From IMG/VR virus record IMGVR_UViG_646564533_000016: a stretch of 48,409 nucleotides of DNA, one strand, 5' to 3'. Positions within the stretch are counted from its first letter, which is position 1; each line of letters starts with the position of its first letter. Origin of the DNA: a virus (taxonomy: Duplodnaviria; Heunggongvirae; Uroviricota; Caudoviricetes). The translations under genes were made by a program, and so were the position numbers. The notes below the pieces were generated by a model, which searched no databases, was not told the DNA's origin, and saw only the letters and a program-made list of their open reading frames with translations. This document shows, piece by piece, positions 1 to 48,409 of this stretch.

Positions 1-90
1 TTGCCTCCCCCCCGTTGATGGGTAAAATAGCCGCAATTTTTCGTTTTCAACAAGCGCGGCGCGATGCCGCTTACTCAAGAAGAAAGAATT

Positions 91-165
91 ATGACGTTGT
101 CTCCTTATTTGCAAGAGGTGGCGAAGCGCCGCACTTTTGCCATTATTTCTCACCCCAATAATTAA
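91..165 (+). pseudogene. prfC: 5' fragment of host prfC (peptide chain release factor 3) interrupted by prophage insertion
   Basis: ATG at 91 translates [22 protein letters not shown], matching the PrfC N-terminus as I recall it, then diverges (NN-stop) at about 157 where AT-rich phage DNA starts. Confidence 0.6.
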
Positions 166-385
166 GCCCAAATAAAAGCTCTTTTACTCTTTCAAAATCC
201 TTTCAATTAATTGAGTGATAATCATATAACTCATTTAATAACATGATGTTATGTGATTTCTTTGATTGAAAATTCTTTCATGTAACTTTAAATTGATCAG
301 GTTGCTTTCATCAAAAATCTGTACATGTGATTGTACATAATGTACAAAACAGCAGAGGTTTTTTGTTATTTGTACAAGGTGAGTA

Positions 386-1609
386 ATGGCGCTGTCTGAT
401 GCGTGGTTGCGTTCAGTCGTTGGAAAGGAACGTGATAAGGTTTTGGTTAAATCCGATCGTGATGGTCTGTCTGTTAGAGTATCACCGAAAGGTCGCGTAG
501 TGTTCCAATATCGTTATCAGTGGGCGGGGAAAGGTGAGCGTCTTGATATCGGAACTTACCCAGCAACTGGACTAAAAGAGGCCAGAGAAGAAGTTATCCG
601 TCTTCGTGGTGAACTCGAGTCAAACCGCAATCCACGATTGGTCAAGCTGGCAGAAAAACGTAAAGCTACTGAAGCCATGACGGTAGAATCTGTGATCCGT
701 GCTTGGTATGAAGCATATTGTGTAAAAAATAAAAAAGGTTCTGAACAGATACTCCGCTCGTTTGAGCTGCACCTGTTCTCTAAAATCGGGAATATCCCTC
801 ACGATGCAGCTACATTGCATGATTGGTTAGAAGTCCTGGAGCCTCTTAGCACTAAGACTCCAGCAATAGCAGACCGATTGCTAATTAACGCAAAGCAGGC
901 CCATGTCTGGGCGTATAAGAGAAAGCTCATTGAAACTCGCCCGCTGTCGGATATCACGGGTAAAGATATGGATATCCGTAAAGGTCAGAAGAAACGGTTT
1001 CTGACACATGATGAAATTAAAATCCTTTATGCTGCGATCGATGGTTCTCGAATGGTTCCTAAATACCGGGCCTTCATTAAACTATTGCTGCATTTTGGTT
1101 GCCGTAGTTCAGAGCTAATTACTGCCAAGGTGGACGATTTTGATTTCATTAATAAAATATGGACTGTACCACCAGAACGACATAAGACAGGGGATATAAC
1201 AGGCGAACCGCTAAAGCGGCCCATTATTGAACCGGTTGAAGAGCTTATAAAATACGTTATCTCTATGAACAACGGTTCCGATATGCTTTTTACTAAGGAA
1301 GGAAGCAGGGAACCAGTTGGTCGGACATCATTGCAGTCGCTGCCTTACAATTTAATGCAGTACGCATGGCGGCGTTTGGGGTATCAATTTCCTCATTGGT
1401 CTCTTCATGATTTGAGACGAACTGCACGAACAAACTTTTCTGATCTTACTGCGCCTCATATTGCTGAAATAATGCTCGGTCATAAACTGCCAGGTGTATG
1501 GCAAGTTTATGACAAGAGTGATTATCTAGAAGAACAGCGTAAAGCCTACCAGGCATGGTGGGAGAGAGTTGAATCGATTGTTACTTGTACTCGTTCAGGC
1601 TCGAAATGA
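386..1609 (+). CDS. Tyrosine site-specific integrase, P4/IntS-like
   Basis: 407 aa; N-terminal arm-binding-type region (MALSDAWLRS...GLSVRVSPKGRVVFQYRY) and C-terminal catalytic region (HDLRRTART...); RBS AAGGTGAG before ATG; lies next to the host junction. Confidence 0.93.
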   Translation: MALSDAWLRSVVGKERDKVLVKSDRDGLSVRVSPKGRVVFQYRYQWAGKGERLDIGTYPATGLKEAREEVIRLRGELESNRNPRLVKLAEKRKATEAMTVESVIRAWYEAYCVKNKKGSEQILRSFELHLFSKIGNIPHDAATLHDWLEVLEPLSTKTPAIADRLLINAKQAHVWAYKRKLIETRPLSDITGKDMDIRKGQKKRFLTHDEIKILYAAIDGSRMVPKYRAFIKLLLHFGCRSSELITAKVDDFDFINKIWTVPPERHKTGDITGEPLKRPIIEPVEELIKYVISMNNGSDMLFTKEGSREPVGRTSLQSLPYNLMQYAWRRLGYQFPHWSLHDLRRTARTNFSDLTAPHIAEIMLGHKLPGVWQVYDKSDYLEEQRKAYQAWWERVESIVTCTRSGSK

Positions 1610-1791
1610 TATTTTGCGTAGCTAGAACGCAATCAAATCTAGCAGTCCGCTTTGTTCGGAGTTCGGACATTATGAGTTGGCAAGTAAAGTAGCTTGCTAG
1701 GAAGCCGGATTTGCACGGTCGGTATAATAAGATGTAACCCCTTGCCTTCATTTACTCGAATGAACGTGCACATTGGATAGGAGGAAAAGGA

Positions 1792-4700
1792 ATGCAATTC
1801 ATTACCAACGGCCCTGATATTCCTGATGAGCTTTTGCAGGCGCACGAGGAAGGGCGCGTTGTGTTCTTCTGTGGAGCAGGCATTTCCTACCCTGCTGGTT
1901 TACCTGGTTTCAAAGGGTTGGTAGAACTAATTTACCAGAGGAACGGAACAACACTTTCAGAAATTGAGCGTGAGGTTTTCGAGCGTGGGCAATTTGACGG
2001 CACATTAGATTTGCTGGAACGGCGCTTACCAGGGCAGCGTATAGCCGTCCGACGCGCGTTGGAAAAAGCCCTTAAGCCAAAGCTCCGTCGTAGGGGCGCT
2101 ATTGATACTCAGGCGGCGCTGTTACGTTTAGCCCGTAGCCGCGAGGGTGCCCTTCGATTGGTCACTACCAACTTTGACCGTCTCTTTCATGTGGCAGCTA
2201 AACGTACAGGCCAGGCTTTTCAGGCCTATGTAGCGCCGATGCTGCCAATTCCAAAAAACAGCCGCTGGGATGGACTTGTATACCTGCATGGGCTGTTACC
2301 GGAAAAGGCGGATGATACTGCCCTGAATCGTCTGGTTGTTACCAGCGGTGACTTTGGCTTGGCTTATCTCACTGAGCGTTGGGCAGCTCGCTTTGTGAGT
2401 GAGTTATTTCGTAACTATGTGGTCTGCTTCGTTGGCTACAGCATCAACGACCCGGTACTGCGCTACATGATGGATGCGCTTGCAGCAGATCGGAGGCTCG
2501 GTGAAGTCACACCACAAGTATGGGCACTGGGGGAGTGTGAGCCGGGGCAGGAGCACCGGAAAGCCATCGAGTGGGAGGCCAAAGGGGTCACTCCTATCCT
2601 TTACACCGTACCGGCGGGCTCCACTGATCATTCAGTGCTGCATCAAACGTTGCACGCTTGGGCAGATACTTATCGAGATGGTATACAGGGCAAAGAGGCT
2701 ATAGTCGTCAAACATGCTCTGGCCCGCCCGCAGGACAGCACTCGTCAGGACGATTTCGTTGGTCGGATGTTGTGGGCCTTGTCAGATAAATCAGGTTTAC
2801 CAGCAAAACGCTTTGCGGAACTCAATCCTGCTCCGCCGCTGGATTGGTTATTGAAAGCTTTCTCGGACGAACGATTTAAATACAGCGATCTGCCACGCTT
2901 TTGTGTATCTCCGCATGTCGAAATTGACCCGAAACTCCGATTCAGTCTGGTTCAGCGTCCTGCGCCCTATGAGCTGGCCCCGCAGATGTCGCTGGTTTCT
3001 GGATGTGTCAGTGCTAGCAAATGGGATGACGTAATGTCCCATATAGCCCGTTGGCTAGTTCGTTATCTGGGCGACCCTAGGTTGATCATATGGATTGCTG
3101 AACGCGGCGGACAAATACACGACCGTTGGATGTTTCTGATTGAGAGCGAACTAGATCGCTTAGCAGCACTGATGCGGGAGCGTAAGACTTCTGAGTTAGA
3201 TGAAATTCTCTTGCATTCCCCCCTGGCTATTCCTGGTCCACCTATGTCTACTTTATGGCGGCTTCTGCTTAGTGGTCGTGTGAAATCGCCATTGCAGAAC
3301 CTGGATTTGTATCGTTGGCAAAACCGCTTAAAGAATGAAGGCTTGACGACTACATTGCGCTTGGAGTTACGCGAGTTGCTTTCTCCCAAGGTTATGTTGA
3401 GGCGGCCGTTTCGCTATAGTGAAGACGATTCGAGCAGCACTGATGAACCCTTGCGAATCAAGCAATTGGTGGATTGGGAGCTGGTGCTGACTGCTGATTA
3501 CGTACGTTCAACCCTGTTCGACCTTGCTGACGAGTCATGGAAATCGTCCTTGCCATACCTGTTGGAAGATTTTCAGCAGTTGTTGCGTGATGCACTGGAC
3601 TTGTTGCGGGAGTTGGGAGAGTCCGACGATCGTCACGACCGCTCGCATTGGGATTTGCCGTCCATCGCTCCGCACTGGCAGAACCGGGGGTTCCGCGATT
3701 GGGTGAGCCTGATTGAATTACTTCGGGATTCATGGTTAGCCGTTCGAGCCAAAGACAGCGATCAGGCCACGCGCATTGCTCAGAATTGGTTTGAGTTGCC
3801 ATATCCCACCTTCAAACGTCTGGCACTGTTTGCCGCAAGCCAAGACAACTGCATACCACCTGAGCGGTGGGTTAATTGGTTGTTAGAGGACGGTTCATGG
3901 TGGTTGTGGGCCACGGATACTGGGCGAGAGGTATTCAGACTGTTTGTTTTGCAGGGACGACATCTGACAGGAATTGCACAAGAGCGTCTGGAAACTGCTA
4001 TCTTGGCAGGGCCTCCGCGCGAGATGTACGAGGATAATTTGGAAGCAGACAGGTGGCATTATTTGGTGGCTCATTCCGTCTGGTTGTGTCTAGCGAAGCT
4101 CAGGGGAGCGGGCCTTGTTTTGGGAGAGTCTGCGGCTACACGTTTGACGGAAATATCCACAGCATACCCAAAATGGCAACTGGCAACCAACGAGCGTGAT
4201 GAATTCTCTCACTGGATGAGCGGAACCGGTGATCCAGGCTTCGAGGAGAGTATAGATGTCGACATTGCGCCCCGTAAGTGGCAGGAATTAGTGCAATGGC
4301 TCGCAAAGCCTATGCCAGAAAGACTGCCTTTCTATGAGGACACTTGGAGTGATGTTTGCCGTACGCGCTTTTTTCACAGTCTGTATGCGTTACGTAAACT
4401 ATCACAAGATGATGTGTGGCCTGTTGGTCGGTGGCGTGAAGCTCTGCAGACTTGGGCTGAACCAGGGATGATTTTGCGTTCGTGGCGGTACGCCGCACCG
4501 TTGGTGCTTGACATGCCTGACGCAGTACTTCAGGAGATTTCCCTCGCTGTCACTTGGTGGATGGAGGAGGCTTCGAAGACCATCCTCTGCCACGAGGAGA
4601 TTCTACTGGCCCTTTGTCGTCGGGTTCTGATGATAGAAACAAGCCCAGAGTCTAGCACCATTCGAAACGGAATTGAGACCTATGATCCTGTTTCTACGGC

Positions 4701-5619
4701 GATCAATCATCCCATTGGGCATGTCACGCAATCACTGATCACCCTATGGTTCAAACAGAACCCGAATGACAATGATTTGCTTCCTGTTGAATTGAAAACA
4801 CTTTTCACCAAATTGTGTAATGTACAGATAGAGCTATTCCGCCATGGTCGGGTGTTGCTGGGGTCGCGGCTGATCGCATTTTTTCGCGTAGATCGACCTT
4901 GGACCGAACAGTATCTATTGCCCTTGTTTGCTTGGAGTAATCCCGTCGAAGCAAAAGCTGTGTGGGAAGGCTTCCTCTGGTCGCCACGCCTGTATGAACC
5001 GTTGCTGATAGCTTTCAAGTCAGATTTTTTGGAGAGCGCCAATCACTATTCTGATCTTGGCGAGCACCGGCAGCAATTCGCTACTTTCCTGACTTATGCA
5101 GCTCTGGGCCCTACCGAGGGATATACCGTGGAGGAGTTCCGAACGGCAATTAGTGCTCTTCCACAAGAAGGTCTGGAGGTAGCCGCGCAGGCGTTATACC
5201 AGGCACTTGAAGGTGCGGGCGATCAGCGCGAGGAGTATTGGAAAAATCGTGTCCAGCCATTTTGGCAACAGGTTTGGCCAAAGTCCCGCAACTTGGCCAC
5301 CCCACGCATATCCGAATCGTTGACTCGTATGGTGATTGCTGCCCGAGGTGAATTTCCGGCGGCTTTGGCAGTGGTGCAGGACTGGCTGCAACCGCTCGAA
5401 CACCTTAGCTACGACGTTCGCCTTTTGCTAAAATCAGATATTTGCAGCCGATATCCTGCGGACGCTCTATCCCTGCTGAATGCCGTGATTGCCGAACAAC
5501 ACTGGGGGCCTCGAGAGTTGGGGCAATGCTTGCTTCAAATTGTTCAAGCTGCTCCACAACTGGAGCAAGATGTTCGTTATCAGCGATTAAATGAATATTC
5601 TCGAAGGCGCAGCGTGTGA
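1792..5619 (+). CDS. Large SIR2-domain protein (SIR2_2-type N-terminal NADase domain plus ~950-aa helical W/L-rich C-terminal region); candidate defence-associated sirtuin (DSR-like) effector
   Basis: 1275 aa; strong RBS AGGAGG 8 nt before ATG; N-terminal motifs VVFFCGAGISYPAGLP, VTTNFDRL, VYLHG, VGYSINDP typical of the SIR2_2 family; no Walker A motif found; sits between int and xis. Confidence 0.85.
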   Translation: MQFITNGPDIPDELLQAHEEGRVVFFCGAGISYPAGLPGFKGLVELIYQRNGTTLSEIEREVFERGQFDGTLDLLERRLPGQRIAVRRALEKALKPKLRRRGAIDTQAALLRLARSREGALRLVTTNFDRLFHVAAKRTGQAFQAYVAPMLPIPKNSRWDGLVYLHGLLPEKADDTALNRLVVTSGDFGLAYLTERWAARFVSELFRNYVVCFVGYSINDPVLRYMMDALAADRRLGEVTPQVWALGECEPGQEHRKAIEWEAKGVTPILYTVPAGSTDHSVLHQTLHAWADTYRDGIQGKEAIVVKHALARPQDSTRQDDFVGRMLWALSDKSGLPAKRFAELNPAPPLDWLLKAFSDERFKYSDLPRFCVSPHVEIDPKLRFSLVQRPAPYELAPQMSLVSGCVSASKWDDVMSHIARWLVRYLGDPRLIIWIAERGGQIHDRWMFLIESELDRLAALMRERKTSELDEILLHSPLAIPGPPMSTLWRLLLSGRVKSPLQNLDLYRWQNRLKNEGLTTTLRLELRELLSPKVMLRRPFRYSEDDSSSTDEPLRIKQLVDWELVLTADYVRSTLFDLADESWKSSLPYLLEDFQQLLRDALDLLRELGESDDRHDRSHWDLPSIAPHWQNRGFRDWVSLIELLRDSWLAVRAKDSDQATRIAQNWFELPYPTFKRLALFAASQDNCIPPERWVNWLLEDGSWWLWATDTGREVFRLFVLQGRHLTGIAQERLETAILAGPPREMYEDNLEADRWHYLVAHSVWLCLAKLRGAGLVLGESAATRLTEISTAYPKWQLATNERDEFSHWMSGTGDPGFEESIDVDIAPRKWQELVQWLAKPMPERLPFYEDTWSDVCRTRFFHSLYALRKLSQDDVWPVGRWREALQTWAEPGMILRSWRYAAPLVLDMPDAVLQEISLAVTWWMEEASKTILCHEEILLALCRRVLMIETSPESSTIRNGIETYDPVSTAINHPIGHVTQSLITLWFKQNPNDNDLLPVELKTLFTKLCNVQIELFRHGRVLLGSRLIAFFRVDRPWTEQYLLPLFAWSNPVEAKAVWEGFLWSPRLYEPLLIAFKSDFLESANHYSDLGEHRQQFATFLTYAALGPTEGYTVEEFRTAISALPQEGLEVAAQALYQALEGAGDQREEYWKNRVQPFWQQVWPKSRNLATPRISESLTRMVIAARGEFPAALAVVQDWLQPLEHLSYDVRLLLKSDICSRYPADALSLLNAVIAEQHWGPRELGQCLLQIVQAAPQLEQDVRYQRLNEYSRRRSV

Positions 5620-5786
5620 AAGTGACAGGCGTTGGACAGTGCGAACTGTGGAGCCTAACAAGGTAAAGACACTCTAACTGATAATGCTGCGCCGCTCGTG
5701 CAATGCAATACAGTTTTTATCTAGCGGTGAATTATGGTGTTAAAAGTTAGCCCCTGACACAGGGTGGGTAGTTGGCTCTGTGTCAT

Positions 5787-5824
5787 TGATGGGTATTAGT
5801 TCTGATATGAGCTAATACCCATCA
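5787..5824. repeat. Perfect 13-bp inverted repeat (TGATGGGTATTAG / CTAATACCCATCA) with 12-nt loop, between the convergent SIR2 gene and xis
   Basis: Read directly; a second shorter inverted repeat (TGACACAG / CTGTGTCA) lies just upstream at about 5752..5784; neither is followed by a U-run. Confidence 0.6.
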
Positions 5825-6016
5825 CTCAATAACTCCAGCAAACCTGTATATCTTGCGTGATGCCCATTTATTTGGGCAGGATTTAATATCAGGATCTGGA
5901 AAGTCAGGCCTGTATTTCTGGCCAGTTCTCCTGTTTACGCTGTTCCAGCGAAGAACGGTCGATACTGAAACGCCACAGAAGTCGGCGACTTGTTTAGTTG
6001 TCATTAAGTTGTTCAT
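5822..6016 (-). CDS. AlpA/Xis-family excisionase or DNA-binding regulator (HTH)
   Basis: 64 aa; TTKQVADFCGVSVSTVLRW...FPDPD pattern typical of AlpA/Vis/Xis partners of P4-type integrases; strong SD AGGAGGTGA; ATG overlaps stop of upstream gene (TAATG). Confidence 0.7.
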   Translation of the reverse strand: MNNLMTTKQVADFCGVSVSTVLRWNSVNRRTGQKYRPDFPDPDIKSCPNKWASRKIYRFAGVIE

Positions 6017-6636
6017 TACTTCACCTCCTGCGGTGGCTCCGGTAGCGGCATCCAGTGGGTTACTTTCGATGCCGGTTCTTCCCCATCGTCAGTAACTGCC
6101 CACCATTTGTTTCTCGACCAATCGTAATACCCTTCGAAGATATCGTACTCAGTCCAGCCGTAAGACTTACCCCAACACCAAACATATTGTTTATCGTTCG
6201 GCATTCGCTCACTACAGCTTATCCAACCATCCGGAGTTACCGGAGAGTTGCCAGACAGCTTGTTCAACTTGTAAGTCTGGCTTACAGGTTTGACACCGTG
6301 AAGCATGGTGGCGCGGCAGGCGTTCCAGCCTTCATCAAAACCGACTATGCCATTATTTAAAGTCGGACGAGCATCTGGCACCACCGGCACTGGCTTGGCT
6401 ATATATAGCGGCTGAACATACCAGCCCTTTGATAACCAACTGTCAGCAATGTTTTTACTCCTGGTTATTGCTGGAATACCTAAGCCATTGTCTGAATGTA
6501 GCCATGCCACCGGCTCCTCTTCCAGCGATGCCAGAGCAATTTCATAAGCACGGCGCTCAATATCGTCTCGAACCTCCAGGCTGCTGATACGCTCTTTGAT
6601 TTCTTTAATCAGTTCTTTATCGGTAAATGTGGTCAT
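6016..6636 (-). CDS. Phage early protein, DUF551-like C-terminus (THWMPLPEPP)
   Basis: 206 aa ORF in early-left operon; C-terminal W-rich motif shared with the next gene. Confidence 0.75.
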   Translation of the reverse strand: MTTFTDKELIKEIKERISSLEVRDDIERRAYEIALASLEEEPVAWLHSDNGLGIPAITRSKNIADSWLSKGWYVQPLYIAKPVPVVPDARPTLNNGIVGFDEGWNACRATMLHGVKPVSQTYKLNKLSGNSPVTPDGWISCSERMPNDKQYVWCWGKSYGWTEYDIFEGYYDWSRNKWWAVTDDGEEPASKVTHWMPLPEPPQEVK

Positions 6637-6998
6637 TATGCTCCAGCCTCCGGTGCTTTTGGCATTACTGCCCAGTGAGTGATATTGACGCTTTCAATGT
6701 CCCCGACCTGAAATGTCCACTGCCATTCTCCGGTTTCTTTTTGTCCCCAGGTGTACCAGAGAGAACGCCAGCCAATCAGCCAGCCTTCTCCGTTAGCATC
6801 AAATAACAGAACACTTTCATTTGCTGGTGGTAGTTCAGCTGACACTGGTATTATTTTGTTTTCCAGTGCCGCACATTTAGCTTCAAGCGCATCGAATTTA
6901 CGTACTAGGTACTCAGCATTTGTTTCGTTCACTTTCAGATCTCGCGGTACACATTTCCCGCGAAGAAACCCTTCCATTTCGAAAACATTCATGCGCAT
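6636..6998 (-). CDS. Phage early protein, DUF551-like (YfdS-like by size and position)
   Basis: 120 aa; C-terminal ITHWAVMPKAPE motif; start/stop overlap with neighbours. Confidence 0.7.
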   Translation of the reverse strand: MRMNVFEMEGFLRGKCVPRDLKVNETNAEYLVRKFDALEAKCAALENKIIPVSAELPPANESVLLFDANGEGWLIGWRSLWYTWGQKETGEWQWTFQVGDIESVNITHWAVMPKAPEAGA

Positions 6999-7525
6999 TT
7001 GCGTAACTCCGATAACTCGTTAAAACGTTCCATAAACATCCCGTAGGCATGGCCTGGAGCCAGTGGAATCACTTTGAACATCTCTGTTGCCGGGATACCT
7101 TCCAATACAGGCCAGAAAGAGCCATCATCAAGTCCGAGATCGCGGCGTTCGGTTGCCAGCATGATGAGATCGGCATATTTCACTGGCGTGCTCATAACAG
7201 GAGGTAACCCGTATTTCTCACGGATTACGGCGTCTATTTTTTCTTCCATCCGTTTATAGTCAGGAAGAAGGCGTTTCAGTGGTGCGGGGATGTCCTGGCA
7301 ATATGCTTCTGTTGCATCATGCATTAACGCTTCAAAAGCAAATTCCTGCGGTACCAGCTGGCTGCAAAGCACCGCATGTTGGGCGACGCTGTAGAAGTGT
7401 GAAAGATGTCCTGCAAAGCGACAGATATTTGAAAGGGAAACCGCGATATCGTTAATCACGATGTCGTCTTTATTTATCCTGTCATAATAAAAATGCTTCC
7501 CGGAAAAAGTTTTAATAAATGACAT
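6989..7525 (-). CDS. yfdR: HD-domain phosphohydrolase (YfdR-like 5'-deoxynucleotidase)
   Basis: H...HD motif (QHAVL...MHDATEAY); ATG at 7525 has SD GGAG and gives 178 aa; the ORF track's longer 7552 start is a GTG without RBS. Confidence 0.75.
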   Translation of the reverse strand: MSFIKTFSGKHFYYDRINKDDIVINDIAVSLSNICRFAGHLSHFYSVAQHAVLCSQLVPQEFAFEALMHDATEAYCQDIPAPLKRLLPDYKRMEEKIDAVIREKYGLPPVMSTPVKYADLIMLATERRDLGLDDGSFWPVLEGIPATEMFKVIPLAPGHAYGMFMERFNELSELRKCA

Positions 7526-7652
7526 TTTGTTCTCCACGTATATGCGCTGCACCGCGCTGAATTCTGGTAAAAGGAAGCCATCACCATCCGGCGATTATTG
7601 AGTAAATTATGTTTCCATAAATGCCCCCGCAGGGGCATTTGCAGTAATGAAA

Positions 7653-8477
7653 TCAGGCGGTGAAAGTACCAATAAAGGTTTCTACTTTGCTGTCTTTAAA
7701 TTTCTCAACAAGCAGATCACGAAATTCGTTAGCCATTTCTTCCTGCACCGCTTCCAGCTGAATAATGCGCAGAACCAGTACAGGACGATCGCCAGTGATA
7801 ATGCTGAGGCGTAATTTAAACGGACGTTCTTTAAGGCCTTCAAACGGAACGCATTTAAATTCAAATGCCACTGGCATAATGTCTTTAGTCTTCGCTTCGA
7901 CAGACTCCATCAGGGAGCGTTTGCCGCTGAAGTCATTATCTTCAAAATCAGCGGTCTGGTTTGCTTCAATCGTGATTTTACGGACCGCCGCAGCCGCTTT
8001 TGTTGCCTGAATGGTGTCACCATTAGCATCAAAGCCCACAAGGTAGTCGGCCCAGTCTTCAATCCATTCTGCCAGTGATTTCTGGGAGTTACGCTCGCCA
8101 TTAACAGACAACAGAGCAGAGAACGGTGCTGTCTTTTTCAGTTTGAGAGTGGCGGTGTTATCTGCGTGACCTGGTTCATCAATAGTACCCAGGTTAAGCA
8201 CACTGACGGCACGCATATTATCAGCATCGATAAAGCAGCGGGTGCCTTCATCTGCAAGATCTTTAGAATAACGGGTAAAGTCATCGATGCTGGCAGTGGA
8301 AAGCGCACCACGGAAACGGAAGCGATTTAAATTAAATTTTTCCAGATCATGAATGCGGAAATTCTCAGGCAATGCCACAGCATCGGCACCAATCTTACTG
8401 ATAATTTCATTAACACCCTGAGCAGAAATAAGGGCATGGATTTGATTAATTGCGGTTGCGTCTAAGTTCTGAGACAT
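7653..8477 (-). CDS. yfdQ: YfdQ-like phage protein (DUF2303 family)
   Basis: 274 aa, same size and position as CPS-53 YfdQ; family assigned from memory. Confidence 0.7.
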
Positions 8478-8542
8478 AATAAGTCCTCACTATATAAAGA
8501 TATTCAGTGATGAGATAAATAATCAGTTAATTAAGAACGATA

Positions 8543-8905
8543 TTAATGACCTGCTGCGCGGAGTTTTCCGTCAGGTTCACCAGCAAGAGTCAGTAATTGT
8601 CCCTGGTCTTCCTGCAGAATAGTCAGGCGACCACCGCGATTGACATACATCGGCGTTTCGGTGGTGTCTTCTTCGGAAATTTTCCCGCGGTTAGTCGGGC
8701 GAACATACGAGAGTTTGTGTTTGATTTTCACACGATTCTCATCAAACGGTTCGATTTCCAGGTTGAGCGAGACCTTACCTTTGGTTTTCGTGTTCATCAC
8801 ACCGGAAGCGACTTCACTGAGAACTGCGCCGATTTTGGTTTCAAATACGCCGCCGTCCAGCTCCCCAATAAATGCCTGCACATCAGTACTGCGTTCGCTA
8901 GCCAT
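8543..8905 (-). CDS. Phage early protein (YfdP-like by size and position), first gene of the early-left operon
   Basis: Internal ATG at 8905 (MASERSTDVQAF...) with SD GGAG; 120 aa; the upstream extension to 9136 lacks an RBS. Confidence 0.65.
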   Translation of the reverse strand: MASERSTDVQAFIGELDGGVFETKIGAVLSEVASGVMNTKTKGKVSLNLEIEPFDENRVKIKHKLSYVRPTNRGKISEEDTTETPMYVNRGGRLTILQEDQGQLLTLAGEPDGKLRAAGH

Positions 8906-9513
8906 TTTGCTGCTCCTCATCATATCGACCCTGCAAGGTCGGTTGGTTTCTCCACAAAACGGAGAAGAACACCTGCGGTGGCAGCCGCCCGGATGGATTG
9001 GGTTATGAGCCCGTCGTCCGGTGATGCTCTTCTCTGTTTTGTAAAAAGAGCGGTACCAGCCGGAAGCAAGGGTACAAACTGGTACCGCCAAAGCAGTGGC
9101 TGTTGTGGTGGGGTTGTCACTCAGGCGTATGGTCAACCTGACAATCCGGTGTCCTCAACGGGGAAAGAGTAACCCCGCCATACTTACCGCCGCGCCATTT
9201 CGCGGATTACCACAACGCTGAGAGCACTTAGCCAGTTACGGCACCACACTTTGTCGCGGCTCCATAAATGCCCTCATCGTTGCACCCTGGTCTCTTCCCA
9301 GGCGTCAAACCGAATCGCCACGCTGGTTAGGCGTCTTATCAGCATCATCATTGACTTGCACATTCCGGCTACCTGGTTTGTTTGCCCGAGCAAGGAGTGG
9401 ATTGTCCCCTTTAACGTCCCCAGACCGCTAACGACGCATGTGCCATACGCCGTGTTACAACCAAATTTTGTTAGTACCTTGTTTGTTTGTCTGGAAAGAA
9501 AGATAAAATGAAG

Positions 9514-9552
9514 TTGCGCATTATGCAAGTGTTTTTGTTGCGAGATATGCAA
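9514..9552. promoter_or_regulatory. Putative left operator sites (two 15-bp TTGCG-N6-TGCAA half-palindromes) next to the cI terminator
   Basis: TTGCGCATTATGCAA (9514..9528) and TTGCGAGATATGCAA (9538..9552) resemble TTGCGCGTTAAGCAA in the cI-cro intergenic region. Confidence 0.45.
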
Positions 9553-9554
9553 TT

Positions 9555-9590
9555 TAAAGGGTAATGAAAAGCCACCTTTGGGTGGCTAAT
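9555..9590 (-). terminator. Intrinsic terminator downstream of cI
   Basis: Hairpin AGCCACC-TTTG-GGTGGCT followed on the minus strand by a T-rich tract. Confidence 0.6.
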
Positions 9591-9607
9591 TGATGAGGAG
9601 GTAAGGG

Positions 9608-10300
9608 TTAATTGTGTCGCTTAAGGGTTTGTGACTGGCTGATTAAGACCTTTCCAAAGACCATAAACCGGTGTTCATTTTCGCTGGTAATTCCCCATTC
9701 ACGGTAAATCTGGTTATCAGAAATCACCAGTAGTTTGTCAGGTATCATTTGCAGTCGTTTGACATAAATTTTATCATCAAAACCAAATACATAGATACCA
9801 TCTCCATCAAACTGATTGATACTGACATCAACGAAGATGAGATCTCCTGGCTCAATGGTTGGACACATACTGTCCCCACGAACGTTGATAACTTTAATGT
9901 GATTGGCTGGCCGTCCGCCAAACATCGATACAGCATTATCAGTTCTGTATTCAATGGCATGAATCACATCAATGACATCACCGCCCTGGATAAGGCCATT
10001 TCCCGCACTGGCACTGACATCCAGCATTTCAATACGGAATACATCCTTCACCTGCGCAACATCCTCACTAATACTGTTTTTACATACAGTATTACTTTTG
10101 AAGTCTGAGGTAAAGAGATCAGCAATATCAACACCTAAGCTCCTGGCAATATTACTCAGGGCTTGTTCAGTGAATTGTTTCTGCTTACCTGTTTCCAGGC
10201 GTGAGATATTCGCCGCATCCACTCCTATTGCTTCAGCGAGATCGGCGATTTTCATGTTCTTCGCCTGGCGAAGTTGTCTGACTCGGTTTCCTATGTTCAT
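9608..10300 (-). CDS. CI-type prophage repressor (HTH_XRE N-terminus plus S24 LexA-like autopeptidase)
   Basis: 230 aa; HTH (IADLAEAIGVDAANISRLETGK); peptidase motifs GDSM (Ser) and KRL (Lys); no SD before ATG, suggesting a leaderless pRM-type transcript. Confidence 0.9.
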   Translation of the reverse strand: MNIGNRVRQLRQAKNMKIADLAEAIGVDAANISRLETGKQKQFTEQALSNIARSLGVDIADLFTSDFKSNTVCKNSISEDVAQVKDVFRIEMLDVSASAGNGLIQGGDVIDVIHAIEYRTDNAVSMFGGRPANHIKVINVRGDSMCPTIEPGDLIFVDVSINQFDGDGIYVFGFDDKIYVKRLQMIPDKLLVISDNQIYREWGITSENEHRFMVFGKVLISQSQTLKRHN

Positions 10301-10397
10301 GCGTTTATTACATTTCTTTATTGCGCGTTAAGCAAATCAACTTGCGCAAAATATTTGCGTGAAATAATATGCTCATCACGCAATATGTGGAGGTCAT
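10301..10397. promoter_or_regulatory. Divergent immunity promoter/operator region (oR, pRM/pR analogue)
   Basis: Operator-like TTGCGCGTTAAGCAA (10321..10335) and palindrome CGCAAA-ATA-TTTGCG (10345..10359); putative pR -35 TTGCGC (10342..10347) and -10 TAATAT (10365..10370) with 17-nt spacer; cro RBS GGAGG. Confidence 0.6.
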
Positions 10398-10658
10398 ATG
10401 CAATCACCATTACGGAATGTGCGTAAGGCGCACGGATTTACTTTGCAGCATGTTGCTGCTGGCGTTCAGGTCAATCCAGCGACGCTGAGTCGTATTGAAA
10501 GACTGGAACAAATTCCATCTATCGATCTTGCAGAACGTCTGGCCAATTTTTTTAAGGGTGAAATCAGCGAAATGCAGATTCTTTATCCGGCACGTTTTCA
10601 ATCTAGCCAAAACCAGAATGGGTTTAAACCACAGGAACAGGAGGTAAGCCGTGGGTAA
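10398..10658 (+). CDS. Cro-like HTH regulator
   Basis: 86 aa; HTH (FTLQHVAAGVQVNPATLSRIE); divergent from cI. Confidence 0.85.
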   Translation: MQSPLRNVRKAHGFTLQHVAAGVQVNPATLSRIERLEQIPSIDLAERLANFFKGEISEMQILYPARFQSSQNQNGFKPQEQEVSRG

Positions 10659-11202
10659 TCATCACTGGAAAGTGGAAAAACAGCCTGAGTGGTACGTGAA
10701 AGCTGTCAGAAAAACTATCGCGGCGTTGCCGGGGGGGTACGCTGAAGCTGCTGAGTGGCTGGATGTAACAGAGAACGCATTATTTAACCGCCTTCGTGCC
10801 GATGGCGATCAGATTTTCCCGCTGGGATGGGCAATGATTTTACAACGTGCTGGTGGCACTCACTTCATTGCTGACGCTGTGGCGCAGTCTGCAAATGGCG
10901 TCTTTGTGTCTCTTCCTGACGTCGAGGATGTGGACAATGCCGATATTAACCAGCGTTTACTGGAAGTCATTGAACAGATCGGCAGTTATTCAAAACAGAT
11001 TCGTTCGGCAATCGAAGACGGTGTAGTGGAACCGCATGAGAAGACAGCAATTAACGACGAGCTGTACCTCTCAATTTCGAAGCTGCAGGAGCATGCAGCA
11101 CTTGTCTACAAAATTTTTTGCGTTTCAGAAAGTAATGACGCCCGCGAGTGTGCAGCTCCGGGCGTCGTGGCGTTTTGTGTCCGTGGAGAAACTAACGCAT
11201 GA
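10651..11202 (+). CDS. CII-like phage regulatory protein (putative)
   Basis: 183 aa; GTG start preceded by strong SD AGGAGG; occupies the cII position after cro; family assignment uncertain. Confidence 0.55.
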
Positions 11203-11537
11203 ACAGTTTAACAACACACTACCGTCGCTCGCAACTGATTGCGCTTCCTGTACCGGGTGGAAAAGCGAAGGTGGAGTATTGCTATGCAGTAAATGTACCA
11301 GGTGACAGGGAAATTGTAACCCACAGCTTTGCTGAGTGGGCTGTGGGGGATTTCAACCGGCAGAAGGAGACAGTCCTTTGCGACAAGTTAACCGCTGGTT
11401 CAAAGATCACTACGGAGTGCCCGTCAGAGTCATTCGTTGGGAGCCGGAAACACAACGGGTTATCTACCTCCGTGAAGGCTATGAGCATGAGTGCTTCAGC
11501 CCGCTCGAACAGTTTCGTCGTAAATTCAGGGAAATAG
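11199..11537 (+). CDS. Hypothetical protein; reading frame apparently disrupted (second overlapping frame 11336..11557)
   Basis: Frame A looks protein-like at its 5' end, frame B at its 3' end (…[31 protein letters not shown]); frame B has no ATG. Confidence 0.3.
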
Positions 11538-11546
11538 AGGTCGGTC

Positions 11547-12488
11547 ATGAGCACTAAATTAACCGGCTATGTATGGGATGGTTGCGCTGCGTCAGGCATG
11601 AAATTATCCAGCGTGGCAATTATGGCCCGCCTGGCTGATTTCAGTAATGACGAAGGTGTGTGCTGGCCATCAATTGAAACTATTGCCCGTCAGATTGGCG
11701 CGGGGATGAGTACCGTCAGAACGGCTATCGCACGGCTGGAAGCAGAAGGCTGGTTAACGCGTAAGGCGCGTCGCCAGGGTAACCGCAATGCGTCGAATGT
11801 TTATCAGCTTAACGTTGCGAAGCTTCAGGCAGCGGCATTTTCTCAACTGTCAGATTCTGACCCGTCAAAATCTGACGCATCAAAATCTGACCCGTCAAAA
11901 TTTGATGCGTCGAAATCTGGCAAAAAAGCGGGTTTTCACCCGTCAGAATCTGGCGGGGATCCGTCAGTAAAATCAAAACATGATCCGTCAGATAAAAAAC
12001 CTTCTCGTCCGGACGCTTCGCAACCGGACACGCAGACGGCTGAACAGGATTTTTTAACTCGCCATCCTGATGCGGTTGTATTCAGCCCTAAAAAGCGCCA
12101 GTGGGGAACGCAGGATGATTTGACCTGCGCACAGTGGCTCTGGAAAAAAATCATTGCCCTGTACGAGCAGGCCGCCGAATGTGACGGCGAGGTGGTTCGT
12201 CCCAAAGAACCGAACTGGACAGCATGGGCAAACGAAATTCGCCTGATGTGTGTGCAGGATGGTCGTACTCACAAACAAATCTGCGAGATGTACAGCCGCG
12301 TCAGCCGCGATCCGTTCTGGTGCCGTAACGTGCTCAGCCCGTCGAAGTTGCGGGAAAAATGGGATGAGCTTTCCCTGCGCTTATCGCCGTCCGTCAGCAC
12401 GCACACAGAAAAACGTGAAGACCCGTACTTCAAAGCCAGTTACGACAACGTGGACTACAGCCAGATCCCGGCAGGATTCAGGGGGTGA
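11547..12488 (+). CDS. Replication initiator, O-like (N-terminal HTH, low-complexity linker that carries the iterons)
   Basis: 313 aa; SD GAGG; N-terminal HTH (SIETIARQIGAGMSTVRTAIARLEAEGWL); SDPSKSDASKSDPSKFDASKS linker encoded by tandem DNA repeats. Confidence 0.7.
   Translation: MSTKLTGYVWDGCAASGMKLSSVAIMARLADFSNDEGVCWPSIETIARQIGAGMSTVRTAIARLEAEGWLTRKARRQGNRNASNVYQLNVAKLQAAAFSQLSDSDPSKSDASKSDPSKFDASKSGKKAGFHPSESGGDPSVKSKHDPSDKKPSRPDASQPDTQTAEQDFLTRHPDAVVFSPKKRQWGTQDDLTCAQWLWKKIIALYEQAAECDGEVVRPKEPNWTAWANEIRLMCVQDGRTHKQICEMYSRVSRDPFWCRNVLSPSKLREKWDELSLRLSPSVSTHTEKREDPYFKASYDNVDYSQIPAGFRG
11855..12000. repeat. Iteron-like direct repeats (about seven CCGTCA(A/G)AAT(C/T)TG units) inside the O-like gene; putative origin of replication
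   Basis: gacccgtcaaaatctgac / gcatcaaaatctgac / ccgtcaaaatttgat / gcgtcgaaatctggc / ccgtcagaatctggc / ccgtcagtaaaatca / ccgtcagataaaaaa, followed by an A/T-richer stretch. Confidence 0.55.
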
Positions 12489-12490
12489 TC

Positions 12491-12979
12491 ATGAGTCTTT
12501 TGAATGACGTTCAGAAATTCATTGAAGCCCATCCGGGCTGTACTTCCGGAGACATTGCAGATGCTTTTGCTGGTTACTCACGGCAGCGCGTTCTGCAGTC
12601 AGCAAGCAAGTTACGTCAGAGTGGGCGTGTGGCTCACCGTTGTGAAGGAGATACACGCAGACATTTCCCGCGCCTGACTGAGAGAGCGCAGGAGCCGGAA
12701 CCACAATCTGTTCGTGAAACCAGACCTGTGCGCAATTTCTATGTCGGCACTAACGACCCCCGGGTGATTTTGTGCCTGACCCGCCAGGCTGAAGAACTGG
12801 AGTCCAGGGGCTTATTCCGTCGAGCTGCAACGGTGTGGATGGCGGCATTCCGTGAAAGCCACTCCCAGCCAGAACGAAACAATTTTCTGGCGCATCGTGA
12901 GCGGTGCTTACGGAAAAGCAGCAAGCGCGCTGCATCGGGTGAAGAGTGGTATCTGTCAGGGAATTACGTGGGGGCTTAA
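12491..12979 (+). CDS. Putative winged-helix / PerC-like transcriptional regulator
   Basis: ATG at 12491 with SD GGGGGTGA, overlapping the O-like stop; motif GLFRRAATVWMAAF; weak family assignment. Confidence 0.5.
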   Translation: MSLLNDVQKFIEAHPGCTSGDIADAFAGYSRQRVLQSASKLRQSGRVAHRCEGDTRRHFPRLTERAQEPEPQSVRETRPVRNFYVGTNDPRVILCLTRQAEELESRGLFRRAATVWMAAFRESHSQPERNNFLAHRERCLRKSSKRAASGEEWYLSGNYVGA

Positions 12980-13632
12980 TGAGTAATAAATATTGCCAGG
13001 CGCTGGTGGAGCTGCGGAACAAACCAGCCCATGAACTGAAGGAAGTGGGCGATCAGTGGCGCACGCCGGACAACATTTTCTGGGGAATTAACACCCTGTT
13101 TGGCCCGTTTGTTCTGGATCTGTTTACTGATGGTGATAACGCCAAATGTGCCGCTTATTACACTGCGGAAGACAACGCGCTGGCGCATGACTGGTCAGAA
13201 CGTCTTGCGGAGCTTAAAGGTGCTGCCTTTGGTAATCCCCCGTACAGCCGCGCCAGTCAGCATGAGGGGCAATACATCACCGGCATGCGTTACATCATGA
13301 AACATGCCAGTGCTATGCGTGATAAAGGCGGGCGCTATGTTTTCCTGATCAAAGCTGCCACCAGCGAAGTGTGGTGGCCGGAAGATGCAGACCATATTGC
13401 TTTTATTCGCGGGCGTATTGGTTTTGAACTGCCTGCCTGGTTTATCCCGAAGGATGAGAAGCAGGTGCCGACAGGCGCTTTCTTCGCTGGTGCTATTGCT
13501 GTTTTCGACAAGACCTGGAAGGGACCGGCAATCAGCTACATCGGGCGCGATGAACTTGAGGCATGTGGTGAGGCGTTTCTGGCGCAGGTTCGCCAGCAGG
13601 CGGAAAAACTGGTCAGGGAGATGGCGGCATGA
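12979..13632 (+). CDS. Phage orphan DNA N6-adenine methyltransferase (Dam-type)
   Basis: FGNPPYS catalytic motif; ATG at 12979 overlaps the previous stop (TAATG); preceded by GGGG. Confidence 0.85.
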   Translation: MSNKYCQALVELRNKPAHELKEVGDQWRTPDNIFWGINTLFGPFVLDLFTDGDNAKCAAYYTAEDNALAHDWSERLAELKGAAFGNPPYSRASQHEGQYITGMRYIMKHASAMRDKGGRYVFLIKAATSEVWWPEDADHIAFIRGRIGFELPAWFIPKDEKQVPTGAFFAGAIAVFDKTWKGPAISYIGRDELEACGEAFLAQVRQQAEKLVREMAA

Positions 13633-13955
13633 CGACGTTAACTCAATGCCAGCAGCAGGTGCTGGATATGCTGATTTCTTATCAGAAAGAACGTGGCTTC
13701 CCGCCAACCAATCAGGAGGTGGCAACCATGCTGGGATACCGTTCAGTGAATGCAGCGGTGGAGCATCTTCGCGCACTGGAGAAAAAAGGCGTCATCACGA
13801 TAAAGCGTGGTGTGGCCCGGGGGATCACGCTTCATACCGTGGTGAAGGACGACGACAGCGAGGCGGTCGGGATTATCCGCTCACTGCTTGCCGGTGAGGA
13901 AAACGCCAGGCTGCGTGCAGCCCATTGGTTACATGAGAGAGGCCTGAAAGTATGA
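13629..13955 (+). CDS. LexA-type winged-helix DNA-binding protein (LexA N-terminal domain only, no peptidase)
   Basis: 108 aa; QQQVLDMLISYQKERGFPPTNQEVATMLGYRSVNAAVEHLRALEKKGVI resembles the LexA DNA-binding domain; ATGA overlap with Dam. Confidence 0.6.
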   Translation: MTTLTQCQQQVLDMLISYQKERGFPPTNQEVATMLGYRSVNAAVEHLRALEKKGVITIKRGVARGITLHTVVKDDDSEAVGIIRSLLAGEENARLRAAHWLHERGLKV

Positions 13956-14347
13956 AGCTGCTCCTGCCTTTTCCGCCCAGCGTGAACACGTACTGGCGAC
14001 ACCCCAACAAAGGGGCGTTTGCTGGTAAGAGCCTGATAAGCGCGGCGGGGCGAAAATTCCAGAGCGCGGCGTGTGCAGCAATAGTTGAGCAGTTACGTCG
14101 TCTGCCGAAACCAACGTCGGCACCTGCTTCAGTGGAGATCGTGTTGTTTCCTCCGGATAACCGGATCCGCGATCTGGACAACTATAACAAGGCGCTGTTT
14201 GACGCCCTGACCCACGCGGGTGTGTGGGAAGACGACAGTCAGGTGAAAAGAATGCTGGTGGAGTGGGGACCGGTTATCCCGGAGGGGAAGGTCGAGATCA
14301 CTATCAGTAAGTACGAAAAAGCGAGTTGCAAATTAGCAACTCGGTAA
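13952..14347 (+). CDS. rusA: Holliday-junction resolvase RusA
   Basis: 131 aa; LPFPPSVNTYW...DLDNYNKALFDAL...GVWEDDSQV; SD GAGAGAGG. Confidence 0.9.
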   Translation: MKLLLPFPPSVNTYWRHPNKGAFAGKSLISAAGRKFQSAACAAIVEQLRRLPKPTSAPASVEIVLFPPDNRIRDLDNYNKALFDALTHAGVWEDDSQVKRMLVEWGPVIPEGKVEITISKYEKASCKLATR

Positions 14348-14509
14348 CGGAATTGAGCAACACCCTAAATTTGGGTATTACCTCGTTAAAGATACTGTAT
14401 TTATGAACAGTGTATCCTTGATAACTATTAAAAATCGCAGTAAGTTCATCCGGCATCAACGAAAAGGGAGTGCAGTCCCGCTCGTGGATAAAAATTTGTG
14501 GAGAAACCA

Positions 14510-15325
14510 ATGAATCAGTTGCTTGTAATTGATGGCGTTTCTGTGCGCCAGTACTTCGAATCTAACTACTGTCTTAACGACCTTCAGAAAGCTGCTCTTC
14601 TTGCCGCTGGTGAGAATCGCTCCTCCCGTTCGCTGGAAGTTCACGAGTTTATGCGTCGTCCTGAAACGAAGGCTCTTGTGGAATTATTGGAAGAAGAAAC
14701 TACGGGAGATTCCCGTAGTATTCCTGTCATCACCATTCAGGGGCGCAATGGTGGGACGTATGTCTGTAAAGAGCTGGTCTATGCATATGCAATGTGGATC
14801 AGCCCGGCATTCAGCTTAAAAGTGATACGTACTTTTGATGCGCTTCATAATTCATCACCAGAAGAAACCACATCCGACAAAATTAAATCCGGGGTCATTC
14901 TGCTTGAATCAGCAGCAAAGACTCTAAATCTGTCAAACTCCTCGAAACTTGGTGCATACCAGAAATTATCAAAGGTAGCTGGTCTTCCTGAACTTATGCC
15001 GATCTATGCCATTGATGCACCTGCTGATGCGCCAGATGGTTCAAGCCGCCCTACGCTGTCGCTGAGTGCACTGCTGAAGCAGTATGGTATCCGCCTGACG
15101 GCTAATCAGGCATATCACCAGATGGCGAAGCTGGGGATCGTTGAACAACGCGAACGATACAGTCGTACCGCGATTAACAACATCAAAAAATTCTGGTCGC
15201 TGACCGCGAAAGGCTGCATGTTCGGCAAGAACATCACCAGTCCTGCAAATCCGCGCGAGACGCAGCCGCATTTCTTCGAATCCCGATTCCCTGAGCTGTT
15301 AAAGCTGCTCGATACCGTTCATTGA
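14510..15325 (+). CDS. KilA-N domain protein (antirepressor-like)
   Basis: ATG at 14510 with SD GGAG; GTYVCKELVYAYAMWISPAFSLKVIRTFD matches the KilA-N core. Confidence 0.7.
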   Translation: MNQLLVIDGVSVRQYFESNYCLNDLQKAALLAAGENRSSRSLEVHEFMRRPETKALVELLEEETTGDSRSIPVITIQGRNGGTYVCKELVYAYAMWISPAFSLKVIRTFDALHNSSPEETTSDKIKSGVILLESAAKTLNLSNSSKLGAYQKLSKVAGLPELMPIYAIDAPADAPDGSSRPTLSLSALLKQYGIRLTANQAYHQMAKLGIVEQRERYSRTAINNIKKFWSLTAKGCMFGKNITSPANPRETQPHFFESRFPELLKLLDTVH

Positions 15326-15326
15326 G

Positions 15327-16322
15327 GTGACCGTGAGAGCACTACTGACCCCTGAAATTGCCCCGCGTATGGGGATCGTATTGTTCAGACCAGGTTCAGA
15401 GCTGATGCCCTTGTTTATGCAGGGGCGTGTCCTGCTGGAGCCTGAGCCGGAACGTTATTCATCTTTCGCCAGTGGTGCCGTTCCGGCGGCATCACAACCG
15501 CTGGCGGATGATCCTGCCGTTCGGGCCGTGTTCCGCAATGAGGCAGTGATCCGTCGTGCTGGTGGCGTGGAATGTCTTGAAAGCTGGTTACTTCGTGAAA
15601 AAGGCTGCCAGTGGCCTCATTCCGACTGGCACAGCGAGAACATGACAACAATGCGACACGCTCCGGGCGCAATCCGTCTGTGCTGGCACTGCGATAACCA
15701 GCTGCGCGATCAGTTCACGGAACGGCTGGAATCAATGGCAACGGATAACTGTGCCCGCTGGGTGTTGTCTGTTGTGCGTCGGGATCTCGGTTTTGATGAC
15801 AGTCATGTTGTGACAATGCCGGAACTGTGCTGGTGGCTGATTCGTAATGATCTGGCGGATGCCTTACCGGAAAGTGCAGCCCGTAAGGCACTGAGATTAC
15901 CGAAGCCTGTTGTGCCGTCTGTTACCCGGGAAAGTGACCTTGTGCCTTCGGTTCCTGCCACCAGCATCATCCAGGATAAGGCGAAAAAGGTGCTGGCGCT
16001 GAAAGTGGATCCGGAGTCGCCGGAGTCTTTTATGTTACGCCCAAAACGTCACCGCTGGGTTAATGAAAAGTACACGCGCTGGGTTAAGACGCAGCCGTGC
16101 GCATGTTGTGGAAAACCTGCTGATGATCCCCACCACCTGATAGGCCACGGTCAGGGGGGAATGGGTACAAAAGCGCATGACCTTTTTGTGTTGCCTTTGT
16201 GCAGAAAGCATCACGACGAGCTGCATGCGGATACCGTGGCATTTGAAGAGAAGTATGGCTCCCAGCTGGAGCTGATATTTCGTTTTATCGATCGTGCGCT
16301 GGCAATAGGCGTACTGGCGTAA
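15327..16322 (+). CDS. DUF968-type phage protein with C-terminal Cys/His (HNH-like) motif
   Basis: C-terminus CACCGKPADDPHHLIGHGQGG...LCRKHHDELH; start uncertain (GTG 15327 or 15333 after GAGG). Confidence 0.65.
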   Translation: MTVRALLTPEIAPRMGIVLFRPGSELMPLFMQGRVLLEPEPERYSSFASGAVPAASQPLADDPAVRAVFRNEAVIRRAGGVECLESWLLREKGCQWPHSDWHSENMTTMRHAPGAIRLCWHCDNQLRDQFTERLESMATDNCARWVLSVVRRDLGFDDSHVVTMPELCWWLIRNDLADALPESAARKALRLPKPVVPSVTRESDLVPSVPATSIIQDKAKKVLALKVDPESPESFMLRPKRHRWVNEKYTRWVKTQPCACCGKPADDPHHLIGHGQGGMGTKAHDLFVLPLCRKHHDELHADTVAFEEKYGSQLELIFRFIDRALAIGVLA

Positions 16323-16335
16323 GTGGAGAACGAGC

Positions 16336-17088
16336 ATGAACCTTGAAGCCTTACCAAAATATTACTCCCCAAAATCTCCAAAATTGAGTGATGACGCACC
16401 GGCGACAGGCTCTGGTGGTTTAACGATTACGGATGTGATGGCTGCGCAGGGGATGGTGCAGTCGAAAGCACCGCTTGGGTTTGCCTTATTCCTGGCAAAA
16501 GTTGGTGTTCAGGATCCTCAGTTTGCGATTGAAGGTCTGCTCAATTACGCGATGGCACTGGATAACCCGACATTGAATAAATTGAGTGAAGAAACCCGGC
16601 TACAGATTATTCCTTACCTTGTGAATTTTGCCTTTGCTGATTATTCCAGGTCTGCGGCAAGTAAGGCTCGTTGTGAGCATTGTGCTGGTACTGGATTTCA
16701 TAATGTATTGCGCGAAGTGGTGAAACACTCCAGAAGCGGGGAATCTGTTATCAAAGAAGAGTGGGTGAAGGAACTATGTCAGCATTGCCATGGTAAGGGA
16801 GAAGTCAGCACAGCGTGCAGAGGGTGTAAGGGTAAAGGTATTGTCTTGGATGAAAAAAGGACCCGGCTTCATGGCACACCTGTTTATAAGATTTGTGGGC
16901 GTTGCAATGGAAAACGGTTTAGTCGTTTACCAACCACACTGGCGCGGCATCATGTCCAGAAGCTGGTACCGGACCTGAGTGATTATCAGTGGTATAAAGG
17001 ATATGCAAATGTCATTGATAAACTGGTTACAAAGTGCTGGCAGGAGGAATCTTACGCTGAAGCACAATTGAGAAAGGTGACGAGATAA
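16336..17088 (+). CDS. Late-gene antiterminator Q
   Basis: 250 aa; Cys-rich zinc-binding region (CEHCAGTG...CQHCHGKG...CRGCKGKG...CGRCNGK); followed directly by the pR'/tR' unit; SD GGAG. Confidence 0.85.
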   Translation: MNLEALPKYYSPKSPKLSDDAPATGSGGLTITDVMAAQGMVQSKAPLGFALFLAKVGVQDPQFAIEGLLNYAMALDNPTLNKLSEETRLQIIPYLVNFAFADYSRSAASKARCEHCAGTGFHNVLREVVKHSRSGESVIKEEWVKELCQHCHGKGEVSTACRGCKGKGIVLDEKRTRLHGTPVYKICGRCNGKRFSRLPTTLARHHVQKLVPDLSDYQWYKGYANVIDKLVTKCWQEESYAEAQLRKVTR

Positions 17089-17119
17089 GTGATTTTCGCC
17101 GAAGATGGCGACGTGATGC

Positions 17120-17148
17120 TTGCATTTTTCAAAAAATATGGATAAAAT
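17120..17148 (+). promoter_or_regulatory. pR'-like late promoter (Q-utilisation region)
   Basis: -35 TTGCAT (17120..17125), 17-nt spacer, -10 TAAAAT (17143..17148), immediately after Q. Confidence 0.6.
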
Positions 17149-17194
17149 TTTTTCAACGATGGGCTTTGTATACCCGAAGTTAAGAAAAAGTAGA

Positions 17195-17219
17195 AAACCC
17201 GCTGATGAGCGGGTTTTTG
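17195..17219 (+). terminator. tR'-like intrinsic terminator (Q antitermination target)
   Basis: CCCGC-TGATGA-GCGGG hairpin followed by TTTTT, about 50 nt downstream of the putative -10. Confidence 0.8.
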
Positions 17220-17510
17220 TGCTTTAAATAGGGTAATAGAGATGTTGAATCTCATTACGGGATTCATGTTAGTTTACTTATTATTTATCGGGTGACTTTG
17301 TTTTTTGCCTGATGTTTAAAATGTTTTCTTCCAGTACAATGTCCATAGATACAATGAGTCTGCTTATTACATTATTAGCAGAGCTATTAAGGTCAAAGTA
17401 CAGCATAAGCTTTTAAAGCCAATCAACCAGTCATCAAGACAGACGGGTTTATTCATGAAAACTCTCCATGTTTGATTCGATGGGGCTTGAAGTTAAAGCT
17501 TTAATATAGC

Positions 17511-17723
17511 TCATGAAAGGTAAACATTGGCAGCTGATGGTCCACGCAGACCATTTATCCGGCAAAATTCCACGCGTAATCCGGTGGTAATTTCTTCTGC
17601 ATCGCGGAGATTGAGCGCTGAAACATGAAGCTGGACATCGATACGACCATCGGATGGGGTTATAAGACCTTTGCCGCTTTTGCCGTCAAAGGTTTTGAGA
17701 ATTCCTGTCATTTTACGGGACAA
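17511..17723 (-). CDS. cspF: Cold-shock-like protein, CspF/CspH type
   Basis: 70 aa; MSRKMTGI(L/V)[18 protein letters not shown]...[13 protein letters not shown]. Confidence 0.85.
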
Positions 17724-18023
17724 AAAAATTCCTTAATACTGATAACTTGGCGCACTATACACACGTTCCTGAAGAAAGCTATAGTTTTTTGATGGGGTTG
17801 AAGATGGCTGGATGTCTAAAATAAACATTGCTTCATATGTTCAACTATGCGTTAATGATTGCGTCGGTTTGAAGAACAGACGATATACGAAGTAGTTTAC
17901 TAAAGCAGTTCTCATTTCAGGTGTTATTCACTTATTCCTTCTTTGAGTCTCTCCAATTAAGTACGAAGTCGTTTCTGTTATACAAGCCATTTATGCCGAA
18001 AGGCTCAAGTTAAGGAATGTAGA

Positions 18024-18239
18024 ATGTCAAATAAAATGACTGGTTTAGTAAAATGGTTTAACGCTGATAAAGGTTTTGGCTTTATTTCTCCTGTTGATGG
18101 TAGTAAAGATGTGTTTGTGCATTTTTCTGCGATTCAGAATGATAATTATCGAACCTTATTTGAAGGTCAAAAGGTTACCTTCTCTGTAGAGAGTGGTGCT
18201 AAAGGTCCTGCAGCAGCAAATGTCATAATTACTGATTAA
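18024..18239 (+). CDS. cspB: Cold-shock protein CspB-like
   Basis: 71 aa; [38 protein letters not shown]; divergent from the cspF-like gene. Confidence 0.9.
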
Positions 18240-18520
18240 AATTCATAGTTTGTCTGTATACGATAACGAAGAAGGCTGATGCCTGAGTGGAGATACAGAC
18301 AGAGTGGTGAATATTGGATCTCTTTAATAAAGAGTAAGGAGGTCCAATACATGAAACAATGGCCAGCATATTTGGCAATAACTTAATCAGGAAAAGTATG
18401 CTAACCATTGTGGTGAAGTGCAGGTTTGCTGCATGAATAGTTTTACAGCAGAAGCTAACTGCTGGCATAGCAAAACAAAGTGCGTAAGTGGATGACTCCC
18501 ACAAAAAGTACCACAATATT

Positions 18521-18546
18521 AAACCCGCTCAGGCGGGTTTTTTATT
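18521..18546 (+). terminator. Intrinsic terminator downstream of the cspB-like gene
   Basis: ACCCGC-TCAG-GCGGGT hairpin plus T-run. Confidence 0.75.
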
Positions 18547-18602
18547 ATCTGCTTTAAATATGTTATTAAAATATAAAAAATACTTGTTACGAATAAAATC
18601 AA

Positions 18603-18773
18603 TCAAGCTACAGCTTTAAGATTTGTCTGGAATACTTTGTTGCAATGAGGGCAGATCAAAAGGGCACCTTTTTGTACTCTTGAAAAACTGTGTTCTGACT
18701 CTTGGGTGCAGTTTGGGCAGGAACATTTAACGAGATAATTACGGCGTGATTTTGAGTCTTTACGTTCTGACAT
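18603..18773 (-). CDS. Small zinc-ribbon protein (two CxxC pairs)
   Basis: ATG at 18773 (MSERKDSKSRRNYLVKCSCPNCTQ...CPHCNK) with SD AGGAAA; 56 aa. Confidence 0.55.
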   Translation of the reverse strand: MSERKDSKSRRNYLVKCSCPNCTQESEHSFSRVQKGALLICPHCNKVFQTNLKAVA

Positions 18774-18991
18774 AGGCTTTTCCTGTATAAATGGCCGTAT
18801 ACAGTACACTAAATATGAAAACATATCTCGTATTATTATTTAATATATGATTTTCTTTTAAAATAATTACCCACATTTTTAATGTGTCTGTTTTTTAGCG
18901 CCGTTGAGAACAACGTTTGCTATAAAAACTACCCCATAGACTCCGATCTTTTCAAACATATTGCACCATCTGTGTACATCGGGGTGAGGAT

Positions 18992-19207
18992 ATGAAATCA
19001 ATGGATAAGTTAACAACAGGTATCGCCTATGGCACATCGGCTGGTAATGCTGGTTTCTGGGCATTGCAGTTACTCGATAAAGTAACTCCGTCACAGTGGG
19101 CTGCAATCGGTGTGCTGGGTAGTCTGGTATTTGGCTTGCTGACGTACCTGACAAACCTTTATTTCAAGATTAAAGAAGACAAGCGTAAGGTTGCACGGGG
19201 AGAGTAA
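18992..19207 (+). CDS. Class II holin (phage-21 S21-type pinholin) with dual-start motif
   Basis: 71 aa; MKSMDK... with Met1/Met4 dual start; two TMDs ([17 protein letters not shown] and [18 protein letters not shown]). Confidence 0.9.
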
Positions 19208-19211
19208 TTCA

Positions 19212-19556
19212 ATGACACAAAACTATGAACTGATTGTGAAAGGGATCCGCAATTTTGAGAATAAAGTTGCGGTAACTGTAGCATTAAGGGACAAAAAACG
19301 CTTTGACGGTGAAATTTTTGACCTGGACATCTCGCTGGACCGTGTTGAAGGTGCCGCGCTGGAGTTTTATGAGGCAGCAGCCAGAAGGAGCATCAGACAG
19401 GTCTTCCTGGAAGTTGCAGCCGGGTTATGTGAAGGGGATGAGCAGTCGCCGGAAAAGCGCCCCGTAATTTTAGAGGCGCAGAATGTGTGGATAACCTACA
19501 AAGGAAAGCTACCAGGAAGAATTACTGATTCTCTGAAGACTCCACCGAAATGGTAA
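19212..19556 (+). CDS. Hypothetical protein in the lysis cassette
   Basis: ATG at 19212 (MTQNYELIVKG...) preceded by GGGGAGAG; 114 aa. Confidence 0.6.
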   Translation: MTQNYELIVKGIRNFENKVAVTVALRDKKRFDGEIFDLDISLDRVEGAALEFYEAAARRSIRQVFLEVAAGLCEGDEQSPEKRPVILEAQNVWITYKGKLPGRITDSLKTPPKW

Positions 19557-19794
19557 TTTTACCAGCATATTTTTCTTCCAGTAATGCCGCCAGCCACTTG
19601 AAAGAATTTTGTTGTTCCTGGGACCATTTGGGGTTGCGTGATTCAAGCAGGAGCGATGCCAGTGTTGGTTGCATTTGTTCTCTGGGAATTGATAAGGCCA
19701 AATATGAAAATGCAACAGTGAGGGCATTTACATCATCCCGAAGCTTTGAAATGCAGTCGAGCAACTCCTGTAGAGAAATGGTGTTATTGTCCAT
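19522..19794 (-). CDS. Hypothetical protein, opposite strand to the lysis genes
   Basis: 90-aa ORF with protein-like composition filling the gap between the holin-adjacent gene and the endolysin. Confidence 0.35.
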   Translation of the reverse strand: MDNNTISLQELLDCISKLRDDVNALTVAFSYLALSIPREQMQPTLASLLLESRNPKWSQEQQNSFKWLAALLEEKYAGKITISVESSENQ

Positions 19795-19899
19795 AAATAA
19801 TCCTCTTGATTGTCTTTACCTTTTCCCCGCCTGATTCAACAGGCCGGGACAGATAAACATATCCAGGGTTCAGAAACCGATAAATCCTGATAAATATCC

Positions 19900-20921
<1,022 letters not shown>

Positions 20922-21286
20922 ATGTAGATTAACATTAAATCGGATTATTTTTAGCGCTGAATGTGAAATTTAAATAAAAAGGACTCTTCCATGAGTCAAA
21001 ATCCTTGAAATCTTAAGGGTAAGATAAAAGGTCATTAGACAGAATGACACGTTTTATTAATAAATAAAGCTATTGTTTCATTCGTGTGTTTTTCTTTACA
21101 AAAGTAATCCTTGCTATGGTTGGTTAATCATGCGTTAATGGTGTTCTGGTTTGTTACAAAATTATCTGAAGCAGTCATTGTTATAATTTTATTATTTGTA
21201 CCTCTTGAGATTTCCTTGTTGGTTTTTCTCTCTGATATTTTTTTCGGACCATTCTGCCCAAGGGCTCACTTCTTCAAAAGGTAATA

Positions 21287-21502
21287 ATGATGTCTAACAA
21301 AATGACTGGTTTAGTGAAATGGTTTAACCCTGAAAAAGGTTTTGGTTTCATCACGCCGAAAGATGGTAGCAAAGATGTGTTTGTCCATTTCTCAGCTATT
21401 CAGAGCAACGATTTCAAAACGTTAACTGAGAATCAGCAAGTCGAATTTGGTATTGAGAACGGACCTAAAGGCCCCGCGGCTGTTCATGTAGTGGCACTTT
21501 GA
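21287..21502 (+). CDS. cspI: Cold-shock protein CspI-like
   Basis: [49 protein letters not shown]. Confidence 0.9.
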
Positions 21503-21710
21503 GGTAGAAAATATTACAAACCATATTCACTTTAGATGCCCGTGTTGCCATGGTTCTCAGTATAGAACATCATCTTTTGATGTTTCTGACAGGAATCCTT
21601 TCGGGGCAAAATGTATCTTTTGTAAATCAATGATGATTACATTTGATAATATTTCACAATACTTAAATGTTAGCCGTCTGTCGTTAGATTTAAGAAAGTG
21701 AAAATGAAGG

Positions 21711-21731
21711 CTCCTTCGGGAGCTTTTTTGC
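21711..21731 (+). terminator. Intrinsic terminator
   Basis: GCTCC-TTCG-GGAGC hairpin followed by TTTTTT. Confidence 0.6.
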
Positions 21732-21773
21732 TTAGTGTCTAGTCGATGGATACTCACATATTACGGTAACATC

Positions 21774-22004
21774 ATGAAAAAAATAATAGTTTTTTTTAAC
21801 TCTGAACCAGCAATGGTAGTGCCAGTGATGACCGGAGTTAACACCATCATGCGTGAATATCCAAATGGCGAAACAACACATCTCACTGTAATGGCTGCAG
21901 GGTTTCCATCTCTGACCGGAGATCATAAAGTCATTTATGTAGCAGCGGATCGACATGTAACTTCAGAAGAAATTCTGGAAGCAGCAATGAGACTCTTGAA
22001 TTGA
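21774..22004 (+). CDS. Hypothetical moron protein
   Basis: ATG at 21774 (MKKIIVFFNSEPAMVVPV...); no clear RBS. Confidence 0.45.
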   Translation: MKKIIVFFNSEPAMVVPVMTGVNTIMREYPNGETTHLTVMAAGFPSLTGDHKVIYVAADRHVTSEEILEAAMRLLN

Positions 22005-22176
22005 TTTCATTCTAATGCCTTGATAATAAAGGATAATCATCTTTATCTGTTTGTGCGAAATTTAGACTGTCGTATGTTGATTATTGCGATGTTTCATCTT
22101 ATCTTTTATACGTTTGCTCCATATAATTGACACTACTGTGTACCAGGAAAGTCATAACAGACTAAAAGAGGAAATG

Positions 22177-22350
22177 ATGAACATTGAAGAGTTAAAAACA
22201 AAAACAGAAGCAGATATTTCTGAATATATAACAAAAAAAATTATTGAGCTTAAGAAAAAGACCGGGAAAGAAGTTACCAGTATCCAGTTTACTGCACGGG
22301 AAAAAATGACTGGTCTTGAAAGCTATGATATCAAGATTGATTTAATCTAG
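22177..22350 (+). CDS. gnsB: GnsA/GnsB-family protein
   Basis: MNIEELKTKTEADISEYITKKIIELKKKTGKEVTSIQFTAREKMTGLESYDIKIDLI; SD AAAGAGGA. Confidence 0.8.
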   Translation: MNIEELKTKTEADISEYITKKIIELKKKTGKEVTSIQFTAREKMTGLESYDIKIDLI

Positions 22351-22645
22351 TGTGTTTATAGTATTAGCATCAATTTCTTATCAGATGCTATTCAACAATA
22401 CAATTTACCCATAAACCTCGTTTTTACGGGGTTTTGTTATATTTAAACATTACCGAATAGATATAAATCTCGATAGTCGGTGGTATTGGTTGTGTGACAA
22501 TACCTAGTCTTTCCGGTATGCCTGGAGAGAATACAAACGACAGATTATGTAAGGGAAACGCGCTGAAACTTTCACACTTTCATGCTGAGTGATTTGACGT
22601 TATATTTTTAGCCGCAAGTGAAGAGCAAACGCATGGAGCGACAAA

Positions 22646-22852
22646 ATGCATAAAGATCAATACACTGATGACTCATCCTTGGATCAGGTCCGTGTAAAAA
22701 CTATGCTCACTAGCACCATTTCTATGAGTTATCCGGATGTTGTAATTGCATGTATAGAACATCAAGTGTCTCTGGAAGCATTCAGGGCAATTGAGGCAGC
22801 GTTGGTGAAGCACGATAAGAATTCGAAGGATTATTCCCTGGTGGTTGACTGA
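22646..22852 (+). CDS. Hypothetical moron protein
   Basis: 68 aa; SD GGAG 9 nt upstream; AT-rich island. Confidence 0.5.
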
Positions 22853-23105
22853 TCGCCATAACTGCTAACCATTCAAACTATTTCACCTGTGACAGAGTCA
22901 ATATCGCATTCTGTCACTGTCAGGCTAATACAGAACTACAATTCAACTACTGCAATGCCTCGTAATTAGGTGAAGTTACAATATCGTCCTGTTCGGATGC
23001 CAACTGCATTTCTGAAGATAAGGCGTTTATGACTCACATATTTGTCCCACACGTTCGCCAGTCCTGTGCGGGGTGGGAGGGGAGGTAAAGAAACCGGGAT
23101 ATTCA

Positions 23106-23297
23106 TTATTCATCACTTTTGATTGATGTAGATGCTCTCTTTTCTGACGTTAGTCTCCGACGGCAGGCTTCAATGACCCAGGCTGAGAAATTCCCGGACC
23201 CTTTTTGATCAAGAGCGATGTTAATTTGTTCAATCATTTGGTTAGGAAAGCGGATGTTGCGGGTTGTTGTTCTGCGGGTTCTGTTCTTCGTTGACAT
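23106..23297 (-). CDS. ylcI: YlcI-like protein (DUF3950)
   Basis: ATG at 23297: MSTKNRTRRTTTRNIRFPNQMIEQINIALDQKGSGNFSAWVIEACRRRL. Confidence 0.75.
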   Translation of the reverse strand: MSTKNRTRRTTTRNIRFPNQMIEQINIALDQKGSGNFSAWVIEACRRRLTSEKRASTSIKSDE

Positions 23298-23496
23298 GAG
23301 GTTGTCCCGTATTCTGTGTCGCTGATTTGTATTGTCTGAAGTTGTTTTTACGTTAAGTTGATGCGGATCAATTAATACGATACCTGCGTCATAATTGATT
23401 ATTTGACGTGGTTTGATGGCGTACACGCACGTTGTGATATGTAGATGATAATTATTATCATTTTGTGGGTCCTTTCCGGCGATCCGACAGGTTACG

Positions 23497-23508
23497 GGGC
23501 GGCGACCT
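23497..23508. other. cos site (cosN cohesive-end sequence GGGCGGCGACCT), cosB region following
   Basis: Lambda-type 12-nt cohesive-end sequence with flanking CGTTACG...TCGCGG and downstream TATTTATGAAAATTTTTC, about 180 bp upstream of nu1. Confidence 0.85.
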
Positions 23509-23685
23509 CGCGGTTTTTCACTATTTATGAAAATTTTTCAGGGAAAATCGTGTCGGTACTTCTCGAATATAACTTTTTGTTTTTTTTTAATATTGCATCC
23601 GTAAAGGTCCGACATGAAAGTGTCCGAAAATGCCTTTTTCTGGCGTTTTCATGTCGGGCCTTGTATTTGATAATGGGTTGTTTTC

Positions 23686-24234
23686 ATGAAGGTTAATAAA
23701 AAGAGGCTTGCCGAAATTTTCAACGTGGACCCGCGGACGATTGAACGCTGGCAGTCTCAGGGACTCCCTTGCGCCTCCAAAGGTAGTAAGGGCATTGAAT
23801 CTGTATTTGATACTGCCATGGCAATTCAGTGGTATGCGCAGAGGGAAACTGATATCGAAAACGAAAAGCTCCGCAAAGAACTGGACGATTTGCGTGCGGC
23901 AGCGGAGTCAGATTTACAACCCGGCACCATTGACTATGAACGCTACCGGCTCACAAAAGCGCAGGCAGATGCGCAGGAACTGAAAAATGCCCGTGAAGAC
24001 GGAGTAGTGCTGGAAACTGAACTGTTTACCTTCATTCTGCAACGTGTGGCACAGGAGATTTCGGGGATACTTGTGCGTGTGCCGTTGACATTACAGCGTA
24101 AATATCCGGACATTTCACCATCACACCTTGATGTGGTGAAAACTGAAATCGCGAAAGCCTCCAATGTTGCAGCTAAGGCCGGTGAAAACGTGGGCGGGTG
24201 GATCGATGATTTCAGACGCGCAGAAGGCAGCTAA
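23686..24234 (+). CDS. nu1: Terminase small subunit Nu1
   Basis: [28 protein letters not shown]... collinear with lambda gpNu1. Confidence 0.95.
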
Positions 24235-26134
24235 TGCAGCCGGTGCGATAGCTACAGGGCTTTTATCTCTCATTATTCCTGTTCCACTGACGACAGTTCA
24301 GTGGGCCAATAAACATTATTACCTTCCTAAAGAGTCGTCTTATACCCCGGGGCGGTGGGAAACACTGCCGTTTCAGGTTGGCATCATGAACTGTATGGGC
24401 AACGATCTGATTCGCACGGTTAACCTGATTAAATCTGCCCGTGTTGGTTATACAAAGATGTTGCTGGGAGTGGAGGCTTATTTTATTGAGCATAAATCAC
24501 GCAACAGCCTTCTTTTTCAGCCCACGGACTCAGCTGCTGAAGATTTTATGAAATCTCATGTTGAGCCAACGATAAGGGATGTTCCTGCATTGCTGGAGCT
24601 GGCTCCATGGTTCGGAAGAAAACACCGCGATAATACGCTCACCCTGAAGCGTTTTTCCTCCGGTGTGGGGTTCTGGTGTCTGGGTGGTGCGGCAGCAAAA
24701 AACTACCGTGAAAAATCCGTGGATGTGGTCTGTTATGACGAGCTTTCCTCGTTCGAACCGGATGTTGAAAAAGAGGGTTCGCCAACCCTGCTGGGGGATA
24801 AACGTATTGAGGGCTCTGTATGGCCAAAATCCATTCGCGGCTCGACGCCTAAAATCAAAGGCTCCTGCCAGATCGAAAAAGCCGCTAACGAGTCGGCACA
24901 CTTCATGCGTTTTTATGTGCCCTGTCCGCACTGTGGGGAGGAGCAGTATCTGAAATTTGGCGATGATGCCTCGCCTTTCGGTCTTAAGTGGGAGAAGAAT
25001 AAGCCAGAAAGTGTTTTCTACCTTTGTGAGCATCATGGCTGTGTGATCCATCAGTCTGAGCTTGACCAGAGTAACGGGCGGTGGATCTGTGAAAACACGG
25101 GCATGTGGACCCGTGACGGCCTGATGTTTTTCAGCGCCCGGGGTGATGAAATTCCGCCGCCGCGCTCCATCACTTTCCATATCTGGACGGCGTACAGTCC
25201 GTTCACCACCTGGGTACAGATTGTCTATGACTGGCTGGATGCACTGAAAGATCCCAACGGCCTGAAAACCTTTGTGAACACCACGCTGGGCGAGACCTGG
25301 GAAGAGGCTGTGGGCGAAAAACTCGATCACCAGGTGCTGATGGATAAGGTTGTGCGTTACACGGCGGCGGTGCCTGCCCGGGTGGTTTATCTGACGGCGG
25401 GCATTGACTCGCAGCGAAACCGTTTTGAGATGTATGTCTGGGGATGGGCTCCGGGAGAGGAAGCCTTTCTGGTGGATAAAATCATCATTATGGGGCGTCC
25501 CGATGAGGAAGAGACGCTGTTACGTGTGGATGCGGCGATCAACAAAAAATACCGCCATGCAGACGGAACCGAAATGACTATTTCCCGTGTCTGCTGGGAC
25601 ATCGGGGGGATCGATGGCGAAATCGTTTATCAGAGGTCAAAAAAACACGGTGTTTTCCGGGTGCTGCCGGTAAAAGGCGCATCTGTCTATGGCAAGCCGG
25701 TGATCACCATGCCAAAAACCCGCAATCAGCGGGGCGTGTATCTGTGTGAAGTGGGGACGGACACCGCAAAAGAAATTCTCTATGCCCGTATGAAAGCCGA
25801 TCCCACGCCTGTGGATGAAGCCACGTCGTATGCCATCCGTTTTCCTGATGATCCGGAGATTTTTTCGCAGACAGAGGCGCAGCAACTGGTCGCGGAAGAG
25901 CTTGTGGAGAAGTGGGAAAAAGGAAAGATGCGTCTGCTGTGGGATAACAAAAAGCGGCGTAACGAAGCGCTGGACTGCCTGGTGTATGCCTACGCGGCAT
26001 TACGTGTGTCCGTGCAACGCTGGCAGCTTGATCTGGCTGTACTGGCAAAATCCCGGGAAGAAGAGACGACCCGGCCAACCCTTAAAGAACTGGCAGCGAA
26101 GCTGTCCGGAGGAGTGAATGGTTACAGTCGCTGA
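24206..26134 (+). CDS. A: Terminase large subunit A
   Basis: Collinear with lambda gpA ([11 protein letters not shown]...[24 protein letters not shown]); ATG at 24206 overlaps the nu1 3' end; start approximate. Confidence 0.95.
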
Positions 26135-26324
26135 ACTGCAGGCGCTGCGTCAGGCGCGCCTTGATTTATTAACCGGTAAACGGGTGGTGTCTGTCCAGAA
26201 AGATGGTCGCAGAATTGAATATACGGCGGCTTCTCTGGATGAGCTTAACCGGGCGATCAATGATGCGGAGTCGGTACTGGGGACAACCCGGTGTCGCCGT
26301 CGTCCGCTGGGAGTGAGATTATGA
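26118..26324 (+). CDS. W: Head-tail joining protein W
   Basis: 68 aa; LTGKRVVSVQKDGRRIEYTAASL matches lambda gpW. Confidence 0.9.
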   Translation: MVTVAELQALRQARLDLLTGKRVVSVQKDGRRIEYTAASLDELNRAINDAESVLGTTRCRRRPLGVRL

Positions 26325-27913
26325 AACGAACGCCTGTCCTGATTGATGTGAACGGCGTTCCGCTTCGTGAGAGTCTCAGCTACAACGGGGGCGGTGCAGG
26401 ATTTGGCGGGCAAATGGCTGAGTGGTTGCCACCGGCGCAGAGTGCCGATGCGGCCCTGCTGCCCGCGTTGCGTCTGGGGAATGCCCGGGCAGATGATCTG
26501 GTGCGCAATAACGGAATAGCGGCTAATGCGGTGGCTCTGCATAAGGATCACATTGTCGGGCATATGTTTCTGATCAGCTACCGTCCGAACTGGCGCTGGC
26601 TGGGGATGCGGGAGACCGCAGCAAAAAGCTTTGTCGATGAGGTGGAGGCGGCCTGGTCGGAATACGCCGAAGGGATGTTTGGCGAGATCGACGTGGAAGG
26701 AAAACGCACGTTCACGGAATTTATCCGTGAAGGTGTGGGCGTTCATGCGTTTAACGGCGAAATCTTTGTGCAGCCGGTCTGGGATACGGAAACCACGCAG
26801 TTATTCCGTACGCGTTTTAAAGCCGTGAGTCCGAAACGGGTGGACACGCCTGGACACGGTATGGGGAACCGTTTTCTGCGGGCCGGTGTGGAGGTCGATC
26901 GATATGGCCGTGCCGTCGCGTACCATATCTGTGAGGATGATTTTCCGTTCTCTGGTAGTGGACGATGGGAACGGATCCCGCGTGAACTTCCCACCGGGCG
27001 TCCGGCCATGCTGCATATTTTCGAGCCGGTGGAGGACGGGCAGACCCGTGGGGCTAATCAGTTTTACAGCGTCATGGAACGGCTGAAGATGCTCGATTCC
27101 CTGCAGGCAACACAGCTTCAGTCGGCCATAGTGAAGGCGATGTATGCAGCGACGATTGAAAGTGAACTTGATACCGAAAAGGCCTTTGAATATATCGCCG
27201 GCGCGCCACAGGAGCAGAAGGATAATCCGCTTATTAATATTCTGGAGAAGTTTTCCAGCTGGTATGACACGAATAACGTGACACTGGGCGGTGTCAAAAT
27301 TCCGCACCTTTTCCCTGGTGATGATCTGAAACTACAGACTGCGCAGGATTCAGACAATGGATTTTCTGCGCTTGAACAGGCGCTGCTGCGGTATATCGCC
27401 GCCGGTCTTGGCGTTTCCTACGAACAGTTGTCCCGTGATTACTCGAAGGTCAGTTACTCAAGTGCCCGCGCCTCCGCCAATGAGTCGTGGCGCTATTTTA
27501 TGGGGCGGCGAAAATTTATTGCGGCCCGGCTGGCCACGCAGATGTTTTCCTGCTGGCTGGAAGAGGCACTTCTTCGGGGGATTATTCGTCCGCCACGGGC
27601 ACGTTTTGATTTTTATCAGGCGCGATCAGCCTGGTCACGGGCAGAGTGGATTGGTGCCGGAAGAATGGCCATTGACGGGCTCAAGGAAGTCCAGGAATCA
27701 GTGATGCGCATTGAGGCCGGACTGAGCACGTATGAGAAAGAGCTGGCGCTGATGGGCGAGGATTATCAGGACATTTTCCGCCAGCAGGTCAGGGAATCTG
27801 CTGAGCGGCAAAAAGCCGGACTCTCACGTCCGGTGTGGATAGCGCAGGCGTATCAGCAGCAGATAGCGGAGAGTCGTAGGCCGGAAGAGGAGACAACACC
27901 ACGTGAGACGTAA
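26321..27913 (+). CDS. B: Portal protein B
   Basis: ATG at 26321 in ATGA overlap with W; lambda gpB position and size. Confidence 0.9.
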   Translation: MKRTPVLIDVNGVPLRESLSYNGGGAGFGGQMAEWLPPAQSADAALLPALRLGNARADDLVRNNGIAANAVALHKDHIVGHMFLISYRPNWRWLGMRETAAKSFVDEVEAAWSEYAEGMFGEIDVEGKRTFTEFIREGVGVHAFNGEIFVQPVWDTETTQLFRTRFKAVSPKRVDTPGHGMGNRFLRAGVEVDRYGRAVAYHICEDDFPFSGSGRWERIPRELPTGRPAMLHIFEPVEDGQTRGANQFYSVMERLKMLDSLQATQLQSAIVKAMYAATIESELDTEKAFEYIAGAPQEQKDNPLINILEKFSSWYDTNNVTLGGVKIPHLFPGDDLKLQTAQDSDNGFSALEQALLRYIAAGLGVSYEQLSRDYSKVSYSSARASANESWRYFMGRRKFIAARLATQMFSCWLEEALLRGIIRPPRARFDFYQARSAWSRAEWIGAGRMAIDGLKEVQESVMRIEAGLSTYEKELALMGEDYQDIFRQQVRESAERQKAGLSRPVWIAQAYQQQIAESRRPEEETTPRET

Positions 27914-29408
27914 TCTTTCACACATTATTGCCGCAGCATTCAATGAACCGCTGCTTCTGGAGCCCGCCTATGCGCGGGTTTTCTTTTGCGCGCTCGGGCG
28001 CGAGATGGGGGCAGCAAGTCTTTCGGTACCACAACAGCAGGTACAGTTTGATGCTCTCGGAATGCTGGCTGAAACGGACGAGTACATGGCCGGAGGTAAA
28101 CGACCGGCCCGTGTTTACAGGGTGGTGAACGGTATTGCTGTACTGCCGGTGACCGGCACGCTGGTGCACCGGCTGGGTGGTATGCGGCCATTTTCCGGAA
28201 TGACAGGCTATGACGGTATTGTCTCCTGTCTTCAGCAGGCAATGGCGGATAGCCAGGTGCGGGGCGTACTGCTGGACATTGACAGTCCGGGCGGGCAGGC
28301 CGCCGGCGCGTTTGACTGCGCTGACATGATTTACCGCCTCCGTCAGCAGAAGCCGGTCTGGGCACTGTGCAATGACACGGCCTGTTCTGCAGCCATGCTG
28401 CTGGCGTCGGCCTGCTCCCGACGGCTGGTTACCCAGACATCCCGTATCGGTTCCATTGGCGTGATGATGAGCCATGTCAGCTATGCCGGTCATCTGGCGC
28501 AGGCCGGTGTGGATATCACGCTGATTTACTCAGGGGCGCACAAGGTGGATGGCAATCAGTTTGAAGCGTTGCCGGCAGAGGTTCGCCAGGACATGCAGCA
28601 GCGGATTGATGCGGCGCGCCGGATGTTTGCCGAAAAAGTGGCGATGTTTACCGGTCTGTCTGTTGATGCAGTCACGGGAACAGAGGCCGCTGTTTTTGAA
28701 GGTCAGTCCGGCATTGAGGCCGGGCTGGCGGATGAATTAATCAATGCGTCGGATGCCATCAGTGTGATGGCCACGGCGCTGAACAGTAATGTCAGAGGAG
28801 GCACTATGCCGCAATTAACTGCAACGGAAGCCGCCGCGCAGGAGAACCAGCGAGTGATGGGGATCCTGACATGCCAGGAAGCGAAAGGACGTGAACAGCT
28901 TGCCACGATGCTGGCAGGACAACAGGGCATGAGCGTTGAACAGGCCCGGGCGATTCTGGCCGCGGCGGCACCGCAGCAGCCGGTGGCATCCACGCAGAGT
29001 GAAGCCGATCGCATTATGGCGTGTGAAGAAGCGAACGGTCGTGAACAACTGGCGGCAACGCTGGCGGCGATGCCGGAGATGACGGTGGAAAAAGCCCGCC
29101 CGATCCTGGCTGCTTCACCGCAGGCGGATGCCGGACCATCACTCCGTGATCAGATCATGGCACTGGATGAGGCAAAAGGGGCTGAGGTGCAGGCTGAACA
29201 GCTGGCTGCCTGCCCGGGAATAACTGTGGAGTGCGCCCGGGCTGTGCTGGCTGCGGGATCAGGTAAGGCAGAACCGGTCTCTGCATCCACAACCGCCATG
29301 TTTGAACATTTCATGGCGAACCATTCACCGGCAGCGGTACAGGGTGGCGTGCCACAGACGTCAGCAGACGGTGATGCGGACGTGAAAATGCTCATGGCCA
29401 TGCCATGA
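27903..29408 (+). CDS. C: Head maturation protease/scaffold C (S49 ClpP-like peptidase) with repeat-expanded C-terminus
   Basis: GTG start; MRRNLSHIIAAAFNEPLLLEPAYARVFFCAL collinear with lambda gpC; IDSPGG motif; three ~45-aa C-terminal repeats. Confidence 0.9.
   Translation: MRRNLSHIIAAAFNEPLLLEPAYARVFFCALGREMGAASLSVPQQQVQFDALGMLAETDEYMAGGKRPARVYRVVNGIAVLPVTGTLVHRLGGMRPFSGMTGYDGIVSCLQQAMADSQVRGVLLDIDSPGGQAAGAFDCADMIYRLRQQKPVWALCNDTACSAAMLLASACSRRLVTQTSRIGSIGVMMSHVSYAGHLAQAGVDITLIYSGAHKVDGNQFEALPAEVRQDMQQRIDAARRMFAEKVAMFTGLSVDAVTGTEAAVFEGQSGIEAGLADELINASDAISVMATALNSNVRGGTMPQLTATEAAAQENQRVMGILTCQEAKGREQLATMLAGQQGMSVEQARAILAAAAPQQPVASTQSEADRIMACEEANGREQLAATLAAMPEMTVEKARPILAASPQADAGPSLRDQIMALDEAKGAEVQAEQLAACPGITVECARAVLAAGSGKAEPVSASTTAMFEHFMANHSPAAVQGGVPQTSADGDADVKMLMAMP
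28806..29408 (+). CDS. nu3: Nested in-frame scaffold gene (Nu3-like), internal start within C
   Basis: In-frame ATG at 28806 preceded by SD AGAGGAGG; by analogy to lambda C/Nu3. Confidence 0.55.
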   Translation: MPQLTATEAAAQENQRVMGILTCQEAKGREQLATMLAGQQGMSVEQARAILAAAAPQQPVASTQSEADRIMACEEANGREQLAATLAAMPEMTVEKARPILAASPQADAGPSLRDQIMALDEAKGAEVQAEQLAACPGITVECARAVLAAGSGKAEPVSASTTAMFEHFMANHSPAAVQGGVPQTSADGDADVKMLMAMP

Positions 29409-29444
29409 AGCCAGTGCTGACCATCAATAGGAGGTTTTTACAAT

Positions 29445-29792
29445 ATGGTGACGAAAACCATCACTGAACAGCGTGCGGAAGTACGTATTTTTGCCGGTAA
29501 TGATCCGGCTCATACCGCCACAGGCAGCAGCGGGATTTCTTCTGCAACACCGGCTCTGACGCCCCTGATGCTGGATGAAGCCACCGGGAAACTGGTGGTC
29601 TGGGACGGACAGAAAGCCGGTAGTGCGGTTGGCATACTGGTACTGCCGCTTGAAGGCACAGAGACGGCGCTGACGTATTACAAGTCGGGAACCTTTGCGA
29701 CGGAGGCAATCCACTGGCCTGAAAGTGTGGATGAACACAAAAAGGCCAACGCCTTTGCTGGCAGTGCCCTGAGTCACGCGGCGCTGCCGTAA
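29445..29792 (+). CDS. D: Head decoration protein D
   Basis: NDPAHTATGSSG...TPLMLD...GILVLPLEG...YYKSGTF collinear with lambda gpD; SD AGGAGG. Confidence 0.93.
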   Translation: MVTKTITEQRAEVRIFAGNDPAHTATGSSGISSATPALTPLMLDEATGKLVVWDGQKAGSAVGILVLPLEGTETALTYYKSGTFATEAIHWPESVDEHKKANAFAGSALSHAALP

Positions 29793-29849
29793 CACGTTAT
29801 CAGGCCACCGCGGTGGCCTGACTGATTTCTGAATGAAAGGAACTGATTT

Positions 29850-30878
29850 ATGGGATTGTTTACGACCCGCCAGTTACTCGGTTATACCGAACAAAAAGTT
29901 AAATTTCGTGCGCTGTTTCTGGAACTGTTTTTCCGCCGTACGGTGAATTTCCATACCGAAGAGGTGATGCTGGACAAAATTACCGGAAAAACGCCGGTGG
30001 CGGCCTATGTCTCCCCGGTTGTTGAAGGAAAAGTGCTGCGTCATCGTGGTGGTGAAACCCGCGTGTTGCGTCCGGGCTACGTCAAGCCGAAACACGAATT
30101 TAATTACCAGCAGGCGGTTGAGCGCCTTCCTGGTGAAGATCCATCTCAACTGAATGATCCGGCTTACCGCCGTCTGCGTATCATTACCGATAACCTCAAA
30201 CAGGAAGAGCACGCGATTGTCCAGGTGGAAGAAATGCAGGCGGTAAATGCTGTGTTGTATGGCAAATACACCATGGAAGGAGACCAGTTCGAGAAAATTG
30301 AGGTCGATTTTGGCAGGTCGACGAAGAATAACATCACTCAGGGTAGTGGTAAGGAGTGGTCAAAACAGGATCGTGACACGTTCGATCCTACACATGATAT
30401 TGACCTCTACTGCGACCAGGCCAGCGGTCTTGTGAATATTGCCATTATGGACGGTACCGTCTGGCGTCTTCTGAATGGTTTTAAGCTGTTCCGCGAAAAA
30501 CTGGATACCCGTCGCGGTTCAAATTCTCAACTCGAAACGGCAGTGAAAGATCTGGGCGCAGTGGTGTCCTTCAAGGGGTATTACGGCGATCTGGCCATTG
30601 TGGTGGCGAAAACGTCTTATATAGCAGAAGACGGTATCGAAAAACGTTATCTTCCAGATGGCATGCTGGTTCTGGGGAATACTGCTGCAGATGGGATCCG
30701 TTGTTACGGTGCCATTCAGGATGCTCAGGCGTTGTCCGAAGGTGTGGTGGCCTCTTCCCGTTATCCGAAACACTGGCTGACGGTAGGGGATCCCGCCCGT
30801 GAATTTACCATGACGCAGTCCGCGCCGCTGATGGTGTTGCCGGACCCGGATGAGTTTGTGGTGGTACAGGTGAAATAA
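29850..30878 (+). CDS. E: Major capsid protein E
   Basis: 342 aa collinear with lambda gpE (YVSPVVEGKV...PGYVKPKHE...TQSAPLMVLPDPDEFV). Confidence 0.95.
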   Translation: MGLFTTRQLLGYTEQKVKFRALFLELFFRRTVNFHTEEVMLDKITGKTPVAAYVSPVVEGKVLRHRGGETRVLRPGYVKPKHEFNYQQAVERLPGEDPSQLNDPAYRRLRIITDNLKQEEHAIVQVEEMQAVNAVLYGKYTMEGDQFEKIEVDFGRSTKNNITQGSGKEWSKQDRDTFDPTHDIDLYCDQASGLVNIAIMDGTVWRLLNGFKLFREKLDTRRGSNSQLETAVKDLGAVVSFKGYYGDLAIVVAKTSYIAEDGIEKRYLPDGMLVLGNTAADGIRCYGAIQDAQALSEGVVASSRYPKHWLTVGDPAREFTMTQSAPLMVLPDPDEFVVVQVK

Positions 30879-30886
30879 TCCGTGAG

Positions 30887-30916
30887 CGGGGGCGAAATGC
30901 CCCCGTGTCTTTTTTC
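30887..30916 (+). terminator. Terminator/attenuator-like hairpin downstream of E
   Basis: CGGGGGC-GAAAT-GCCCCCG stem followed by TGTCTTTTTT. Confidence 0.5.
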
Positions 30917-30929
30917 ACAGGGGGCTGAT

Positions 30930-31304
30930 ATGGCAACGAAAGAGCAAAATCTGAAACGGCTTGATGAACTGGCCCTGATTCTGGGGCGTGAGCCGGATAT
31001 ATCCGGGAGTGCCGCAGAGATAGCGCAGCGGGTGGCAGAATGGGAAGAGGAAATGCAGTCATCCGGCGATGATGTACAGGTTATGAATATGGATATCCGG
31101 GAGCGGGAAACCGCGGCTCATGATGTTCGTGAGGAAACATCCGGCGCGTTAACGCGCATCAGAGTTCTGACCTGCCTCCATCTCTGTGGCGTTGATGGTG
31201 AAACGGGGGAATCCGTTGAGCTTGCGGATGTTGGTCGGGTGATTCTGATTATGTCCTCAGATGCAAAAACACACGTTGATGGTGGAATGGCTGTTTATGC
31301 GTGA
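30930..31304 (+). CDS. FI: DNA packaging protein FI (by position)
   Basis: ATG at 30930 with SD GGGGG; acidic ~124-aa protein between E and FII. Confidence 0.7.
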   Translation: MATKEQNLKRLDELALILGREPDISGSAAEIAQRVAEWEEEMQSSGDDVQVMNMDIRERETAAHDVREETSGALTRIRVLTCLHLCGVDGETGESVELADVGRVILIMSSDAKTHVDGGMAVYA

Positions 31305-31650
31305 TTTTCAGAATGCCTTTGATGCCGCCCTTGCCGGGGTGGACAGTACGATTGTTGAAGTGATGGGCATCAGTGCGCAGTTCACCTCCGGTGCACAGCG
31401 TGGCGGCGAGGTTCATGGCGTTTTTGACGATCCGGAGTCGCTGGGTTTTGCCAGTAGTGGGATCCGTATTGAAGGAAGTAACCCGTCATTATTTGTGCTT
31501 ACGGATACGGTTTGTGCTGTACGGCGTGGTGACACGCTGACCATTAACGGCGAGATGTTCTGGGTGGACCGTGTTTCTCCGGATGACGGAGGGAGTTGTT
31601 ATCTCTGGCTCAACCGGGGGCAACCACCTGCCGCCAGCCGTCGTCGCTGA
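31297..31650 (+). CDS. FII: Head completion protein FII
   Basis: FWVDRVSPDDGGSCYLWLNRGQPPAASRRR matches the lambda gpFII C-terminus; ATG overlaps the FI stop. Confidence 0.9.
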   Translation: MRDFQNAFDAALAGVDSTIVEVMGISAQFTSGAQRGGEVHGVFDDPESLGFASSGIRIEGSNPSLFVLTDTVCAVRRGDTLTINGEMFWVDRVSPDDGGSCYLWLNRGQPPAASRRR

Positions 31651-31661
31651 AAGGGGGATGT

Positions 31662-32240
31662 ATGGCCATACAGGGTCTTGAGCAGGCCGTTGAAAACCTC
31701 AGCCGTATCAGCAGAACGGCGGTGCCCGGTGCCGCCGCAATGGCCATTAACCGCGTTGCTTCATCCGCGATATCGCAGTCTGCGTCACAGGTTGCCCGTG
31801 AGACAAGGGTACGCCGGAAACTGGTAAAGGAAAGGGCCAGGCTGAAAAGGGCCACAGTTAAAAATCCGCAGGCCAGAATCAAGGTTAACCGGGGGGATTT
31901 GCCCGTAATCAAGCTGGGTAACGCGCGGGTTGTCCTGTCCCGACGCAGGCGTCGTAAAAAGGGGCAGCGTTCATCCCTGAAAGGTGGCGACAGCGTGCTT
32001 GTGGTGGGAAACCGTCGTATTCCCGGCGCGTTTATTCAGCAACTGAAAAATGGCCGGTGGCATGTCATGCAGCGTGTGGCCGGGAAAAACCGTTACCCCA
32101 TTGATGTGGTGAAAATCCCGATGGCAGTGCCGCTGACCACGGCGTTTAAACAGAATATTGAGCGGATACGGCGTGAACGTCTTCCGAAAGAGCTGGGCTA
32201 TGCGCTGCAGCATCAACTGAGGATGGTAATAAAGCGATGA
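31662..32240 (+). CDS. Z: Tail completion protein Z
   Basis: Position and size as lambda gpZ; SD GGGGGA. Confidence 0.8.
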   Translation: MAIQGLEQAVENLSRISRTAVPGAAAMAINRVASSAISQSASQVARETRVRRKLVKERARLKRATVKNPQARIKVNRGDLPVIKLGNARVVLSRRRRRKKGQRSSLKGGDSVLVVGNRRIPGAFIQQLKNGRWHVMQRVAGKNRYPIDVVKIPMAVPLTTAFKQNIERIRRERLPKELGYALQHQLRMVIKR

Positions 32241-32632
32241 AACATACAGAACTCCGTGCAGCCGTACTGGATGCACTGGAAAAACATGACACCGGGGCGA
32301 CGCTTTTTGATGGTCGCCCCGCTGTTTTTGATGAGGAGGATTTTCCGGCAGTTGCCGTTTATCTCACCGGCGCTGAATACACGGGCGAAGAGCTGGACAG
32401 CGATACCTGGCAGGCGGAGCTGCATATTGAAGTTTTCCTGCCTGCTCAGGTGCCGGATTCAGAGCTGGATTCGTGGATGGAGTCCCGGATTTATCCGGTG
32501 ATGAGCGATATCCCGGCACTGTCAGAGTTGATCACCAGTATGGTGGCCAGTGGCTATGACTACCGACGCGACGATGATGCGGGCCTGTGGAGTTCAGCCG
32601 ATCTGACTTATGTCATTACCTATGAAATGTGA
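32237..32632 (+). CDS. U: Tail terminator protein U
   Basis: 131 aa, position and size as lambda gpU. Confidence 0.85.
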
Positions 32633-32639
32633 GGACGAT

Positions 32640-33380
32640 ATGCCTGTACCAAATCCTACAATGCCGGTGAAAGGTGCCGGGACCACCCTGTGGGTTTATA
32701 AGGGGAACGGTGACCCTTATGCGAACCCGCTTTCAGACGTGGACTGGTCGCGTCTGGCAAAAGTTAAAGACCTGACGCCCGGCGAACTGACCGCTGAGTC
32801 CTATGACGACAGCTATCTCGATGATGAAGATGCGGACTGGACTGCGACCGGGCAGGGGCAGAAATCAGCCGGAGATACCAGCTTCACGCTGGCGTGGATG
32901 CCCGGAGAGCAGGGGCAGCAGGCGCTGCTGGCGTGGTTTAATGAAGGTGATACCCGTGCCTATAAAATCCGCTTCCCGAACGGCACGGTCGATGTGTTCC
33001 GTGGCTGGGTCAGCAGTATCGGTAAAGCGGTGACGGCGAAGGAAGTGATCACCCGCACGGTGAAGGTCACCAATGTGGGACGCCCGTCGATGGCAGAAGA
33101 TCGCAGCACGGTCACAGCGGCAACCGGCATGACCGTGACGCCTGCCAGCACCTCGGTGGTGAAAGGGCAGAGCACCACGCTGACCGTGGCATTCCAGCCG
33201 GAAGGCGCAACCGACAAGAGCTTCCGTGCGGTGTCTGCGGATAAAACAAAAGCCACCGTGTCGGTCAGTGGTATGACCATCACCGTGAAAGGTGTTGCTG
33301 CAGGCAAGGTCAACATTCCGGTCGTATCCGGTAATGGTGAACTTGCTGCGGTTGCAGAAATCAACGTTACCGCCAGTTAA
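32640..33380 (+). CDS. V: Major tail tube protein V with C-terminal Ig-like domain
   Basis: Lambda gpV position; C-terminal T/V-rich beta-strand region. Confidence 0.9.
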
Positions 33381-33395
33381 TCCGGAGAGTCAGCG

Positions 33396-33818
33396 ATGTT
33401 CCTGAAAACCGAATCATTTGAACATAACGGTGTGACCGTCACGCTTTCTGAACTGTCAGCCCTGCAGCGTATTGAGCATCTCGCCCTGATGAAACGACAG
33501 GCAGAACAGGCGGAGTCAGACAGCAACCGGAAGTTTACTGTGGAAGACGCCATCAGAACCGGCGCTTTTGTGGTGGCGATGTCCCTGTGGCATAACCATC
33601 CGCAGAAGACAAAGCTGCCTTCCATGAATGAAGCCGTTAAACAGATTGAGCAGGAAGTGCTTACCACCTGGCCCACGGAGGCAATTTCTCATGCTGAAAA
33701 CGTGGTGTACCGGCTGTCCGGTATGTATGAGTTTGTGGTGAATGATGCTCCTGAACAGGCAGATGACGCCGGGCCTGCAGAGCCTGTTTCTGCGGGAAAG
33801 TGTTCGACGGTGAGCTGA
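33396..33818 (+). CDS. G: Tail assembly chaperone G
   Basis: 140 aa, lambda gpG position; slippery GGGAAAG near the 3' end. Confidence 0.9.
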   Translation: MFLKTESFEHNGVTVTLSELSALQRIEHLALMKRQAEQAESDSNRKFTVEDAIRTGAFVVAMSLWHNHPQKTKLPSMNEAVKQIEQEVLTTWPTEAISHAENVVYRLSGMYEFVVNDAPEQADDAGPAEPVSAGKCSTVS

Positions 33819-34234
33819 GTTTTGCCCTGAAACTGGCGCGTGAGATGGGGCGACCCGACTGGCGTGCCATGCTTGCCGGGATGTCATCCACGGAGTATGC
33901 CGACTGGCGCCGCTTTTACAGTACCCATTATTTTCATGATGTTCTGCTGGATATGCACTTTTCCGGGCTGACATATACCGTGCTCAGCCTGTTTTTCTGC
34001 GATCCGGATATGCATCCGCTGGATTTCAGTCTGCTTAACCGGCGTGAGGCTGACGAAGAGCCTGAAGATGATGTGCTGATGCAGAAAGCAGCAGGGCTTG
34101 CCGGAGGTGTCCGCTTTGGCCCGGACGGGAAAGAAGTTATCCCCGCTTCCCCGGATGTGGCGGACATGACGGAGGATGACGTAATGCTGATGACAGTATC
34201 AGAAGGGATCGCAGGAGGAGTCCGGTATGGCTGA
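33396..34234 (+). CDS. GT: Tail assembly chaperone G-T fusion, by -1 programmed frameshift at GGGAAAG (33794..33800)
   Basis: Heptamer GGGAAAG inside G; the -1 frame ORF (33800..34234) continues as the T-like domain. Confidence 0.8.
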
Positions 34235-36788
34235 ACCGGTAGGCGATCTGGTCGTTGATTTAAGTCTGGATGCGGCCAGATTTGACGAGCAGATGGCCAG
34301 AGTCAGGCGTCATTTTTCCGGTACGGAAAGTGATGCGAAAAAAACAGCGGCAGTCGTTGAACAGTCGATGAACCGGCAGGCGCTGGCTGCACAGAAAGCG
34401 GGGATTTCCGTCGGGCAGTATAAAGCCGCCATGCGTATGCTGCCTGCACAGTTCACCGACGTGGCCACGCAGCTTGCAGGCGGGCAAAGTCCGTGGCTGA
34501 TCCTGCTGCAACAGGGGGGGCAGGTGAAGGACTCCTTCGGCGGGATGATCCCCATGTTCCGGGGGCTTGCCGGTGCGATCACCCTGCCGATGGTCGGGGC
34601 CACCTCGCTGGCGGTGGCGACCGGTGCGCTGGCGTATGCCTGGTATCAGGGCAACTCAACCCTGTCCGATTTCAACAAAACGCTGGTCCTTTCCGGCAAT
34701 CAGTCGGGGCTGACGGCAGATCGTATGCTGGTCCTGTCCAGAGCCGGGCAGGCGGCAGGGCTGACGTTTAACCAGACCAGCGAGTCACTCAGCGCACTGG
34801 TTAAGGCGGGGGTAAGCGGTGAGGCTCAGATTGCGTCCATCAGCCAGAGTGTGGCGCGTTTCTCCTCTGCATCCGGCGTGGAGGTGGACAAGGTCGCTGA
34901 AGCCTTCGGGAAGCTGACCACTGACCCGACGTCGGGGCTGACAGCGATGGCGCGCCAGTTCCATAACGTGACGGCGGAGCAGATTGCGTATGTTGCTCAG
35001 TTGCAGCGTTCCGGCGAAGAAGCCGGGGCATTGCAGGCGGCGAACGAGGCCGCGACGAAAGGGTTTGATGACCAGACCCGCCGCCTGAAGGAGAACATGG
35101 GCACGCTGGAGACCTGGGCAGAGAGGACAGCACGGGCATTCAAATCTATGTGGGATGCGGTGCTGGATATTGGTCGTCCTGATACCGCGCAGGAGATGCT
35201 GATTAAGGCAGAGGCCGCGTTTAAGAAAGCGGACGATATCTGGAATCTGCGCAAGGATGATTATTTTGTTAACGATGAAGCGCGGGCGCGTTACTGGGAT
35301 GATCGTGAAAAGGCCCGTCTTGCGCTTGAAGCCGCCCGAAAGAAGGCTGAACAGCAGAGTCAACAGGACAAAAATGCGCAGCAGCAGAGCGATACCGAAG
35401 CGTCACGGCTGAAATATACCGAAGAGGCGCAGAAGGCTTACGAACGGCTGCAGACGCCGCTGGAGAAATATGCCGCCCGTCAGGAAGAACTGAATAAGGC
35501 CCTGAAAGACGGAAAAATCCTGCAGGCAGATTACAACACGCTGATGGCGGCAGCGAAAAAGGACTATGAAACGACACTGAAAAAGCCGAAGCAGTCCGGC
35601 GTGAAGGTGTCTGCGGGCGATCGTCAGGAAGACAGTGCTCATGCTGCCCTGCTGACGCTTCAGGCTGAACTCCGGACGCTGGAGAAGCATGCCGGAGCAA
35701 ATGAGAAAATCAGCCAGCAGCGCCGGGATTTGTGGAAGGCGGAGAGTCAGTTCGCGGTACTGGAGGAGGCGGCGCAACGTCGCCAGCTGTCTGCACAGGA
35801 GAAATCCCTGCTGGCGCATAAAGATGAGACGCTGGAGTACAAACGCCAGCTGGCTGCACTTGGCGACAAGGTTACGTATCAGGAGCGCCTGAACGCGCTG
35901 GCGCAGCAGGCGGATAAATTCGCACAGCAGCAACGGGCAAAACGGGCCGCTATTGATGCGAAAAGCCGGGGGCTGACTGACCGGCAGGCAGAACGGGAAG
36001 CCACGGAACAGCGCCTGAAGGAACAGTATGGCGATAATCCTCTGGCGCTGAATAACGTCATGTCAGAGCAGAAAAAGACCTGGGCGGCTGAAGACCTGCT
36101 TCGCGGGAACTGGATGGCAGGCCTCAGGTCCGGCTGGAGCGAGTGGAAAGAGAGTGCCACGGACAGTATGTCGCAGGTTAAAAGTGCTGCCACGCAGACC
36201 TTTGATGGTATTGCGCAGAATATGGCGGCGATGCTGACCGGCAGTGAACAGAACTGGCGCAGCTTCACCCGTTCCGTGCTGTCCATGATGACAGAAATTC
36301 TGCTTAAGCAGGCAATGGTGGGGATTGTCGGGAGTATCGGCAGCGCTATTGGCGGGGCTGTTGGTGGCGGCGCATCCGCGTCAGGCGGTACAGCCATTCA
36401 GGCCGCTGCGGCGAAATTCCATTTTGCAACCGGAGGATTTACGGGAACCGGCGGCAAATATGAGCCAGCGGGGATTGTTCACCGTGGTGAGTTTGTCTTC
36501 ACGAAGGAGGCAACCAGCCGGATTGGTGTCGGCAACCTGTACCGCCTAATGCGGGGCTATGCGGAAGGTGGTTATGTGGGCGGTGCCGGAAGTCCGGCGC
36601 AGATGCGGCGGGCTGAAGGCATTAATTTTAATCAGAACAATCACGTGGTGATTCAGAACGACGGTACGAATGGTCTGCCAGGTCCACAGATGATGAAGGC
36701 AGTGTATGACATGGCCCGCAAGGGTGCCCGTGATGAAATTCAGACACAGATGCGTGATGGTGGTCTGTTCTCCGGAGGTGGACGATGA
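34227..36788 (+). CDS. H: Tape measure protein H
   Basis: 853 aa, same length as lambda gpH; coiled-coil Q/A/E-rich centre; SD AGGAGGAG. Confidence 0.95.
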   Translation: MAEPVGDLVVDLSLDAARFDEQMARVRRHFSGTESDAKKTAAVVEQSMNRQALAAQKAGISVGQYKAAMRMLPAQFTDVATQLAGGQSPWLILLQQGGQVKDSFGGMIPMFRGLAGAITLPMVGATSLAVATGALAYAWYQGNSTLSDFNKTLVLSGNQSGLTADRMLVLSRAGQAAGLTFNQTSESLSALVKAGVSGEAQIASISQSVARFSSASGVEVDKVAEAFGKLTTDPTSGLTAMARQFHNVTAEQIAYVAQLQRSGEEAGALQAANEAATKGFDDQTRRLKENMGTLETWAERTARAFKSMWDAVLDIGRPDTAQEMLIKAEAAFKKADDIWNLRKDDYFVNDEARARYWDDREKARLALEAARKKAEQQSQQDKNAQQQSDTEASRLKYTEEAQKAYERLQTPLEKYAARQEELNKALKDGKILQADYNTLMAAAKKDYETTLKKPKQSGVKVSAGDRQEDSAHAALLTLQAELRTLEKHAGANEKISQQRRDLWKAESQFAVLEEAAQRRQLSAQEKSLLAHKDETLEYKRQLAALGDKVTYQERLNALAQQADKFAQQQRAKRAAIDAKSRGLTDRQAEREATEQRLKEQYGDNPLALNNVMSEQKKTWAAEDLLRGNWMAGLRSGWSEWKESATDSMSQVKSAATQTFDGIAQNMAAMLTGSEQNWRSFTRSVLSMMTEILLKQAMVGIVGSIGSAIGGAVGGGASASGGTAIQAAAAKFHFATGGFTGTGGKYEPAGIVHRGEFVFTKEATSRIGVGNLYRLMRGYAEGGYVGGAGSPAQMRRAEGINFNQNNHVVIQNDGTNGLPGPQMMKAVYDMARKGARDEIQTQMRDGGLFSGGGR

Positions 36789-37114
36789 AAACCTTCCGCT
36801 GGAAAGTGAAACCCGGTATGGATGTGGCTTCGGCCCCTTCCGTAATAAAGGTGCGCTTTGGTGATGGCTATTCTCAGCGTGCGCCTGCCGGGCTGAATGC
36901 CAACCTGAAAACGTACAGCGTGACGCTTTCTGTTCCCCGCGAGGAGGCCACGGCACTGGAATCGTTTCTGGCTGAGCACGGGGGCTGGAAGGCCTTTCTG
37001 TGGACGCCGCCTTATGGCTACCGGCAGATAAAGGTGACCTGCGCAAAATGGTCGTCGCGGGTCAGTATGTTGCGTGTTGAGTTCAGCGCAGAGTTTGAAC
37101 AGGTGGTGAACTGA
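36785..37114 (+). CDS. M: Minor tail protein M
   Basis: 109 aa, lambda gpM position. Confidence 0.9.
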   Translation: MKTFRWKVKPGMDVASAPSVIKVRFGDGYSQRAPAGLNANLKTYSVTLSVPREEATALESFLAEHGGWKAFLWTPPYGYRQIKVTCAKWSSRVSMLRVEFSAEFEQVVN

Positions 37115-37812
37115 TGCAGAATATCCGACAGGAAACACTGAATGAATGCACCCGTGCGGAGCAGTCTGCCAGCGTGGTGCTCTGGGAAATCGATCTGACA
37201 GAGGTCGGCGGAGATCGTTATTTCTTCTGTAATGAGCAGAACGAAAAAGGTGAACCAGTCACCTGGCAGGGGCGGCAGTATCAGGCCTATCCCATTCAGG
37301 GAAGTGGATTTGAGATGAACGGCAAAGGAGCCAGTGCAAGGCCAACGCTGAAAGTCTCTAATCTGCACGGCATGGTCACCGGGATGGCGGAAGACCTGCA
37401 GAGTCTGGTCGGAGGAACGGTGGTCAGGCGTAAGGTTTACGCCCGTTTTCTGGATGCGGTGAACTTCGTCAACGGAAATAGCGATGCCGATCCGGAGCAG
37501 GAGGTGATCAGCCGCTGGCGCATCGAGCAGTGCAGCGAACTGAGCGCGGTGAGCGCCTCTTTTGTACTGTCCACGCCGACGGAAACGGATGGCGCTGTTT
37601 TTCCGGGACGCATCATGCTGGCCAACACCTGTACCTGGACCTATCGCGGTGATGAGTGCGGTTATAGCGGTCCGGCTGTCGCGGATGAATATGACCAGCC
37701 GACGTCCGATATCACGAAAGATAAATGCAGTAAATGCCTGAGTGGCTGTAAGTTTCGCAATAATGTCGGCAACTTTGGCGGCTTCCTTTCCATTAACAAA
37801 CTTTCGCAGTAA
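37114..37812 (+). CDS. L: Minor tail protein L
   Basis: 232 aa, lambda gpL position; Cys cluster near the C-terminus. Confidence 0.9.
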   Translation: MQNIRQETLNECTRAEQSASVVLWEIDLTEVGGDRYFFCNEQNEKGEPVTWQGRQYQAYPIQGSGFEMNGKGASARPTLKVSNLHGMVTGMAEDLQSLVGGTVVRRKVYARFLDAVNFVNGNSDADPEQEVISRWRIEQCSELSAVSASFVLSTPTETDGAVFPGRIMLANTCTWTYRGDECGYSGPAVADEYDQPTSDITKDKCSKCLSGCKFRNNVGNFGGFLSINKLSQ

Positions 37813-37816
37813 TCCC

Positions 37817-38560
37817 ATGACTGAGACAGAATCAGCGATTCTGGCGCACGCCCGGCGATGTGCGCCAGCGGAGTCGTGCGGCTTCGTGGTGAGAGCGCCG
37901 GAGGGGGAAAGATATTTCCCCGGCGTGAATATCTCCGGTGAGCCGGAGGATTATTTCCGTATGTCGCCGGAAGACTGGCTGCAGGCAGAAATGCAGGGTG
38001 AGATTGTGGCGCTGGTCCACAGCCACCCCGGTGGTCTGCCCTGGCTGAGTGAGGCCGACCGGCGGCTGCAGGTGCAGAGTGATTTGCCGTGGTGGCTGGT
38101 CTGCCGGGGGACGATTCACAAGTTCCGCTGTGTGCCGCATCTCACCGGGCGGCGCTTTGAGCACGGGGTGACGGACTGTTACACGCTGTTCCGGGATGCT
38201 TATCATCTGGCGGGGATTGAGATGCCGAATTTTCATCGCGGGGATGACTGGTGGCGTCACGGTCAGAATCTCTATCTGGATAATCTGGAGGCCACAGGGC
38301 TGTATCAGGTGCCGTTGTCATCAGCACAACCGGGCGATGTGCTGCTGTGCTGTTTTGGTTCATCGGTGCCGAATCATGCCGCCATTTACTGTGGTGATGG
38401 CGAGCTGCTGCACCATATTCCTGAACAACTGAGCAAACGAGAGAGGTACACCGACAAATGGCAGCGACGCACACACTCCCTCTGGCGTCACCGGGCATGG
38501 CGCGCATCTGCCTTTACGGGGATTTACAACGATTTGGCCGCCGCATCGACCTTCGTGTGA
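37817..38560 (+). CDS. K: Tail tip assembly protein K (JAB/MPN plus NlpC/P60-like)
   Basis: HSHP motif (JAB-like); Cys/His residues later; ATG at 37817. Confidence 0.9.
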   Translation: MTETESAILAHARRCAPAESCGFVVRAPEGERYFPGVNISGEPEDYFRMSPEDWLQAEMQGEIVALVHSHPGGLPWLSEADRRLQVQSDLPWWLVCRGTIHKFRCVPHLTGRRFEHGVTDCYTLFRDAYHLAGIEMPNFHRGDDWWRHGQNLYLDNLEATGLYQVPLSSAQPGDVLLCCFGSSVPNHAAIYCGDGELLHHIPEQLSKRERYTDKWQRRTHSLWRHRAWRASAFTGIYNDLAAASTFV

Positions 38561-39099
38561 AAACGGGGGCTGAAGCCATCCGGGCACTGGCCACGCAGCT
38601 TCCGGCGTTTCGCCAGAAACTGAATGAGGGCTGGTATCAGGTGCGCATTTCCGGGCGTGATACAGGCGAAAACGAATTATCTGCCCGTCTTAATGAGCCG
38701 CTGGCAAATGGTGCCGTGATCCACATCGTACCGCGTCTGGCGGGTGCCAAAAGTGGCGGTATTTTTCAGGCAGTGCTGGGTGCGGCGCTAATTGCTACGG
38801 CAATCTGGATGCCGGGGCTTAGTATTGTTGCAAGTAATCTCATGTTCTCTCTTGGGGCAGGTATGGTTTTAGGCGGTGTTGCGCAGATGCTGGCACCGAA
38901 AGCCAAAACGCCTAAAGTGTCAGCCACTGATAACGGTAAGCAAAATACCTATTTTTCCTCATTGGATAACATGGTTGCCCAGGGCAATGTCCTGCCTGTT
39001 CTGTACGGTGAAATGCGCGTGGGGTCACGTGTGGCATCTCAGGAGATCAGCACGGCAGATGAAGGGGATGGTGGTCAGGTTGTGGTAATTGGGCGGTAA
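38458..39099 (+). CDS. I: Tail tip assembly protein I
   Basis: MAATHTLPLASPGMARICLYGDLQRFGRRIDLRVKTGAEAIRALATQLPAFRQKL...GGQVVVIGR matches lambda gpI. Confidence 0.9.
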   Translation: MAATHTLPLASPGMARICLYGDLQRFGRRIDLRVKTGAEAIRALATQLPAFRQKLNEGWYQVRISGRDTGENELSARLNEPLANGAVIHIVPRLAGAKSGGIFQAVLGAALIATAIWMPGLSIVASNLMFSLGAGMVLGGVAQMLAPKAKTPKVSATDNGKQNTYFSSLDNMVAQGNVLPVLYGEMRVGSRVASQEISTADEGDGGQVVVIGR

Positions 39100-39171
39100 T
39101 ATTATTTACTCATGTTCTAACTGATTTAATATTTATATCGAACACTGATAATTATTCTGTTGGTTAGCTAT

Positions 39172-39510
39172 ATGAACAAAACGATTTTATTCTGCACGAT
39201 TATTGCCTTAACAGGATGTAAATCTTTGGATTACGTAAAATCCGGCAAGCCTGTAATGGAAGGTAATTCATTAAAAAATATTGATGAATTGTCAGGCTGC
39301 ATATCCAGACAATGGGCTGGTAATGGAACACCTATAACATCCATTCCTATTGAGAATGGGGTAAGCCTTTTAGTTCCACAGGCTATGGGTGGGTATGATG
39401 TTGTGCTTGATATCAAAAAAGCAGGAAATGGCAGTAGTTTTACTCTTTATGAACGCGTACCAGCATTAACGCCAAAAATTTTTGCTGATAGTGTTAATGC
39501 ATGTAAATAA
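39172..39510 (+). CDS. Lipoprotein moron (signal peptide plus lipobox LTGC) inserted between I and J; candidate superinfection-exclusion / receptor-masking factor
   Basis: MNKTILFCTIIALTGC; markedly AT-rich block (39100..39530) inside a GC-rich tail operon; own terminator downstream. Confidence 0.75.
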   Translation: MNKTILFCTIIALTGCKSLDYVKSGKPVMEGNSLKNIDELSGCISRQWAGNGTPITSIPIENGVSLLVPQAMGGYDVVLDIKKAGNGSSFTLYERVPALTPKIFADSVNACK

Positions 39511-39533
39511 TAGTTAATCCTGCCGTAACTCAT

Positions 39534-39560
39534 GAGCCGCCTTTTGGGCGGCTTTGTTGT
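39534..39560 (+). terminator. Intrinsic terminator after the lipoprotein moron, just upstream of the J RBS
   Basis: GAGCCGCC-TTTTG-GGCGGCTT hairpin then TGTTGTTTAT. Confidence 0.65.
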
Positions 39561-39573
39561 TTATGGAGTGTGA

Positions 39574-42975
<3,402 letters not shown>

Positions 42976-42993
42976 ATTTTATAACCCATAACG

Positions 42994-43020
42994 GGCGTCA
43001 GAAATGACGCCTTTTTTATT
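42994..43020 (+). terminator. Intrinsic terminator after J
   Basis: GGCGTCA-GAAA-TGACGCC hairpin followed by TTTTTTATT. Confidence 0.75.
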
Positions 43021-43041
43021 GCAGAAAAGCGAGAGGTAATT

Positions 43042-43641
43042 ATGCGTAAACTTTATGCCGCCATTTTGTCCGCAGCCATTTGTCTGGCCGTATCCGGTGC
43101 GCCTGCATGGGCGTCTGAACATCAGTCCACGCTGAGCGCGGGGTATCTTCATGCCCGGACGAACGTTCCCGGCAGCGATGATCTGAACGGGATTAACGTG
43201 AAATACCGTTATGAGTTTACGGACACACTGGGGATGGTGACGTCTTTCAGCTATGCAGGAGACAAGAATCGCCAGCTGACCCATTACAGCGATACCCGCT
43301 GGCATGAAGATTCCGTGCGTAACCGCTGGTTCAGCGTAATGGCGGGGCCGTCTGTGCGCGTGAATGAATGGTTCAGCGCGTATGCGATGGCGGGTGTGGC
43401 TTACAGCCGTGTGTCGACTTTCTCCGGGGATTATCTCCGCGTAACTGACAACAAGGGGAAAACGCACGACGTGCTGACCGGAAGTGATGACGGTCGCCAC
43501 AGCAACACGTCTCTGGCGTGGGGAGCTGGCGTGCAGTTTAACCCGACCGAATCCGTGGCCATTGATATTGCTTATGAAGGCTCCGGCAGTGGCGACTGGC
43601 GCACTGACGGTTTCATCGTGGGTGTCGGTTATAAATTCTGA
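43042..43641 (+). CDS. lom: Outer-membrane protein Lom (Ail/Lom family)
   Basis: Signal peptide MRKLYAAILSAAICLAVSGAPAWA; beta-barrel ending GYKF; lambda lom position. Confidence 0.93.
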   Translation: MRKLYAAILSAAICLAVSGAPAWASEHQSTLSAGYLHARTNVPGSDDLNGINVKYRYEFTDTLGMVTSFSYAGDKNRQLTHYSDTRWHEDSVRNRWFSVMAGPSVRVNEWFSAYAMAGVAYSRVSTFSGDYLRVTDNKGKTHDVLTGSDDGRHSNTSLAWGAGVQFNPTESVAIDIAYEGSGSGDWRTDGFIVGVGYKF

Positions 43642-43666
43642 TTAGCCAGGTAACACAGTGTTATGA

Positions 43667-43694
43667 CAGCCCGCTGGTTCAGGCGGGCTTTTTT
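43667..43694 (+). terminator. Intrinsic terminator after lom
   Basis: AGCCCGC-TGGTTCA-GGCGGGCT hairpin followed by TTTTTT. Confidence 0.8.
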
Positions 43695-43705
43695 GTGGGG
43701 TGAAT

Positions 43706-46534
43706 ATGGCAGTAAAGATTTCAGGTGTACTGAAAGACGGTGCAGGTAAACCGGTACAGAACTGCACAATCCAGCTGAAAGCAAAACGTAACAGCACCAC
43801 GGTGGTGGTGAACACGGTGGCATCTGAAAATCCGGATGAAGCAGGGCGTTACAGCATGGACGTTGAGCACGGCCAGTACAGCGTTATTCTGTTGGTGGAG
43901 GGATTCCCGCCGTCACATGCCGGGACCATCACCGTGTATGAAGATTCTCAACCCGGTACGCTGAATGATTTTCTCGGTGCCATGACGGAGGATGATGCCC
44001 GTCCGGAGGCACTGCGCCGTTTTGAACTGATGGTGGAAGAGGTGGCGCGTAACGCGTCCGCAGTGGCACAGGACACGGCAGCCGCGAAGAAGTCAGCCAG
44101 CGATGCCGGCACATCAGCCCGTGAGGCGGCAACCCATGCGACTGATGCTGCAGGCTCAGCACGCGCAGCCAGCACGTCAGCCGGACAGGCCGCGTCGTCG
44201 GCTCAGTCAGCGTCTTCCAGCGCAGGAACGGCATCAGCAAAGGCCACTGAAGCATCAAAAAGTGCTGCCGCTGCAGAGTCCTCAAAAAGCGCGGCGGCTA
44301 CCAGTGCCGGTGCGGCGAAAACGTCAGAAACGAATGCGGCAGCGTCACAACAATCAGCAGCCACTTCTGCATCCACCGCGACCACGAAAGCGTCAGAAGC
44401 AGCCACTTCAGCACGGGATGCGTCGGCTTCAAAAGAGGCAGCGAAATCATCAGAAACGAACGCATCCTCGAGCGCCAGTAGTTCCGCTTCCTCGGCAACG
44501 GCGGCAGCAAATTCCGCGAAGGCGGCAAAAACGTCCGAGACGAACGCCAGGTCTTCTGAAACGGCAGCGGGACAGAGTGCCTCAGCTGCGGCAGGCTCAA
44601 AAACAGCGGCTGCATCATCTGCCAGTGCCGCGTCAACAAGTGCCGGGCAGGCCTCAGCCAGTGCCACCGCCGCCGGAAAATCGGCAGAAAGTGCTGCATC
44701 GTCTGCTTCAACAGCCACAACGAATGCTGGCGAAGCCGCTGTACAGGCCAGCGCAGCAGCGAGGTCTGCTTCCGCAGCGAAGACATCCGAGACGAACGCG
44801 AAAGCGTCGGAAACCAGCGCAGAATCCTCAAAAACGGCTGCCGCATCGTCCGCCAGTTCGGCGGCGTCATCGGCATCATCTGCGTCTGCTTCAAAAGATG
44901 AGGCGACCAGACAGGCGTCAGCAGCAAAGGGCAGCGCCACGACGGCATCCACGAAGGCGACAGAGGCAGCTGGCAGTGCGACGGCGGCAGCTCAGAGCAA
45001 AAGTACGGCGGAATCCGCGGCAACGCGCGCCGAGACAGCGGCAAAACGGGCAGAGGATATTGCATCCGCCGTGGCGCTTGAGGATGCGAGCACGACGAAA
45101 AAGGGGATAGTACAGCTCAGCAGTGCGACTAACAGCACTTCCGAGTCACTGGCGGCAACGCCAAAAGCCGTTAAGGCCGCGTATGACCTGGCTAGCGGGA
45201 AATATACCGCTCAGGACGCTACGACAGCACAAAAAGGAATTGTCCAGCTCAGTAGTGCAACCAACAGCGCATCTGAAACGCTTGCTGCGACACCGAAAGC
45301 AGTGAAAGCAGCTAATGACAATGCGAATGGTCGGGTACCTTCTGCCCGTAAGGTGAATGGTAAGGCGCTTTCAGCGGATATAACACTGACACCGAAAGAT
45401 ATTGGTACGCTTAACTCAACAACTATGTCATTTAGCGGTGGTGCTGGTTGGTTCAAATTAGCAACGGTAACCATGCCGCAGGCGAGTTCTGTTGTTTCAA
45501 TTACGTTGATTGGTGGGGCTGGATATAACGTCGGTTCACCTCAACAGGCAGGTATATCTGAACTTGTTTTGCGTGCAGGTAATGGTAACCCGAAGGGGAT
45601 TACTGGTGCTTTATGGCAGCGCACTTCGGCAGGGTTTACAAATTTTGCCTGGGTCAATACATCTGGTGATACTTACGATATTTACGTTGCAATCGGAAAT
45701 TATGCGACTGGTGTAAATATTCAATGGGATTATACCAGTAATGCCAGCGTGACGATTCATACGTCACCAGCATATTCTGCTAATAAGCCGGAAGGGTTAA
45801 CGGACGGTACAGTTTATTCACTCTATACGCCATCAGAGCAGTTTTATCCGCCTGGCGCACCAATCCCGTGGCCATCGGATACCGTTCCGTCTGGTTATGC
45901 CCTGATGCAGGGGCAGACTTTTGACAAATCTGCCTACCCGAAACTTGCAGTCGCTTATCCGTCAGGCGTGATCCCTGATATGCGTGGCTGGACGATTAAG
46001 GGCAAGCCCGCCAGTGGTCGTACCGTATTGTCTCAGGAACAGGACGGCATTAAATCGCACACCCACAGCGCCAGCGCATCCAGTACGGATTTGGGTACGA
46101 AAACCACATCGTCGTTTGATTACGGCACTAAATCCACGAATAACACCGGGGCGCATACGCACAGTCTGAGCGGCTCTACAAGCTCGGCCGGAGCACACTC
46201 GCACGTTGATGGTCGCAGGTTTAATACAAGCACTTTTAAAGACACCTATCAGTATGGTTCTACAGCTGTCGGAAGTAACTCATACCAGGTACAAGGGGCG
46301 GTTGGTCTGGGCATTGGCACGATGGCGAATACGAACTCTGCTGGCGCGCATACCCACTCACTGTCCGGCACTGCTGCAAGCGCAGGTGCACACGCACATA
46401 CTGTCGGTATTGGTGCTCATACGCACTCCGTTGCGATTGGCTCACATGGACACACCATCACCGTTAACGCTGCTGGTAACGCGGAAAACACCGTCAAAAA
46501 CATCGCATTTAACTATATTGTGAGGCTTGCATAA
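43706..46534 (+). CDS. stf: Side tail fibre protein Stf (full length) with Ala/Ser-rich repeat shaft and His-rich C-terminal motifs
   Basis: [38 protein letters not shown]... matches lambda Stf; KTSETNA repeats; AHTHSLSG motifs. Confidence 0.93.
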
Positions 46535-47109
46535 TGGCATTCAGAATGAGTGAACAAGCACGGACCATAAAAATTTATAATCTGCTGGCCGGAACTAATG
46601 AATTTATTGGTGAAGGTGACGCATATATTCCGCCTCATACAGGTCTGCCAGCAAACAGTACCGATATTGCACCGCCAGATATTCCGGCTGGCTTCGTGGC
46701 TGTTTTCAACAGTGATGAGTCATCGTGGCATCTCGTTGAAGATCATCGGGGTAAAACGGTTTATGACGTGGCTTCCGGCGATGCGTTATTTATTTCTGAA
46801 CTCGGTCCGTTACCGGAAAATGTTACCTGGTTATCGCCGGAAGGGGAGTTTCAGAAGTGGAACGGCACAGCCTGGGTGAAGGATACGGAAGCAGAAAAAC
46901 TGTTCCGGATCCGGGAGGCGGAAGAAACAAAAAACAACCTGATGCAGGTAGCCAGTGAGCATATTGCGCCGCTTCAGGATGCTGCAGATCTGGAAATTGC
47001 AACGGAGGAAGAAATCTCGTTGCTGGAAGCATGGAAAAAGTATCGGGTATTGCTGAACCGTGTTGATACGTCAACTGCACAGGATATTGAATGGCCAGCA
47101 CTGCCGTAG
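46534..47109 (+). CDS. tfa: Tail fibre assembly protein Tfa
   Basis: 191 aa; TAATG overlap with stf; lambda tfa position. Confidence 0.9.
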
Positions 47110-47206
47110 GGTAAAACATATAAATTCTATAATTAGATGTATCTTTCCATTTACGGCAAGGAAGGGGGCTTGGAAGACGTAAAGCATCTCACACCGAGAT
47201 TATTTT

Positions 47207-47797
47207 TTATATGTCAGGTGTCTGAAGTTTTGCTTTGGCTCTTAAAATGGTTTGCCGCGAGGTTTTGAATTCCCGGGCAATGGCACTTATACTTACACCT
47301 GACTTAATTCGTTCGAATACCACCTGTTTCTGTTCTTCATTTAACACAGGTGGTCGACCAAAACGTTTCCCTGCGCCGCGGGCTCTTACTATCCCGGAAT
47401 GAGTGCGTTCAAGTAAAAGGTCTCGTTCAAATTCAGCGACTGCTGAAATTACTTGCATCATCATTTTTCCTGTTGGACTGGTCAGGTCAATGCCCCCCAA
47501 TGCTAAGCAATGCACTCTGATACCTGTTTCGGTCAGTTGTTCCACTGTTTTCCTGATATCCATTGCATTACAACCAAGGCGATCCAGTTTTGTCACAATC
47601 AATTGATCACCACATTTCAGGCGAGCAAGCAACCGGTTAAAACCAGGACGCTCACTGGTTGCTGCTGAGCCGCTAATGTGTTCTTCGATTATTTGCTGAG
47701 GTTTGATTTTAAAACCTGCACTTTCGATTTCCCGGCGTTGATTTTCGGTGGTCTGATCCAGCGTTGATATCCGACAGTAAGCAAAAATTCGAGACAT
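47207..47797 (-). CDS. pin: Serine recombinase / DNA invertase, Pin (Hin/Gin) family
   Basis: [20 protein letters not shown] (catalytic Ser region) and C-terminal HTH ([19 protein letters not shown]). Confidence 0.92.
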
Positions 47798-48175
47798 AGT
47801 GAGACTCTATACGAAATTGGTGTACATATCATAATGCATATCCAAAAATTATTTCGCTTATTATTGTACATATTTGTATGTATACGTTCGAAAATAAACG
47901 AATTCGGATGCAGTCCCGTAATTTTGGTGTAACCAAAAATCGATTTTTTGAAAAATGGCTTTAACTCGGTTTGTTTTTCGAACTCCGGGCGGACTCGAGG
48001 AAGACGAATAATAGTGTTGTATGTTATTTCAACCAGATTTTAAGTTGTTTGGTCGTGGAAAAGTGGAGCAAAATGTTGTTAAAGTGGAAAAATGGTAAAA
48101 AAAGTATGTTGTTGCGGAATAACGTAGTTGTTGATATTTTTTTAATGCATTGAAAAATTATTTTTCAGGGGGGTA

Positions 48176-48409
48176 TTACACTTTACCATTTAAATTTTGG
48201 TTGTCTTTAAGAACTGATATCGCTGTTTGTAATAATTCTTTGTTATCCAGCCATGACTTTTTCTTTATGTTTCCTTCAATGTAATCAAGCAATGTTCTGG
48301 TATTGATAGGTCTTCCCTGTTTTGCTACTTCCACGACAGCATCTCCCAGGATAATTCTGACTTCAGGAAGCTGCGCAGGGAACCACTTTAGGGTGTCTTT
48401 TGATTTCAT
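48176..48409 (-). CDS. ydfK: YdfK/YnaE-family cold-shock-inducible prophage protein
   Basis: MKSKDTLKWFPAQLPEVRIILGDAVVEVAKQGRPINTRTLLDYIEGNIKK...; start codon is the last three bases of the window. Confidence 0.85.
   Translation of the reverse strand: MKSKDTLKWFPAQLPEVRIILGDAVVEVAKQGRPINTRTLLDYIEGNIKKKSWLDNKELLQTAISVLKDNQNLNGKV

Follow-up and report, generated by a model that had tools for sequence, protein, structure and literature searches.

Probable site-specific integration of a lambdoid prophage in prfC through an attachment site that would supply a replacement gene start

Results

Organization of the locus and its left junction

The window analysed here is the whole 48,409-nucleotide stretch of the viral record IMGVR_UViG_646564533_000016. 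It opens in host DNA, enters the start of prfC and then, past a short attachment core, passes into a prophage with an integrase gene close to the junction (Table 1). The first-pass annotation, made from the sequence alone, had read positions 91 to 156 as the first 22 residues of PrfC, followed by a frame break, a stop and AT-rich phage DNA, had placed the left junction near 157, and had proposed comparison with an uninfected strain. Escherichia coli K-12 MG1655 provides such an empty site between yjjG and prfC (locus L003), and its alignment with the window confirms that reading. Positions 1-155, from the yjjG stop codon to prfC codon 22, are 100% identical to K-12, the 90-nt non-coding yjjG-prfC spacer included; base 156 is the first to differ (CAATAATTAA in the window, GGACGCCGGT in K-12). 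Translation of 91-156 gives PrfC residues 1-22, after which come Asn, Asn and a TAA stop codon at 163-165; GC content is 49% in 1-155 versus 27% in 156-385. The 14-bp core ATTATTTCTCACCC, at 142-155, is the crossover interval: a C/A difference between host and phage at position 141 limits the crossover on the left and the divergence at 156 limits it on the right, so that the position first proposed for the junction was right to within a few bases. In the near-identical prophage of strain PAR, NCBI annotates the stub as a partial CDS, "missing C-terminus".

That the 22-residue match is a coincidence or an assembly artefact is an explanation to which we give practically no weight. All 155 of 155 bases are those of K-12, including a 90-nt spacer that codes for nothing, and 698 complete genomes, independent of one another, have the same junction; the identity and the recurrence together refute a chance or artefactual origin of the match.

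Table 1. Features of the window, with positions, strand and the evidence for each.
Feature	Position	Strand	Evidence
Host yjjG-prfC spacer and native prfC upstream region, including the ribosome-binding region	1..90	+	100% identity to K-12
Candidate native prfC promoter, TTGCCT-16-TAAAAT	1-28	+	Consensus match only
Truncated host prfC stub: codons 1-22, two phage-encoded Asn codons, TAA	91..165	+	Translation; K-12 alignment
Attachment core ATTATTTCTCACCC, attL copy	142..155		Sole stretch identical in attB, attL, attR and attP
Lambdoid prophage body, running off the window	156..48409		Gene content from the PAR annotation
Phage P′ arm, AT-rich spacer with four TGTACA (320, 332, 341, 371)	156..385	+	GC 27%
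Tyrosine integrase (int), 407 aa, SXT/cdtI prfC-targeting cluster	386..1609	+	Pfam Arm-DNA-bind_3, Phage_int_M and Phage_integrase
Cargo gene dsr1, defence-associated sirtuin, 1275 aa, between int and xis	1792..5619	+	Full-length PADLOC Dsr1, 2730 bits; Pfam SIR2_2; PGAP name in PAR
Excisionase candidate, 64 aa, without annotation in PAR	5822..6016	-	PHROG 1553 "excisionase", E 7.7e-36

The prophage body

The window itself ends before attR, and strain PAR was used as a proxy for the right junction; among the complete E. coli genomes none had an exact match to the right end of the window. The two prophages are 100% identical at the left end (first 1.7 kb of the window), 99.72% identical over 1-45324 and 95.9% identical over 45840-48409, with a different sequence in between. 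As read from the PAR annotation, the gene set comprises int, early-left genes, cI/cro-like repressors, replication genes, Q and lysis genes, together with genes for terminase, portal, protease, capsid, tail, J, Lom, tail fibre, tfa and a pin-like invertase. The early region (5600-30000) resembles the viable phages 2H10, mEp460 and PhiR63_1. Both the PAR annotation and the similarity to these three phages show the gene order of a lambdoid phage and a long-tail module of the lambda kind, and the full lambdoid gene set in the PAR counterpart bears out the earlier description of the DNA beyond the junction as a lambdoid prophage.

Several features of the body deserve mention in their own right. 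The excisionase candidate also gives weak HTH_17/MerR Pfam matches. Between int and xis, phages cdtI and Ayreon have other large ORFs of 710-729 aa where the window has Dsr1, and judged from these sequences the gap looks like a variable slot for cargo or defence genes. A Pin-like serine invertase gene (Resolvase and HTH_7 domains; 47207-47797, minus strand) adjoins the tail-fibre and tail-fibre-assembly genes (43700-47109, plus strand), and the segment that differs between the window and PAR, 45325-45839, is precisely a tail-fibre segment. An active invertible tail-fibre segment is doubtful, as only weak inverted repeats are found there beside the pin-like gene. Cold-shock-family genes lie at about 17,300-22,400 and at 48,176-48,409 (cspF, cspB, cspI, ymcF-like, ynfN, gnsB and ydfK), a set also seen in the Qin prophage of K-12; the window ends exactly at the start codon of ydfK.

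The right junction and the phage attachment site

In PAR, a further 1.1 kb or so, with ynaM-like and dinI-like genes, separates the position of the window's right end from attR, which is followed by prfC; the whole PAR prophage measures 49,636 bp. A second copy of the core, in direct repeat, occupies L002 6458-6471 of PAR. Across this core, 21 replacement codons supplied by the phage are in frame with the rest of prfC. The hybrid gene starts with ATGACAAGCCTTTTGGCCGCAGAGGTAGCGAAAAGAAGAACCTTTGCAATTATTTCTCACCC, then GGACGCC, and encodes a PrfC of 528 aa that is identical to K-12 PrfC at 521 of 521 residues from Glu9 onward. The first-pass annotation had anticipated each of these points, namely a right junction outside the window, a core repeated in direct orientation and joined in frame to what remains of prfC, and replacement 5′ codons taken from the phage attP; the first two are found in PAR, whose prophage is 99.7% identical, and the third in the free phage genomes described below. 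By analogy, the window's own attR would read ATGACAAGCCTTTTGGCCGCAGAGGTAGCGAAAAGAAGAACCTTTGCAATTATTTCTCACCC fused to GGACGCCGGTAAG of prfC. Written out by origin, attB is host-core-host, attL host-core-phage, attR phage-core-host and attP phage-core-phage, and the four sites fit a reciprocal exchange exactly.

We rebuilt attP by joining the P arm of PAR (L002 6000-6471) to the P′ arm of the window (156-800), which gave 1,117 nt. The rebuilt site has a single contiguous match over its full length in the genome of phage cdtI (NC_009514; 97.5% identity) and another over the full 1,117 nt in phage 2H10 (96.6%), and in phage Ayreon 78% of it is matched at 95.6%, with the core spanned. The prfC mimic of the P arm is therefore joined to the P′ arm in free phages, contiguously in cdtI and 2H10 and over part of the site in Ayreon. 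The cdtI attP reads CAATTATGACAAGCC...TTTGCAATTATTTCTCACCCCAATAATTAAGCCC, with the prfC look-alike start directly joined to the int-proximal arm. The same dinI-attP-int arrangement can be read in p13P484A-1 (NZ_CP019281.1), a circular molecule of 33,754 bp deposited as a plasmid, which is probably an excised or defective phage circle. This molecule also has neighbouring genes for a reverse transcriptase and a TIR-domain protein, which together resemble a retron defence pair. In the Stx2c phage record LC727881 the same 14 bp are annotated as "duplication due to insertion", and the Stx1a record is annotated likewise; insertion in the prfC 5′ coding region at the core ATTATTTCTCACCC is thus common to the window and to phages of the cdtI, Stx1a and Stx2c types.

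These comparisons also bear on whether the left end belongs to the rest of the prophage. The int and dsr1 genes are on the strand opposite to the neighbouring early-left genes, and prfC arrays do exist elsewhere (some E. coli have two attL-type places, and a Rheinheimera contig has two integrases), as one would expect if int and dsr1 formed a separate small island in tandem with an unrelated prophage. Against such an island, no second core and no second copy of the prfC mimic occur in the window when up to three mismatches are allowed, which places attR outside the window, leaves no internal tandem junction and indicates one element running off the right end. Moreover, an excisionase candidate lies just past dsr1, the free phages cdtI, 2H10 and Ayreon share attP-int followed by one large cargo ORF, and the region 5600-30000 matches viable phages, 2H10 among them. 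We therefore regard a tandem island as highly improbable.

The integrase and the attachment-site arms

The window integrase is identical to that of phage cdtI at 398 of 404 positions (99%). Its N-terminal part matches DUF4102/Arm-DNA-bind_3 (PF13356, E 9e-16, residues 3-87), as in integrases of the SXT cluster, and its catalytic part matches PF00589, with the R-K-H-R-H-Y residues R240, K267, H341, R344, H366 and Y375 invariant in an alignment of 12 sequences. It also shares with the IntSXT subgroup the 5′ end of prfC as target. We assign it to the SXT cluster because cdtI and IntSXT have been published as clustering together (PMC8138268) and because of its 99% identity to the cdtI integrase.

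The hexamer TGTACA occurs eight times in the 511 nt of the two arms, four times in each, versus eight times in the rest of the window (~48 kb). The P′-arm cluster spans 320-376 and the P-arm cluster, beyond the window, spans L002 6275-6389 of PAR. A TGTACA cluster also lies upstream of int in a Salmonella relative (L011, 85% identity) and in a Shewanella relative (L008, 51%). Judged by this distribution, the repeats are probably arm-type sites, bound by the Arm-DNA-bind_3 domain of the integrase.

The int gene has the same orientation as prfC, and a scan of 156..385 for terminators found none on the plus strand between the stub and int. For both reasons, transcription from the native prfC promoter may continue into int in the lysogen.

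Frequency in E. coli and breadth of the integrase family

A count over complete E. coli genomes gave 698 of 5,426 with the attL-type junction, scored where at least 80% of window positions 1-1700 were covered, and again 698 of 5,426 with the attR-type junction. For a broader view, we used an alignment of integrase relatives to scan the representative genomes of GTDB and took the 80 best loci. At 36 of these 80, int is preceded at a distance of 125-235 nt by a co-directional prfC 5′ stub ending in FAIISHP, and the stub-associated relatives extend down to about 43% identity. Their hosts include Pantoea, Xenorhabdus, Serratia, Pseudomonas, Marinobacterium, Burkholderiaceae, Methylomonas, Methylobacter, Acinetobacter, Rheinheimera, Cellvibrionaceae, Salinicola and others. 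The spacing and co-directionality of stub and int are thus a conserved geometry, seen in 36 loci of many genera. The Salmonella and Shewanella relatives, which are additional to the 36, have the same arrangement of stub and int.

At the other 44 of the 80 best loci, no prfC stub was found within 1.5 kb on either strand, and these relatives presumably use other attachment sites. Stub-less relatives with 43-52% identity (among L030-L093) were seen in Xenorhabdus, Photorhabdus, Morganella, Enterobacter, Kluyvera and some Acinetobacter. On one Rheinheimera MAG contig (CAYTIQ010000001.1; L060 and L061), two related integrases lie about 49 kb apart, each after a different prfC start. The order of these pieces is consistent with two tandem elements, in which the second stub would be the replacement start brought by the first element.

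Proposed mechanism and the fate of prfC

We conclude, with a probability of roughly 0.93, that the window holds most of a lambdoid phage of about 49.6 kb that integrated in prfC by site-specific recombination through its tyrosine integrase, and that its attP carries a replacement gene start. In the proposed mechanism, attP would recombine with the attB core ATTATTTCTCACCC, which lies within prfC codons 18-22, where the conserved P-loop motif AIISHPDAGKT begins. Just upstream of the core, attP brings a look-alike of the prfC start, consisting of a ribosome-binding-like region, an ATG and 21 codons. The attL product, seen in the window, is a dead 24-codon stub behind the native promoter. The attR product, as read in PAR, is an in-frame prfC with its first seven residues encoded by the phage (MTSLLAA replacing MTLSPYLQ) and the remainder unchanged. 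The hybrid gene would then be transcribed from a promoter in the P arm and would yield active RF3.

The phage copy of the gene start shows signs of constraint. From Glu9 to Ala17, the phage and host copies differ at eight nucleotides in six codons, two CGC-to-AGA arginine codons among them, and every one of the eight is silent. When eight substitutions were placed at random 200,000 times, no placement was silent throughout. The phage-encoded peptide has accordingly probably been under purifying selection; the alternative is an ancestral capture of the prfC start of another host. The phage copy also retains the sequence around the ATG, AATTATGAC, and, upstream of it, a stretch rich in purines.

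A simple sigma-70 consensus scan of the 220 nt that separate the dinI-like gene from the hybrid ATG in PAR returned no promoter on the plus strand. The best candidate by eye, CATAAT at 17-22 nt upstream of the hybrid ATG, has a poor -35 region and is not claimed as a promoter. The dinI-like gene (L002 5942-6252 of PAR, about 0.6-0.9 kb past the end of the window) is the last prophage gene before attR, and its promoter region has two LexA-box-like sites of the form CTGT-N8-ACAG, 150-210 nt upstream of the hybrid prfC ATG.

The result of the promoter scan would be expected if prfC were simply knocked out, that is, if the in-frame fusion, lacking the native promoter and ribosome-binding site, were not expressed and lysogens were RF3-deficient, a loss that would be tolerated because prfC is non-essential. 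Two published statements also lean this way: Ogura et al. 2007 (PMC2323221) state that transcription and translation of the hybrid are unknown, and Bobay et al. 2013 (PMC3603311) count prfC among the genes "disrupted" by prophages and describe one hotspot gene whose 3′ end is duplicated and whose ORF length is unchanged. The retained ATG context and purine-rich stretch speak against a knock-out, as does the preservation of the exact 14-residue peptide through eight silent changes. Furthermore, the arrangement is conserved over many genera and occurs in some 13% of complete E. coli genomes, where the sampled rows give prfC as intact, and SXT reportedly supplies a promoter at the same prfC site. 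Weighing these points, we consider a plain knock-out distinctly unlikely and prefer a hybrid prfC that would be expressed from the phage arm.

If so, integration might amount to a reciprocal promoter swap, in which the host prfC promoter would drive Int constitutively and a promoter in the phage arm would set RF3 in about 13% of E. coli, so that Int occupancy or the SOS response could come to bear on stop-codon fidelity. Such coupling is conceivable because the putative promoter would be surrounded by the candidate arm sites of Int and would be no more than about 210 nt from the two LexA boxes of the divergent dinI-like gene. We offer this as a tentative idea that is rather unlikely to hold. 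Were it true, the level of RF3 in those strains would be set by a phage, and int would be under the control of the host prfC promoter.

Discussion

Both the attachment site in prfC and the replacement of the 5′ end of the gene by attP are already known, for prfC phages as well as for SXT. The junction in the window is a correct re-identification of a published site and strategy; as such it is ordinary and carries little weight as a discovery. The first-pass annotation had named prfC as a reported integration site of lambdoid and Stx phages, and the literature agrees. Ogura et al. [quoted passage not shown] Smyshlyaev et al. 2021 (PMC8138268) placed the integrases of the cdtI phage and SXT in one cluster, all inserting at prfC.

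The practical value lies elsewhere. The junction is common (698/5,426), and automatic pipelines as well as at least one survey call prfC "disrupted" despite the rebuilt ORF. Since the ORF is rebuilt at attR, the label is an over-simplification.

Among known phages, the window prophage is most fully matched by cdtI, with which it shares attP, the 14-bp core, the phage-borne prfC start, the order attP-int-cargo and a 99% identical integrase. It shares attP (96.6%) and the core with 2H10, and with Ayreon it shares attP over 78% of its length together with the attP-int-cargo order. The Stx1a and Stx2c phages of O103:H2 and CC119 STEC have the same core and are, like it, long-tailed lambdoid phages at prfC. 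Its cargo differs from that of all these phages: the window prophage carries dsr1 downstream of int and has no stx or cdt genes annotated, and its early and late regions form a different mosaic from those of cdtI, 2H10, Ayreon and the Stx phages.

The likeness extends to elements of other kinds. In the SXT/R391 ICEs (Hochhut and Waldor 1999), the 5′ end of prfC is reportedly likewise replaced by attP, and their integrase is of the same SXT cluster. They differ from the window prophage in being conjugative elements of about 100 kb in which expression of int depends on SetCD (PMC4344509). The dusA-specific integrative elements, for example IMEVchUSA3, differ from it in target gene, integrase lineage and element type. 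The hotspot gene with a duplicated 3′ end is one that we take to be icd, the target of phage 21 and e14. In these icd prophages, attP also copies the displaced end of the gene and the ORF stays intact. There, however, it is the 3′ end that is exchanged, and the host promoter and translation start are kept, whereas at prfC the 5′ end is replaced together with the promoter and the ribosome-binding site.

What the first reader, a model, noticed from the sequence alone, without database searches (positions are those of the whole stretch)
1610..6016. Integrase and excisionase are split by the inserted cargo gene and face each other
The P4-type int (+) and the AlpA/Xis-like gene (-) are convergent and separated by about 4.2 kb that holds only the SIR2 gene with its own promoter-like sequence (TATAAT at 1723..1728) and RBS. 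This is the arrangement expected for a variable cargo slot at the prophage left end, so related prophages may carry other defence genes at this position.
Basis: inference. Interest (0 to 1): 0.5.

Follow-up and report, generated by a model that had tools for sequence, protein, structure and literature searches.

The report
Defence-gene swap slot between int and xis
In this E. coli lambda-like prophage the integrase and excisionase genes point at each other, and the gap between them is a slot where related prophages carry at least 22 different, mostly anti-phage, gene cassettes (here the NAD-depleting Dsr1), which makes it a practical place to look for new immune genes.

Summary
That interval holds one credible gene, a full-length Dsr1 (1792-5619).

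The inference is also supported. Among 85 viral contigs whose integrase is at least 97% identical, the int-to-xis interval holds 21 unrelated cargo types, and a 22nd came from a xis-anchored scan. Cargos lie on either strand. Seven types are full-length matches to known or candidate defence systems: Dsr1, Borvo, dGTPase, dCTP deaminase, AbiU/AIPR, a Septu-like pair and PDC-S59. About eleven types have no family match.

Relatives in Trabulsiella and Pantoea, integrated at the same prfC site, have int and xis overlapping tail-to-tail with nothing between them. So the cargo is an insertion.

The module occurs in 698 of 5,426 complete E. coli genomes, and 71 of these carry dsr1. Identical Xis proteins accompany seven different cargos, so Xis tracks the integrase and not the cargo. 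Breakpoints vary and also fall inside dsr1, which favours exchange by homologous recombination.

The claim that dsr1 has its own promoter is only weakly supported. An ~85-nt structured element that starts at the xis stop codon is unexplained.

Verdict: a new example of a known kind, the phage-borne defence hotspot.

The parts
1..155 (+). Truncated 5' end of host prfC. The attL identity segment is about 114-155.
   Evidence: Bases 1-155 are 100% identical to prfC in prophage-free E. coli. Free phage genomes (cdtI, Ayreon, 2H10) match from base 114. Intact prfC is restored at attR ~49.6 kb away in the identical record.
156..385 (+). P' arm and int regulatory region, with CTTTCA direct repeats (188-297) and four TGTACA motifs (320-377).
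   Evidence: Repeats are. A promoter-like TTGAAA-17-TAAATT lies at 266-294. The TGTACA block is conserved in Trabulsiella and Pantoea relatives. A role as arm sites or operator is inferred.
386..1609 (+). Tyrosine integrase with a P4-type arm-binding N-terminal domain.
   Evidence: PF00589 3.9e-17, PF13356 9.2e-16, PF22022 1.4e-07. phrog_1 integrase 3.8e-75.
1610..1677 (+). Left linker element after the int stop. It is conserved across many cargo types and is not significantly structured in this window's version.
   Evidence: The left-flank HMM hits 1611-1677 at 6.4e-16 and nowhere else in the window. Homology to other cargo types ends between 1591 and 1675. Fold z -0.16 / -1.74. A related sequence occurs in 1,139 of 5,426 E. 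coli genomes.
1711..1791 (+). dsr1 upstream region that travels with the gene: -10-like TATAAT at 1723-1728, a conserved leader at ~1745-1791, and RBS AGGAGG at 1777-1782.
   Evidence: Homology to the Pantoea and Shewanella plasmid dsr1 loci begins at ~1711-1725. Alignment A1 shows a near-invariant leader and a partly kept -10. There are only 6 TATAAT in the window against 15 expected. No -35 was found.
1792..5619 (+). dsr1, a defence-associated sirtuin: an N-terminal SIR2 NADase domain plus a large C-terminal sensor region. It is the cargo in this copy of the slot.
   Evidence: PADLOC Dsr1 2730 bits over the full length. NCBIfam Dsr1 equivalog 2056 bits, above the 1400 cutoff. SIR2_2 at residues 123-269. 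Motifs GAGIS28, TTNFD125 and YLHG164 are present. RefSeq names it dsr1.
5620..5735 (+). dsr1 3' flank that belongs to the cargo.
   Evidence: It aligns with the sequence downstream of dsr1 on the Pantoea and Shewanella plasmids.
5736..5821 (-). Structured ~85-nt element starting at the xis stop codon. It has two strong hairpins and marks the right boundary of the variable segment.
   Evidence: The right-flank HMM hits 5821-5736 at 2.2e-13. Fold -31.3 kcal/mol z -5.5 (xis sense) and -45.5 kcal/mol z -7.2 (+ strand). Homology to 12 of 20 other cargo types starts at 5772. A related element is in 2,212 of 5,426 E. coli genomes and in other contexts. No Rfam family matches.
5822..6016 (-). xis: a 64-aa winged-helix protein, the probable excisionase (recombination directionality factor). 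It is the last gene of the leftward early operon.
   Evidence: phrog_1553 excisionase 7.7e-36. It is annotated as excisionase in phage cdtI. AF2 model pLDDT 88 with a MerR/Xis-type wHTH fold. It always co-occurs with this int, including across genera. The identical protein occurs with 7 cargo types.
6016..8477 (-). Leftward early operon upstream of xis: DUF551 (6016-6636), yfdS-like (6636-6998), yfdR (6989-7552), yfdQ/DUF2303 (7653-8477).
   Evidence: ORFs abut or overlap, with start and stop codons sharing bases. Pfam hits are and RefSeq names.

Best explanation
The interval is a cargo slot at the junction where two converging transcription units end.

int is read inward from its own control region in the P' arm next to attL. 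xis is the last gene of the repressor-controlled leftward early operon. In cargo-free relatives their 3' ends overlap. DNA inserted exactly there interrupts no promoter, operon or att site, and it is packaged with the phage.

In the E. coli lineage the slot is always filled, with one of many unrelated cassettes on either strand. Many of these are anti-phage systems that benefit the lysogen.

Cassettes are replaced by homologous recombination between co-infecting or resident relatives. The nearly identical int and xis genes and short conserved linker sequences serve as the homology arms.

Here the cassette is Dsr1. On sensing an infecting phage its SIR2 domain depletes NAD+ and aborts the infection.

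Shown: the anatomy, the diversity, the empty site, the co-inheritance of xis with int, and the mosaic breakpoints. Inferred: the promoters, the excisionase activity, the recombination route, and expression of dsr1 in the lysogen from its own upstream region and/or int read-through.
For: Anatomy.

Diversity: 85 of 87 loci with int at least 97% identical have xis convergent downstream, with intervals of 1,076-4,212 bp. These fall into 21 sequence clusters, on both strands, with GC 0.31-0.43 except dsr1. A 22nd type came from the xis-anchored scan.

Defence content: Dsr1, BovA, dGTPase, dCTP deaminase, AbiU, PDC-M01A/B and PDC-S59 are full-length matches. HNH, DUF4365 and TPR cargos match at domain level.

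RefSeq names in an even sample of genomes agree.

Empty site: Trabulsiella and Pantoea relatives have the same prfC attL, int 84/83% and xis 87/83% identical, with overlapping stop codons.

Frequency: 698 of 5,426 complete E. coli genomes carry the module and 71 carry dsr1, all 71 in this context.

The slot lies in functional phage genomes (cdtI, Ayreon, Stx2c phages) and in a complete 49.6-kb prophage here.

Recombination: boundaries vary between 1591-1675 and 5769-5826. L053 is ~100% identical to the window except from ~1436 to ~2786, so that breakpoint lies inside dsr1.

Dsr1 function: NAD+ depletion and capsid sensing by EcDsr1 (PMC13464706, PMC12803255).
Against: No transcription data exist. 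The only promoter signal for dsr1 is a -10 hexamer without a -35, and it is only partly conserved in orthologues.

Xis activity is untested. Its Pfam hit is sub-threshold and the fold match does not separate excisionases from other MerR-type wHTH proteins.

About half of the cargo types have no defence annotation, so 'defence slot' is an extrapolation for those.

The loci come from databases biased towards E. coli isolates, and near-identical prophages inflate the counts.

The recurrent right boundary, and the weak inverted-repeat resemblance of the flanks, leave room for a more specific exchange mechanism.
Confidence: 0.82

Rival explanations
1. The flanking hairpin elements are ends of a mobile cassette system, integron-, MITE- or PeSL-like. 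Cargo would then be captured by a site-specific or structure-specific reaction, possibly involving Int, and not by general homologous recombination.
For: The right homology boundary is at the same base (5772) in 12 of 20 cargo types. The left-flank profile hits the right flank only in inverted orientation, at a fixed distance of 41-55 bp from the xis stop, in 5 cargo types. The elements are absent from empty sites. The right element is dispersed to other loci and is strongly structured. Similar GTCCGC..GCGGAC hairpins flank dsr1 on a Pantoea plasmid.
Against: Within single loci the left/right similarity is not significant in most types, and it is absent in the window itself. Boundaries scatter over ~80 bp on the left and ~55 bp on the right. 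One breakpoint lies inside dsr1. No target duplication was seen, and no recombinase other than Int is present. The 5772 recurrence is partly an artefact, because the window's own version of the element is divergent.
Confidence: 0.1
2. The 64-aa ORF is not an excisionase. It would instead be a regulator or inhibitor of the neighbouring defence gene, like Ith-1, the mis-annotated 'xis' of S. aureus phage 80alpha.
For: The precedent in PMC11087260 has the same local layout of int, defence gene and a small antisense 'xis'. The excisionase label here is annotation only. Pfam is sub-threshold, and the best fold matches are RacA and BldC ahead of RdfS and Pukovnik Xis.
Against: The identical Xis protein accompanies 7 unrelated cargos and the next variant accompanies 5. 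xis is kept, tail-to-tail with int, in cargo-free relatives from other genera. Every xis-anchored locus with enough DNA has this same integrase. That is the opposite of the 80alpha/phi11 pattern.
Confidence: 0.06
3. The interval is simply a decaying, insertion-prone prophage end with no selected function. It would be a junk-collecting region, and the defence hits would be incidental.
For: IS elements do accumulate here (IS3, IS1, IS1414). Some cargos are truncated or frameshifted (c1 in L051 against L131; truncated dsr1 in H241). Half of the cargos are unannotated.
Against: Cargos are overwhelmingly single intact ORFs or compact operons. Seven types are full-length defence systems. The slot is present in plaque-forming or inducible phages and in a complete prophage. 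No empty slot was seen among 85+ E. coli-type loci, although the empty state exists in other genera.
Confidence: 0.04

Closest known systems
P4 satellite hotspot between int and psu-delta-sid, and the P2 hotspots (Rousset 2022; PMC13586616)
   Same: A fixed position next to a P4-type integrase in an otherwise conserved element. It is filled with many unrelated defence systems that turn over among close relatives.
   Different: Here the element is a full lambda-like siphovirus integrated in prfC. The slot is bounded by int and a convergent xis, and cargo-free relatives show the two genes overlapping. No psu/delta/sid or P2 core genes are present.
S. aureus 80alpha/phi11 lysogeny module: int, tha and ith ('xis') (PMC11087260)
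   Same: A defence gene lies beside the integrase with a small antisense ORF annotated as xis. The defence must be reconciled with the prophage's own induction.
   Different: There the small ORF tracks the defence gene and pairs with unrelated integrases. Here it tracks the integrase across 22 cargos and across genera. No inhibitor role is indicated.
BstA and other single-locus prophage defences; mycobacteriophage defence genes near the integrase and repressor
   Same: Prophage-encoded, lysogen-expressed defence carried as accessory DNA within the lysogeny region (Dedrick 2017 from my own knowledge).
   Different: Those are single systems at a locus, and BstA lies beside the repressor. This is one position with many alternative systems.
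KplE1/CPS-53 recombination module, IntS and TorI (from my own knowledge)
   Same: The integrase is read inward from attL with its control region in the att arm. The RDF is the last gene of the yfdP-yfdT-type operon, and the yfdP-S genes are ~97% identical.
   Different: It has a different integrase and att site (argW). In KplE1 the RDF lies at the opposite prophage end next to attR, so the genes are not convergent and not adjacent, and no int/xis cargo slot is described.
Lambda int-xis operon with sib retroregulation (from my own knowledge)
   Same: The same two functions lie next to the att site in a lambdoid phage. A structured RNA element lies downstream of the recombination genes.
   Different: In lambda, xis overlaps int, both are co-directional and co-transcribed from pL, and no space exists for cargo. 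Here they converge. Whether the 85-nt element acts like sib is untested.
E. coli chromosomal defence-island hotspots (Hochhauser 2023, PMC10121019)
   Same: Defence systems ride on mobile elements that integrate at preferred chromosomal sites.
   Different: That study maps where elements integrate in the chromosome. It does not mention prfC or yjjG in the text searched, and it does not describe positions inside the prophage.

Membership tests
Phage-borne defence hotspot (in the sense used for P2/P4) | Fixed position between conserved genes of closely related elements | tested here: met
   The slot always lies between the int stop and the xis stop: 85 of 87 int-anchored loci and every xis-anchored locus with enough DNA.
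Phage-borne defence hotspot (in the sense used for P2/P4) | Many unrelated gene contents among relatives | tested here: met
   21 clusters with no mutual megablast similarity plus L145. Further names appear in E. coli genomes.
Phage-borne defence hotspot (in the sense used for P2/P4) | Enrichment for known defence systems | tested here: met
   7 of 22 types are full-length PADLOC matches and 4 more match at domain level. No formal background rate was computed.
Phage-borne defence hotspot (in the sense used for P2/P4) | Cargos protect against phages | not testable with these tools
   Only literature for EcDsr1 is available. The unknown cargos are untested.
Dsr1 (defence-associated sirtuin 1) | Full-length match to the curated family model above its cutoff | tested here: met
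   NCBIfam NF041818 equivalog scores 2056 bits against 1400, covering residues 1-1271. PADLOC PDLC02183 scores 2730 bits.
Dsr1 (defence-associated sirtuin 1) | N-terminal SIR2 domain with Rossmann and catalytic Asn/His motifs | tested here: met
   PF13289 8.9e-23. GAGIS28, TTNFD125 and YLHG164 are present. Assigning these motifs as catalytic is from my own knowledge of SIR2 enzymes.
Dsr1 (defence-associated sirtuin 1) | Phage-triggered NAD+ depletion | not testable with these tools
   Reported for EcDsr1 in PMC13464706.
P4-type tyrosine integrase | Catalytic tyrosine-recombinase domain plus Arm-DNA-bind_3 N-terminal domain | tested here: met
   PF00589, PF13356 and PF22022 are all above their gathering scores.
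P4-type tyrosine integrase | Adjacent to its att site | tested here: met
   The attL core at ~114-155 lies 230 bp upstream of the int ATG.
P4-type tyrosine integrase | Equivalence to a named integrase family (PRK09692 / CP4-57 type) | tested here: not met
   66 bits against a cutoff of 434.
Excisionase / recombination directionality factor (Xis, TorI, AlpA type) | Curated family model at threshold | tested here: inconclusive
   phrog_1553 'excisionase' matches over the full length at 7.7e-36. Pfam HTH_17 (22.6 against 27), TIGR01764 (17.2 against 28.8) and Xis_Gifsy_1 (20 against 60) are all below their cutoffs, and there is no Phage_AlpA hit.
Excisionase / recombination directionality factor (Xis, TorI, AlpA type) | Small winged-helix fold | tested here: met
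   AF2 pLDDT 88.4. Foldseek finds MerR-type wHTH proteins, including RdfS (TM 0.57-0.65) and Pukovnik Xis, but all at E > 0.02 and ranked behind RacA and BldC. The fold is compatible but not diagnostic.
Excisionase / recombination directionality factor (Xis, TorI, AlpA type) | Co-inherited with its cognate integrase | tested here: met
Excisionase / recombination directionality factor (Xis, TorI, AlpA type) | Stimulates excision | not testable with these tools
   No experiment was found for this protein.
Integron-type cassette system (considered) | IntI-type integrase, attI, and cassettes each ending in an attC site with precise boundaries | tested here: not met
   The integrase is a phage type with an arm-binding domain. 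Boundaries scatter and one breakpoint lies inside the cargo. The flank inverted repeat is weak or absent in most types.
Lambda-type int-xis operon (considered) | xis upstream of int, overlapping it, on the same strand | tested here: not met
   The genes are on opposite strands and convergent.
   K-12-type genomes match only from window 6512 onward. This element sits in prfC.

The most novel reading that the evidence does not exclude
The conserved structured sequences at the slot edges may be portable boundary modules. This applies above all to the ~85-nt two-hairpin element that begins at the xis stop codon and recurs beside nanQ and in an unrelated prophage. Such modules would insulate int and xis from cargo transcription and would also act as shared landing pads that shuttle defence cassettes between different loci. 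That would be a lambdoid counterpart of the promoter/stem-loop cassettes that shuffle genes in T4-type phages. Separately, several of the ~11 unannotated cargo types would be new anti-phage systems.
Probability: 0.2. Interest if true: 0.7.

Novelty: new member of a known kind. Interest (0 to 1): 0.5.

Why it matters
This prophage family is in about 13% of complete E. coli genomes, including Stx- and Cdt-converting phages. Its int/xis slot therefore contributes a measurable share of strain-to-strain differences in phage resistance, which matters for phage therapy and typing.

The slot is narrow and precisely bounded, and about a third of its known contents are validated or candidate defence systems. 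The ~11 unannotated cassettes are therefore a short, testable list of candidate new immune genes.

The cargo-free relatives give a clean before-and-after picture of how a lysogeny module acquires accessory DNA. The layout also lets one test how a prophage keeps an abortive-infection gene from firing during its own induction.

Tried and rejected
- Rfam scans of the window and of three loci found no family for either flank element.
- Per-locus local alignment of the left flank against the inverted right flank was not significant in most types. Only a profile search gave weak hits in a consistent position.
- RNAalifold on 41 right-flank variants gave a near-zero consensus energy, with only part of H2 recovered. 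I therefore do not claim covariation support. Per-sequence folding shows strong structure on both strands without deciding which strand matters.
- The left flank and the dsr1 leader of the window are not significantly structured.
- A PDB sequence search with Xis found nothing useful.
- The genome-contig scan returned only five loci, though two of them were decisive.
- Literature searches for a prfC or int/xis defence slot found nothing specific. Brenes & Laub 2025 could not be opened, so prior description there cannot be excluded.
- The ST131 prophage copy of the flank element has no xis-like ORF beside it, so I rejected the idea that the element is tied to xis genes.
- E. coli hits that lacked a joined xis piece turned out to be IS insertions or diverged xis, not larger systems.

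Full report
**What is in the sequence.**
The window begins inside the host gene prfC. Bases 1-155 are identical to the 5' end of prfC in thousands of E. coli genomes. Free phage genomes such as cdtI, Ayreon and 2H10 match from base 114 onward. The attL identity segment is therefore about 114-155.

The annotated record identical to the window is E. coli PAR, NZ_CP012379. It shows a complete ~49.6-kb lambda-like siphovirus prophage, with intact prfC restored at attR just beyond the window's end.

- int occupies 386-1609 on the + strand. It has a tyrosine-recombinase domain, a central domain and the P4-type arm-binding domain.
- A single 1,275-aa ORF at 1792-5619 (+) fills the next 4.2 kb. It has an N-terminal SIR2_2 domain and is a full-length Dsr1. 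PADLOC gives 2730 bits over 1-1275, and NCBIfam gives 2056 bits against a cutoff of 1400. The GAGIS, TTNFD and YLHG motifs are intact.
- A 64-aa ORF at 5822-6016 (-) ends the leftward operon yfdQ-yfdR-yfdS-DUF551-xis. The start and stop codons of these genes abut or overlap.
- int and this ORF converge. Their stop codons are 4,212 bp apart.

**Is the small ORF an excisionase?**
It matches PHROG 1553 'excisionase' end to end, and phage cdtI annotates it as excisionase. Every curated Pfam and NCBIfam excisionase or HTH model is below its cutoff, and there is no AlpA hit. RefSeq leaves it unannotated in the identical record.

An AlphaFold model built on 11 homologues is confident, with pLDDT 88. 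It has the MerR-type winged-helix fold. This fold is shared with the excisionases RdfS and Pukovnik Xis, but also with RacA, BldC and gpNu1, and all matches are at E > 0.02.

The strongest evidence is genetic.
- Every xis-anchored locus with enough DNA has this same integrase.
- The pair is kept in other genera.
- The identical Xis protein is found with seven unrelated cargos, and the next variant with five.

This matters because in S. aureus phage 80alpha a similarly placed 'xis' proved to be an inhibitor of the neighbouring defence gene. There, identical 'xis' genes pair with unrelated integrases (PMC11087260). The pattern here is the reverse. I take Xis to be the cognate directionality factor at about 0.8, untested.

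**Is the interval a variable cargo slot?**
Yes. Eighty viral contigs and seven annotated records carry an integrase at least 97% identical to the window's. In 85 of these 87 loci the xis ORF lies convergent downstream, at 1,076-4,212 bp.

The intervals fall into 21 clusters with no mutual similarity. Ten lie on the + strand and eleven on the - strand. GC is 0.31-0.43 for all except dsr1, which is 0.51. A xis-anchored scan added a two-gene type and some IS-disrupted variants.

PADLOC gives full-length matches for seven types:
- Dsr1
- BovA (Borvo), the 710-aa gene of phages cdtI and Ayreon
- dGTPase
- dCTP deaminase
- AbiU/AIPR
- a Septu-like PDC-M01A/B pair
- PDC-S59

Domain-level hits cover four more: an 868-aa dsRBD+HNH protein, a DUF4365 protein, a TPR protein and a weak HEPN match. 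About eleven types have no match in PADLOC, Pfam or NCBIfam.

In complete E. coli genomes the module is present in 698 of 5,426. Of these, 71 carry dsr1, always in this context. An even sample of 60 records shows the same mix under RefSeq names, plus DUF6602 and a restriction endonuclease.

**Is the cargo an insertion?**
Trabulsiella guamensis and Pantoea stewartii carry relatives integrated at the same place in prfC, with the same TGTACA-repeat region upstream of int. Their int is 84% and 83% identical, and their xis 87% and 83%. In both, the int and xis stop codons overlap tail-to-tail, with nothing between them.

This is the empty state of the slot. No empty slot was found among the E. coli-type loci.

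**How the slot probably works.**
The junction of two converging 3' ends is the one place in the integration module where DNA can be added without cutting a promoter, an operon or the att site. Anything placed there lies inside the att boundaries and is packaged. The slot is filled in plaque-forming or inducible phages and in Stx2c-converting phages.

Cassettes on either strand imply that they bring their own expression signals. For dsr1, homology to stand-alone dsr1 genes on Pantoea and Shewanella plasmids (77-80% identical) begins ~70-80 bp upstream of the ATG and ends shortly after the stop. The gene therefore travels with its upstream region.

- The leader at ~1745-1791 is almost invariant.
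- The -10-like TATAAT at 1723-1728 is only partly kept: TTTAGT in Pantoea and TAATAA in Shewanella.
- No -35 is recognisable.
- A perfect TATAAT is rare in this window, 6 against 15 expected, so its placement is suggestive. My rough estimate from that shuffle rate is about a 3% chance for this 182-nt spacer.
- No convincing terminator separates int from dsr1, so read-through from int is an equally good source of basal expression.

Both routes are inferences.

**How cassettes are exchanged.**
Homology between cargo variants ends at scattered positions, at window 1591-1675 on the left and 5769-5826 on the right.

One dsr1-bearing relative, L053, is ~100% identical to the window in most of int and from ~2786 onward. 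It is only 72-88% identical across the int 3' end, the left flank and the first ~330 codons of dsr1. That breakpoint therefore lies inside the cargo.

This is the signature of general homologous recombination between related phages, not of a precise cassette reaction. As a by-product it shows two Dsr1 alleles that share a sensor region and differ in the SIR2 domain.

**The flank elements.**
Both edges of the variable segment carry short sequences that are conserved across many cargo types and absent from the empty sites.

The right one is ~85 nt and begins at the xis stop codon. It forms two strong hairpins. In the window it folds at -31 kcal/mol (z -5.5) in the xis sense, and at -45.5 kcal/mol (z -7.2) on the other strand. 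Across 41 variants the mean z is -3 to -4.

It lacks a U-tract and matches no Rfam family. It is not specific to this slot.
- Related copies occur in 2,212 of 5,426 E. coli genomes.
- One copy abuts the nanQ stop codon in E. coli B.
- Another lies between convergent genes in an unrelated ST131 prophage, with no xis-like ORF nearby.

A profile of the left flank hits the right flank only in inverted orientation and at a fixed offset, in five cargo types at E 3e-4 to 0.04. It does not do so in the window, and single-locus comparisons are mostly not significant. Similar GTCCGC..GCGGAC hairpins flank dsr1 on the Pantoea plasmid and also follow the next gene there.

I read these as linker sequences acquired with early cargo. 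They now serve as extra homology and perhaps as transcriptional insulators. I could not establish their function, and a more specific role in cassette movement remains possible at about 0.1.

**What Dsr1 does.**
From the literature, E. coli Dsr1 confers defence against a few phages and causes NAD+ depletion that a phage NAD+-salvage operon can reverse (PMC13464706). A 2026 preprint reports that its TPR-like sensor, shared with Avs7, recognises phage major capsid proteins (PMC12803255).

The window's protein is a full-length family member with intact SIR2 motifs. NADase-mediated abortive infection is therefore the expected activity.

How the prophage avoids triggering it on its own induction is unknown. 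Leftward early transcription running past xis would be antisense to dsr1, which is a testable possibility.

**Comparison with known systems and novelty.**
The closest known case is the defence hotspot of P4-like satellites, which also lies immediately next to a P4-type integrase, and the P2 hotspots (PMC13586616). Defence genes in prophage lysogeny modules are known from BstA, from Tha/Ith in S. aureus, and from mycobacteriophages. Chromosomal integration hotspots for defence-carrying elements in E. coli have been mapped, without mention of prfC or of positions inside prophages (PMC10121019).

I found no description of this int/xis slot in the searchable literature. One likely source could not be opened.

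The finding is therefore a new, well-delimited member of a known kind. It is not a new principle. Its value is practical and moderate: it is common in E. coli, it is sharply bounded, it has a documented empty state, and it holds a short list of uncharacterised cassettes worth testing.

Noticed in passing
window 188-377: Between the attL core and the int start codon lie CTTTCA direct repeats (188-297) and four TGTACA motifs in inverted pairs (320-377). The TGTACA block is conserved in the Trabulsiella and Pantoea relatives. They are probably arm-type Int sites or an int operator.
   Followed up: partly
window 5736-5821; L175 4985-5074; L176 4995-5083: A ~85-nt two-hairpin element starts at the xis stop codon. 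It also abuts the nanQ stop codon in E. coli B and sits in an unrelated ST131 prophage. Related copies are in 2,212 of 5,426 E. coli genomes. It has no Rfam family and no U-tract, and its function is unknown.
   Followed up: partly
window 1436-2786 compared with L053, L060, L072: Two dsr1 alleles differ by 12-17% across the SIR2 domain (about residues 1-332) and the upstream flank. In L053 the rest of the gene is ~100% identical to the window, with the recombination breakpoint inside the gene; in L060 and L072 it is 92-98% identical.
   Followed up: partly
window 1745-1791: The dsr1 leader is almost invariant between the E. coli, Pantoea and Shewanella copies, whose coding regions are only 77-80% identical. 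This hints at a regulatory element. It does not fold significantly (z -0.97).
   Followed up: partly
window 5822-6016: RefSeq/PGAP does not annotate the 64-aa xis in the identical record. Elsewhere it is called 'DNA-binding protein', 'helix-turn-helix domain-containing protein' or a pseudogene, so automated surveys will miss the int/xis pairing.
   Followed up: yes
L105, L137, L180; hit H241: IS elements land in the slot: an IS3-family element in the int 3' end, IS1 beside the dCTP deaminase, and IS1414 beside the CHAT gene. In strain OkiPb01713, dsr1 is truncated by a deletion reaching yfdQ.
   Followed up: partly
L171 151-4497: A Gammaproteobacteria MAG has a 52%-identical integrase with a prfC N-terminus-like sequence about 3 kb downstream. 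It looks like a small integrase-only island at the same target gene.
   Followed up: no
L173 2877-2914, 7017-7051, 9405-9434: On Pantoea plasmid pASB05p3, GTCCGC..GCGGAC hairpins lie on both sides of dsr1 and after the next gene. They behave like a generic intergenic palindrome, and they resemble part of the phage-slot flank elements.
   Followed up: partly
window ~18500-23500 and 44000-48409 (from the L178 annotation): The prophage carries other accessory clusters: cold-shock genes cspF, cspB and cspI with gnsB around the lysis genes, a Lom-family outer-membrane protein, and a Pin-like recombinase next to the tail-fibre genes. A DinI-like gene next to attR lies just beyond the window's end.
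   Followed up: no
L176 788-985: The unrelated ST131 prophage that holds a copy of the flank element also has strong Rfam matches to isrK and to the C4 antisense RNA with its a1/b1 targets.
   Followed up: no
hit H41 (LC727881) and H42-H53: A Stx2c-converting phage record is 99.1% identical to window 1-8500, including dsr1. Twelve other Stx2c phages share int and xis but cover only 52% of the query, so they lack dsr1; what fills their slot was not examined. Shiga-toxin phages take part in the same cargo exchange.
   Followed up: no

What the first reader, a model, noticed from the sequence alone, without database searches (positions are those of the whole stretch)
1792..5619. 1275-aa SIR2-domain protein as single-gene cargo between int and xis: candidate NAD-depleting anti-phage effector
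Seen in sequence: an ORF with a strong AGGAGG RBS whose first ~300 aa carry SIR2_2-type motifs (GAGIS Rossmann loop, TTNFD with Asn ~127, YLHG with His ~166, VGYSxxD), followed by ~950 aa of W/L-rich, probably helical sequence with no Walker A/NTPase motif. Established knowledge: SIR2 NADases are the effectors of Thoeris ThsA, DSR1/DSR2, SIR2-HerA and some Avs systems, and int-proximal prophage slots are defence hotspots. Inference: this is a stand-alone sensor-effector, most like the DSR architecture; I cannot tell from memory whether it belongs to DSR1, DSR2 or an uncharacterised clade, and its trigger is unknown. No partner gene is adjacent (int upstream, convergent xis downstream).
Basis: partly seen in the sequence, partly recalled or inferred. 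Interest (0 to 1): 0.85.

Follow-up and report, generated by a model that had tools for sequence, protein, structure and literature searches.

The report
Known anti-phage sirtuin Dsr1 on prophage
The 1275-residue gene between the prophage integrase and excisionase is Dsr1, an already named and tested single-protein anti-phage defence that destroys NAD+ when its sensor detects a phage capsid protein, so the finding is correct but ordinary.

Summary
It is not a new clade. It matches NCBI's Dsr1 equivalog model end to end (2056 bits, cutoff 1400) and PADLOC's Dsr1 model (2730 bits). RefSeq already names it dsr1 (WP_001159679.1) in E. coli O55:H7 CB9615, to which the window is 100% identical. It is 1267/1275 residues identical to WP_029488749.1, the EcDsr1 that has been tested experimentally. 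The literature shows that Dsr1 proteins defend against phage and deplete NAD+, that a homologue in strain ECOR17 is countered by T4 nrdC.5, and that EcDsr1 is triggered by a phage major capsid protein through a C-terminal sensor shared with Avs7. Catalytic Asn127 and His166 are invariant in 105 homologues. The gene is the second gene of a lambdoid prophage inserted in the 5' end of prfC, between int and a confirmed excisionase. That slot carries different cargo in related prophages: dGTPase in one and unknown genes in five others. My structure models were poor and showed only that the C-terminal region is all-helical. Verdict: observation confirmed, interpretation supported, system already known, low interest. 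Side leads are the unknown cargo genes in the same slot and mosaic dsr1 alleles that break at the domain junction.

The parts
142..155 (.). attL core ATTATTTCTCACCC, the left edge of the prophage, inside the 5' end of prfC
   Evidence: The same 14 bp are annotated as 'duplication due to insertion' in Stx2c phage record LC727881. A diverged copy of the prfC 5' end sits at the start of prfC about 1 kb past the window end.
386..1609 (+). Prophage tyrosine integrase (407 aa)
   Evidence: Pfam Phage_integrase, Arm-DNA-bind_3 and Phage_int_M; PHROG 1 integrase at 3.8e-75; RefSeq WP_001218277.1.
1610..1791 (+). int-dsr1 intergenic region. It holds a perfect TATAAT at 1723-1728 with no good -35 element, and the Shine-Dalgarno AGGAGG at 1779-1784.
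   Evidence: Read directly from the sequence. The consensus promoter scan found no sigma-70 site on this strand, so the promoter is inferred. Srikant et al. used 300 bp upstream as the native promoter of the ECOR17 homologue.
1792..5619 (+). dsr1, anti-phage defence-associated sirtuin 1 (1275 aa plus stop)
   Evidence: NCBIfam NF041818 Dsr1 equivalog 2056 bits, residues 1-1271. PADLOC Dsr1 PDLC02183 2730 bits, residues 1-1275. RefSeq gene dsr1, WP_001159679.1. 1267/1275 identical to EcDsr1 WP_029488749.1.
1792..2781 (+). N-terminal SIR2 (SIR2_2-type) NADase effector domain, residues 1-330. Asn127 is the codon at 2170-2172 and His166 the codon at 2287-2289.
   Evidence: Pfam SIR2_2, residues 123-269, 8.9e-23. 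His166 aligns with His146 of the KomC NADase, the residue changed in PDB entry 9xvc 'KomC(H146N)'. Asn127 and His166 are invariant in 105/105 homologues and in a 37-56% identity family alignment. There is no CxxC zinc module.
2782..5616 (+). C-terminal all-helical sensor region, residues 331-1275
   Evidence: No Pfam domain. The AlphaFold model is 67% helix, with pLDDT 70-93 over roughly the last 450 residues. Foldseek returns only generic alpha-solenoids. There are 2751 cluster representatives with E<=0.001, and the 150 listed are consistent with the Dsr1 layout, with the match starting near residue 330 in full-length proteins. The literature describes a bilobed TPR-like sensor shared with Avs7 that senses the major capsid protein.
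5752..5764 (-). Terminator-like hairpin followed by a T-run on the minus strand, downstream of xis. It could stop leftward prophage transcription from running antisense into dsr1.
   Evidence: Consensus scan only; the function is inferred.
5822..6016 (-). Excisionase (xis), 64 aa, convergent with dsr1
   Evidence: PHROG 1553 excisionase 7.7e-36. Pfam HTH_17 is sub-threshold. Not annotated in RefSeq.

Best explanation
The gene is dsr1, a one-protein anti-phage sensor-effector carried as accessory cargo by a lambdoid prophage of E. coli O55:H7. In the uninfected lysogen the protein is made from its own weak promoter and stays inactive. When a susceptible phage infects, its newly made major capsid protein is bound by the C-terminal helical-repeat sensor (residues about 331-1275). 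This switches on the N-terminal SIR2 domain (residues about 1-330, catalytic Asn127 and His166). The SIR2 domain hydrolyses NAD+ to ADP-ribose and nicotinamide, and the loss of NAD+ stops phage replication. Phages escape with dedicated inhibitors (T4 NrdC.5) or by rebuilding NAD+ (the NARP pathways). Shown here: the identity of the gene, its domains, its catalytic residues, purifying selection, and its prophage context. Shown in the literature for a 99.4% identical protein: defence and the capsid-protein trigger. NrdC.5 escape was shown for the ECOR17 homologue. Dependence on the effector domain is stated only in the preprint version of the 2026 study. NAD+ loss was shown for an E. coli dsr1 construct whose allele I did not identify, and for a DSR1 expressed in Bacillus subtilis. 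Inferred: that this allele behaves the same way, and how capsid binding activates a SIR2 domain without a STAND NTPase (probably relief of autoinhibition and oligomerisation, by analogy with Avs7 and DSR2).
For: Full-length matches to curated Dsr1 models: NCBIfam equivalog 2056 bits against a 1400 cutoff, and PADLOC Dsr1 2730 bits. Pfam SIR2_2 at 8.9e-23. RefSeq annotation as dsr1. The protein is 1267/1275 identical to WP_029488749.1 of strain NCTC9112, the accession the Gao laboratory gives for EcDsr1. Residues 1-301 are identical between the two. Asn127 and His166 are invariant in 105 close homologues and 39 diverse ones. His166 aligns with the His changed in the KomC(H146N) entry. dN/dS is 0.10-0.15 against diverged E. 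coli alleles. Literature: a DSR1 expressed in Bacillus subtilis depletes NAD+ on infection. ECOR17 dsr1 with 300 bp of upstream sequence protects MG1655, and T4 nrdC.5 counters it. [quoted passage not shown] An E. coli dsr1 construct lowers NAD+, and NARP3 restores it.
Against: No experiment has been done on this exact allele. It differs from the tested protein at 8 residues. Two of them, Ala626 and Leu918, sit where at least 90% of 105 homologues have Thr and His. The NAD+ loss reported for a DSR1 expressed in Bacillus was transient and did not collapse the culture, so an 'abortive infection' outcome is not certain. A 2026 paper still calls DSR1 'poorly characterized'. I could not confirm the Avs7-like sensor fold myself: the model was of mediocre quality and gave only generic solenoid hits, and a profile search of PDB sequences matched nothing in the sensor. 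No consensus sigma-70 promoter was detected upstream.
Confidence: 0.9

Rival explanations
1. The allele in this window is a Dsr1 with weakened activity or a shifted trigger range compared with the tested EcDsr1, because of its private sensor substitutions.
For: There are 8 amino-acid differences from WP_029488749.1 against only 1 synonymous difference. Seven of the eight fall in the sensor. Ala626 and Leu918 replace residues that are conserved in at least 90% of 105 homologues.
Against: The ORF is intact. Residues 1-301 are identical to the tested protein. The same protein sequence occurs on 31 contigs in public data. An 8:1 ratio on nine changes is not significantly different from the roughly 3:1 neutral expectation (my own calculation, p about 0.3).
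Confidence: 0.1
2. The protein is a conventional sirtuin, a protein deacylase or ADP-ribosyltransferase, that regulates host or prophage proteins rather than acting as an immune NADase.
For: A family profile gives weak hits to sirtuin-2, sirtuin-3 and HST2 deacetylases, confined to the Rossmann loop (E 0.005-0.04).
Against: It matches the SIR2_2 family, not canonical SIR2. It has no CxxC zinc-binding module. Its best solved relatives are the immune NADases KomC and ThsA. The published defence phenotype and NAD+ depletion argue the same way.
Confidence: 0.02
3. It belongs to a different SIR2 defence family: DSR2, Thoeris ThsA, SIR2-HerA or Avs5.
For: These families share the SIR2 effector. There are weak PADLOC hits to ThsA (3.2e-05) and generic SIR2 models, limited to residues 13-230.
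Against: No Dsr2 model was hit. DSR2 chains in the PDB match only residues 16-68, at E 0.0066. There is no ThsB or HerA neighbour. There is no Walker A or NTPase domain. The full-length Dsr1 equivalog score is far above its cutoff.
Confidence: 0.01

Closest known systems
EcDsr1 (WP_029488749.1, E. coli NCTC9112), the Dsr1 discovered by Gao et al. 2020 and studied in Lee et al., Nature 2026 (PMC13581612)
   Same: Same length, 1275 aa, and 1267/1275 identical, including all of residues 1-301. Same position between the same integrase (WP_001218277.1) and the same downstream prophage genes at the yjjG/prfC site.
   Different: Eight substitutions, written as window residue then NCTC9112 residue: E302K, E528G, A626T, T660S, G711R, L918H, T1098I, K1214E. 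Ala626 and Leu918 in the window allele are rare in the family. This allele has not been tested.
Dsr1 of E. coli ECOR17 (Srikant et al., eLife 2022, PMC9391042)
   Same: An E. coli Dsr1 expressed from its native upstream region that protects K-12 and is overcome by T4 NrdC.5. All 72 full-length E. coli dsr1 copies in complete genomes are at least 93.9% identical in DNA to this one.
   Different: I could not retrieve the ECOR17 sequence, so its exact identity to this allele is unknown.
DSR1 tested in Bacillus subtilis (Garb et al. 2021/2022)
   Same: A single SIR2-domain protein. NAD+ depletion on infection was measured directly.
   Different: It was expressed in Bacillus subtilis. Its source organism was not checked here, and I believe from memory that it comes from Bacillus. 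The depletion was transient, without culture collapse. A second PADLOC Dsr1 model (PDLC04166) matches this protein only over the SIR2 region (40 bits), so some proteins called DSR1 may have an unrelated sensor.
DSR2 (Bacillus subtilis; PDB 8k98, 8wyb and others)
   Same: One polypeptide with an N-terminal SIR2 NADase and a C-terminal alpha-solenoid sensor that binds a phage structural protein.
   Different: DSR2 senses the tail tube protein rather than the capsid protein. Sequence similarity is confined to the NAD-binding loop (E 0.0066), and no PADLOC Dsr2 hit was found.
Avs7 (STAND NTPase family; Lee et al. 2026)
   Same: Reported to share a homologous bilobed TPR-like sensor and the same trigger class, the phage major capsid protein.
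   Different: Avs7 has a STAND NTPase and other effectors such as nucleases, and it recruits EF-Tu. Dsr1 has no NTPase. I could not verify the sensor homology independently.

Membership tests
Dsr1 (defence-associated sirtuin 1) | End-to-end match to curated Dsr1 profile models above their cutoffs | tested here: met
   NCBIfam NF041818 (equivalog) 2056 bits against a 1400 cutoff, residues 1-1271 onto profile 1-1263. PADLOC PDLC02183 2730 bits and PDLC04167 4.1e-192.
Dsr1 (defence-associated sirtuin 1) | N-terminal SIR2_2-type domain with the catalytic Asn and His | tested here: met
   Pfam SIR2_2 at 8.9e-23. Asn127 and His166 are invariant in 105/105 close homologues and 39/39 diverse ones. His166 aligns with KomC His146.
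Dsr1 (defence-associated sirtuin 1) | About 950-residue C-terminal helical sensor homologous to that of the validated protein | tested here: met
   There are 7 differences in residues 331-1275 against EcDsr1. The model is all-alpha. The 150 listed sensor relatives are consistent with the same layout, and all 39 sampled carry SIR2_2.
Dsr1 (defence-associated sirtuin 1) | Single-gene system with no NTPase domain and no partner gene | tested here: met
   No Walker A motif. No other Pfam domain. The neighbours are int and xis.
Dsr1 (defence-associated sirtuin 1) | Protects against phage and lowers NAD+ when triggered | not testable with these tools
   Literature only: defence and the capsid trigger for the 99.4% identical protein, defence for the ECOR17 homologue, and NAD+ loss for an E. 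coli dsr1 construct and for a DSR1 expressed in Bacillus subtilis.
DSR2 | Full-length similarity to DSR2, covering SIR2 plus the tail-tube-binding C-terminal domain | tested here: not met
   No PADLOC Dsr2 hit. PDB DSR2 chains match only residues 16-68, at E 0.0066. DSR2 is not among the Foldseek hits listed.
Thoeris ThsA | SIR2 fused to a SLOG/STALD signal-binding domain, with a TIR-domain ThsB gene adjacent | tested here: not met
   Only weak SIR2-region hits (3.2e-05, residues 13-230). No SLOG domain. No TIR gene nearby.
SIR2-HerA | Adjacent HerA-type ATPase gene | tested here: not met
   The flanking genes are an integrase and an excisionase.
Avs5 / SIR2-STAND | Central STAND NTPase with a Walker A motif | tested here: not met
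   No Walker A motif, and no NTPase domain in Pfam.
Avs7-type capsid-protein sensor module | Sensor region homologous to the Avs7 TPR sensor (bilobed, bent solenoid) | tested here: inconclusive
   The model was of mediocre quality (pLDDT 64), and the best Foldseek hits are karyopherins at TM about 0.2. The profile search of PDB sequences found nothing in the sensor. The best 150 sequence relatives listed appear to be Dsr1-type proteins or fragments, not Avs7. The claim rests on Lee et al. 2026.

The most novel reading that the evidence does not exclude
The CB9615 allele may be a natural specificity variant of Dsr1. Its private sensor changes (T626A and H918L at otherwise conserved positions, and 8 non-synonymous against 1 synonymous difference from the tested allele) could alter which phage capsids it recognises. 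One possible purpose is to avoid self-activation by the capsid protein of its own lambdoid prophage. The mosaic alleles, in which a diverged SIR2 module joins a near-identical sensor exactly at the domain junction, would then record ongoing shuffling of effector and sensor modules within E. coli.
Probability: 0.12. Interest if true: 0.35.

Novelty: already known. Interest (0 to 1): 0.08.

Why it matters
For the finding as given, very little is at stake. The gene is already named dsr1 in RefSeq, has dedicated NCBIfam and PADLOC models, and is 99.4% identical to the protein used in published defence and trigger-mapping experiments. What it does add is a clean worked example of a prophage carrying a single-gene NAD+-depleting defence in the int-xis accessory slot. 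The same gene and attachment site occur in a Stx2c-converting phage, which bears on how Shiga-toxin prophages shape the phage sensitivity of pathogenic E. coli. The more useful output is collateral. The same slot in related prophages carries five different genes with no Pfam, NCBIfam or PADLOC match. These are reasonable candidates for undescribed defence genes.

Tried and rejected
1. AlphaFold2 on residues 1-340 with 33 homologues of 86-94% identity gave an unusable model (mean pLDDT 40), so I make no fold-level claim for the SIR2 domain. The evidence for it is from profiles only.

2. AlphaFold2 on residues 301-1275 gave mean pLDDT 64 and pTM 0.43. Foldseek against the PDB returned only generic alpha-solenoids, such as transportin and importin, at TM about 0.2. 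This supports 'all-helical repeat' and nothing more.

3. Profile searches of PDB sequences with alignments A2 and A3 matched only the SIR2 region. No solved Dsr1 or Avs7 sensor was detectable.

4. The HMMER search of 1.84 billion representatives with the sensor alone listed, among its best 150, proteins consistent with the Dsr1 layout. It therefore could not test the reported link to Avs7.

5. Gao et al. 2020 is not held in the library under any id I tried. The discovery paper is cited only through later papers.

6. No supplementary tables are held for the Nature 2026 paper.

7. The consensus promoter scan found no sigma-70 site upstream of dsr1. Only a lone TATAAT is visible.

8. I considered whether the short dsr1 matches in three genomes (H78-H80) were SIR2 modules fused to other sensors. 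The two I inspected, H79 and H80, are deletion remnants in decayed prophages.
Full report
**What is there.** The window is 100% identical to E. coli O55:H7 strain CB9615, NC_013941.1 positions 5305878-5354286. The ORF at 1792-5619 (+) encodes 1275 residues from the first available start codon. AGGAGG lies at 1779-1784, 7 nt upstream of the ATG. There is no Walker A motif. Residues 321-1275 are 4.5% Trp and 14.5% Leu.

**What it is.** Three independent profile libraries identify it.
- NCBIfam NF041818, 'anti-phage defense-associated sirtuin Dsr1', is an equivalog model. It scores 2056 bits against a cutoff of 1400 and covers residues 1-1271.
- PADLOC's Dsr1 model PDLC02183 scores 2730 bits over 1-1275, and a broader Dsr1 model gives 4.1e-192.
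- Pfam places a SIR2_2 domain at residues 123-269 (8.9e-23) and nothing else.

RefSeq already annotates the gene as dsr1, product WP_001159679.1. Its 90% identity cluster has 418 member sequences, many of them named Dsr1.

The Gao laboratory gives WP_029488749.1 as the accession of the EcDsr1 it studied. I found that accession as the dsr1 product of strain NCTC9112, in the same genomic position. The two proteins are 1267/1275 identical, and residues 1-301 are the same. The finding is therefore a near-identical allele of the experimentally characterised Dsr1.

**Catalytic site and selection.**
- Asn127 and His166 are invariant in 105 of 105 close homologues, and in a 39-member alignment whose members are 37-56% identical to this protein.
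- His166 aligns with His146 of the SIR2 NADase KomC, the residue changed in PDB entry 9xvc, 'KomC(H146N)'.
- There is no CxxC zinc module of the kind found in deacetylase sirtuins.
- With a diverse family profile, the best solved relatives are the immune NADases KomC (1.3e-10) and ThsA (0.0012). DSR2 matches only the NAD-binding loop (0.0066). Nothing in the PDB sequence set matches the sensor.
- dN/dS against diverged E. coli alleles is 0.10-0.15, so the gene is under purifying selection.

**The sensor region.**
- A HMMER search with residues 331-1275 against 1.84 billion cluster representatives found 2751 relatives at E<=0.001 and 836 at E<=1e-30.
- The 150 listed are consistent with the Dsr1 layout: in full-length proteins the match starts near residue 330. 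All 39 that I sampled carry SIR2_2.
- My AlphaFold model of residues 301-1275 is mediocre (pLDDT 64; 70-93 over roughly the last 450 residues). It is 67% helix with essentially no strand.
- Foldseek returned only generic alpha-solenoids at TM about 0.2.
- The model of the N-terminal domain failed (pLDDT 40).

I can therefore say only that the sensor is an all-helical repeat region. The claim that it is a bilobed TPR-like sensor homologous to that of Avs7 rests on Lee et al. 2026.

**What the literature establishes.**
- A DSR1 expressed in Bacillus subtilis depletes NAD+ on infection. The depletion was transient and did not collapse the culture.
- The ECOR17 dsr1 gene with 300 bp of upstream sequence protects MG1655 against a T4 derivative, and the T4 early gene nrdC.5 counters it.
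- NARP1 overcomes DSR1 defence.
- An E. coli dsr1 construct lowers NAD+, and the NARP3 pathway restores it. The same paper calls DSR1 'poorly characterized'.
- A co-expression screen of 73 ZL19 genes found the major capsid protein to be the unique activator of EcDsr1-mediated cell death. [quoted passage not shown] EcDsr1 protects against only a few Drexlerviridae.
- I found no paper or PDB entry with a Dsr1 structure.

**How it most likely works.** The C-terminal sensor binds the capsid protein. This activates the SIR2 NADase, NAD+ is lost, and phage replication stops. For this allele the whole chain is inferred from 99.4% identity. The activation step itself, in a protein with no STAND NTPase, is not known for any Dsr1.

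**Context.**
- The gene is the second gene of a lambdoid prophage. The left attachment core, ATTATTTCTCACCC, is at window 142-155, within the first codons of prfC.
- The native prfC 5' end remains at 91-155. A phage-borne copy of that segment, 81% identical, heads the intact prfC about 1 kb beyond the window end.
- The same 14 bp are annotated as the insertion duplication in the Stx2c-converting phage record LC727881. That record carries this dsr1 at 99.8% identity.
- The upstream gene is the integrase. The convergent 64-aa ORF at 5822-6016 is an excisionase by PHROG 1553 (7.7e-36), although RefSeq does not annotate it.
- dsr1 is 52% G+C, against 44-47% for its neighbours.
- This dsr1 occurs in 76 of 5426 complete E. 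coli genomes, always on the chromosome. Seventy-two copies are full length.
- The integrase occurs in 700 genomes.
- Six sampled prophages have the same integrase but no dsr1. In them the slot holds a dGTPase defence gene (PADLOC 8.9e-105) or one of five different cargos with no Pfam, PADLOC or NCBIfam match.

The slot is therefore a variable accessory slot. Two of its seven alleles are known defence genes.

**Allele details.**
- The eight differences from the tested protein, written as window residue then NCTC9112 residue, are E302K, E528G, A626T, T660S, G711R, L918H, T1098I and K1214E.
- Ala626 and Leu918 are rare: at least 90% of 105 homologues have Thr and His at those positions.
- The two genes differ by 8 non-synonymous changes and 1 synonymous change. 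These numbers are too small to be significant.
- Against strains S3, F5 and GF153, the block at window about 1400-2800 is only 78-90% identical. That block covers the 3' end of int, the intergenic region and the SIR2 domain. The sensor and the outer flanks are mostly 94-100% identical. The break coincides with the SIR2/sensor junction.

**Families considered and excluded.**
- DSR2: no model hit, and only loop-level similarity.
- Thoeris ThsA: no SLOG domain and no ThsB neighbour.
- SIR2-HerA: no HerA neighbour.
- Avs5: no NTPase.

**Verdict.** It can be sharpened to Dsr1, a known, named and experimentally studied system. Novelty: already known. Interest is low for the finding itself. The unknown cargo genes in the same slot and the mosaic alleles are modest leads.

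Noticed in passing
window 1610-5821 (the int-xis slot); alternative alleles at L007:7591-8586(-), L008:7325-7777(+) and 7819-8301(+), L009:7409-8650(+), L010:7596-8822(-), L011:7500-8528(+), L012:7510-8229(+): The same integrase (95-100% DNA identity) is present in 700 of 5426 complete E. coli genomes, but dsr1 in only 76. In six sampled prophages at the same yjjG/prfC site the slot holds other cargo. One is a dGTPase defence gene (PADLOC 8.9e-105). The other five are different genes (150-413 aa) with no Pfam, PADLOC or NCBIfam match, and are candidate undescribed defence genes.
   Followed up: partly
window 1400-2800, compared with L004, L005 and L006: E. coli dsr1 alleles are mosaic. The 3' end of int, the intergenic region and the SIR2 domain are 78-90% identical (dS 0.61 for codons 1-320). 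The sensor and outer flanks are mostly 94-100% identical (dS 0.012-0.088). The break falls at about 2800, the SIR2/sensor junction, which suggests recombinational exchange of the effector module.
   Followed up: partly
window 5822-6016 (-): A 64-aa excisionase ORF (PHROG 1553, 7.7e-36) is not annotated in the RefSeq record of CB9615 or of the other strains inspected.
   Followed up: yes
window 91-159; attR at about L013:2330-2430: The prophage integrates into the first codons of prfC (release factor 3). The native 5' end is left as a pseudogene stub at attL. The phage supplies a copy of that segment, 81% identical, that heads the intact prfC at attR. The core is the 14-bp ATTATTTCTCACCC.
   Followed up: yes
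L014 (LC727881.1) 2049-5876: The only phage-collection record with this gene is a Stx2c-converting phage. It has 99.8% identical dsr1 and the same att core, so Shiga-toxin phages can carry Dsr1.
   Followed up: partly
window 1792-5619; homologues P0016-P0134: The 120 best homologues listed are 77-99% identical over the full 1275 residues. They come from distant hosts, including Vibrio cholerae, Marinobacter, Thauera, Ferrovum, Acidithiobacillus and Halothiobacillus. This is unusually high conservation for a defence gene and implies recent wide horizontal spread.
   Followed up: no
L016:6001-6675, L017:6001-6606; hits H43 and H78: Some decayed prophages at the same site retain only the first 550-2200 nt of dsr1 (H78, L016, L017), and one genome has an IS3-family insertion within the gene (H43). 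Loss of Dsr1 therefore occurs.
   Followed up: partly
window 17511-22350 and 47207-48409: The prophage late region carries a run of cold-shock protein genes (cspF, cspB, cspI, ynfQ, ydfK) and gnsB. A serine recombinase gene (47207-47797, minus strand) lies next to the tail-fibre and tail-fibre-assembly genes, which is reminiscent of tail-fibre inversion systems.
   Followed up: no

What the first reader, a model, noticed from the sequence alone, without database searches (positions are those of the whole stretch)
11855..12000. Iteron array embedded in the O-like initiator gene marks a likely intact origin
At least seven direct repeats with the core CCGTCA(A/G)AAT(C/T)TG, spaced 15 to 21 bp apart, encode the low-complexity SDPSKSDASKS linker and are followed by a more A/T-rich stretch. 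This mirrors lambda, where ori iterons lie inside O. No P/DnaC-like helicase loader follows (the next gene is a small regulator), which is unusual and raises the question of how the host helicase is recruited.
Basis: partly seen in the sequence, partly recalled or inferred. Interest (0 to 1): 0.45.

Follow-up and report, generated by a model that had tools for sequence, protein, structure and literature searches.

The report
Phage origin inside loader-less initiator gene
The repeats very probably mark the replication origin of an intact lambda-like prophage, sited inside its initiator gene; the phage has no helicase-loader gene, but its initiator ends in the same short tail as the host restart protein DnaT, a testable clue to how the host helicase is recruited.

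Summary
Six 13-bp near-palindromes (GTCARAATCTGRC) lie at 11849-11954, five of them 15 bp apart. An A-rich block follows at 11958-12002 with two GATC-led repeats. All of this lies in the codons of a predicted disordered linker of a 313-aa initiator.

The initiator has an HTH_36 winged-helix N-domain, which is not lambda O-like, and a C-domain homologous to lambda O (E 8e-26). Diverged homologues all carry an array at the same place, and its sequence tracks the N-domain type. Synonymous codons are frozen there (0.74-0.92 identical against 0.38-0.48 in the domains), so selection acts on the DNA. I read it as a lambda-type origin (about 0.8).

No P, DnaC or DnaB homologue is in the window. Such "O-only" modules are known (34 of 314 lambdoid phages) and unexplained.

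The last residues, SQIPAGFRG, match DnaT's flexible tail (SQIPPGFRG). Among 79 related initiators the tail type predicts the neighbouring loader:
- W-acidic tails: lambda P next door in 39 of 39.
- GFRG tails: P in 0 of 21, DnaC in 3, nothing in 18.

In viral contigs, 77 of 78 DnaC-like genes follow a gene that ends in this tail. I infer that the tail recruits host DnaB-DnaC (about 0.4, untested).

The parts
11547..12488 (+). Initiator gene (313 aa). It consists of an HTH_36 winged-helix N-domain, a disordered linker, a lambda-O-type C-domain and a DnaT-like tail.
   Evidence: ORF. Pfam HTH_36, E 4e-11. PHROG 391 'replication initiation O-like', E 1e-135. BLASTP to lambda O, E 8e-26. AF2 domain map.
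11547..11840 (+). N-terminal winged-helix DNA-binding domain (aa 1-98), the presumed iteron reader.
   Evidence: Pfam HTH_36 at aa 23-70. The AF2 model is helical/winged over aa 1-98. Foldseek best hits are MarR/ArsR-type wHTH proteins, TMt up to 0.66. The array sequence co-varies with this domain's type.
11849..11921 (.). Five tandem 13-bp near-palindromic units (GTCARAATCTGAC) at 15-bp phase. These are the candidate initiator-binding sites (iterons).
   Evidence: Homologous arrays occur at the same codons in diverged genes. Identical-codon fraction is 0.74, against 0.38-0.48 in the domains.
11942..11954 (.). Sixth unit, GTCAGAATCTGGC, 33 bp after the fifth. It is the most conserved copy across genera.
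   Evidence: CCAGAATCTGG is kept in 13 diverged loci. Identical-codon fraction is 0.80.
11958..12002 (.). A-rich block holding two GATC-led direct repeats, GATCCGTCAGTAAAA and GATCCGTCAGATAAA, 24 bp apart. This is the candidate DNA-unwinding element.
   Evidence: Repeat D7. AT reaches 0.70, the maximum in the gene, with 20 A against 9 T; GATC at 11958 and 11982. The DNA is conserved in 13 diverged loci. Identical-codon fraction is 0.92, the highest in the gene.
12007..12029 (.). Short inverted repeat, GTCCGG(N11)CCGGAC, to the right of the A-rich block. It may be part of the origin; confidence is low.
   Evidence: Sequence. The block GTCCGGNCGCTNCGCAACCNGAC is conserved in diverged loci. Identical-codon fraction is 0.73 for codons 153-170.
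12039..12392 (+). C-terminal helical domain (aa 165-282), homologous to the C-domains of lambda O and phi80 gp15.
   Evidence: AF2 pLDDT is 80-97. No solved structure has this fold.
12447..12485 (+). C-terminal tail (aa 301-313, ...NVDYSQIPAGFRG). It matches the C-terminus of E. coli DnaT at 8 of 9 residues and is the candidate adaptor for host DnaC/DnaB.
   Evidence: P308, G310, F311 and R312 are invariant in homologues. The DnaT family tail is conserved. Tail type correlates with the neighbouring loader.
12480..12485 (+). AGGGGG, the last two codons of the tail (Arg-Gly). It doubles as the Shine-Dalgarno sequence for the downstream gene, whose ATG is at 12491.
12485..12979 (+). Downstream PerC-family gene (YfdN-like). 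It is not a helicase loader by any profile. The likely true start is the ATG at 12491.
   Evidence: Pfam PerC, E 7e-8. PHROG 1324 'transcriptional activator'. Annotation in SfII and in RefSeq.

Best explanation
Region 11849-12030 is the replication origin of an intact lambdoid prophage of the SfII/SfIV/mEp460/LLS type. It is embedded in the linker-coding part of the phage's own initiator gene, as ori-lambda is embedded in O.

**Proposed mechanism.**
1. The initiator's N-terminal winged-helix (HTH_36) domain binds, probably as dimers, the six 13-bp palindromic units.
2. The resulting nucleoprotein complex strains and opens the adjacent A-rich block with its two GATC-led repeats (11958-12002).
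3. The lambda-O-type C-domain and the flexible C-terminal tail then bring in the host replicative helicase.

The phage has no P, DnaC or DnaB gene. I propose that the tail (...SQIPAGFRG), the same motif that ends host DnaT, binds host DnaC or the DnaB6-DnaC6 complex, so that the initiator acts as its own adaptor.

**Shown here.** The repeats, their palindromic form and phase, the domain architecture, homology to lambda O, DNA-level selection over the array and A-rich block, covariation of array sequence with N-domain type, absence of any loader gene, the tail match to DnaT, and the association of tail type with loader type.

**Inferred.** Binding, melting, and the partner of the tail.

**Likelihoods.** Origin identity about 0.8. 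Tail-mediated recruitment of host DnaB-DnaC about 0.4.
For: **Origin.**
- The repeats cluster far beyond chance.
- They lie in a predicted disordered linker, aa 102-164, at the position equivalent to the lambda and phi80 iterons.
- All 5 diverged homologue loci, and essentially all of 80 further loci, have an in-gene array at aa about 90-180.
- The array motif follows the N-domain type whatever the tail or loader. MS[TV]KL..YVWDG goes with TCAAAATCTGAC; GIKGNKLL variants go with TTCAGAATCTGAAC or GTCCAGAATCTGGAC; MSSKLHGLVWEG goes with TCAAATATTGA/TCAACGGTTGA.
- The identical-codon fraction among identical residues, over 72 pairs below 85% identity, is 0.38 in the N-domain and 0.48 in the C-domain. 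It is 0.74-0.80 in the array and 0.92 in the A-rich block.
- The block GATCCGTCAGTAAAwTCAAAAC..GATCC.T.AG is conserved from Escherichia to Providencia.
- The region is 99% identical to viable phages SfII, SfIV and Kati.

**No loader.**. Zheng et al. 2025 report the same for this module class.

**Tail.**
- It matches DnaT at 8 of 9 residues, and DnaT-family tails are conserved.
- Among distinct full-length O-CTD initiators, 39 of 39 with a W-acidic tail have lambda P next door. Of 21 with a GFRG tail, 0 have P, 3 have DnaC and 18 have nothing.
- In IMG/VR, 77 of 78 DnaC-like genes are preceded, 7 nt upstream, by a gene ending ..IPPGF(R/S)G. These genes fall into at least 3 unrelated initiator body families.
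- The same tail is fused to a different C-domain in phage 1720a-02.
- dnaT lies directly upstream of dnaC in E. coli.
- IPxGF and the Arg are kept through synonymous changes, with Arg coded by AGG, AGA, CGC, CGA or CGT.
Against: - No experiment shows binding, melting or autonomous replication for this family.
- The A-rich block is only moderately AT-rich (0.65-0.70).
- Repeat alignment in low-complexity sequence can inflate codon identity. Local mosaic recombination could also make this segment younger than its flanks.
- For the tail, the last codons (TTC AGG GGG TAA/TGA) also form the Shine-Dalgarno of the next gene. Part of the conservation, and of the tail-dnaC linkage, could therefore be a DNA-level or linkage effect.
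- The viral DnaC-like genes sampled are at least 81% identical, so they are not independent.
- The similarity to DnaT is confined to about 13-20 residues. The C-domain shows no fold match to the DnaT CTD, and profile comparison of the body gives only 43% probability.
- The literature places possible DnaB/DnaC recruitment on the DnaT N-domain, and the function of DnaT's tail is unknown.
- Eighteen of 21 GFRG modules lack DnaC. The tail could therefore equally target PriA, PriB, DnaB or ssDNA.
Confidence: 0.75

Rival explanations
1. The repeats are only a slippage-prone, low-complexity protein linker (SDPSK)n with no cis-acting role. The real origin lies elsewhere or is not sequence-specific.
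For: The region encodes a predicted disordered linker. Linker length and sequence vary greatly between homologues. Tandem 15-nt units are in frame, as codon repeats would be.
Against: Amino-acid identity is low in the array (0.36), yet identical residues use identical codons 74-92% of the time, against 38-48% in the folded domains. The units are palindromes. Array sequence tracks the N-domain type across recombinant backgrounds. The non-repetitive A-rich block is the most conserved DNA in the gene. Lambda and phi80 have experimentally annotated iterons at the same place.
Confidence: 0.06
2. The origin reading is right, but the helicase arrives by host replication restart or recombination-dependent replication. 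PriA-PriB-DnaT would act on an R-loop or D-loop, or on the initiator-opened bubble. The tail either plays no part or binds PriA/PriB rather than DnaC.
For: The prophage lacks a Rec module and carries 7 Chi sites on one strand against about 1 expected. This resembles phage LLS, whose growth is helped by RecBCD. A DnaT-type tail could equally mimic DnaT's contacts within the preprimosome, and the DnaT CTD docks on PriA. Eighteen of 21 GFRG-tail modules have no DnaC gene.
Against: The tail is tightly linked to DnaC-like genes in 77 of 78 viral loci, and dnaT-dnaC are adjacent. In the cryo-EM structures the PriA contact is made by the folded DnaT CTD, and PriB is bound by the linker, not by the tail. 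A sequence-specific iteron origin argues for origin-directed loading.
Confidence: 0.2
3. An unrecognised phage-encoded loader exists. Candidates are the PerC-family protein (12491-12979), which has an N-terminal winged-helix part, or another early gene of unknown function. Alternatively the lambda-O-type C-domain binds DnaB directly.
For: A small winged-helix gene (PerC-like or DUF1627) often follows GFRG-tail initiators. Several early genes have no known function. A second loader-less tail class (AWxxIW..., 15 loci) also exists.
Against: PerC-like genes also follow initiators with other tails (L043, L048, L049). They are absent from many GFRG loci. No ATPase, P-like or DciA-like profile hits any early gene.
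Confidence: 0.12
4. Host DnaA recruits DnaB-DnaC at this origin, as at iteron plasmids such as pSC101, P1, F and RK2.
For: Many Rep-plus-iteron replicons work this way (established knowledge).
Against: There is no DnaA box with at most 1 mismatch within 11000-13000. The only two, at 10929 and 10986, occur at background frequency, and the sole perfect box in the window is at 19486.
Confidence: 0.04

Closest known systems
Bacteriophage lambda ori / O protein (and phi80 ori / gp15)
   Same: The origin lies inside the initiator gene, in the linker between a DNA-binding N-domain and a C-domain. It has multiple palindromic binding sites followed by an A/T-rich block. The C-domain is homologous (E 8e-26 to O, 4e-25 to gp15). 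It sits in the same place in the cro-cII-replication operon.
   Different: The N-domain is HTH_36, not Phage_rep_O. The units are 13-bp sites at 15-bp phase (six copies), not 18-19-bp sites at 20-24 bp (four copies). There is no P or gene-14 loader. The C-terminal tail is IPxGFRG instead of lambda's NTDWI type.
'O-only' lambdoid replication modules (phage LLS, mEp460_4F5; Zheng, Casjens et al. 2025, PMC12315714)
   Same: The replication module consists of a single O homologue, with no helicase or loader. mEp460_4F5 matches this window at 98% identity (H15). The window likewise has no Rec module and is enriched in Chi sites.
   Different: That paper states that replication of this type is not understood, and in the passages I read it describes neither the iterons nor the tail. 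The origin anatomy and the link between tail and loader are additions made here.
E. coli DnaT (primosomal protein i) C-terminal flexible tail
   Same: The last 9 residues are SQIPAGFRG against SQIPPGFRG. Rac/YdaU-type phage tails match DnaT residues 160-179 at 16 of 20 positions. Both proteins act upstream of DnaB loading, and dnaT is followed by dnaC just as phage initiators with this tail are followed by DnaC-like genes.
   Different: The DnaT three-helix-bundle domain (PF17948) is not detectable, and there is no DnaT N-domain. DnaT is targeted by PriA/PriB to forks, whereas this protein is targeted by its own wHTH domain to iterons.
DopC/DopE (domesticated O/P pair; Brezellec et al. 2017, PMC5509034)
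   Same: DopC is an O-like protein with an HTH_36 N-domain joined to a DnaT C-terminal motif, detected by HHpred. This is a precedent for a link between HTH_36 initiators and DnaT.
   Different: DopC is chromosomal, has no iterons, lacks the lambda-O C-domain and is paired with a P-like DopE. Here the O C-domain and iterons are present and no P-like partner exists.
Iteron plasmids (Rep + iterons + DUE)
   Same: Both have repeated initiator sites next to an A/T-rich unwinding element, and both rely on host DnaB-DnaC.
   Different: Plasmid iterons are usually 17-22-bp direct repeats bound by Rep monomers, lie outside rep, and are accompanied by DnaA boxes. Here the sites are palindromic, lie inside the gene, and no DnaA box is present.

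Membership tests
Lambda-type origin (ori within the initiator gene) | Cluster of repeated initiator-binding sites in the linker-coding part of the initiator gene | tested here: met
   Six units lie at 11849-11954, codons 101-136. Lambda's iterons lie at codons about 117-145 of O.
Lambda-type origin (ori within the initiator gene) | A/T-rich unwinding region directly to the right of the repeats | tested here: met
   AT reaches 0.70 at 11964, the maximum in the gene and the 95.6th percentile of the window. The richness is modest. The block is conserved at the DNA level.
Lambda-type origin (ori within the initiator gene) | Initiator binds the repeats, and the fragment replicates autonomously | not testable with these tools
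   This needs footprinting and a replication assay. The only indirect support is 99% identity to viable phages SfII and SfIV.
Lambda O protein family | N-terminal Phage_rep_O domain (PF04492) | tested here: not met
   Pfam gives HTH_36 (PF13730) and no PF04492 hit. Lambda O itself hits PF04492 at E 6e-36.
Lambda O protein family | C-terminal domain homologous to that of lambda O | tested here: met
   BLASTP aligns aa 70-277 to O 78-270, E 8e-26. tblastn gives 39% identity over aa 166-277. PHROG 391 'replication initiation O-like'.
Lambda O-P module | Adjacent P-type helicase loader, and an O tail of the NTDWI/W-acidic type | tested here: not met
   No P homologue is in the window. The tail is IPAGFRG. 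All 39 W-acidic-tail relatives have P.
O-only lambdoid replication module (Zheng et al. 2025) | [quoted passage not shown] | tested here: met
.
DnaT (PF17948) | Three-helix-bundle ssDNA-binding domain | tested here: not met
   There is no Pfam hit and no PDB sequence hit to DnaT. Foldseek on the C-domain model finds no DnaT entry. hhalign on the body gives 43% probability.
DnaT (PF17948) | Conserved flexible C-terminal tail ...PDxxIP(P/R)GFRG | tested here: met
   Eight of 9 residues are identical at the exact C-terminus. DnaT-family tails are conserved. The hhalign tail columns have high confidence; overall E 1e-7.
DnaD-like / replisome-organiser initiators | DnaD_N winged helix plus a DDBH2-type C-domain | tested here: inconclusive
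   Pfam DnaD_N scores E 0.0013, below the cut-off. PHROG 2514 'DnaD-like helicase loader' scores E 3e-29 and Bacillus phage replisome organisers match aa 191-279. No PDB fold match was found.
Plasmid-type iteron origin | 17-22-bp direct repeats outside rep, with DnaA boxes | tested here: not met
   The units are 13-bp palindromes at 15-bp phase inside the gene. No DnaA box lies nearby.

The most novel reading that the evidence does not exclude
Lambda-O-type and unrelated phage initiators carry short, interchangeable C-terminal tails that specify which helicase-loading system they use. A W-acidic tail would pair with lambda P. An IPxGFRG tail would pair with DnaC. The same IPxGFRG peptide, as the flexible tail of host DnaT, would then be the long-sought element that recruits DnaB-DnaC during replication restart. 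The 3' end of dnaT together with dnaC would descend from a prophage 'initiator-tail + dnaC' module. O-only phages such as this one have dropped their own dnaC and use the host's DnaC through this tail.
Probability: 0.35. Interest if true: 0.8.

Novelty: new variant of a known kind. Interest (0 to 1): 0.6.

Why it matters
The origin itself is an expected, lambda-like arrangement with a different DNA-reading domain. It is useful for annotation but not surprising.

The interest lies in the missing loader. This module is present in about 29% of complete E. coli genomes. It also occurs in serotype-converting Shigella phages and, in part, in Stx2c phages. A 2025 survey of lambdoid phages states that replication of such O-only modules is not understood. 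Separately, how DnaT hands DnaB-DnaC to the restart primosome remains unknown after the 2026 preprimosome structures.

The shared tail, and its tight genomic coupling to DnaC-like genes, link the two problems. They reduce both to one cheap experiment: testing peptide binding, and testing tail deletion in both the phage initiator and DnaT. If the link holds, it would also explain how initiator bodies and loaders are shuffled in phage mosaics.

Tried and rejected
1. **C-domain as a DnaT-CTD or DnaD homologue: not supported.**
   - There is no Pfam or PDB sequence hit.
   - hhalign of an all-CTD profile against a DnaT profile gives 43% probability. The 94% obtained with the GFRG subset is carried by the tail columns.
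   - A confident AF2 model of aa 160-313 (pLDDT 81) has no PDB fold match at E below 2.
   - The full-length model only retrieves MarR/ArsR-type winged helices for the N-domain.
2. **phi80 gp15 as the closest relative, suggested by the name 'Replication protein 15' on a homologue: rejected.** Only the C-domain matches.
3. **DnaA boxes or an IHF site near the origin: none found.**
4. **A hidden loader among the early genes: none found** by Pfam, PHROGs or NCBIfam, or by tblastn with DnaC, lambda P and DnaB.
5. **The 'Eru' classification of Stx-phage replication regions.** It mentions HTH_36 proteins in several Eru types but gives no origin or mechanism.
6. **Literature on the DnaT tail.** I found only that it is a flexible 20-residue tail. 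Fujiyama et al. 2014 is not held in the library.
7. **A whole-database motif search for the tail: not attempted.** A motif of 9-13 residues cannot reach significance against 1.8 billion proteins.
8. **Strict 'tail means no loader' correlation: rejected.** Some GFRG-tail initiators are followed by DnaC-like genes, which redirected the hypothesis towards DnaC.
Full report
**1. What is there**

The window is a complete lambdoid prophage. Reading left to right, it carries:
- an integrase at 386-1609;
- cI at 9608-10300, followed by cro and cII;
- a replication gene, a nin-like region and Q;
- lysis, terminase, portal and tail genes, out to about 46.5 kb.

The 1.8 kb around the finding is 100% identical to several E. 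coli chromosomes. It is 97.5-98% identical to isolated phages SfII, SfIV, Kati, PhiR49 and others. A match covering at least 80% of that query is present in 1556 of 5426 complete E. coli genomes.

**2. The observation**

Within the 313-aa ORF at 11547-12488 there are six 13-bp units:
- 11849 GTCAGATTCTGAC
- 11864 GTCAAAATCTGAC
- 11879 ATCAAAATCTGAC
- 11894 GTCAAAATTTGAT
- 11909 GTCGAAATCTGGC
- 11942 GTCAGAATCTGGC

Two further CCGTCAG half-units lie inside GATCCGTCAG at 11958 and 11982.

TRF reports a 15-bp period (4.3 copies) and a slightly better 30-bp period. Shuffles give 4.75 matches for the whole window.

Only three copies match the stated core exactly, and the spacings are 15, 15, 15, 15, 33, 21 and 24.

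The stretch after the array is moderately A/T-rich. It peaks at 0.70 in a 40-bp window at 11964, the highest value in the gene and the 95.6th percentile of the window. It is strongly A-skewed on the coding strand.

**3. The protein**

- *N-domain.* Pfam finds an HTH_36 winged helix at aa 23-70 (E 4e-11) and no Phage_rep_O domain. Lambda O does have that domain.
- *C-domain.* The C-terminal half is homologous to lambda O (E 8e-26, aa 169-277 against O 176-270) and to phi80 gp15 (E 4e-25). PHROGs file the protein under 'replication initiation O-like'.
- *Predicted structure.* AlphaFold2 gives a winged-helix domain (aa 1-98), a disordered linker (102-164), a confident helical C-domain (165-282), a second disordered stretch (283-302) and a short tail. 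A separate model of aa 160-313 has pLDDT 81.

The repeats and the A-rich block are therefore encoded entirely in the disordered linker. The annotated iterons of lambda and phi80 occupy the same place in O and gp15.

**4. Is the DNA, rather than the peptide, under selection?**

I collected diverged homologues:
- five loci by exact-protein look-up;
- 80 loci from one genome per species.

*An array is always present at the same place.* Every family member has a tandem array in the linker, at aa about 90-180, with period 12, 15, 21-24 or 44-46 nt.

*The array sequence follows the N-domain type, not the tail or the neighbouring loader.*

| N-domain type | Array motif | Example loci |
|---|---|---|
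| MS[TV]KL..YVWDG | TCAAAATCTGAC | Window, L009, L014, L015, L029, and Providencia L021-L026, which have a different tail |
| GIKGNKLL variants | TTCAGAATCTGAAC or GTCCAGAATCTGGAC | L007, L008, L025 |
| MSSKLHGLVWEG | TCAAATATTGA / TCAACGGTTGA | L005 (DnaC next door); L018, L022, L032 (lambda P next door) |

This is the covariation between N-domain and iterons known from lambda, phi80 and P22 hybrids (established knowledge).

*Synonymous sites are frozen over the origin.* I aligned 13 genes by codon and used the 72 pairs below 85% protein identity. The measure is the fraction of identical residues that also use the identical codon.

| Segment | Identical-codon fraction |
|---|---|
| N-domain | 0.38 |
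| C-domain | 0.48 |
| Array | 0.74 |
| Last unit | 0.80 |
| A-rich block (codons 138-152) | 0.92 |
| Codons 153-170 | 0.73 |

No 12-codon window outside codons 103-165 exceeds 0.68.

*The A-rich block is conserved at the DNA level.* The DNA block GGTTTTCACCCGyCAGAATCTGGCGrs-GATCCGTCAGTAAAwTCAAAACAwGATCCrTyAGATAAAAAACC is recognisable from Escherichia, Klebsiella, Pantoea and Citrobacter to Providencia. Codon choice within it is fixed on rare A/T-rich codons such as GTA, TCA and AAA.

*What this shows.* This is direct evidence for a cis-acting DNA element over about 11853-12040. Two caveats apply:
- aligning repeats is partly arbitrary;
- mosaic recombination can make a segment locally younger than its flanks.

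**5. Anatomy of the proposed origin**

The parts, in order, are:
1. six palindromic sites (11849-11954);
2. an A-rich block with two GATC-led 15-mers 24 bp apart (11958-12002), reminiscent of the GATC-led 13-mers of oriC (my knowledge);
3. a small conserved inverted repeat (12007-12029).

There is no DnaA box or IHF consensus nearby. The region differs at 3 of 260 positions from phage SfII and at 1 of 260 from a Shigella flexneri prophage. 'Intact' is therefore reasonable.

**6. The missing loader**

- The next gene is PerC-family. It is followed by Dam, a LexA-DBD protein, RusA, KilA-N, DUF968/HNH and Q.
- tblastn with E. coli DnaC, lambda P and DnaB finds nothing in the whole window.
- The left-operon genes have no replication annotation.

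This matches Zheng, Casjens et al. 2025. They describe phage LLS, whose CI and Cro proteins are closest to those of mEp460_4F5, a phage that matches this window at 98% identity. LLS has only an O homologue. They count 34 of 314 lambdoid phages of this kind and state that replication of this type 'is not yet understood'.

**7. A lead: the tail**

*The match to DnaT.* The last nine residues, SQIPAGFRG, match the exact C-terminus of E. coli DnaT, SQIPPGFRG. Annotation pipelines apparently pick this up, since homologues are labelled 'primosomal protein I'.
- In 17 homologues down to 57% identity, P308, G310, F311 and R312 are invariant. The preceding 25 or so residues vary freely.
- In more than 100 DnaT clusters the tail (E/Q)PDxxIP(P/R)GFRG is conserved.
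- DnaT's last 20 residues are a 'highly flexible tail' (review).
- How DnaT recruits DnaB/DnaC is stated to be unknown even after the 2026 preprimosome structures.

*Tail classes and the neighbouring gene.* The relatives bearing a lambda-O-type C-domain fall into discrete tail classes. Counts below are of distinct full-length proteins.

| Tail class | n | lambda P next door | DnaC homologue next door | Neither |
|---|---|---|---|---|
| W-acidic (lambda NTDWI and WNxxEAWE types) | 39 | 39 | 0 | 0 |
| GFRG | 21 | 0 | 3 (48-51% identical to E. coli DnaC) | 18 |
| AWxxIW | 15 | 0 | 0 | 15 |
| GWKG | 2 | 0 | 0 | 2 |
| other | 2 | 2 | 0 | 0 |

Fisher's exact test for GFRG against W-acidic gives 1e-16, but the loci are not phylogenetically independent.

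*The reverse test.* I scanned IMG/VR with a DnaC-like profile. In 77 of 78 evaluable loci, the gene ending 7 nt upstream of the DnaC-like gene terminates in ...PDxxIPPGF(R/S)G. These upstream genes belong to at least three unrelated initiator body families:
- YdaU/DUF1376-like, 41 loci;
- O-CTD types, 24 loci;
- a 406-aa family, 5 loci.

The YdaU-type tail LRQVNTVSLPDSAIPPGFRG matches DnaT residues 160-179 at 16 of 20 positions. Phage 1720a-02 and Stx2c phages carry the window's exact tail on a different C-domain. In E. coli, dnaT is immediately followed by dnaC.

*What I infer.* The tail is a portable adaptor peptide coupled to DnaC-type loading. This phage, having no dnaC of its own, would use the host's.

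*Caveats.*
- The final codons (TTC AGG GGG TAA/TGA) also form the Shine-Dalgarno sequence of the next gene. Some of the conservation and linkage may therefore be a DNA-level effect.
- Against that, IPxGF and the Arg are kept through synonymous changes (AGG, AGA, CGC, CGA, CGT), and the motif persists where it is not terminal (L009, L046).
- The sampled viral DnaC-like genes are close relatives, at least 81% identical.
- The DnaT resemblance is limited to the tail. The C-domain has no fold match to DnaT or to anything else in the PDB, and the profile alignment of the body is weak.
- The partner of the tail could equally be PriA, PriB, DnaB or ssDNA.

*Precedent.* Brezellec et al. 2017 noted an HTH_36 O-like protein (DopC) carrying a DnaT C-terminal motif.

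**8. Verdict**

- The interpretation, an origin inside an O-like gene with no loader, is supported.
- The origin is a new variant of the lambda type, with an HTH_36 reader and 13-bp palindromes at 15-bp phase.
- The loader-less state is already known as an unexplained class.
- The added value is a concrete, cheaply testable hypothesis. It links O-only phage replication to the unsolved question of how DnaT recruits DnaB-DnaC.
- Confidence: origin about 0.8; tail-mediated use of host DnaB-DnaC about 0.4.

Noticed in passing
window 1792-5619 (+): A 1275-aa gene next to the integrase is a full-length match to the PADLOC Dsr1 model (defence-associated sirtuin; E 0, 2730 bits). In E. coli 2013C-4974 the equivalent position holds a shorter SIR2-family gene, with IS elements nearby.
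   Followed up: partly
window 6823-20318: There are seven Chi sites (GCTGGTGG) on the + strand and two on the - strand, against about 1 expected per strand. No recognisable Rec module is in the early-left operon. This is the 'no Rec module, high Chi' pattern that Zheng et al. 2025 describe for LLS-type phages.
   Followed up: partly
window 11958 and 11982; Dam gene 12946-13632: The two GATC sites in the candidate unwinding element are 24 bp apart and both are kept in 12 of 13 diverged loci. The phage encodes its own Dam-family methyltransferase 1 kb downstream. Methylation or SeqA-type control of this origin is conceivable but was not tested.
   Followed up: no
window 11199-11537 and 11336-11557 (+): Two overlapping ORFs in different frames lie just upstream of the initiator. 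One is a 112-aa ORF (PHROG 1170), annotated in phage SfII. The other is a DUF4222 ORF, annotated by RefSeq as a 59-aa protein. The annotations conflict, and both ORFs have strong family matches.
   Followed up: no
window 12485 / 12491: RefSeq starts the PerC-family gene at GTG 12485, overlapping the initiator's last codon. The AGGGGG Shine-Dalgarno at 12480-12485 fits the ATG at 12491, which is the start used in the SfII record.
   Followed up: partly
loci L021, L024, L026, L027, L047-L049, L052, L053, L063, L064, L067, L076, L079, L080: A second class of lambda-O-CTD initiators also lacks a loader. There are 15 distinct proteins, mostly from Providencia, Proteus, Edwardsiella and Sodalis. Their tail is ...AWxxIWxQAxEQAA, and no P, DnaC or DnaB homologue lies in the flanks. 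Their helicase recruitment is equally unexplained.
   Followed up: no
loci L007, L025, L045, L046 (gene after the initiator): A DUF1627-family protein with an N-terminal winged-helix-like segment recurs directly downstream of GFRG-tail initiators that lack DnaC. Its function is unknown, and it could be a cofactor.
   Followed up: no
locus L004 (E. coli 2013C-4974, NZ_CP027587 4870704-4912504): In this genome the identical replication module sits in a decayed, IS-ridden prophage remnant that lacks structural genes. It lies about 16 kb from the chromosomal dnaT-dnaC operon. The origin may persist in defective prophages, as oriJ does in Rac.
   Followed up: no
window ~12413 onward; Stx2c phage records H16-H25: Nucleotide homology to Stx2c-converting phages begins at about window 12413, just upstream of the tail codons, and runs into the PerC-family gene. 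This places a mosaic junction inside the initiator gene at the boundary between body and tail.
   Followed up: partly

Follow-up and report, generated by a model that had tools for sequence, protein, structure and literature searches.

A phage 21-type protease/scaffold gene with three tandem C-terminal modules and a conserved nested start in a lambdoid prophage

The protease/scaffold locus

The DNA studied here is a stretch of 48,409 nucleotides from a virus (IMG/VR record IMGVR_UViG_646564533_000016), which is called the window in what follows and which is a lambdoid prophage in prophage order, its left half beginning with the integrase. The prophage is a mosaic: positions 1-25000, with the early and immunity genes, are closest to PhiR63_1, 2H10 and Stx2c-type phages (about 96% identity, 59-65% coverage), and positions 25001-48409, with the head and tail genes, are of the phage 21 type (96% identity, about 75% coverage). 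Among the phage collection no record covered at least 80% of either half. The head genes follow the order portal, protease/scaffold, decoration and major capsid, common to phage 21, lambda, Gifsy-1 and N15, and the major capsid protein has 342 aa in the window compared to 341 aa in lambda. The head of phage 21 is lambda-like. The features of the region are given below, with the names of the boxes taken from the phage 21 record.

26291/26321-27913: portal gene (list of open reading frames)
27903-29408, + strand: prohead protease/scaffold fusion gene, homologue of lambda gpC and phage 21 gp5, 501 aa, GTG start (list of open reading frames)
28338-28781, + strand: S49 (SppA-like) serine peptidase domain, aa 146-293 (Pfam PF01343)
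28794-28801, + strand: internal Shine-Dalgarno sequence AGAGGAGG, with the core AGGAGG at 28796-28801 (sequence)
28806-29408, + strand: predicted nested in-frame gene for the free scaffold, homologue of phage 21 gp6 and lambda Nu3 (same start as gene 6 of M81255)
28842-28976, + strand: module copy 1 (Tri1 box), aa 314-358 (profile match, i-E 9e-25)
29001-29123, + strand: module copy 2 (Tri box), aa 367-407 (profile match, i-E 7e-27)
29142-29264, + strand: module copy 3 (Tri3 box), aa 414-454 (profile match, i-E 3e-25)
29265-29405, + strand: C-terminal tail, aa 455-501 (side-by-side tail comparison)
29445-29792: shp/D decoration gene (list of open reading frames)
29850-30878: E-type major capsid gene (list of open reading frames)

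The GTG-started protease gene overlaps the end of the portal gene (27913) by 11 nt. Its product matched the Pfam family Peptidase_S49 (PF01343) at aa 146-293 with an E of 1.5e-34, and a sequence search of the PDB returned the SppA structures 3rst and 4kwb at E 3e-16. Ser162 of the window protease aligns with the SppA nucleophile and with lambda Ser166; the alignment with SppA resolved this nucleophile serine and not the general base. Judged by these matches, the 501-aa frame encodes a prohead protease of family S49, like gpC of lambda. The scaffold part of the protein was matched by PHROGs 8399 and 8940 (head scaffolding / capsid assembly) at E 6e-34 and 1e-29, in three stretches each, and its modules align with that of lambda; it is homologous to lambda Nu3. 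The tail contains two short conserved motifs, a F/L-x-x-F/L-M helix and a terminal LLMxMP-like end, both in common with the tail of lambda.

Open reading frames on the minus strand across the region (e.g. 28703-29014 and 29150-29401) were dismissed as by-products of the GC-rich coding frame, and the related records hold no annotated feature on this strand of the region except two pattern-only CII-site matches in OL657228.

Three copies of a C-terminal module

An earlier note, made from the letters of this DNA, had described three diverged repeats at the C terminus of the protease homologue, where lambda C was said to have one. The repeat peptides of that note map to aa 317-358, 370-407 and 417-454, corresponding to nucleotides 28851-28976, 29010-29123 and 29151-29264. 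Both parts of the description were borne out. The pairwise BLOSUM62 local scores of the copies were 75-101, compared to 22-24 +/- 4-5 for shuffled sequences (z 10.8-18.0), and 0 of 2000 composition-preserving shuffles matched the observed scores. A profile built from the copies matched the window protein at exactly three places and lambda C at a single one (aa 357-400).

The module is about 41 aa long, with all three copies within the C-terminal 200 aa, and has the consensus R-IM-a-x-EAKGRE-LA--LA--PGMTVEqAr-iLAAaP. Fifteen alignment columns are invariant across the three copies of the window, and the invariant positions kept in each copy read EAxG-E..A..LA...V/T.E.A+..LAA. In Pfam the module has no family, the only matches being to the N-terminal S49 domain. 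Copy 1 retains the 'MGI' insertion that is found in the single copy of lambda, to which it is identical at 26 of 42 positions, and copies 2 and 3 sit between copy 1 and the lambda-homologous tail. From this alignment, copy 1 is the orthologue of the single lambda module.

At the level of DNA the copies are only 53-65% identical, and DNA repeat finders are blind to the module because of this; Tandem Repeats Finder and a direct-repeat search gave only short, chance-like matches. The comparison of the protein and DNA sequences indicates that the triplication is old, at the protein level, and is not a recent DNA repeat. That the copies resemble each other by chance or low complexity, in a region with 22% Ala where the DNA-level finders reported nothing convincing, has next to no probability and is refuted by the shuffles, which never reached the observed scores with the composition preserved, by the profile matches, with i-E down to 1e-27, and by an exhaustive profile search, which found the module in 394 representative proteins at E <= 0.001.

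A conserved nested start and the predicted free scaffold

The AGGAGG core ends 4 nt before an in-frame ATG at 28806, which is Met302 of the 501-aa protease. The frame from this ATG to the stop at 29406-29408 would give an acidic protein of 200 aa (20.6 kDa, pI 4.6, 22% Ala), and the two proteins would be C-terminally identical. A strong ribosome binding site ahead of an in-frame ATG at 28806 had been proposed before and lies at exactly these coordinates, where it aligns with a start that is conserved in lambda. When seven C homologues were aligned, (A)GGAGG-N4-ATG stood in one column in lambda (AGGAGG-N4-ATG, Met309), phage 21 and the window, Gifsy-1, N15 and phi80, and a weaker signal, AGGA or AGGAG, is present in an Aeromonas phage and in an E. 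coli prophage with four modules. We infer translation from 28806, and an in-frame internal start with its own Shine-Dalgarno sequence predicts a scaffold with the same C terminus as the protease.

It could be argued that only the full-length 501-aa protein is made, that AGGAGG is a by-product of two glycine codons, and that the scaffold function comes from the protease fusion or from its self-cleavage products. M81255 and OL657228, the phage 21 records, annotate the ribosome binding site just upstream of gene 6 as 'putative', and Gly-Gly-x-Met is conserved at the protein level, so that the constraint on the Gly-Gly ahead of the Met could in part account for the conservation of the Shine-Dalgarno sequence. 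However, the first codon of this Gly-Gly is GGA in five of the five lineages compared (lambda, 21, Gifsy-1, N15 and phi80), a sign that the nucleotide signal itself is under selection in addition to the protein, and the 4-nt spacing is kept in the same five; GGA is a minor glycine codon in E. coli. Also against a single product, Nu3 of lambda, which overlaps C, is established as the product of a gene of its own (Shaw & Murialdo 1980 and Ray & Murialdo 1975, cited in PMC8508860 and PMC3224144), and it was found to be essential by CRISPRi (PMC10695390). A stoichiometric scaffold, moreover, needs many more copies than a protease. We therefore consider it very unlikely that the full-length protein is the only product.

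Relation to phage 21

Over all of its 1506 nt the gene shares 99.0% identity with gene 5 of phage 21 (M81255; OL657228), and it is 99.8% identical to its counterparts in phages 4C10, 4A7, 1W and 3W. Between its product and phage 21 gp5 there are 8 differences in 501 aa, all of them point substitutions (e.g. A373V, V429A, I440M and C444S); the difference from phage 21 lies in the rest of the prophage, with its mosaic early region. The original description is reportedly that of Smith and Feiss (Gene, 1993). In M81255, which holds the head gene operon, there is a nested CDS, 'gene 6, head-tail preconnector gp6', of which the start at 2404 corresponds to 28806 of the window. A nested scaffold gene of the lambda C/Nu3 kind, as the earlier note had suggested, is thus found at the level of the sequence and had been annotated already.

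The same record carries three repeat regions, 'Tri1 box', 'Tri box' and 'Tri3 box', labelled 'function unknown; putative', which correspond to 28873-28976, 29013-29123 and 29154-29267 of the window. By this correspondence, in which the modules end where the boxes do, the array of the window belongs to the phage 21 'Tri box' subtype, with three tandem modules between the nested start and the tail. The complete genome of phage 21, reported in 2022 (PMC9119081), has a 'capsid protease/scaffolding protein' and a 'scaffolding protein' (OL657228, CPT_21_05/06). Since the nested gene and the triplication are both in the GenBank record of phage 21, their detection in the window is a correct rediscovery of what was already known; the prophage carries essentially the gene of phage 21, and we give the finding little weight as a discovery. 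New in this work are the survey of copy number, the analysis of selection, the structure model and the comparison of the lambda Nu3 starts.

Comparison with lambda and the Nu3 start

Lambda has the same domain order and the same gene neighbourhood as the window, with one module followed by a homologous C-terminal tail. It differs in a leader of about 36 aa between the nested start and the module, which is absent from the window protein, and the product from the conserved start has 131 aa (13,394 Da) in lambda compared to 200 aa (20.6 kDa) in the window. In the GenBank record of lambda (J02459) nu3 begins at nt 5132, at Met239 of C, and encodes 201 aa. This is not the start in the conserved column, which in lambda is Met309, at nt 5342-5343. 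Met239 has no good Shine-Dalgarno sequence. Of the seven relatives compared, five have Ile or Val at its position, and only Gifsy-1 has the Met of lambda. Purified gpNu3 is reported to be 13.4 kDa, in agreement with the product from Met309. The record of phage 434 carries a note beginning 'real Nu3 start ...', and the 201-aa version of Nu3 has been propagated by many records and by PHROG 8940.

The suggestion that the scaffold is expanded depends on which of the two starts is taken. It holds when the window product is compared with the lambda product from Met309 (200 aa versus 131 aa, 69 residues more), and it fails in comparison with Nu3 as given in GenBank (200 aa versus 201 aa). The further idea of the earlier note, that an expanded scaffold could alter capsid assembly, is conjectural.

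Copy number among relatives

For copy number we relied on phage and E. coli genome records that are complete, together with the exhaustive profile search, because a word-indexed homologue search returned mostly fragments from the ends of contigs. Among the best 150 of the 394 representative proteins there were 53 of full length (at least 380 aa), of which 52 had one copy of the module and one had three. The profile search also contained 73 small proteins (median 134 aa, with the module from about residue 43) that resemble the lambda product from Met309. One profile match each was obtained for lambda, N15, phi80 and Aeromonas phiARM81ld, and three for Gifsy-1. Similarly, when the 200-aa scaffold was compared with the phage records, only the phage 21 group and Gifsy-1 matched over the full length, and lambda, 434, N15, phi80, HK225 and many others matched through one copy only.

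The gpC homologue of Gifsy-1 from Salmonella (STM2605) has 498 aa, with the three modules in the same order and with the same nested start; the identity over the scaffold part is 53.5%, and the linkers and the tail have diverged. The shared order of the three modules indicates that these lineages had not yet split when the triplication arose.

A form with four copies is present in E. coli O8:H28 BMH-17-0027 (NZ_CP076704) and is found gap-free in complete E. coli chromosomes. It consists of a protease of 538 aa and a nested product of 236 aa, the nested ATG being at aa 303 behind AGGAG, and its modules are near-identical in protein and only 67-78% identical in DNA. Of 5426 complete E. coli genomes, 105 contained a match to the four-copy gene that covered at least 80% of the query; in 9 records the identity was at least 99%. 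In one natural protein with two copies the first module corresponds to copy 1 up to VEQAR and to copy 2 afterwards, a hybrid that fits in-register unequal recombination between modules; other two-copy forms are without copy 2. These two-copy or partly deleted derivatives come from E. coli and metagenome contigs, which are mostly short and may include assembly artefacts. As far as the sequences compared tell, one copy is the rule, and forms with two, three or four copies are restricted to a single clade of enterobacterial prophages.

Selection and predicted structure

Across the three modules the comparison with Gifsy-1 gave pN values of 0.14-0.28 and pS values of 0.64-0.75, with the synonymous sites near saturation. 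Copy 2 had a dN/dS of 0.10 and copy 3 one of 0.25, similar to the protease domain (0.14) and below the tail (0.40). Copy 1 had the lowest pN (0.14), and as its synonymous sites are saturated (pS 0.75) no dN/dS ratio is given for it. The substitution pattern indicates that all three copies are under purifying selection, copy 1 being judged by its pN. The four-copy gene, with modules that differ far more in DNA than in protein, points the same way. The linkers and the leader are poorly conserved.

A model of the scaffold was made with AlphaFold2 from an alignment of 19 sequences and was of moderate quality (mean pLDDT 68.6, pTM 0.28). Each module was modelled as a small three-helix unit (block pLDDT about 77-82), and the linkers had values of 44-67. 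Two short helices were placed in the tail, at scaffold residues 160-173 and 191-196, with low confidence. According to this model the modules would be three small helical units on flexible linkers. A sequence search of the PDB with the scaffold part of the window phage and of lambda gave no match even at E 1-10, and a Foldseek search of the model against the PDB gave nothing usable (best E 2.3); small helical units such as a single 41-aa module give unreliable fold matches.

The C-terminal helix-turn-helix of P22 gp8 and the C-terminal targeting element of the HK97 protease offer an analogy, as both are helical elements that dock to the interior of the coat and are removed before DNA packaging. 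In these systems the element is not used as a tandem array, and we found no sequence relationship or detectable fold relationship of either protein to the module.

Proposed role of the module

We have observed the anatomy of the locus, its homologies, the numbers of copies, the selection acting on them and how the start signal is conserved; from these we consider it probable that the locus is a phage 21-type version of the lambda C/Nu3 gene pair, in which the module serves as an interaction unit of the scaffold and the three copies make multivalent chains. In lambda, Nu3 is the scaffold; it associates with itself and has C, B and E as interaction partners. The proheads contain scaffold and protease, which are proteolytically removed before packaging, and the step of assembly at which scaffold and protease engage the shell has been described as ill-defined (PMC3224144). 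The binding partners and the effect of valency that we propose for the module are conjectural. One frame would yield two C-terminally identical proteins, the protease (gp5/C) from the GTG at 27903 and the scaffold (gp6/Nu3) from the ATG at 28806. The module may mediate self-association of the scaffold, or its docking to the portal and to the inward-facing side of the major capsid protein, or both. Through these modules, which it has in common with the scaffold, the protease would be co-assembled into the scaffold core, and after assembly of the shell it would digest the scaffold and itself. In-register unequal recombination in an ancestor of phage 21 and Gifsy-1 would have placed the extra copies after the original module and before the tail. 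With three modules each chain would be multivalent; since lambda works with one, such multivalency is not required for a capsid of the lambda type.

The main rival to an interaction unit is that the extra modules act mainly as a spacer, replacing the unstructured leader of about 36 aa in lambda and adjusting the length of the tether or the volume of the core. The window protein indeed is without the 36 residues that precede the lambda module, and its linkers and leader combine poor conservation with low confidence in the model. The natural variants with two and four copies keep this explanation alive, as the copy number drifts between one and four among related prophages and in-register deletions seem to be tolerated in nature. 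However, the same invariant positions recur in every copy, and non-synonymous change is low in the modules (pN 0.14-0.28; dN/dS 0.10 and 0.25 for copies 2 and 3), like in the protease domain. As the sequence is conserved in every copy, a pure spacer is argued against, and we regard it as unlikely.

Returning to the module as an interaction unit, it is conceivable, and we put this forward tentatively as a less than even prospect, that the copy number is a tunable valency, which sets the affinity of the scaffold for the capsid or the specificity for the cognate partner and which is adjusted by in-register unequal recombination. If this is true, phage 21, lambda and the four-copy form would be a natural allelic series for the number of coat-binding units per scaffold chain. 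The module itself is a widespread, un-named domain that is normally present in a single copy, and the set of lambda, phage 21 and the four-copy form is convenient for dissecting how the scaffold and the tethered protease engage the capsid shell.

Other features of the window

Outside the protease/scaffold gene, full-length matches to the Rfam cspA thermoregulator were obtained at 17863-18302 and 21133-21529 (+ strand; 157 and 114 bits), implying two candidate cold-shock-protein genes with thermosensors in the 5' UTR on the late-regulatory and lysis side of the prophage. Additionally, a full-length Rfam match to IS009 (221 bits) lies at 46877-47075 (+ strand), past the tail genes and near the right end of the window. 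Between the decoration and major capsid genes, at 29800-29821 (+ strand), a T-rich run comes directly after a GC-rich stem-loop of 9 bp. The records of phage 434 and N15 show a rho-independent terminator or stem-loop at the equivalent place, and the stem-loop of the window may be an attenuator for the ratio of decoration to capsid expression.

What the first reader, a model, noticed from the sequence alone, without database searches (positions are those of the whole stretch)
39100..39560. Low-GC lipoprotein moron with its own terminator inserted between tail genes I and J
A 113-aa lipoprotein (signal peptide plus lipobox LTGC) sits in a sharply AT-rich block inside a GC-rich tail operon that is otherwise collinear with lambda, which has no gene between I and J as far as I recall. 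Its terminator ends just before the J RBS. Phage-encoded lipoproteins of this size and context (Cor, Llp) are known to block the phage's own receptor, so this is a candidate superinfection-exclusion or host-surface factor. I do not recognise the sequence itself.
Basis: partly seen in the sequence, partly recalled or inferred. Interest (0 to 1): 0.6.

Follow-up and report, generated by a model that had tools for sequence, protein, structure and literature searches.

The report
Uncharacterised lipoprotein gene inserted between tail genes
A lambda-like prophage carries an extra, AT-rich gene between tail genes I and J that encodes an outer-membrane lipoprotein of an unstudied phage-borne family; it is a new cargo in a known insertion slot and a reasonable but untested candidate for blocking infection by other phages.

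Summary
A 112-aa (not 113) lipoprotein ORF at 39172-39510 (+), lipobox LTGC, has 37% GC against 56-58% flanks and lies between I and J of a tail operon collinear with lambda. The insert is absent from all 107 lambda-like phage records that share the flanks. It occurs at 349 of about 8,686 lambda-type I-J junctions in complete E. coli genomes.

One correction: the hairpin before J is not demonstrably the gene's own. The same hairpin sits between I and J in lambda, ev207, 4C10, Fraca and N15, which have no gene there. No consensus promoter was found.

The protein belongs to phrog_914 (function unknown), with no Pfam family. About 116 divergent clusters share an invariant lipobox Cys and two further Cys. 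It is unrelated to Cor, Llp, Bor or the mEp Lpp proteins.

Relatives occupy three tail-operon junctions (T|H, K|I, I|J), which HK97 already uses for morons. Near-identical copies travel with at least four different J receptor-binding domains. This argues against a mask tuned to the phage's own receptor.

Best guess, at moderate confidence: an envelope-level phage-exclusion lipoprotein acting on a step common to lambda-like tail tips. It is a new member of a known kind, of moderate interest.

The parts
38458..39099 (+). Tail tip gene I (upstream flank), 213 aa
   Evidence: Pfam Lambda_tail_I, E 1.7e-23. The C-terminal 50 aa are identical to lambda gpI except one residue. Homology to lambda ends at the stop codon.
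39100..39171 (+). AT-rich 5' part of the insert, with no consensus promoter and a weak ribosome-binding site
   Evidence: GC 0.30. No + strand site reaches 9 of 12. Best candidates are TTTACT-17-AATATT and TTTAAT-16-GATAAT at 8 of 12 (and reading). 4 of 72 positions vary among 58 copies.
39172..39510 (+). Lipoprotein gene, 112 aa, family phrog_914. Signal peptide is residues 1-15, the lipobox LTGC is at 39208-39219, and the mature protein starts at Cys16 (39217).
   Evidence: RefSeq CDS. phrog_914, E 5.7e-33 over the full length. C16, C43 and C111 are invariant. AF2 pLDDT is 84. 11 synonymous against 6 non-synonymous polymorphisms.
39108..39114 (+). Left copy of the 7-bp direct repeat ACTCATG that brackets the insert
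   Evidence: Read. Chance is not excluded.
39528..39534 (+). Right copy of the 7-bp direct repeat ACTCATG, at the right edge of the non-homology with lambda
   Evidence: Read.
39534..39564 (+). Intrinsic-terminator-like hairpin plus T-rich tail. It is homologous to the I-J junction hairpin of lambda-like phages that lack the insert.
   Evidence: (-16.7 kcal/mol, z -4.1). Lambda, ev207 and 4C10 carry AAACCGCC-TGCG-GGCGGTTTTGTC(A/G)TTTATGGAG at the same place. Also seen in Fraca, L004 and L005 and annotated in N15.
39565..39576 (+). J ribosome-binding region (GGAG..GAGG)
   Evidence: Identical to lambda except one base.
39577..42975 (+). Gene J (central tail fibre, host specificity), 1132 aa. 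The last ~130 aa are a non-lambda receptor-binding domain.
   Evidence: 87-100% identical to lambda J up to about aa 1000, then about 40%. This receptor-binding domain type is shared with many Stx phages that lack the lipoprotein.

Best explanation
A gene cassette of foreign, AT-rich origin lies in the I|J junction of a lambda-type tail operon. This junction, like T|H and K|I, is an established moron slot in HK97.

The cassette encodes a 112-aa prolipoprotein. After signal peptidase II cleavage and lipidation at Cys16, with Lys at +2 and no Asp, it is predicted to be sorted by Lol to the outer membrane. The roughly 95-aa mature domain is a compact beta-alpha-beta4-alpha fold, probably locked by a Cys43-Cys111 disulfide.

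It is co-oriented with the late operon, so it would be made at least during lytic growth through Q-antiterminated read-through. Whether it is also expressed from the repressed prophage is not shown.

Most likely function (inferred): envelope-level exclusion of incoming siphophages, and/or protection of progeny from cell debris, exerted from the periplasmic face of the outer membrane.

The same protein is linked to several different J receptor-binding domains, and the family clusters next to K, I and H. In lambda, the I and H products are reported to open the tail tip, insert in the outer membrane and build the periplasmic conduit. I therefore favour interference with a step common to lambda-like tail tips over a mask tailored to one receptor. 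Candidate steps are tip opening, gpI insertion, gpH channel formation, or a shared envelope factor.

Shown: gene, insertion, composition, lipoprotein signal, family, contexts, purifying selection. Inferred: localisation, timing of expression, function and target.
For: Insertion and composition.

A real, selected gene: 58 copies in 25 haplotypes show 11 synonymous against 6 non-synonymous changes. Homologues at 47-61% identity occur in Enterobacter, Kluyvera, Jejubacter, Yersinia and Serratia. There are 116 clusters at E<=1e-3, all about 110 aa, with invariant C16, C43 and C111.

The AF2 model is confident, pLDDT 84.

Strongly phage-borne:
- I|J in more than 55 IMG/VR E. coli viral contigs.
- K|I, immediately upstream of I, in Fraca, LMessi, Kluyvera L004, L080, L008/L081, L011, Yersinia L090/L091 and L094/L095.
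- T|H in Enterobacter phages.
- Pseudomonas phage AH14a p33, the best structural match (E 1.5e-5, TM 0.83), lies directly upstream of a second copy of tail protein I.
- Always co-oriented with the tail genes.

Independence from receptor type: at least 4 J C-terminal types among carriers of a 98-100% identical protein.

Precedents:
- Lipoproteins in the structural cluster of mEp phages exclude phages when expressed alone (PMC11893012).
- The HK97 gp15 exclusion moron occupies the T|H slot (its function is from my knowledge of Cumby et al. 2012).
- gpI is a tail-tip plug whose hydrophobic helices may insert in the outer membrane, and gpH* forms the periplasmic channel (PMC11101478; PMC12617516).
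Against: - There is no functional evidence at all. Every source names the family 'hypothetical' or 'lipoprotein', PHROG lists it as unknown function, and PADLOC has no match.
- No consensus promoter was found, so expression in lysogens, which classical superinfection exclusion needs, is unproven.
- Clustering at T|H, K|I and I|J may only reflect that these are the permissive junctions for any cargo. HK97 carries unrelated morons there.
- Some distant members lie outside tail operons: next to helicase and antirepressor genes in L085, near an HTH gene in L012, and one is chromosomal in Shimwellia blattae next to ecotin. This is compatible with a general envelope role.
- None of 50,697 phage records carries the E. 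coli-type gene.
Confidence: 0.45

Rival explanations
1. Cor/Llp-type receptor mask. The lipoprotein binds the outer-membrane protein used by this phage's J and makes it unavailable. This excludes phages that use that receptor and spares progeny from debris.
For: It is a small outer-membrane lipoprotein gene directly abutting J. Precedents are N15/phi80 Cor next to tail-fibre genes, T5 Llp (my knowledge; PMC9586334 listed), and mEp010 Lpp010, which lies just downstream of J and excludes LamB-dependent phages including lambda.
Against: There is no sequence or fold relation to Cor, Llp, Lpp021 or Lpp010. The same protein (98-100% identical) is linked to at least 4 different J C-terminal domains, one with an unrelated C-terminus. 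Many phages with this window's J receptor-binding domain lack the gene. In most other lineages the gene is separated from J by I, or lies at T|H.
Confidence: 0.2
2. Host-benefit cargo unrelated to phages. The lipoprotein would alter envelope properties of the lysogen, such as serum or stress resistance, adhesion, or inhibition of a periplasmic enzyme, as Bor/Iss does.
For: Lambdoid prophages carry such lipoproteins; iss is present in a sibling prophage. A chromosomal, non-prophage homologue lies next to ecotin in Shimwellia blattae. The closest solved fold is Flpp3, deposited under the title 'F. tularensis Virulence Determinant'. The gene is present in 6% of E. coli genomes from many hosts.
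Against: There is no homology to Bor/Iss or any Pfam or NCBIfam family. The family spans phages of Escherichia, Enterobacter, Yersinia, Kluyvera and Pseudomonas with very different niches, and keeps a tail-operon address. No autonomous promoter is evident. Carriers show no pathotype or host restriction.
Confidence: 0.2
3. A function in the lytic cycle only, or none. The gene could be a late-expressed helper (for example modulating lysis, or stopping progeny from re-adsorbing to debris) or a hitch-hiking gene kept by linkage to I and J.
For: It is embedded in, and co-oriented with, the late operon without a recognisable promoter. 3 of 58 copies are frameshifted. It is dispensable, being absent from about 96% of junctions.
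Against: The polymorphism pattern indicates purifying selection, 11 synonymous against 6 non-synonymous. Cys residues and fold are conserved across 116 divergent clusters. The gene has landed independently at three junctions, which argues for a selected function.
Confidence: 0.1

Closest known systems
Morons of HK97 at T|H (gp15), K|I and I|J (gp22, gp23), in the sense of Juhala/Hendrix
   Same: Extra genes are wedged between tail genes that are adjacent in lambda, at the same three junctions this family uses. Each is followed by a hairpin just before the next tail gene. Composition is foreign.
   Different: The cargo is unrelated: hhalign probability against gp22 is 0.4%, and gp22 has no signal peptide. 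A promoter of its own is not demonstrated here. The hairpin is shared with insert-free phages.
Cor (N15 gene 24, phi80, T1; phrog_1119)
   Same: A phage-encoded small lipoprotein in the tail region. The proposed role is exclusion of incoming phages.
   Different: Cor is 78 aa and lies downstream of J. The only similarity is the signal peptide and lipobox, 29 aligned columns. It belongs to a different PHROG. Cor is tied to FhuA-dependent phages, whereas this gene is not tied to one J receptor-binding domain.
T5 Llp (PDB 8a60_B, 'lytic conversion lipoprotein')
   Same: A lipoprotein encoded next to the receptor-binding gene. It acts from the periplasmic side of the outer membrane (my knowledge of van den Berg et al. 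2022).
   Different: The sequence match covers the signal peptide only, E 0.84. It is not among the structural matches. Its size and fold differ.
mEp021 Lpp021 and mEp010 Lpp010 (PMC11893012)
   Same: Lipoprotein genes inside the structural cluster of temperate coliphages. They were shown by expression to exclude OmpA- or LamB-dependent phages.
   Different: They are 71 and 81 aa, lie downstream of J on the opposite strand, belong to different PHROGs, and show no homology beyond the lipobox.
Bor/Iss serum-resistance lipoproteins
   Same: Outer-membrane lipoproteins carried as cargo by lambdoid prophages.
   Different: There is no Pfam Bor match. Their location differs: they lie near the lysis genes.
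Flpp3 / DUF3568, DUF302 and BamC N-domain folds
   Same: A two-helix, five-strand alpha/beta sandwich. Flpp3 and BamC are also lipoproteins.

Membership tests
Moron (autonomous accessory transcription unit in a phage operon) | Extra gene between two genes that are adjacent in related phages | tested here: met
   Lambda, ev207, 4C10 and 107 phage records have I and J separated by only about 60 bp. The insert is at 349 of 8,686 junction places in E. coli genomes.
Moron (autonomous accessory transcription unit in a phage operon) | Nucleotide composition different from the surrounding operon | tested here: met
   GC 0.37 against 0.56 and 0.58. The same holds for homologues in other phages.
Moron (autonomous accessory transcription unit in a phage operon) | Own promoter | tested here: inconclusive
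   No + strand sigma-70 match reaches 9 of 12. The only candidates score 8 of 12 in AT-rich DNA.
Moron (autonomous accessory transcription unit in a phage operon) | Own terminator | tested here: inconclusive
   A strong hairpin is present, but a homologous hairpin exists at the I-J junction without any insert. Family members at other junctions are also followed by a hairpin.
Moron (autonomous accessory transcription unit in a phage operon) | Expressed from the repressed prophage | not testable with these tools
   This needs RNA-seq or 5'-RACE of a lysogen.
Bacterial lipoprotein (signal peptidase II substrate, outer-membrane sorted) | Lipobox [LVI][ASTVI][GAS]C after a basic n-region and a hydrophobic h-region | tested here: met
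   MNK-TILFCTIIA-LTG-C. The Cys is invariant and the lipobox is conserved in 54 relatives.
Bacterial lipoprotein (signal peptidase II substrate, outer-membrane sorted) | No Asp at +2 (Lol release to the outer membrane, E. coli rule) | tested here: met
   Lys17 and Ser18. The rule itself comes from established knowledge.
Bacterial lipoprotein (signal peptidase II substrate, outer-membrane sorted) | Actual lipidation and localisation | not testable with these tools
   This needs globomycin or palmitate labelling and cell fractionation.
phrog_914 (unknown function) | Full-length profile match | tested here: met
   E 5.7e-33, residues 1-112 on profile positions 1-118 of 118. Fraca and Enterobacter homologues match the same PHROG.
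Cor superinfection-exclusion family (phrog_1119) | Sequence homology to Cor | tested here: not met
   No PHROG hit other than 914 at E<=1. hhalign against N15 Cor aligns only the signal peptide. As a positive control, N15 Cor hits phrog_1119 at 3.4e-32.
Cor superinfection-exclusion family (phrog_1119) | Blocks FhuA-dependent adsorption | not testable with these tools
   This needs plating and adsorption assays.
T5 Llp family | Sequence or fold similarity to Llp | tested here: not met
mEpimmI Lpp exclusion lipoproteins (types A and C) | Sequence homology | tested here: not met
   hhalign probability is 19% and 40.5%, lipobox only. They belong to phrog_4281 and phrog_12984.
Bor/Iss | Match to the Pfam Bor family | tested here: not met
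   No Pfam family at E<=1, and none in 54 relatives.
Conserved structural tail component | Present in all or most lambda-like tail operons and lacking an export signal | tested here: not met
   It is present at about 4% of junctions, absent from all lambda-like phage records, and has a signal peptide.

The most novel reading that the evidence does not exclude
phrog_914 lipoproteins would be a receptor-independent superinfection-exclusion system. Anchored in the inner leaflet of the outer membrane, they would intercept the ejected tail-tip proteins of lambda-like siphophages: the gpI plug with its hydrophobic helices, the gpH conduit, or the K peptidase. DNA entry would be blocked after normal adsorption. 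This would explain three things: the genetic linkage to I, K and H; the Pseudomonas phage AH14a pairing of a homologue with a duplicated I gene; and the indifference to the J receptor-binding domain. It would be an outer-membrane counterpart of HK97 gp15 and T4 Spackle.
Probability: 0.2. Interest if true: 0.7.

Novelty: new member of a known kind. Interest (0 to 1): 0.4.

Why it matters
About 6% of complete E. coli genomes carry this gene, as do many Enterobacter, Yersinia, Kluyvera and Serratia prophages, and nobody has studied it.

If it excludes phages, it adds a widespread resistance determinant that is invisible to current defence-finder catalogues (no PADLOC hit). That would matter for phage therapy host-range prediction.

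If it acts after adsorption on the gpI/gpH conduit, it would be a genetic handle on how lambda DNA crosses the outer membrane and periplasm, a step that recent cryo-EM work leaves open.

If it turns out to be an ordinary cargo lipoprotein, the result still documents that I|J, K|I and T|H are shared cargo slots. It also shows that the hairpin before J is a resident junction element rather than part of the cargo.

Tried and rejected
- Pfam, NCBIfam and PADLOC gave nothing for the protein. The only hit was a weak VirB7 match confined to the signal peptide. Pfam on 54 relatives gave only stray hits.
- A PDB profile search found signal-peptide matches only.
- Rfam on 38800-39800 found nothing near threshold.
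- The genome-contig scan returned one locus, from Kluyvera. Alignments A3 and A6 were too divergent for locus scans. The clade-B scan gave one locus.
- The P0006 look-up was not on record. P0019 came without DNA.
- Two papers that looked promising do not concern this gene. The phiv142-3 orf10 knockout primers do not match this locus, and the LF82 paper mentions a lipoprotein only once, Bor.
- Rejected: a tail structural protein, because it has an export signal and is rare.
- Rejected: a spanin. The window's Rz1-type lipoprotein is at 20623-20877.
- Rejected: membership of Cor, Llp or Bor.
- Rejected: 'own terminator'.
- I considered that the I variants linked to the gene might reveal co-variation. 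Carriers have two I variants differing in the hydrophobic segment, which is uninformative.

Full report
**1. What is there**

Between the stop codon of tail gene I (38458-39099) and the start of J (39577) lies a 477-bp spacer that contains one convincing ORF on the + strand. The ORF listing reports 39160..39510 with a TTG start. The in-frame ATG at 39172 gives a 112-aa product, MNKTILFCTIIALTG|CKSLDYV..., and RefSeq annotates exactly these coordinates in an identical E. coli prophage as hypothetical protein WP_153274582.1.

The N-terminus is a textbook lipoprotein signal: a basic n-region, a hydrophobic core, the lipobox L-T-G-C, and Lys at +2, which by the E. coli Lol rule predicts outer-membrane sorting. 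A scan of the whole window for such signals finds only this ORF and the Rz1-type spanin at 20623-20877.

GC falls to 0.30 at 39100-39299 and stays near 0.40 to 39599, inside an operon at 0.50-0.66. The gene is 0.37 GC against 0.56 and 0.58 in the flanking kilobases.

The window is a complete lambdoid prophage, with integrase, Q, lysis, head and tail genes, lom, stf/tfa and an invertase. Its structural half is about 96% identical in DNA to Lambda_4C10, 1W and phage 21. J is 88.5% identical to lambda J, near-identical up to about residue 1000 and only about 40% identical in the C-terminal receptor-binding part.

**2. It is an insertion**

Lambda has 60 bp between I and J. An alignment with lambda shows that homology stops at the I stop codon and resumes at the hairpin in front of J.

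All 107 phage records that match 38900-39700 match only the two flanks. In complete E. coli genomes the insert occurs at 349 places in 337 of 5,426 genomes, always between 'tail assembly protein' and gpJ in the rows shown. The lambda-type I-J junction occurs at 8,686 places in 4,286 genomes. The insert therefore occupies about 4% of junctions, so it is accessory and not a conserved tail component.

A 7-bp direct repeat, ACTCATG (39108-39114 and 39528-39534), brackets the insert. This could be chance.

**3. The terminator is real but not demonstrably the gene's own**

The hairpin at 39534-39554 plus its T-rich tail is detected by the scan. It is much more stable than shuffles: -16.7 kcal/mol, z -4.1.

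However, lambda, ev207 and 4C10 have no gene here and carry AAACCGCC-TGCG-GGCGGTTTTGTC(A/G)TTTATGGAG at the same position. One stem position differs from the window's hairpin by a compensatory change (A-T to G-C), and the downstream sequence is near-identical.

The I-J junctions of Fraca, LMessi, an Enterobacter phage and a Kluyvera prophage have the same kind of hairpin. N15 and HK97 annotate it as a putative terminator. The insert therefore sits upstream of a resident junction hairpin, or recombined within it.

At the family level, every copy I examined is followed by a similar hairpin just before the next tail gene. The question of 'own' against 'resident' remains open.

On the 5' side no + strand sigma-70 site reaches 9 of 12 matches. 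The best candidates score 8 of 12 in AT-rich DNA, and the ribosome-binding site is weak. Autonomous expression, the defining property of a moron, is thus not shown. Q-antiterminated late transcription would read through the gene in any case (established lambda biology).

**4. The protein family**

- Pfam, NCBIfam and PADLOC give nothing.
- PHROGs gives one full-length match, phrog_914, function unknown, E 5.7e-33.
- The word-index search finds near-identical E. coli proteins and 47-61% relatives in Jejubacter, Enterobacter and metagenomes.
- An exhaustive profile search finds 116 clusters at E<=1e-3, almost all 105-125 aa.
- A 54-sequence alignment has three invariant columns: the lipobox Cys and two further Cys (C43, C111). 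P27, K35, W48 and G63 are nearly invariant. This pattern fits an exported, disulfide-bonded domain.
- No member matches a Pfam family beyond stray hits. Source names are 'hypothetical protein' or 'lipoprotein', from Yersinia, Serratia, Shimwellia and others.
- Among 58 E. coli-type copies (25 haplotypes) there are 11 synonymous and 6 non-synonymous differences, which indicates purifying selection. Three copies are frameshifted.
- AlphaFold2 gives a confident model, pLDDT 84, of a beta-alpha-beta4-alpha sandwich.
- In the viral structure library the one significant match is a 93-aa protein of Pseudomonas phage phiAH14a, E 1.5e-5, TM 0.83.

**5. Where relatives sit**

- *I|J.* The E. coli type (98-100% identical) is always between I and J, in more than 55 IMG/VR contigs.
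- *K|I.* Relatives at 27-58% identity lie between K and I, immediately upstream of I. They occur in phages Fraca and LMessi, a Kluyvera prophage, several metagenomic phages, Yersinia prophages and others.
- *T|H.* In an Enterobacter clade the gene lies between T and the tape-measure gene H.
- *Pseudomonas phage AH14a.* The 93-aa match fits ORF 33, which is directly upstream of a second copy of tail protein I outside the tail operon (PMC4936722).
- *Outside tail operons.* Some distant members are elsewhere: an early region with helicase and antirepressor genes, a position next to an HTH gene, and a chromosomal, non-prophage site next to ecotin in Shimwellia blattae.

In all tail-operon cases the gene is co-oriented with the tail genes.

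The HK97 record annotates unrelated morons at these junctions: gp15 at T|H, and gp22 and gp23 at I|J. K|I holds a small unannotated ORF with a hydrophobic stretch, followed by an annotated terminator. This is therefore a new cargo in known slots. Fraca carries a second, unrelated lipoprotein (phrog_2320) next to the homologue.

**6. Comparison with known exclusion lipoproteins**

- N15 Cor (78 aa, downstream of J) hits phrog_1119 and aligns with this family only over the signal peptide.
- T5 Llp matches residues 1-19 only.
- The mEp021 and mEp010 lipoproteins exclude OmpA- or LamB-dependent phages, including lambda, when expressed alone (PMC11893012). They are 71 and 81 aa, lie downstream of J on the other strand, and are unrelated.
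- That paper states that no lipoprotein of a lambdoid phage had been reported to exclude lambda.

Membership in Cor, Llp, mEp Lpp or Bor is rejected. The 'works like' question stays open.

**7. Mechanism**

It predicts linkage between the lipoprotein and the receptor-binding domain of J.

Among 37 carriers with a complete J, the last 140 residues fall into at least four types at a 90% threshold: 24, 7, 3 (including the window) and 2 loci. The last type has an unrelated C-terminus. The lipoprotein stays 98-100% identical throughout. The window's J receptor-binding domain type is common in Stx phages that lack the gene. In other lineages the gene is next to I, K or H rather than J.

Recent structures describe gpI as the trimeric plug of the lambda tail tip. 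Its hydrophobic helices may insert in the outer membrane on opening, and gpH* forms the periplasmic channel (PMC11101478; PMC12617516).

An inner-leaflet outer-membrane lipoprotein is well placed to interfere with that step. The HK97 gp15 moron at T|H and T4 Spackle are precedents for post-adsorption exclusion (my knowledge).

I therefore favour envelope-level exclusion acting on a step common to lambda-like tips, and I hold this loosely. The junction preference may only reflect where cargo is tolerated, expression in lysogens is unproven, and a chromosomal homologue hints at a general envelope role.

Confidence assigned to each explanation (0 to 1):

| Explanation | Confidence |
|---|---|
| Exclusion in the broad sense | 0.45 |
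| Exclusion by the post-adsorption route specifically (a sub-case of the broad sense; the novel reading) | 0.20 |
| Receptor mask | 0.20 |
| Host-benefit cargo | 0.20 |
| Lytic-only function or none | 0.10 |

**8. Verdict**

The feature is a new member of a known kind, a lipoprotein cargo gene in a lambdoid tail-operon moron slot, belonging to an uncharacterised and fairly widespread family. Interest is moderate. It is a cheap, well-defined target for an exclusion assay, with a modest chance of revealing a receptor-independent block of lambda-type DNA delivery.

Noticed in passing
window 1792-5616 (+): A 1275-aa protein with a SIR2_2 domain lies immediately after the integrase (386-1606). It is a candidate anti-phage defence cargo at the prophage end.
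   Followed up: no
window 47207-47794 (-): A Pin/Hin-type serine invertase (Resolvase + HTH_7) lies right after the side tail fibre and assembly genes (43700-47109). This suggests invertible host-range switching.
   Followed up: no
window 39108-39114 and 39528-39534: A 7-bp direct repeat, ACTCATG, brackets the inserted block. It could be microhomology left by the insertion or by a deletion, or it could be chance.
   Followed up: partly
window 39534-39576; L082 (lambda) 2460-2505; L001 (Fraca) 4350-4385 and 5005-5040; L096 (HK97) 5797-5836: A hairpin followed by TTTTTTTATGG(A/G)G recurs just before I and before J in several siphophages. In Fraca the copies before I and before J are nearly identical over about 30 nt, so I is flanked by direct repeats. 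This may be a recombination or junction element for cargo exchange.
   Followed up: partly
L096 (HK97) 204-392, 5500-5835, 6476-7130: HK97 annotates morons and terminators at T|H and I|J, and an annotated terminator with a small unannotated ORF at K|I. These are the same three junctions this lipoprotein family uses.
   Followed up: yes
L001 (Fraca) 3725-3994: A second, unrelated lipoprotein (89 aa, lipobox IVGC, phrog_2320) lies directly upstream of the phrog_914 homologue between K and I. Pseudomonas phages AH14a and AH14b also pair a 140-aa lipoprotein with gene I.
   Followed up: partly
L005 5960-6003 (Enterobacter prophage, T|H copy): An inverted repeat, CCTCC-TTACTTCT-GGAGG, pairs the Shine-Dalgarno sequence of the homologue with an anti-SD. 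This suggests translational control.
   Followed up: no
L092 5001-5339 (Shimwellia blattae CP001560): A chromosomal, non-prophage homologue (38% identity) lies between a YidB-family gene and ecotin, near copCD-yebY.
   Followed up: no
L069, L070, L071 (IMG/VR E. coli contigs): Three of 58 E. coli-type copies carry frameshifts, an occasional decay of the gene.
   Followed up: partly
phage collection as a whole: None of 50,697 phage records carries the E. coli-type gene, although 337 of 5,426 E. coli genomes and more than 55 IMG/VR prophage contigs do. About 4 would be expected from the 4% junction frequency and the 107 matching phage records.
   Followed up: no
window 42523-42972 (J C-terminus): The window's receptor-binding domain differs from lambda's (about 40% identity) and is 98-100% identical to that of many long-tailed Stx1a and Stx2a converting phages. 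Its receptor was not identified here.
   Followed up: partly
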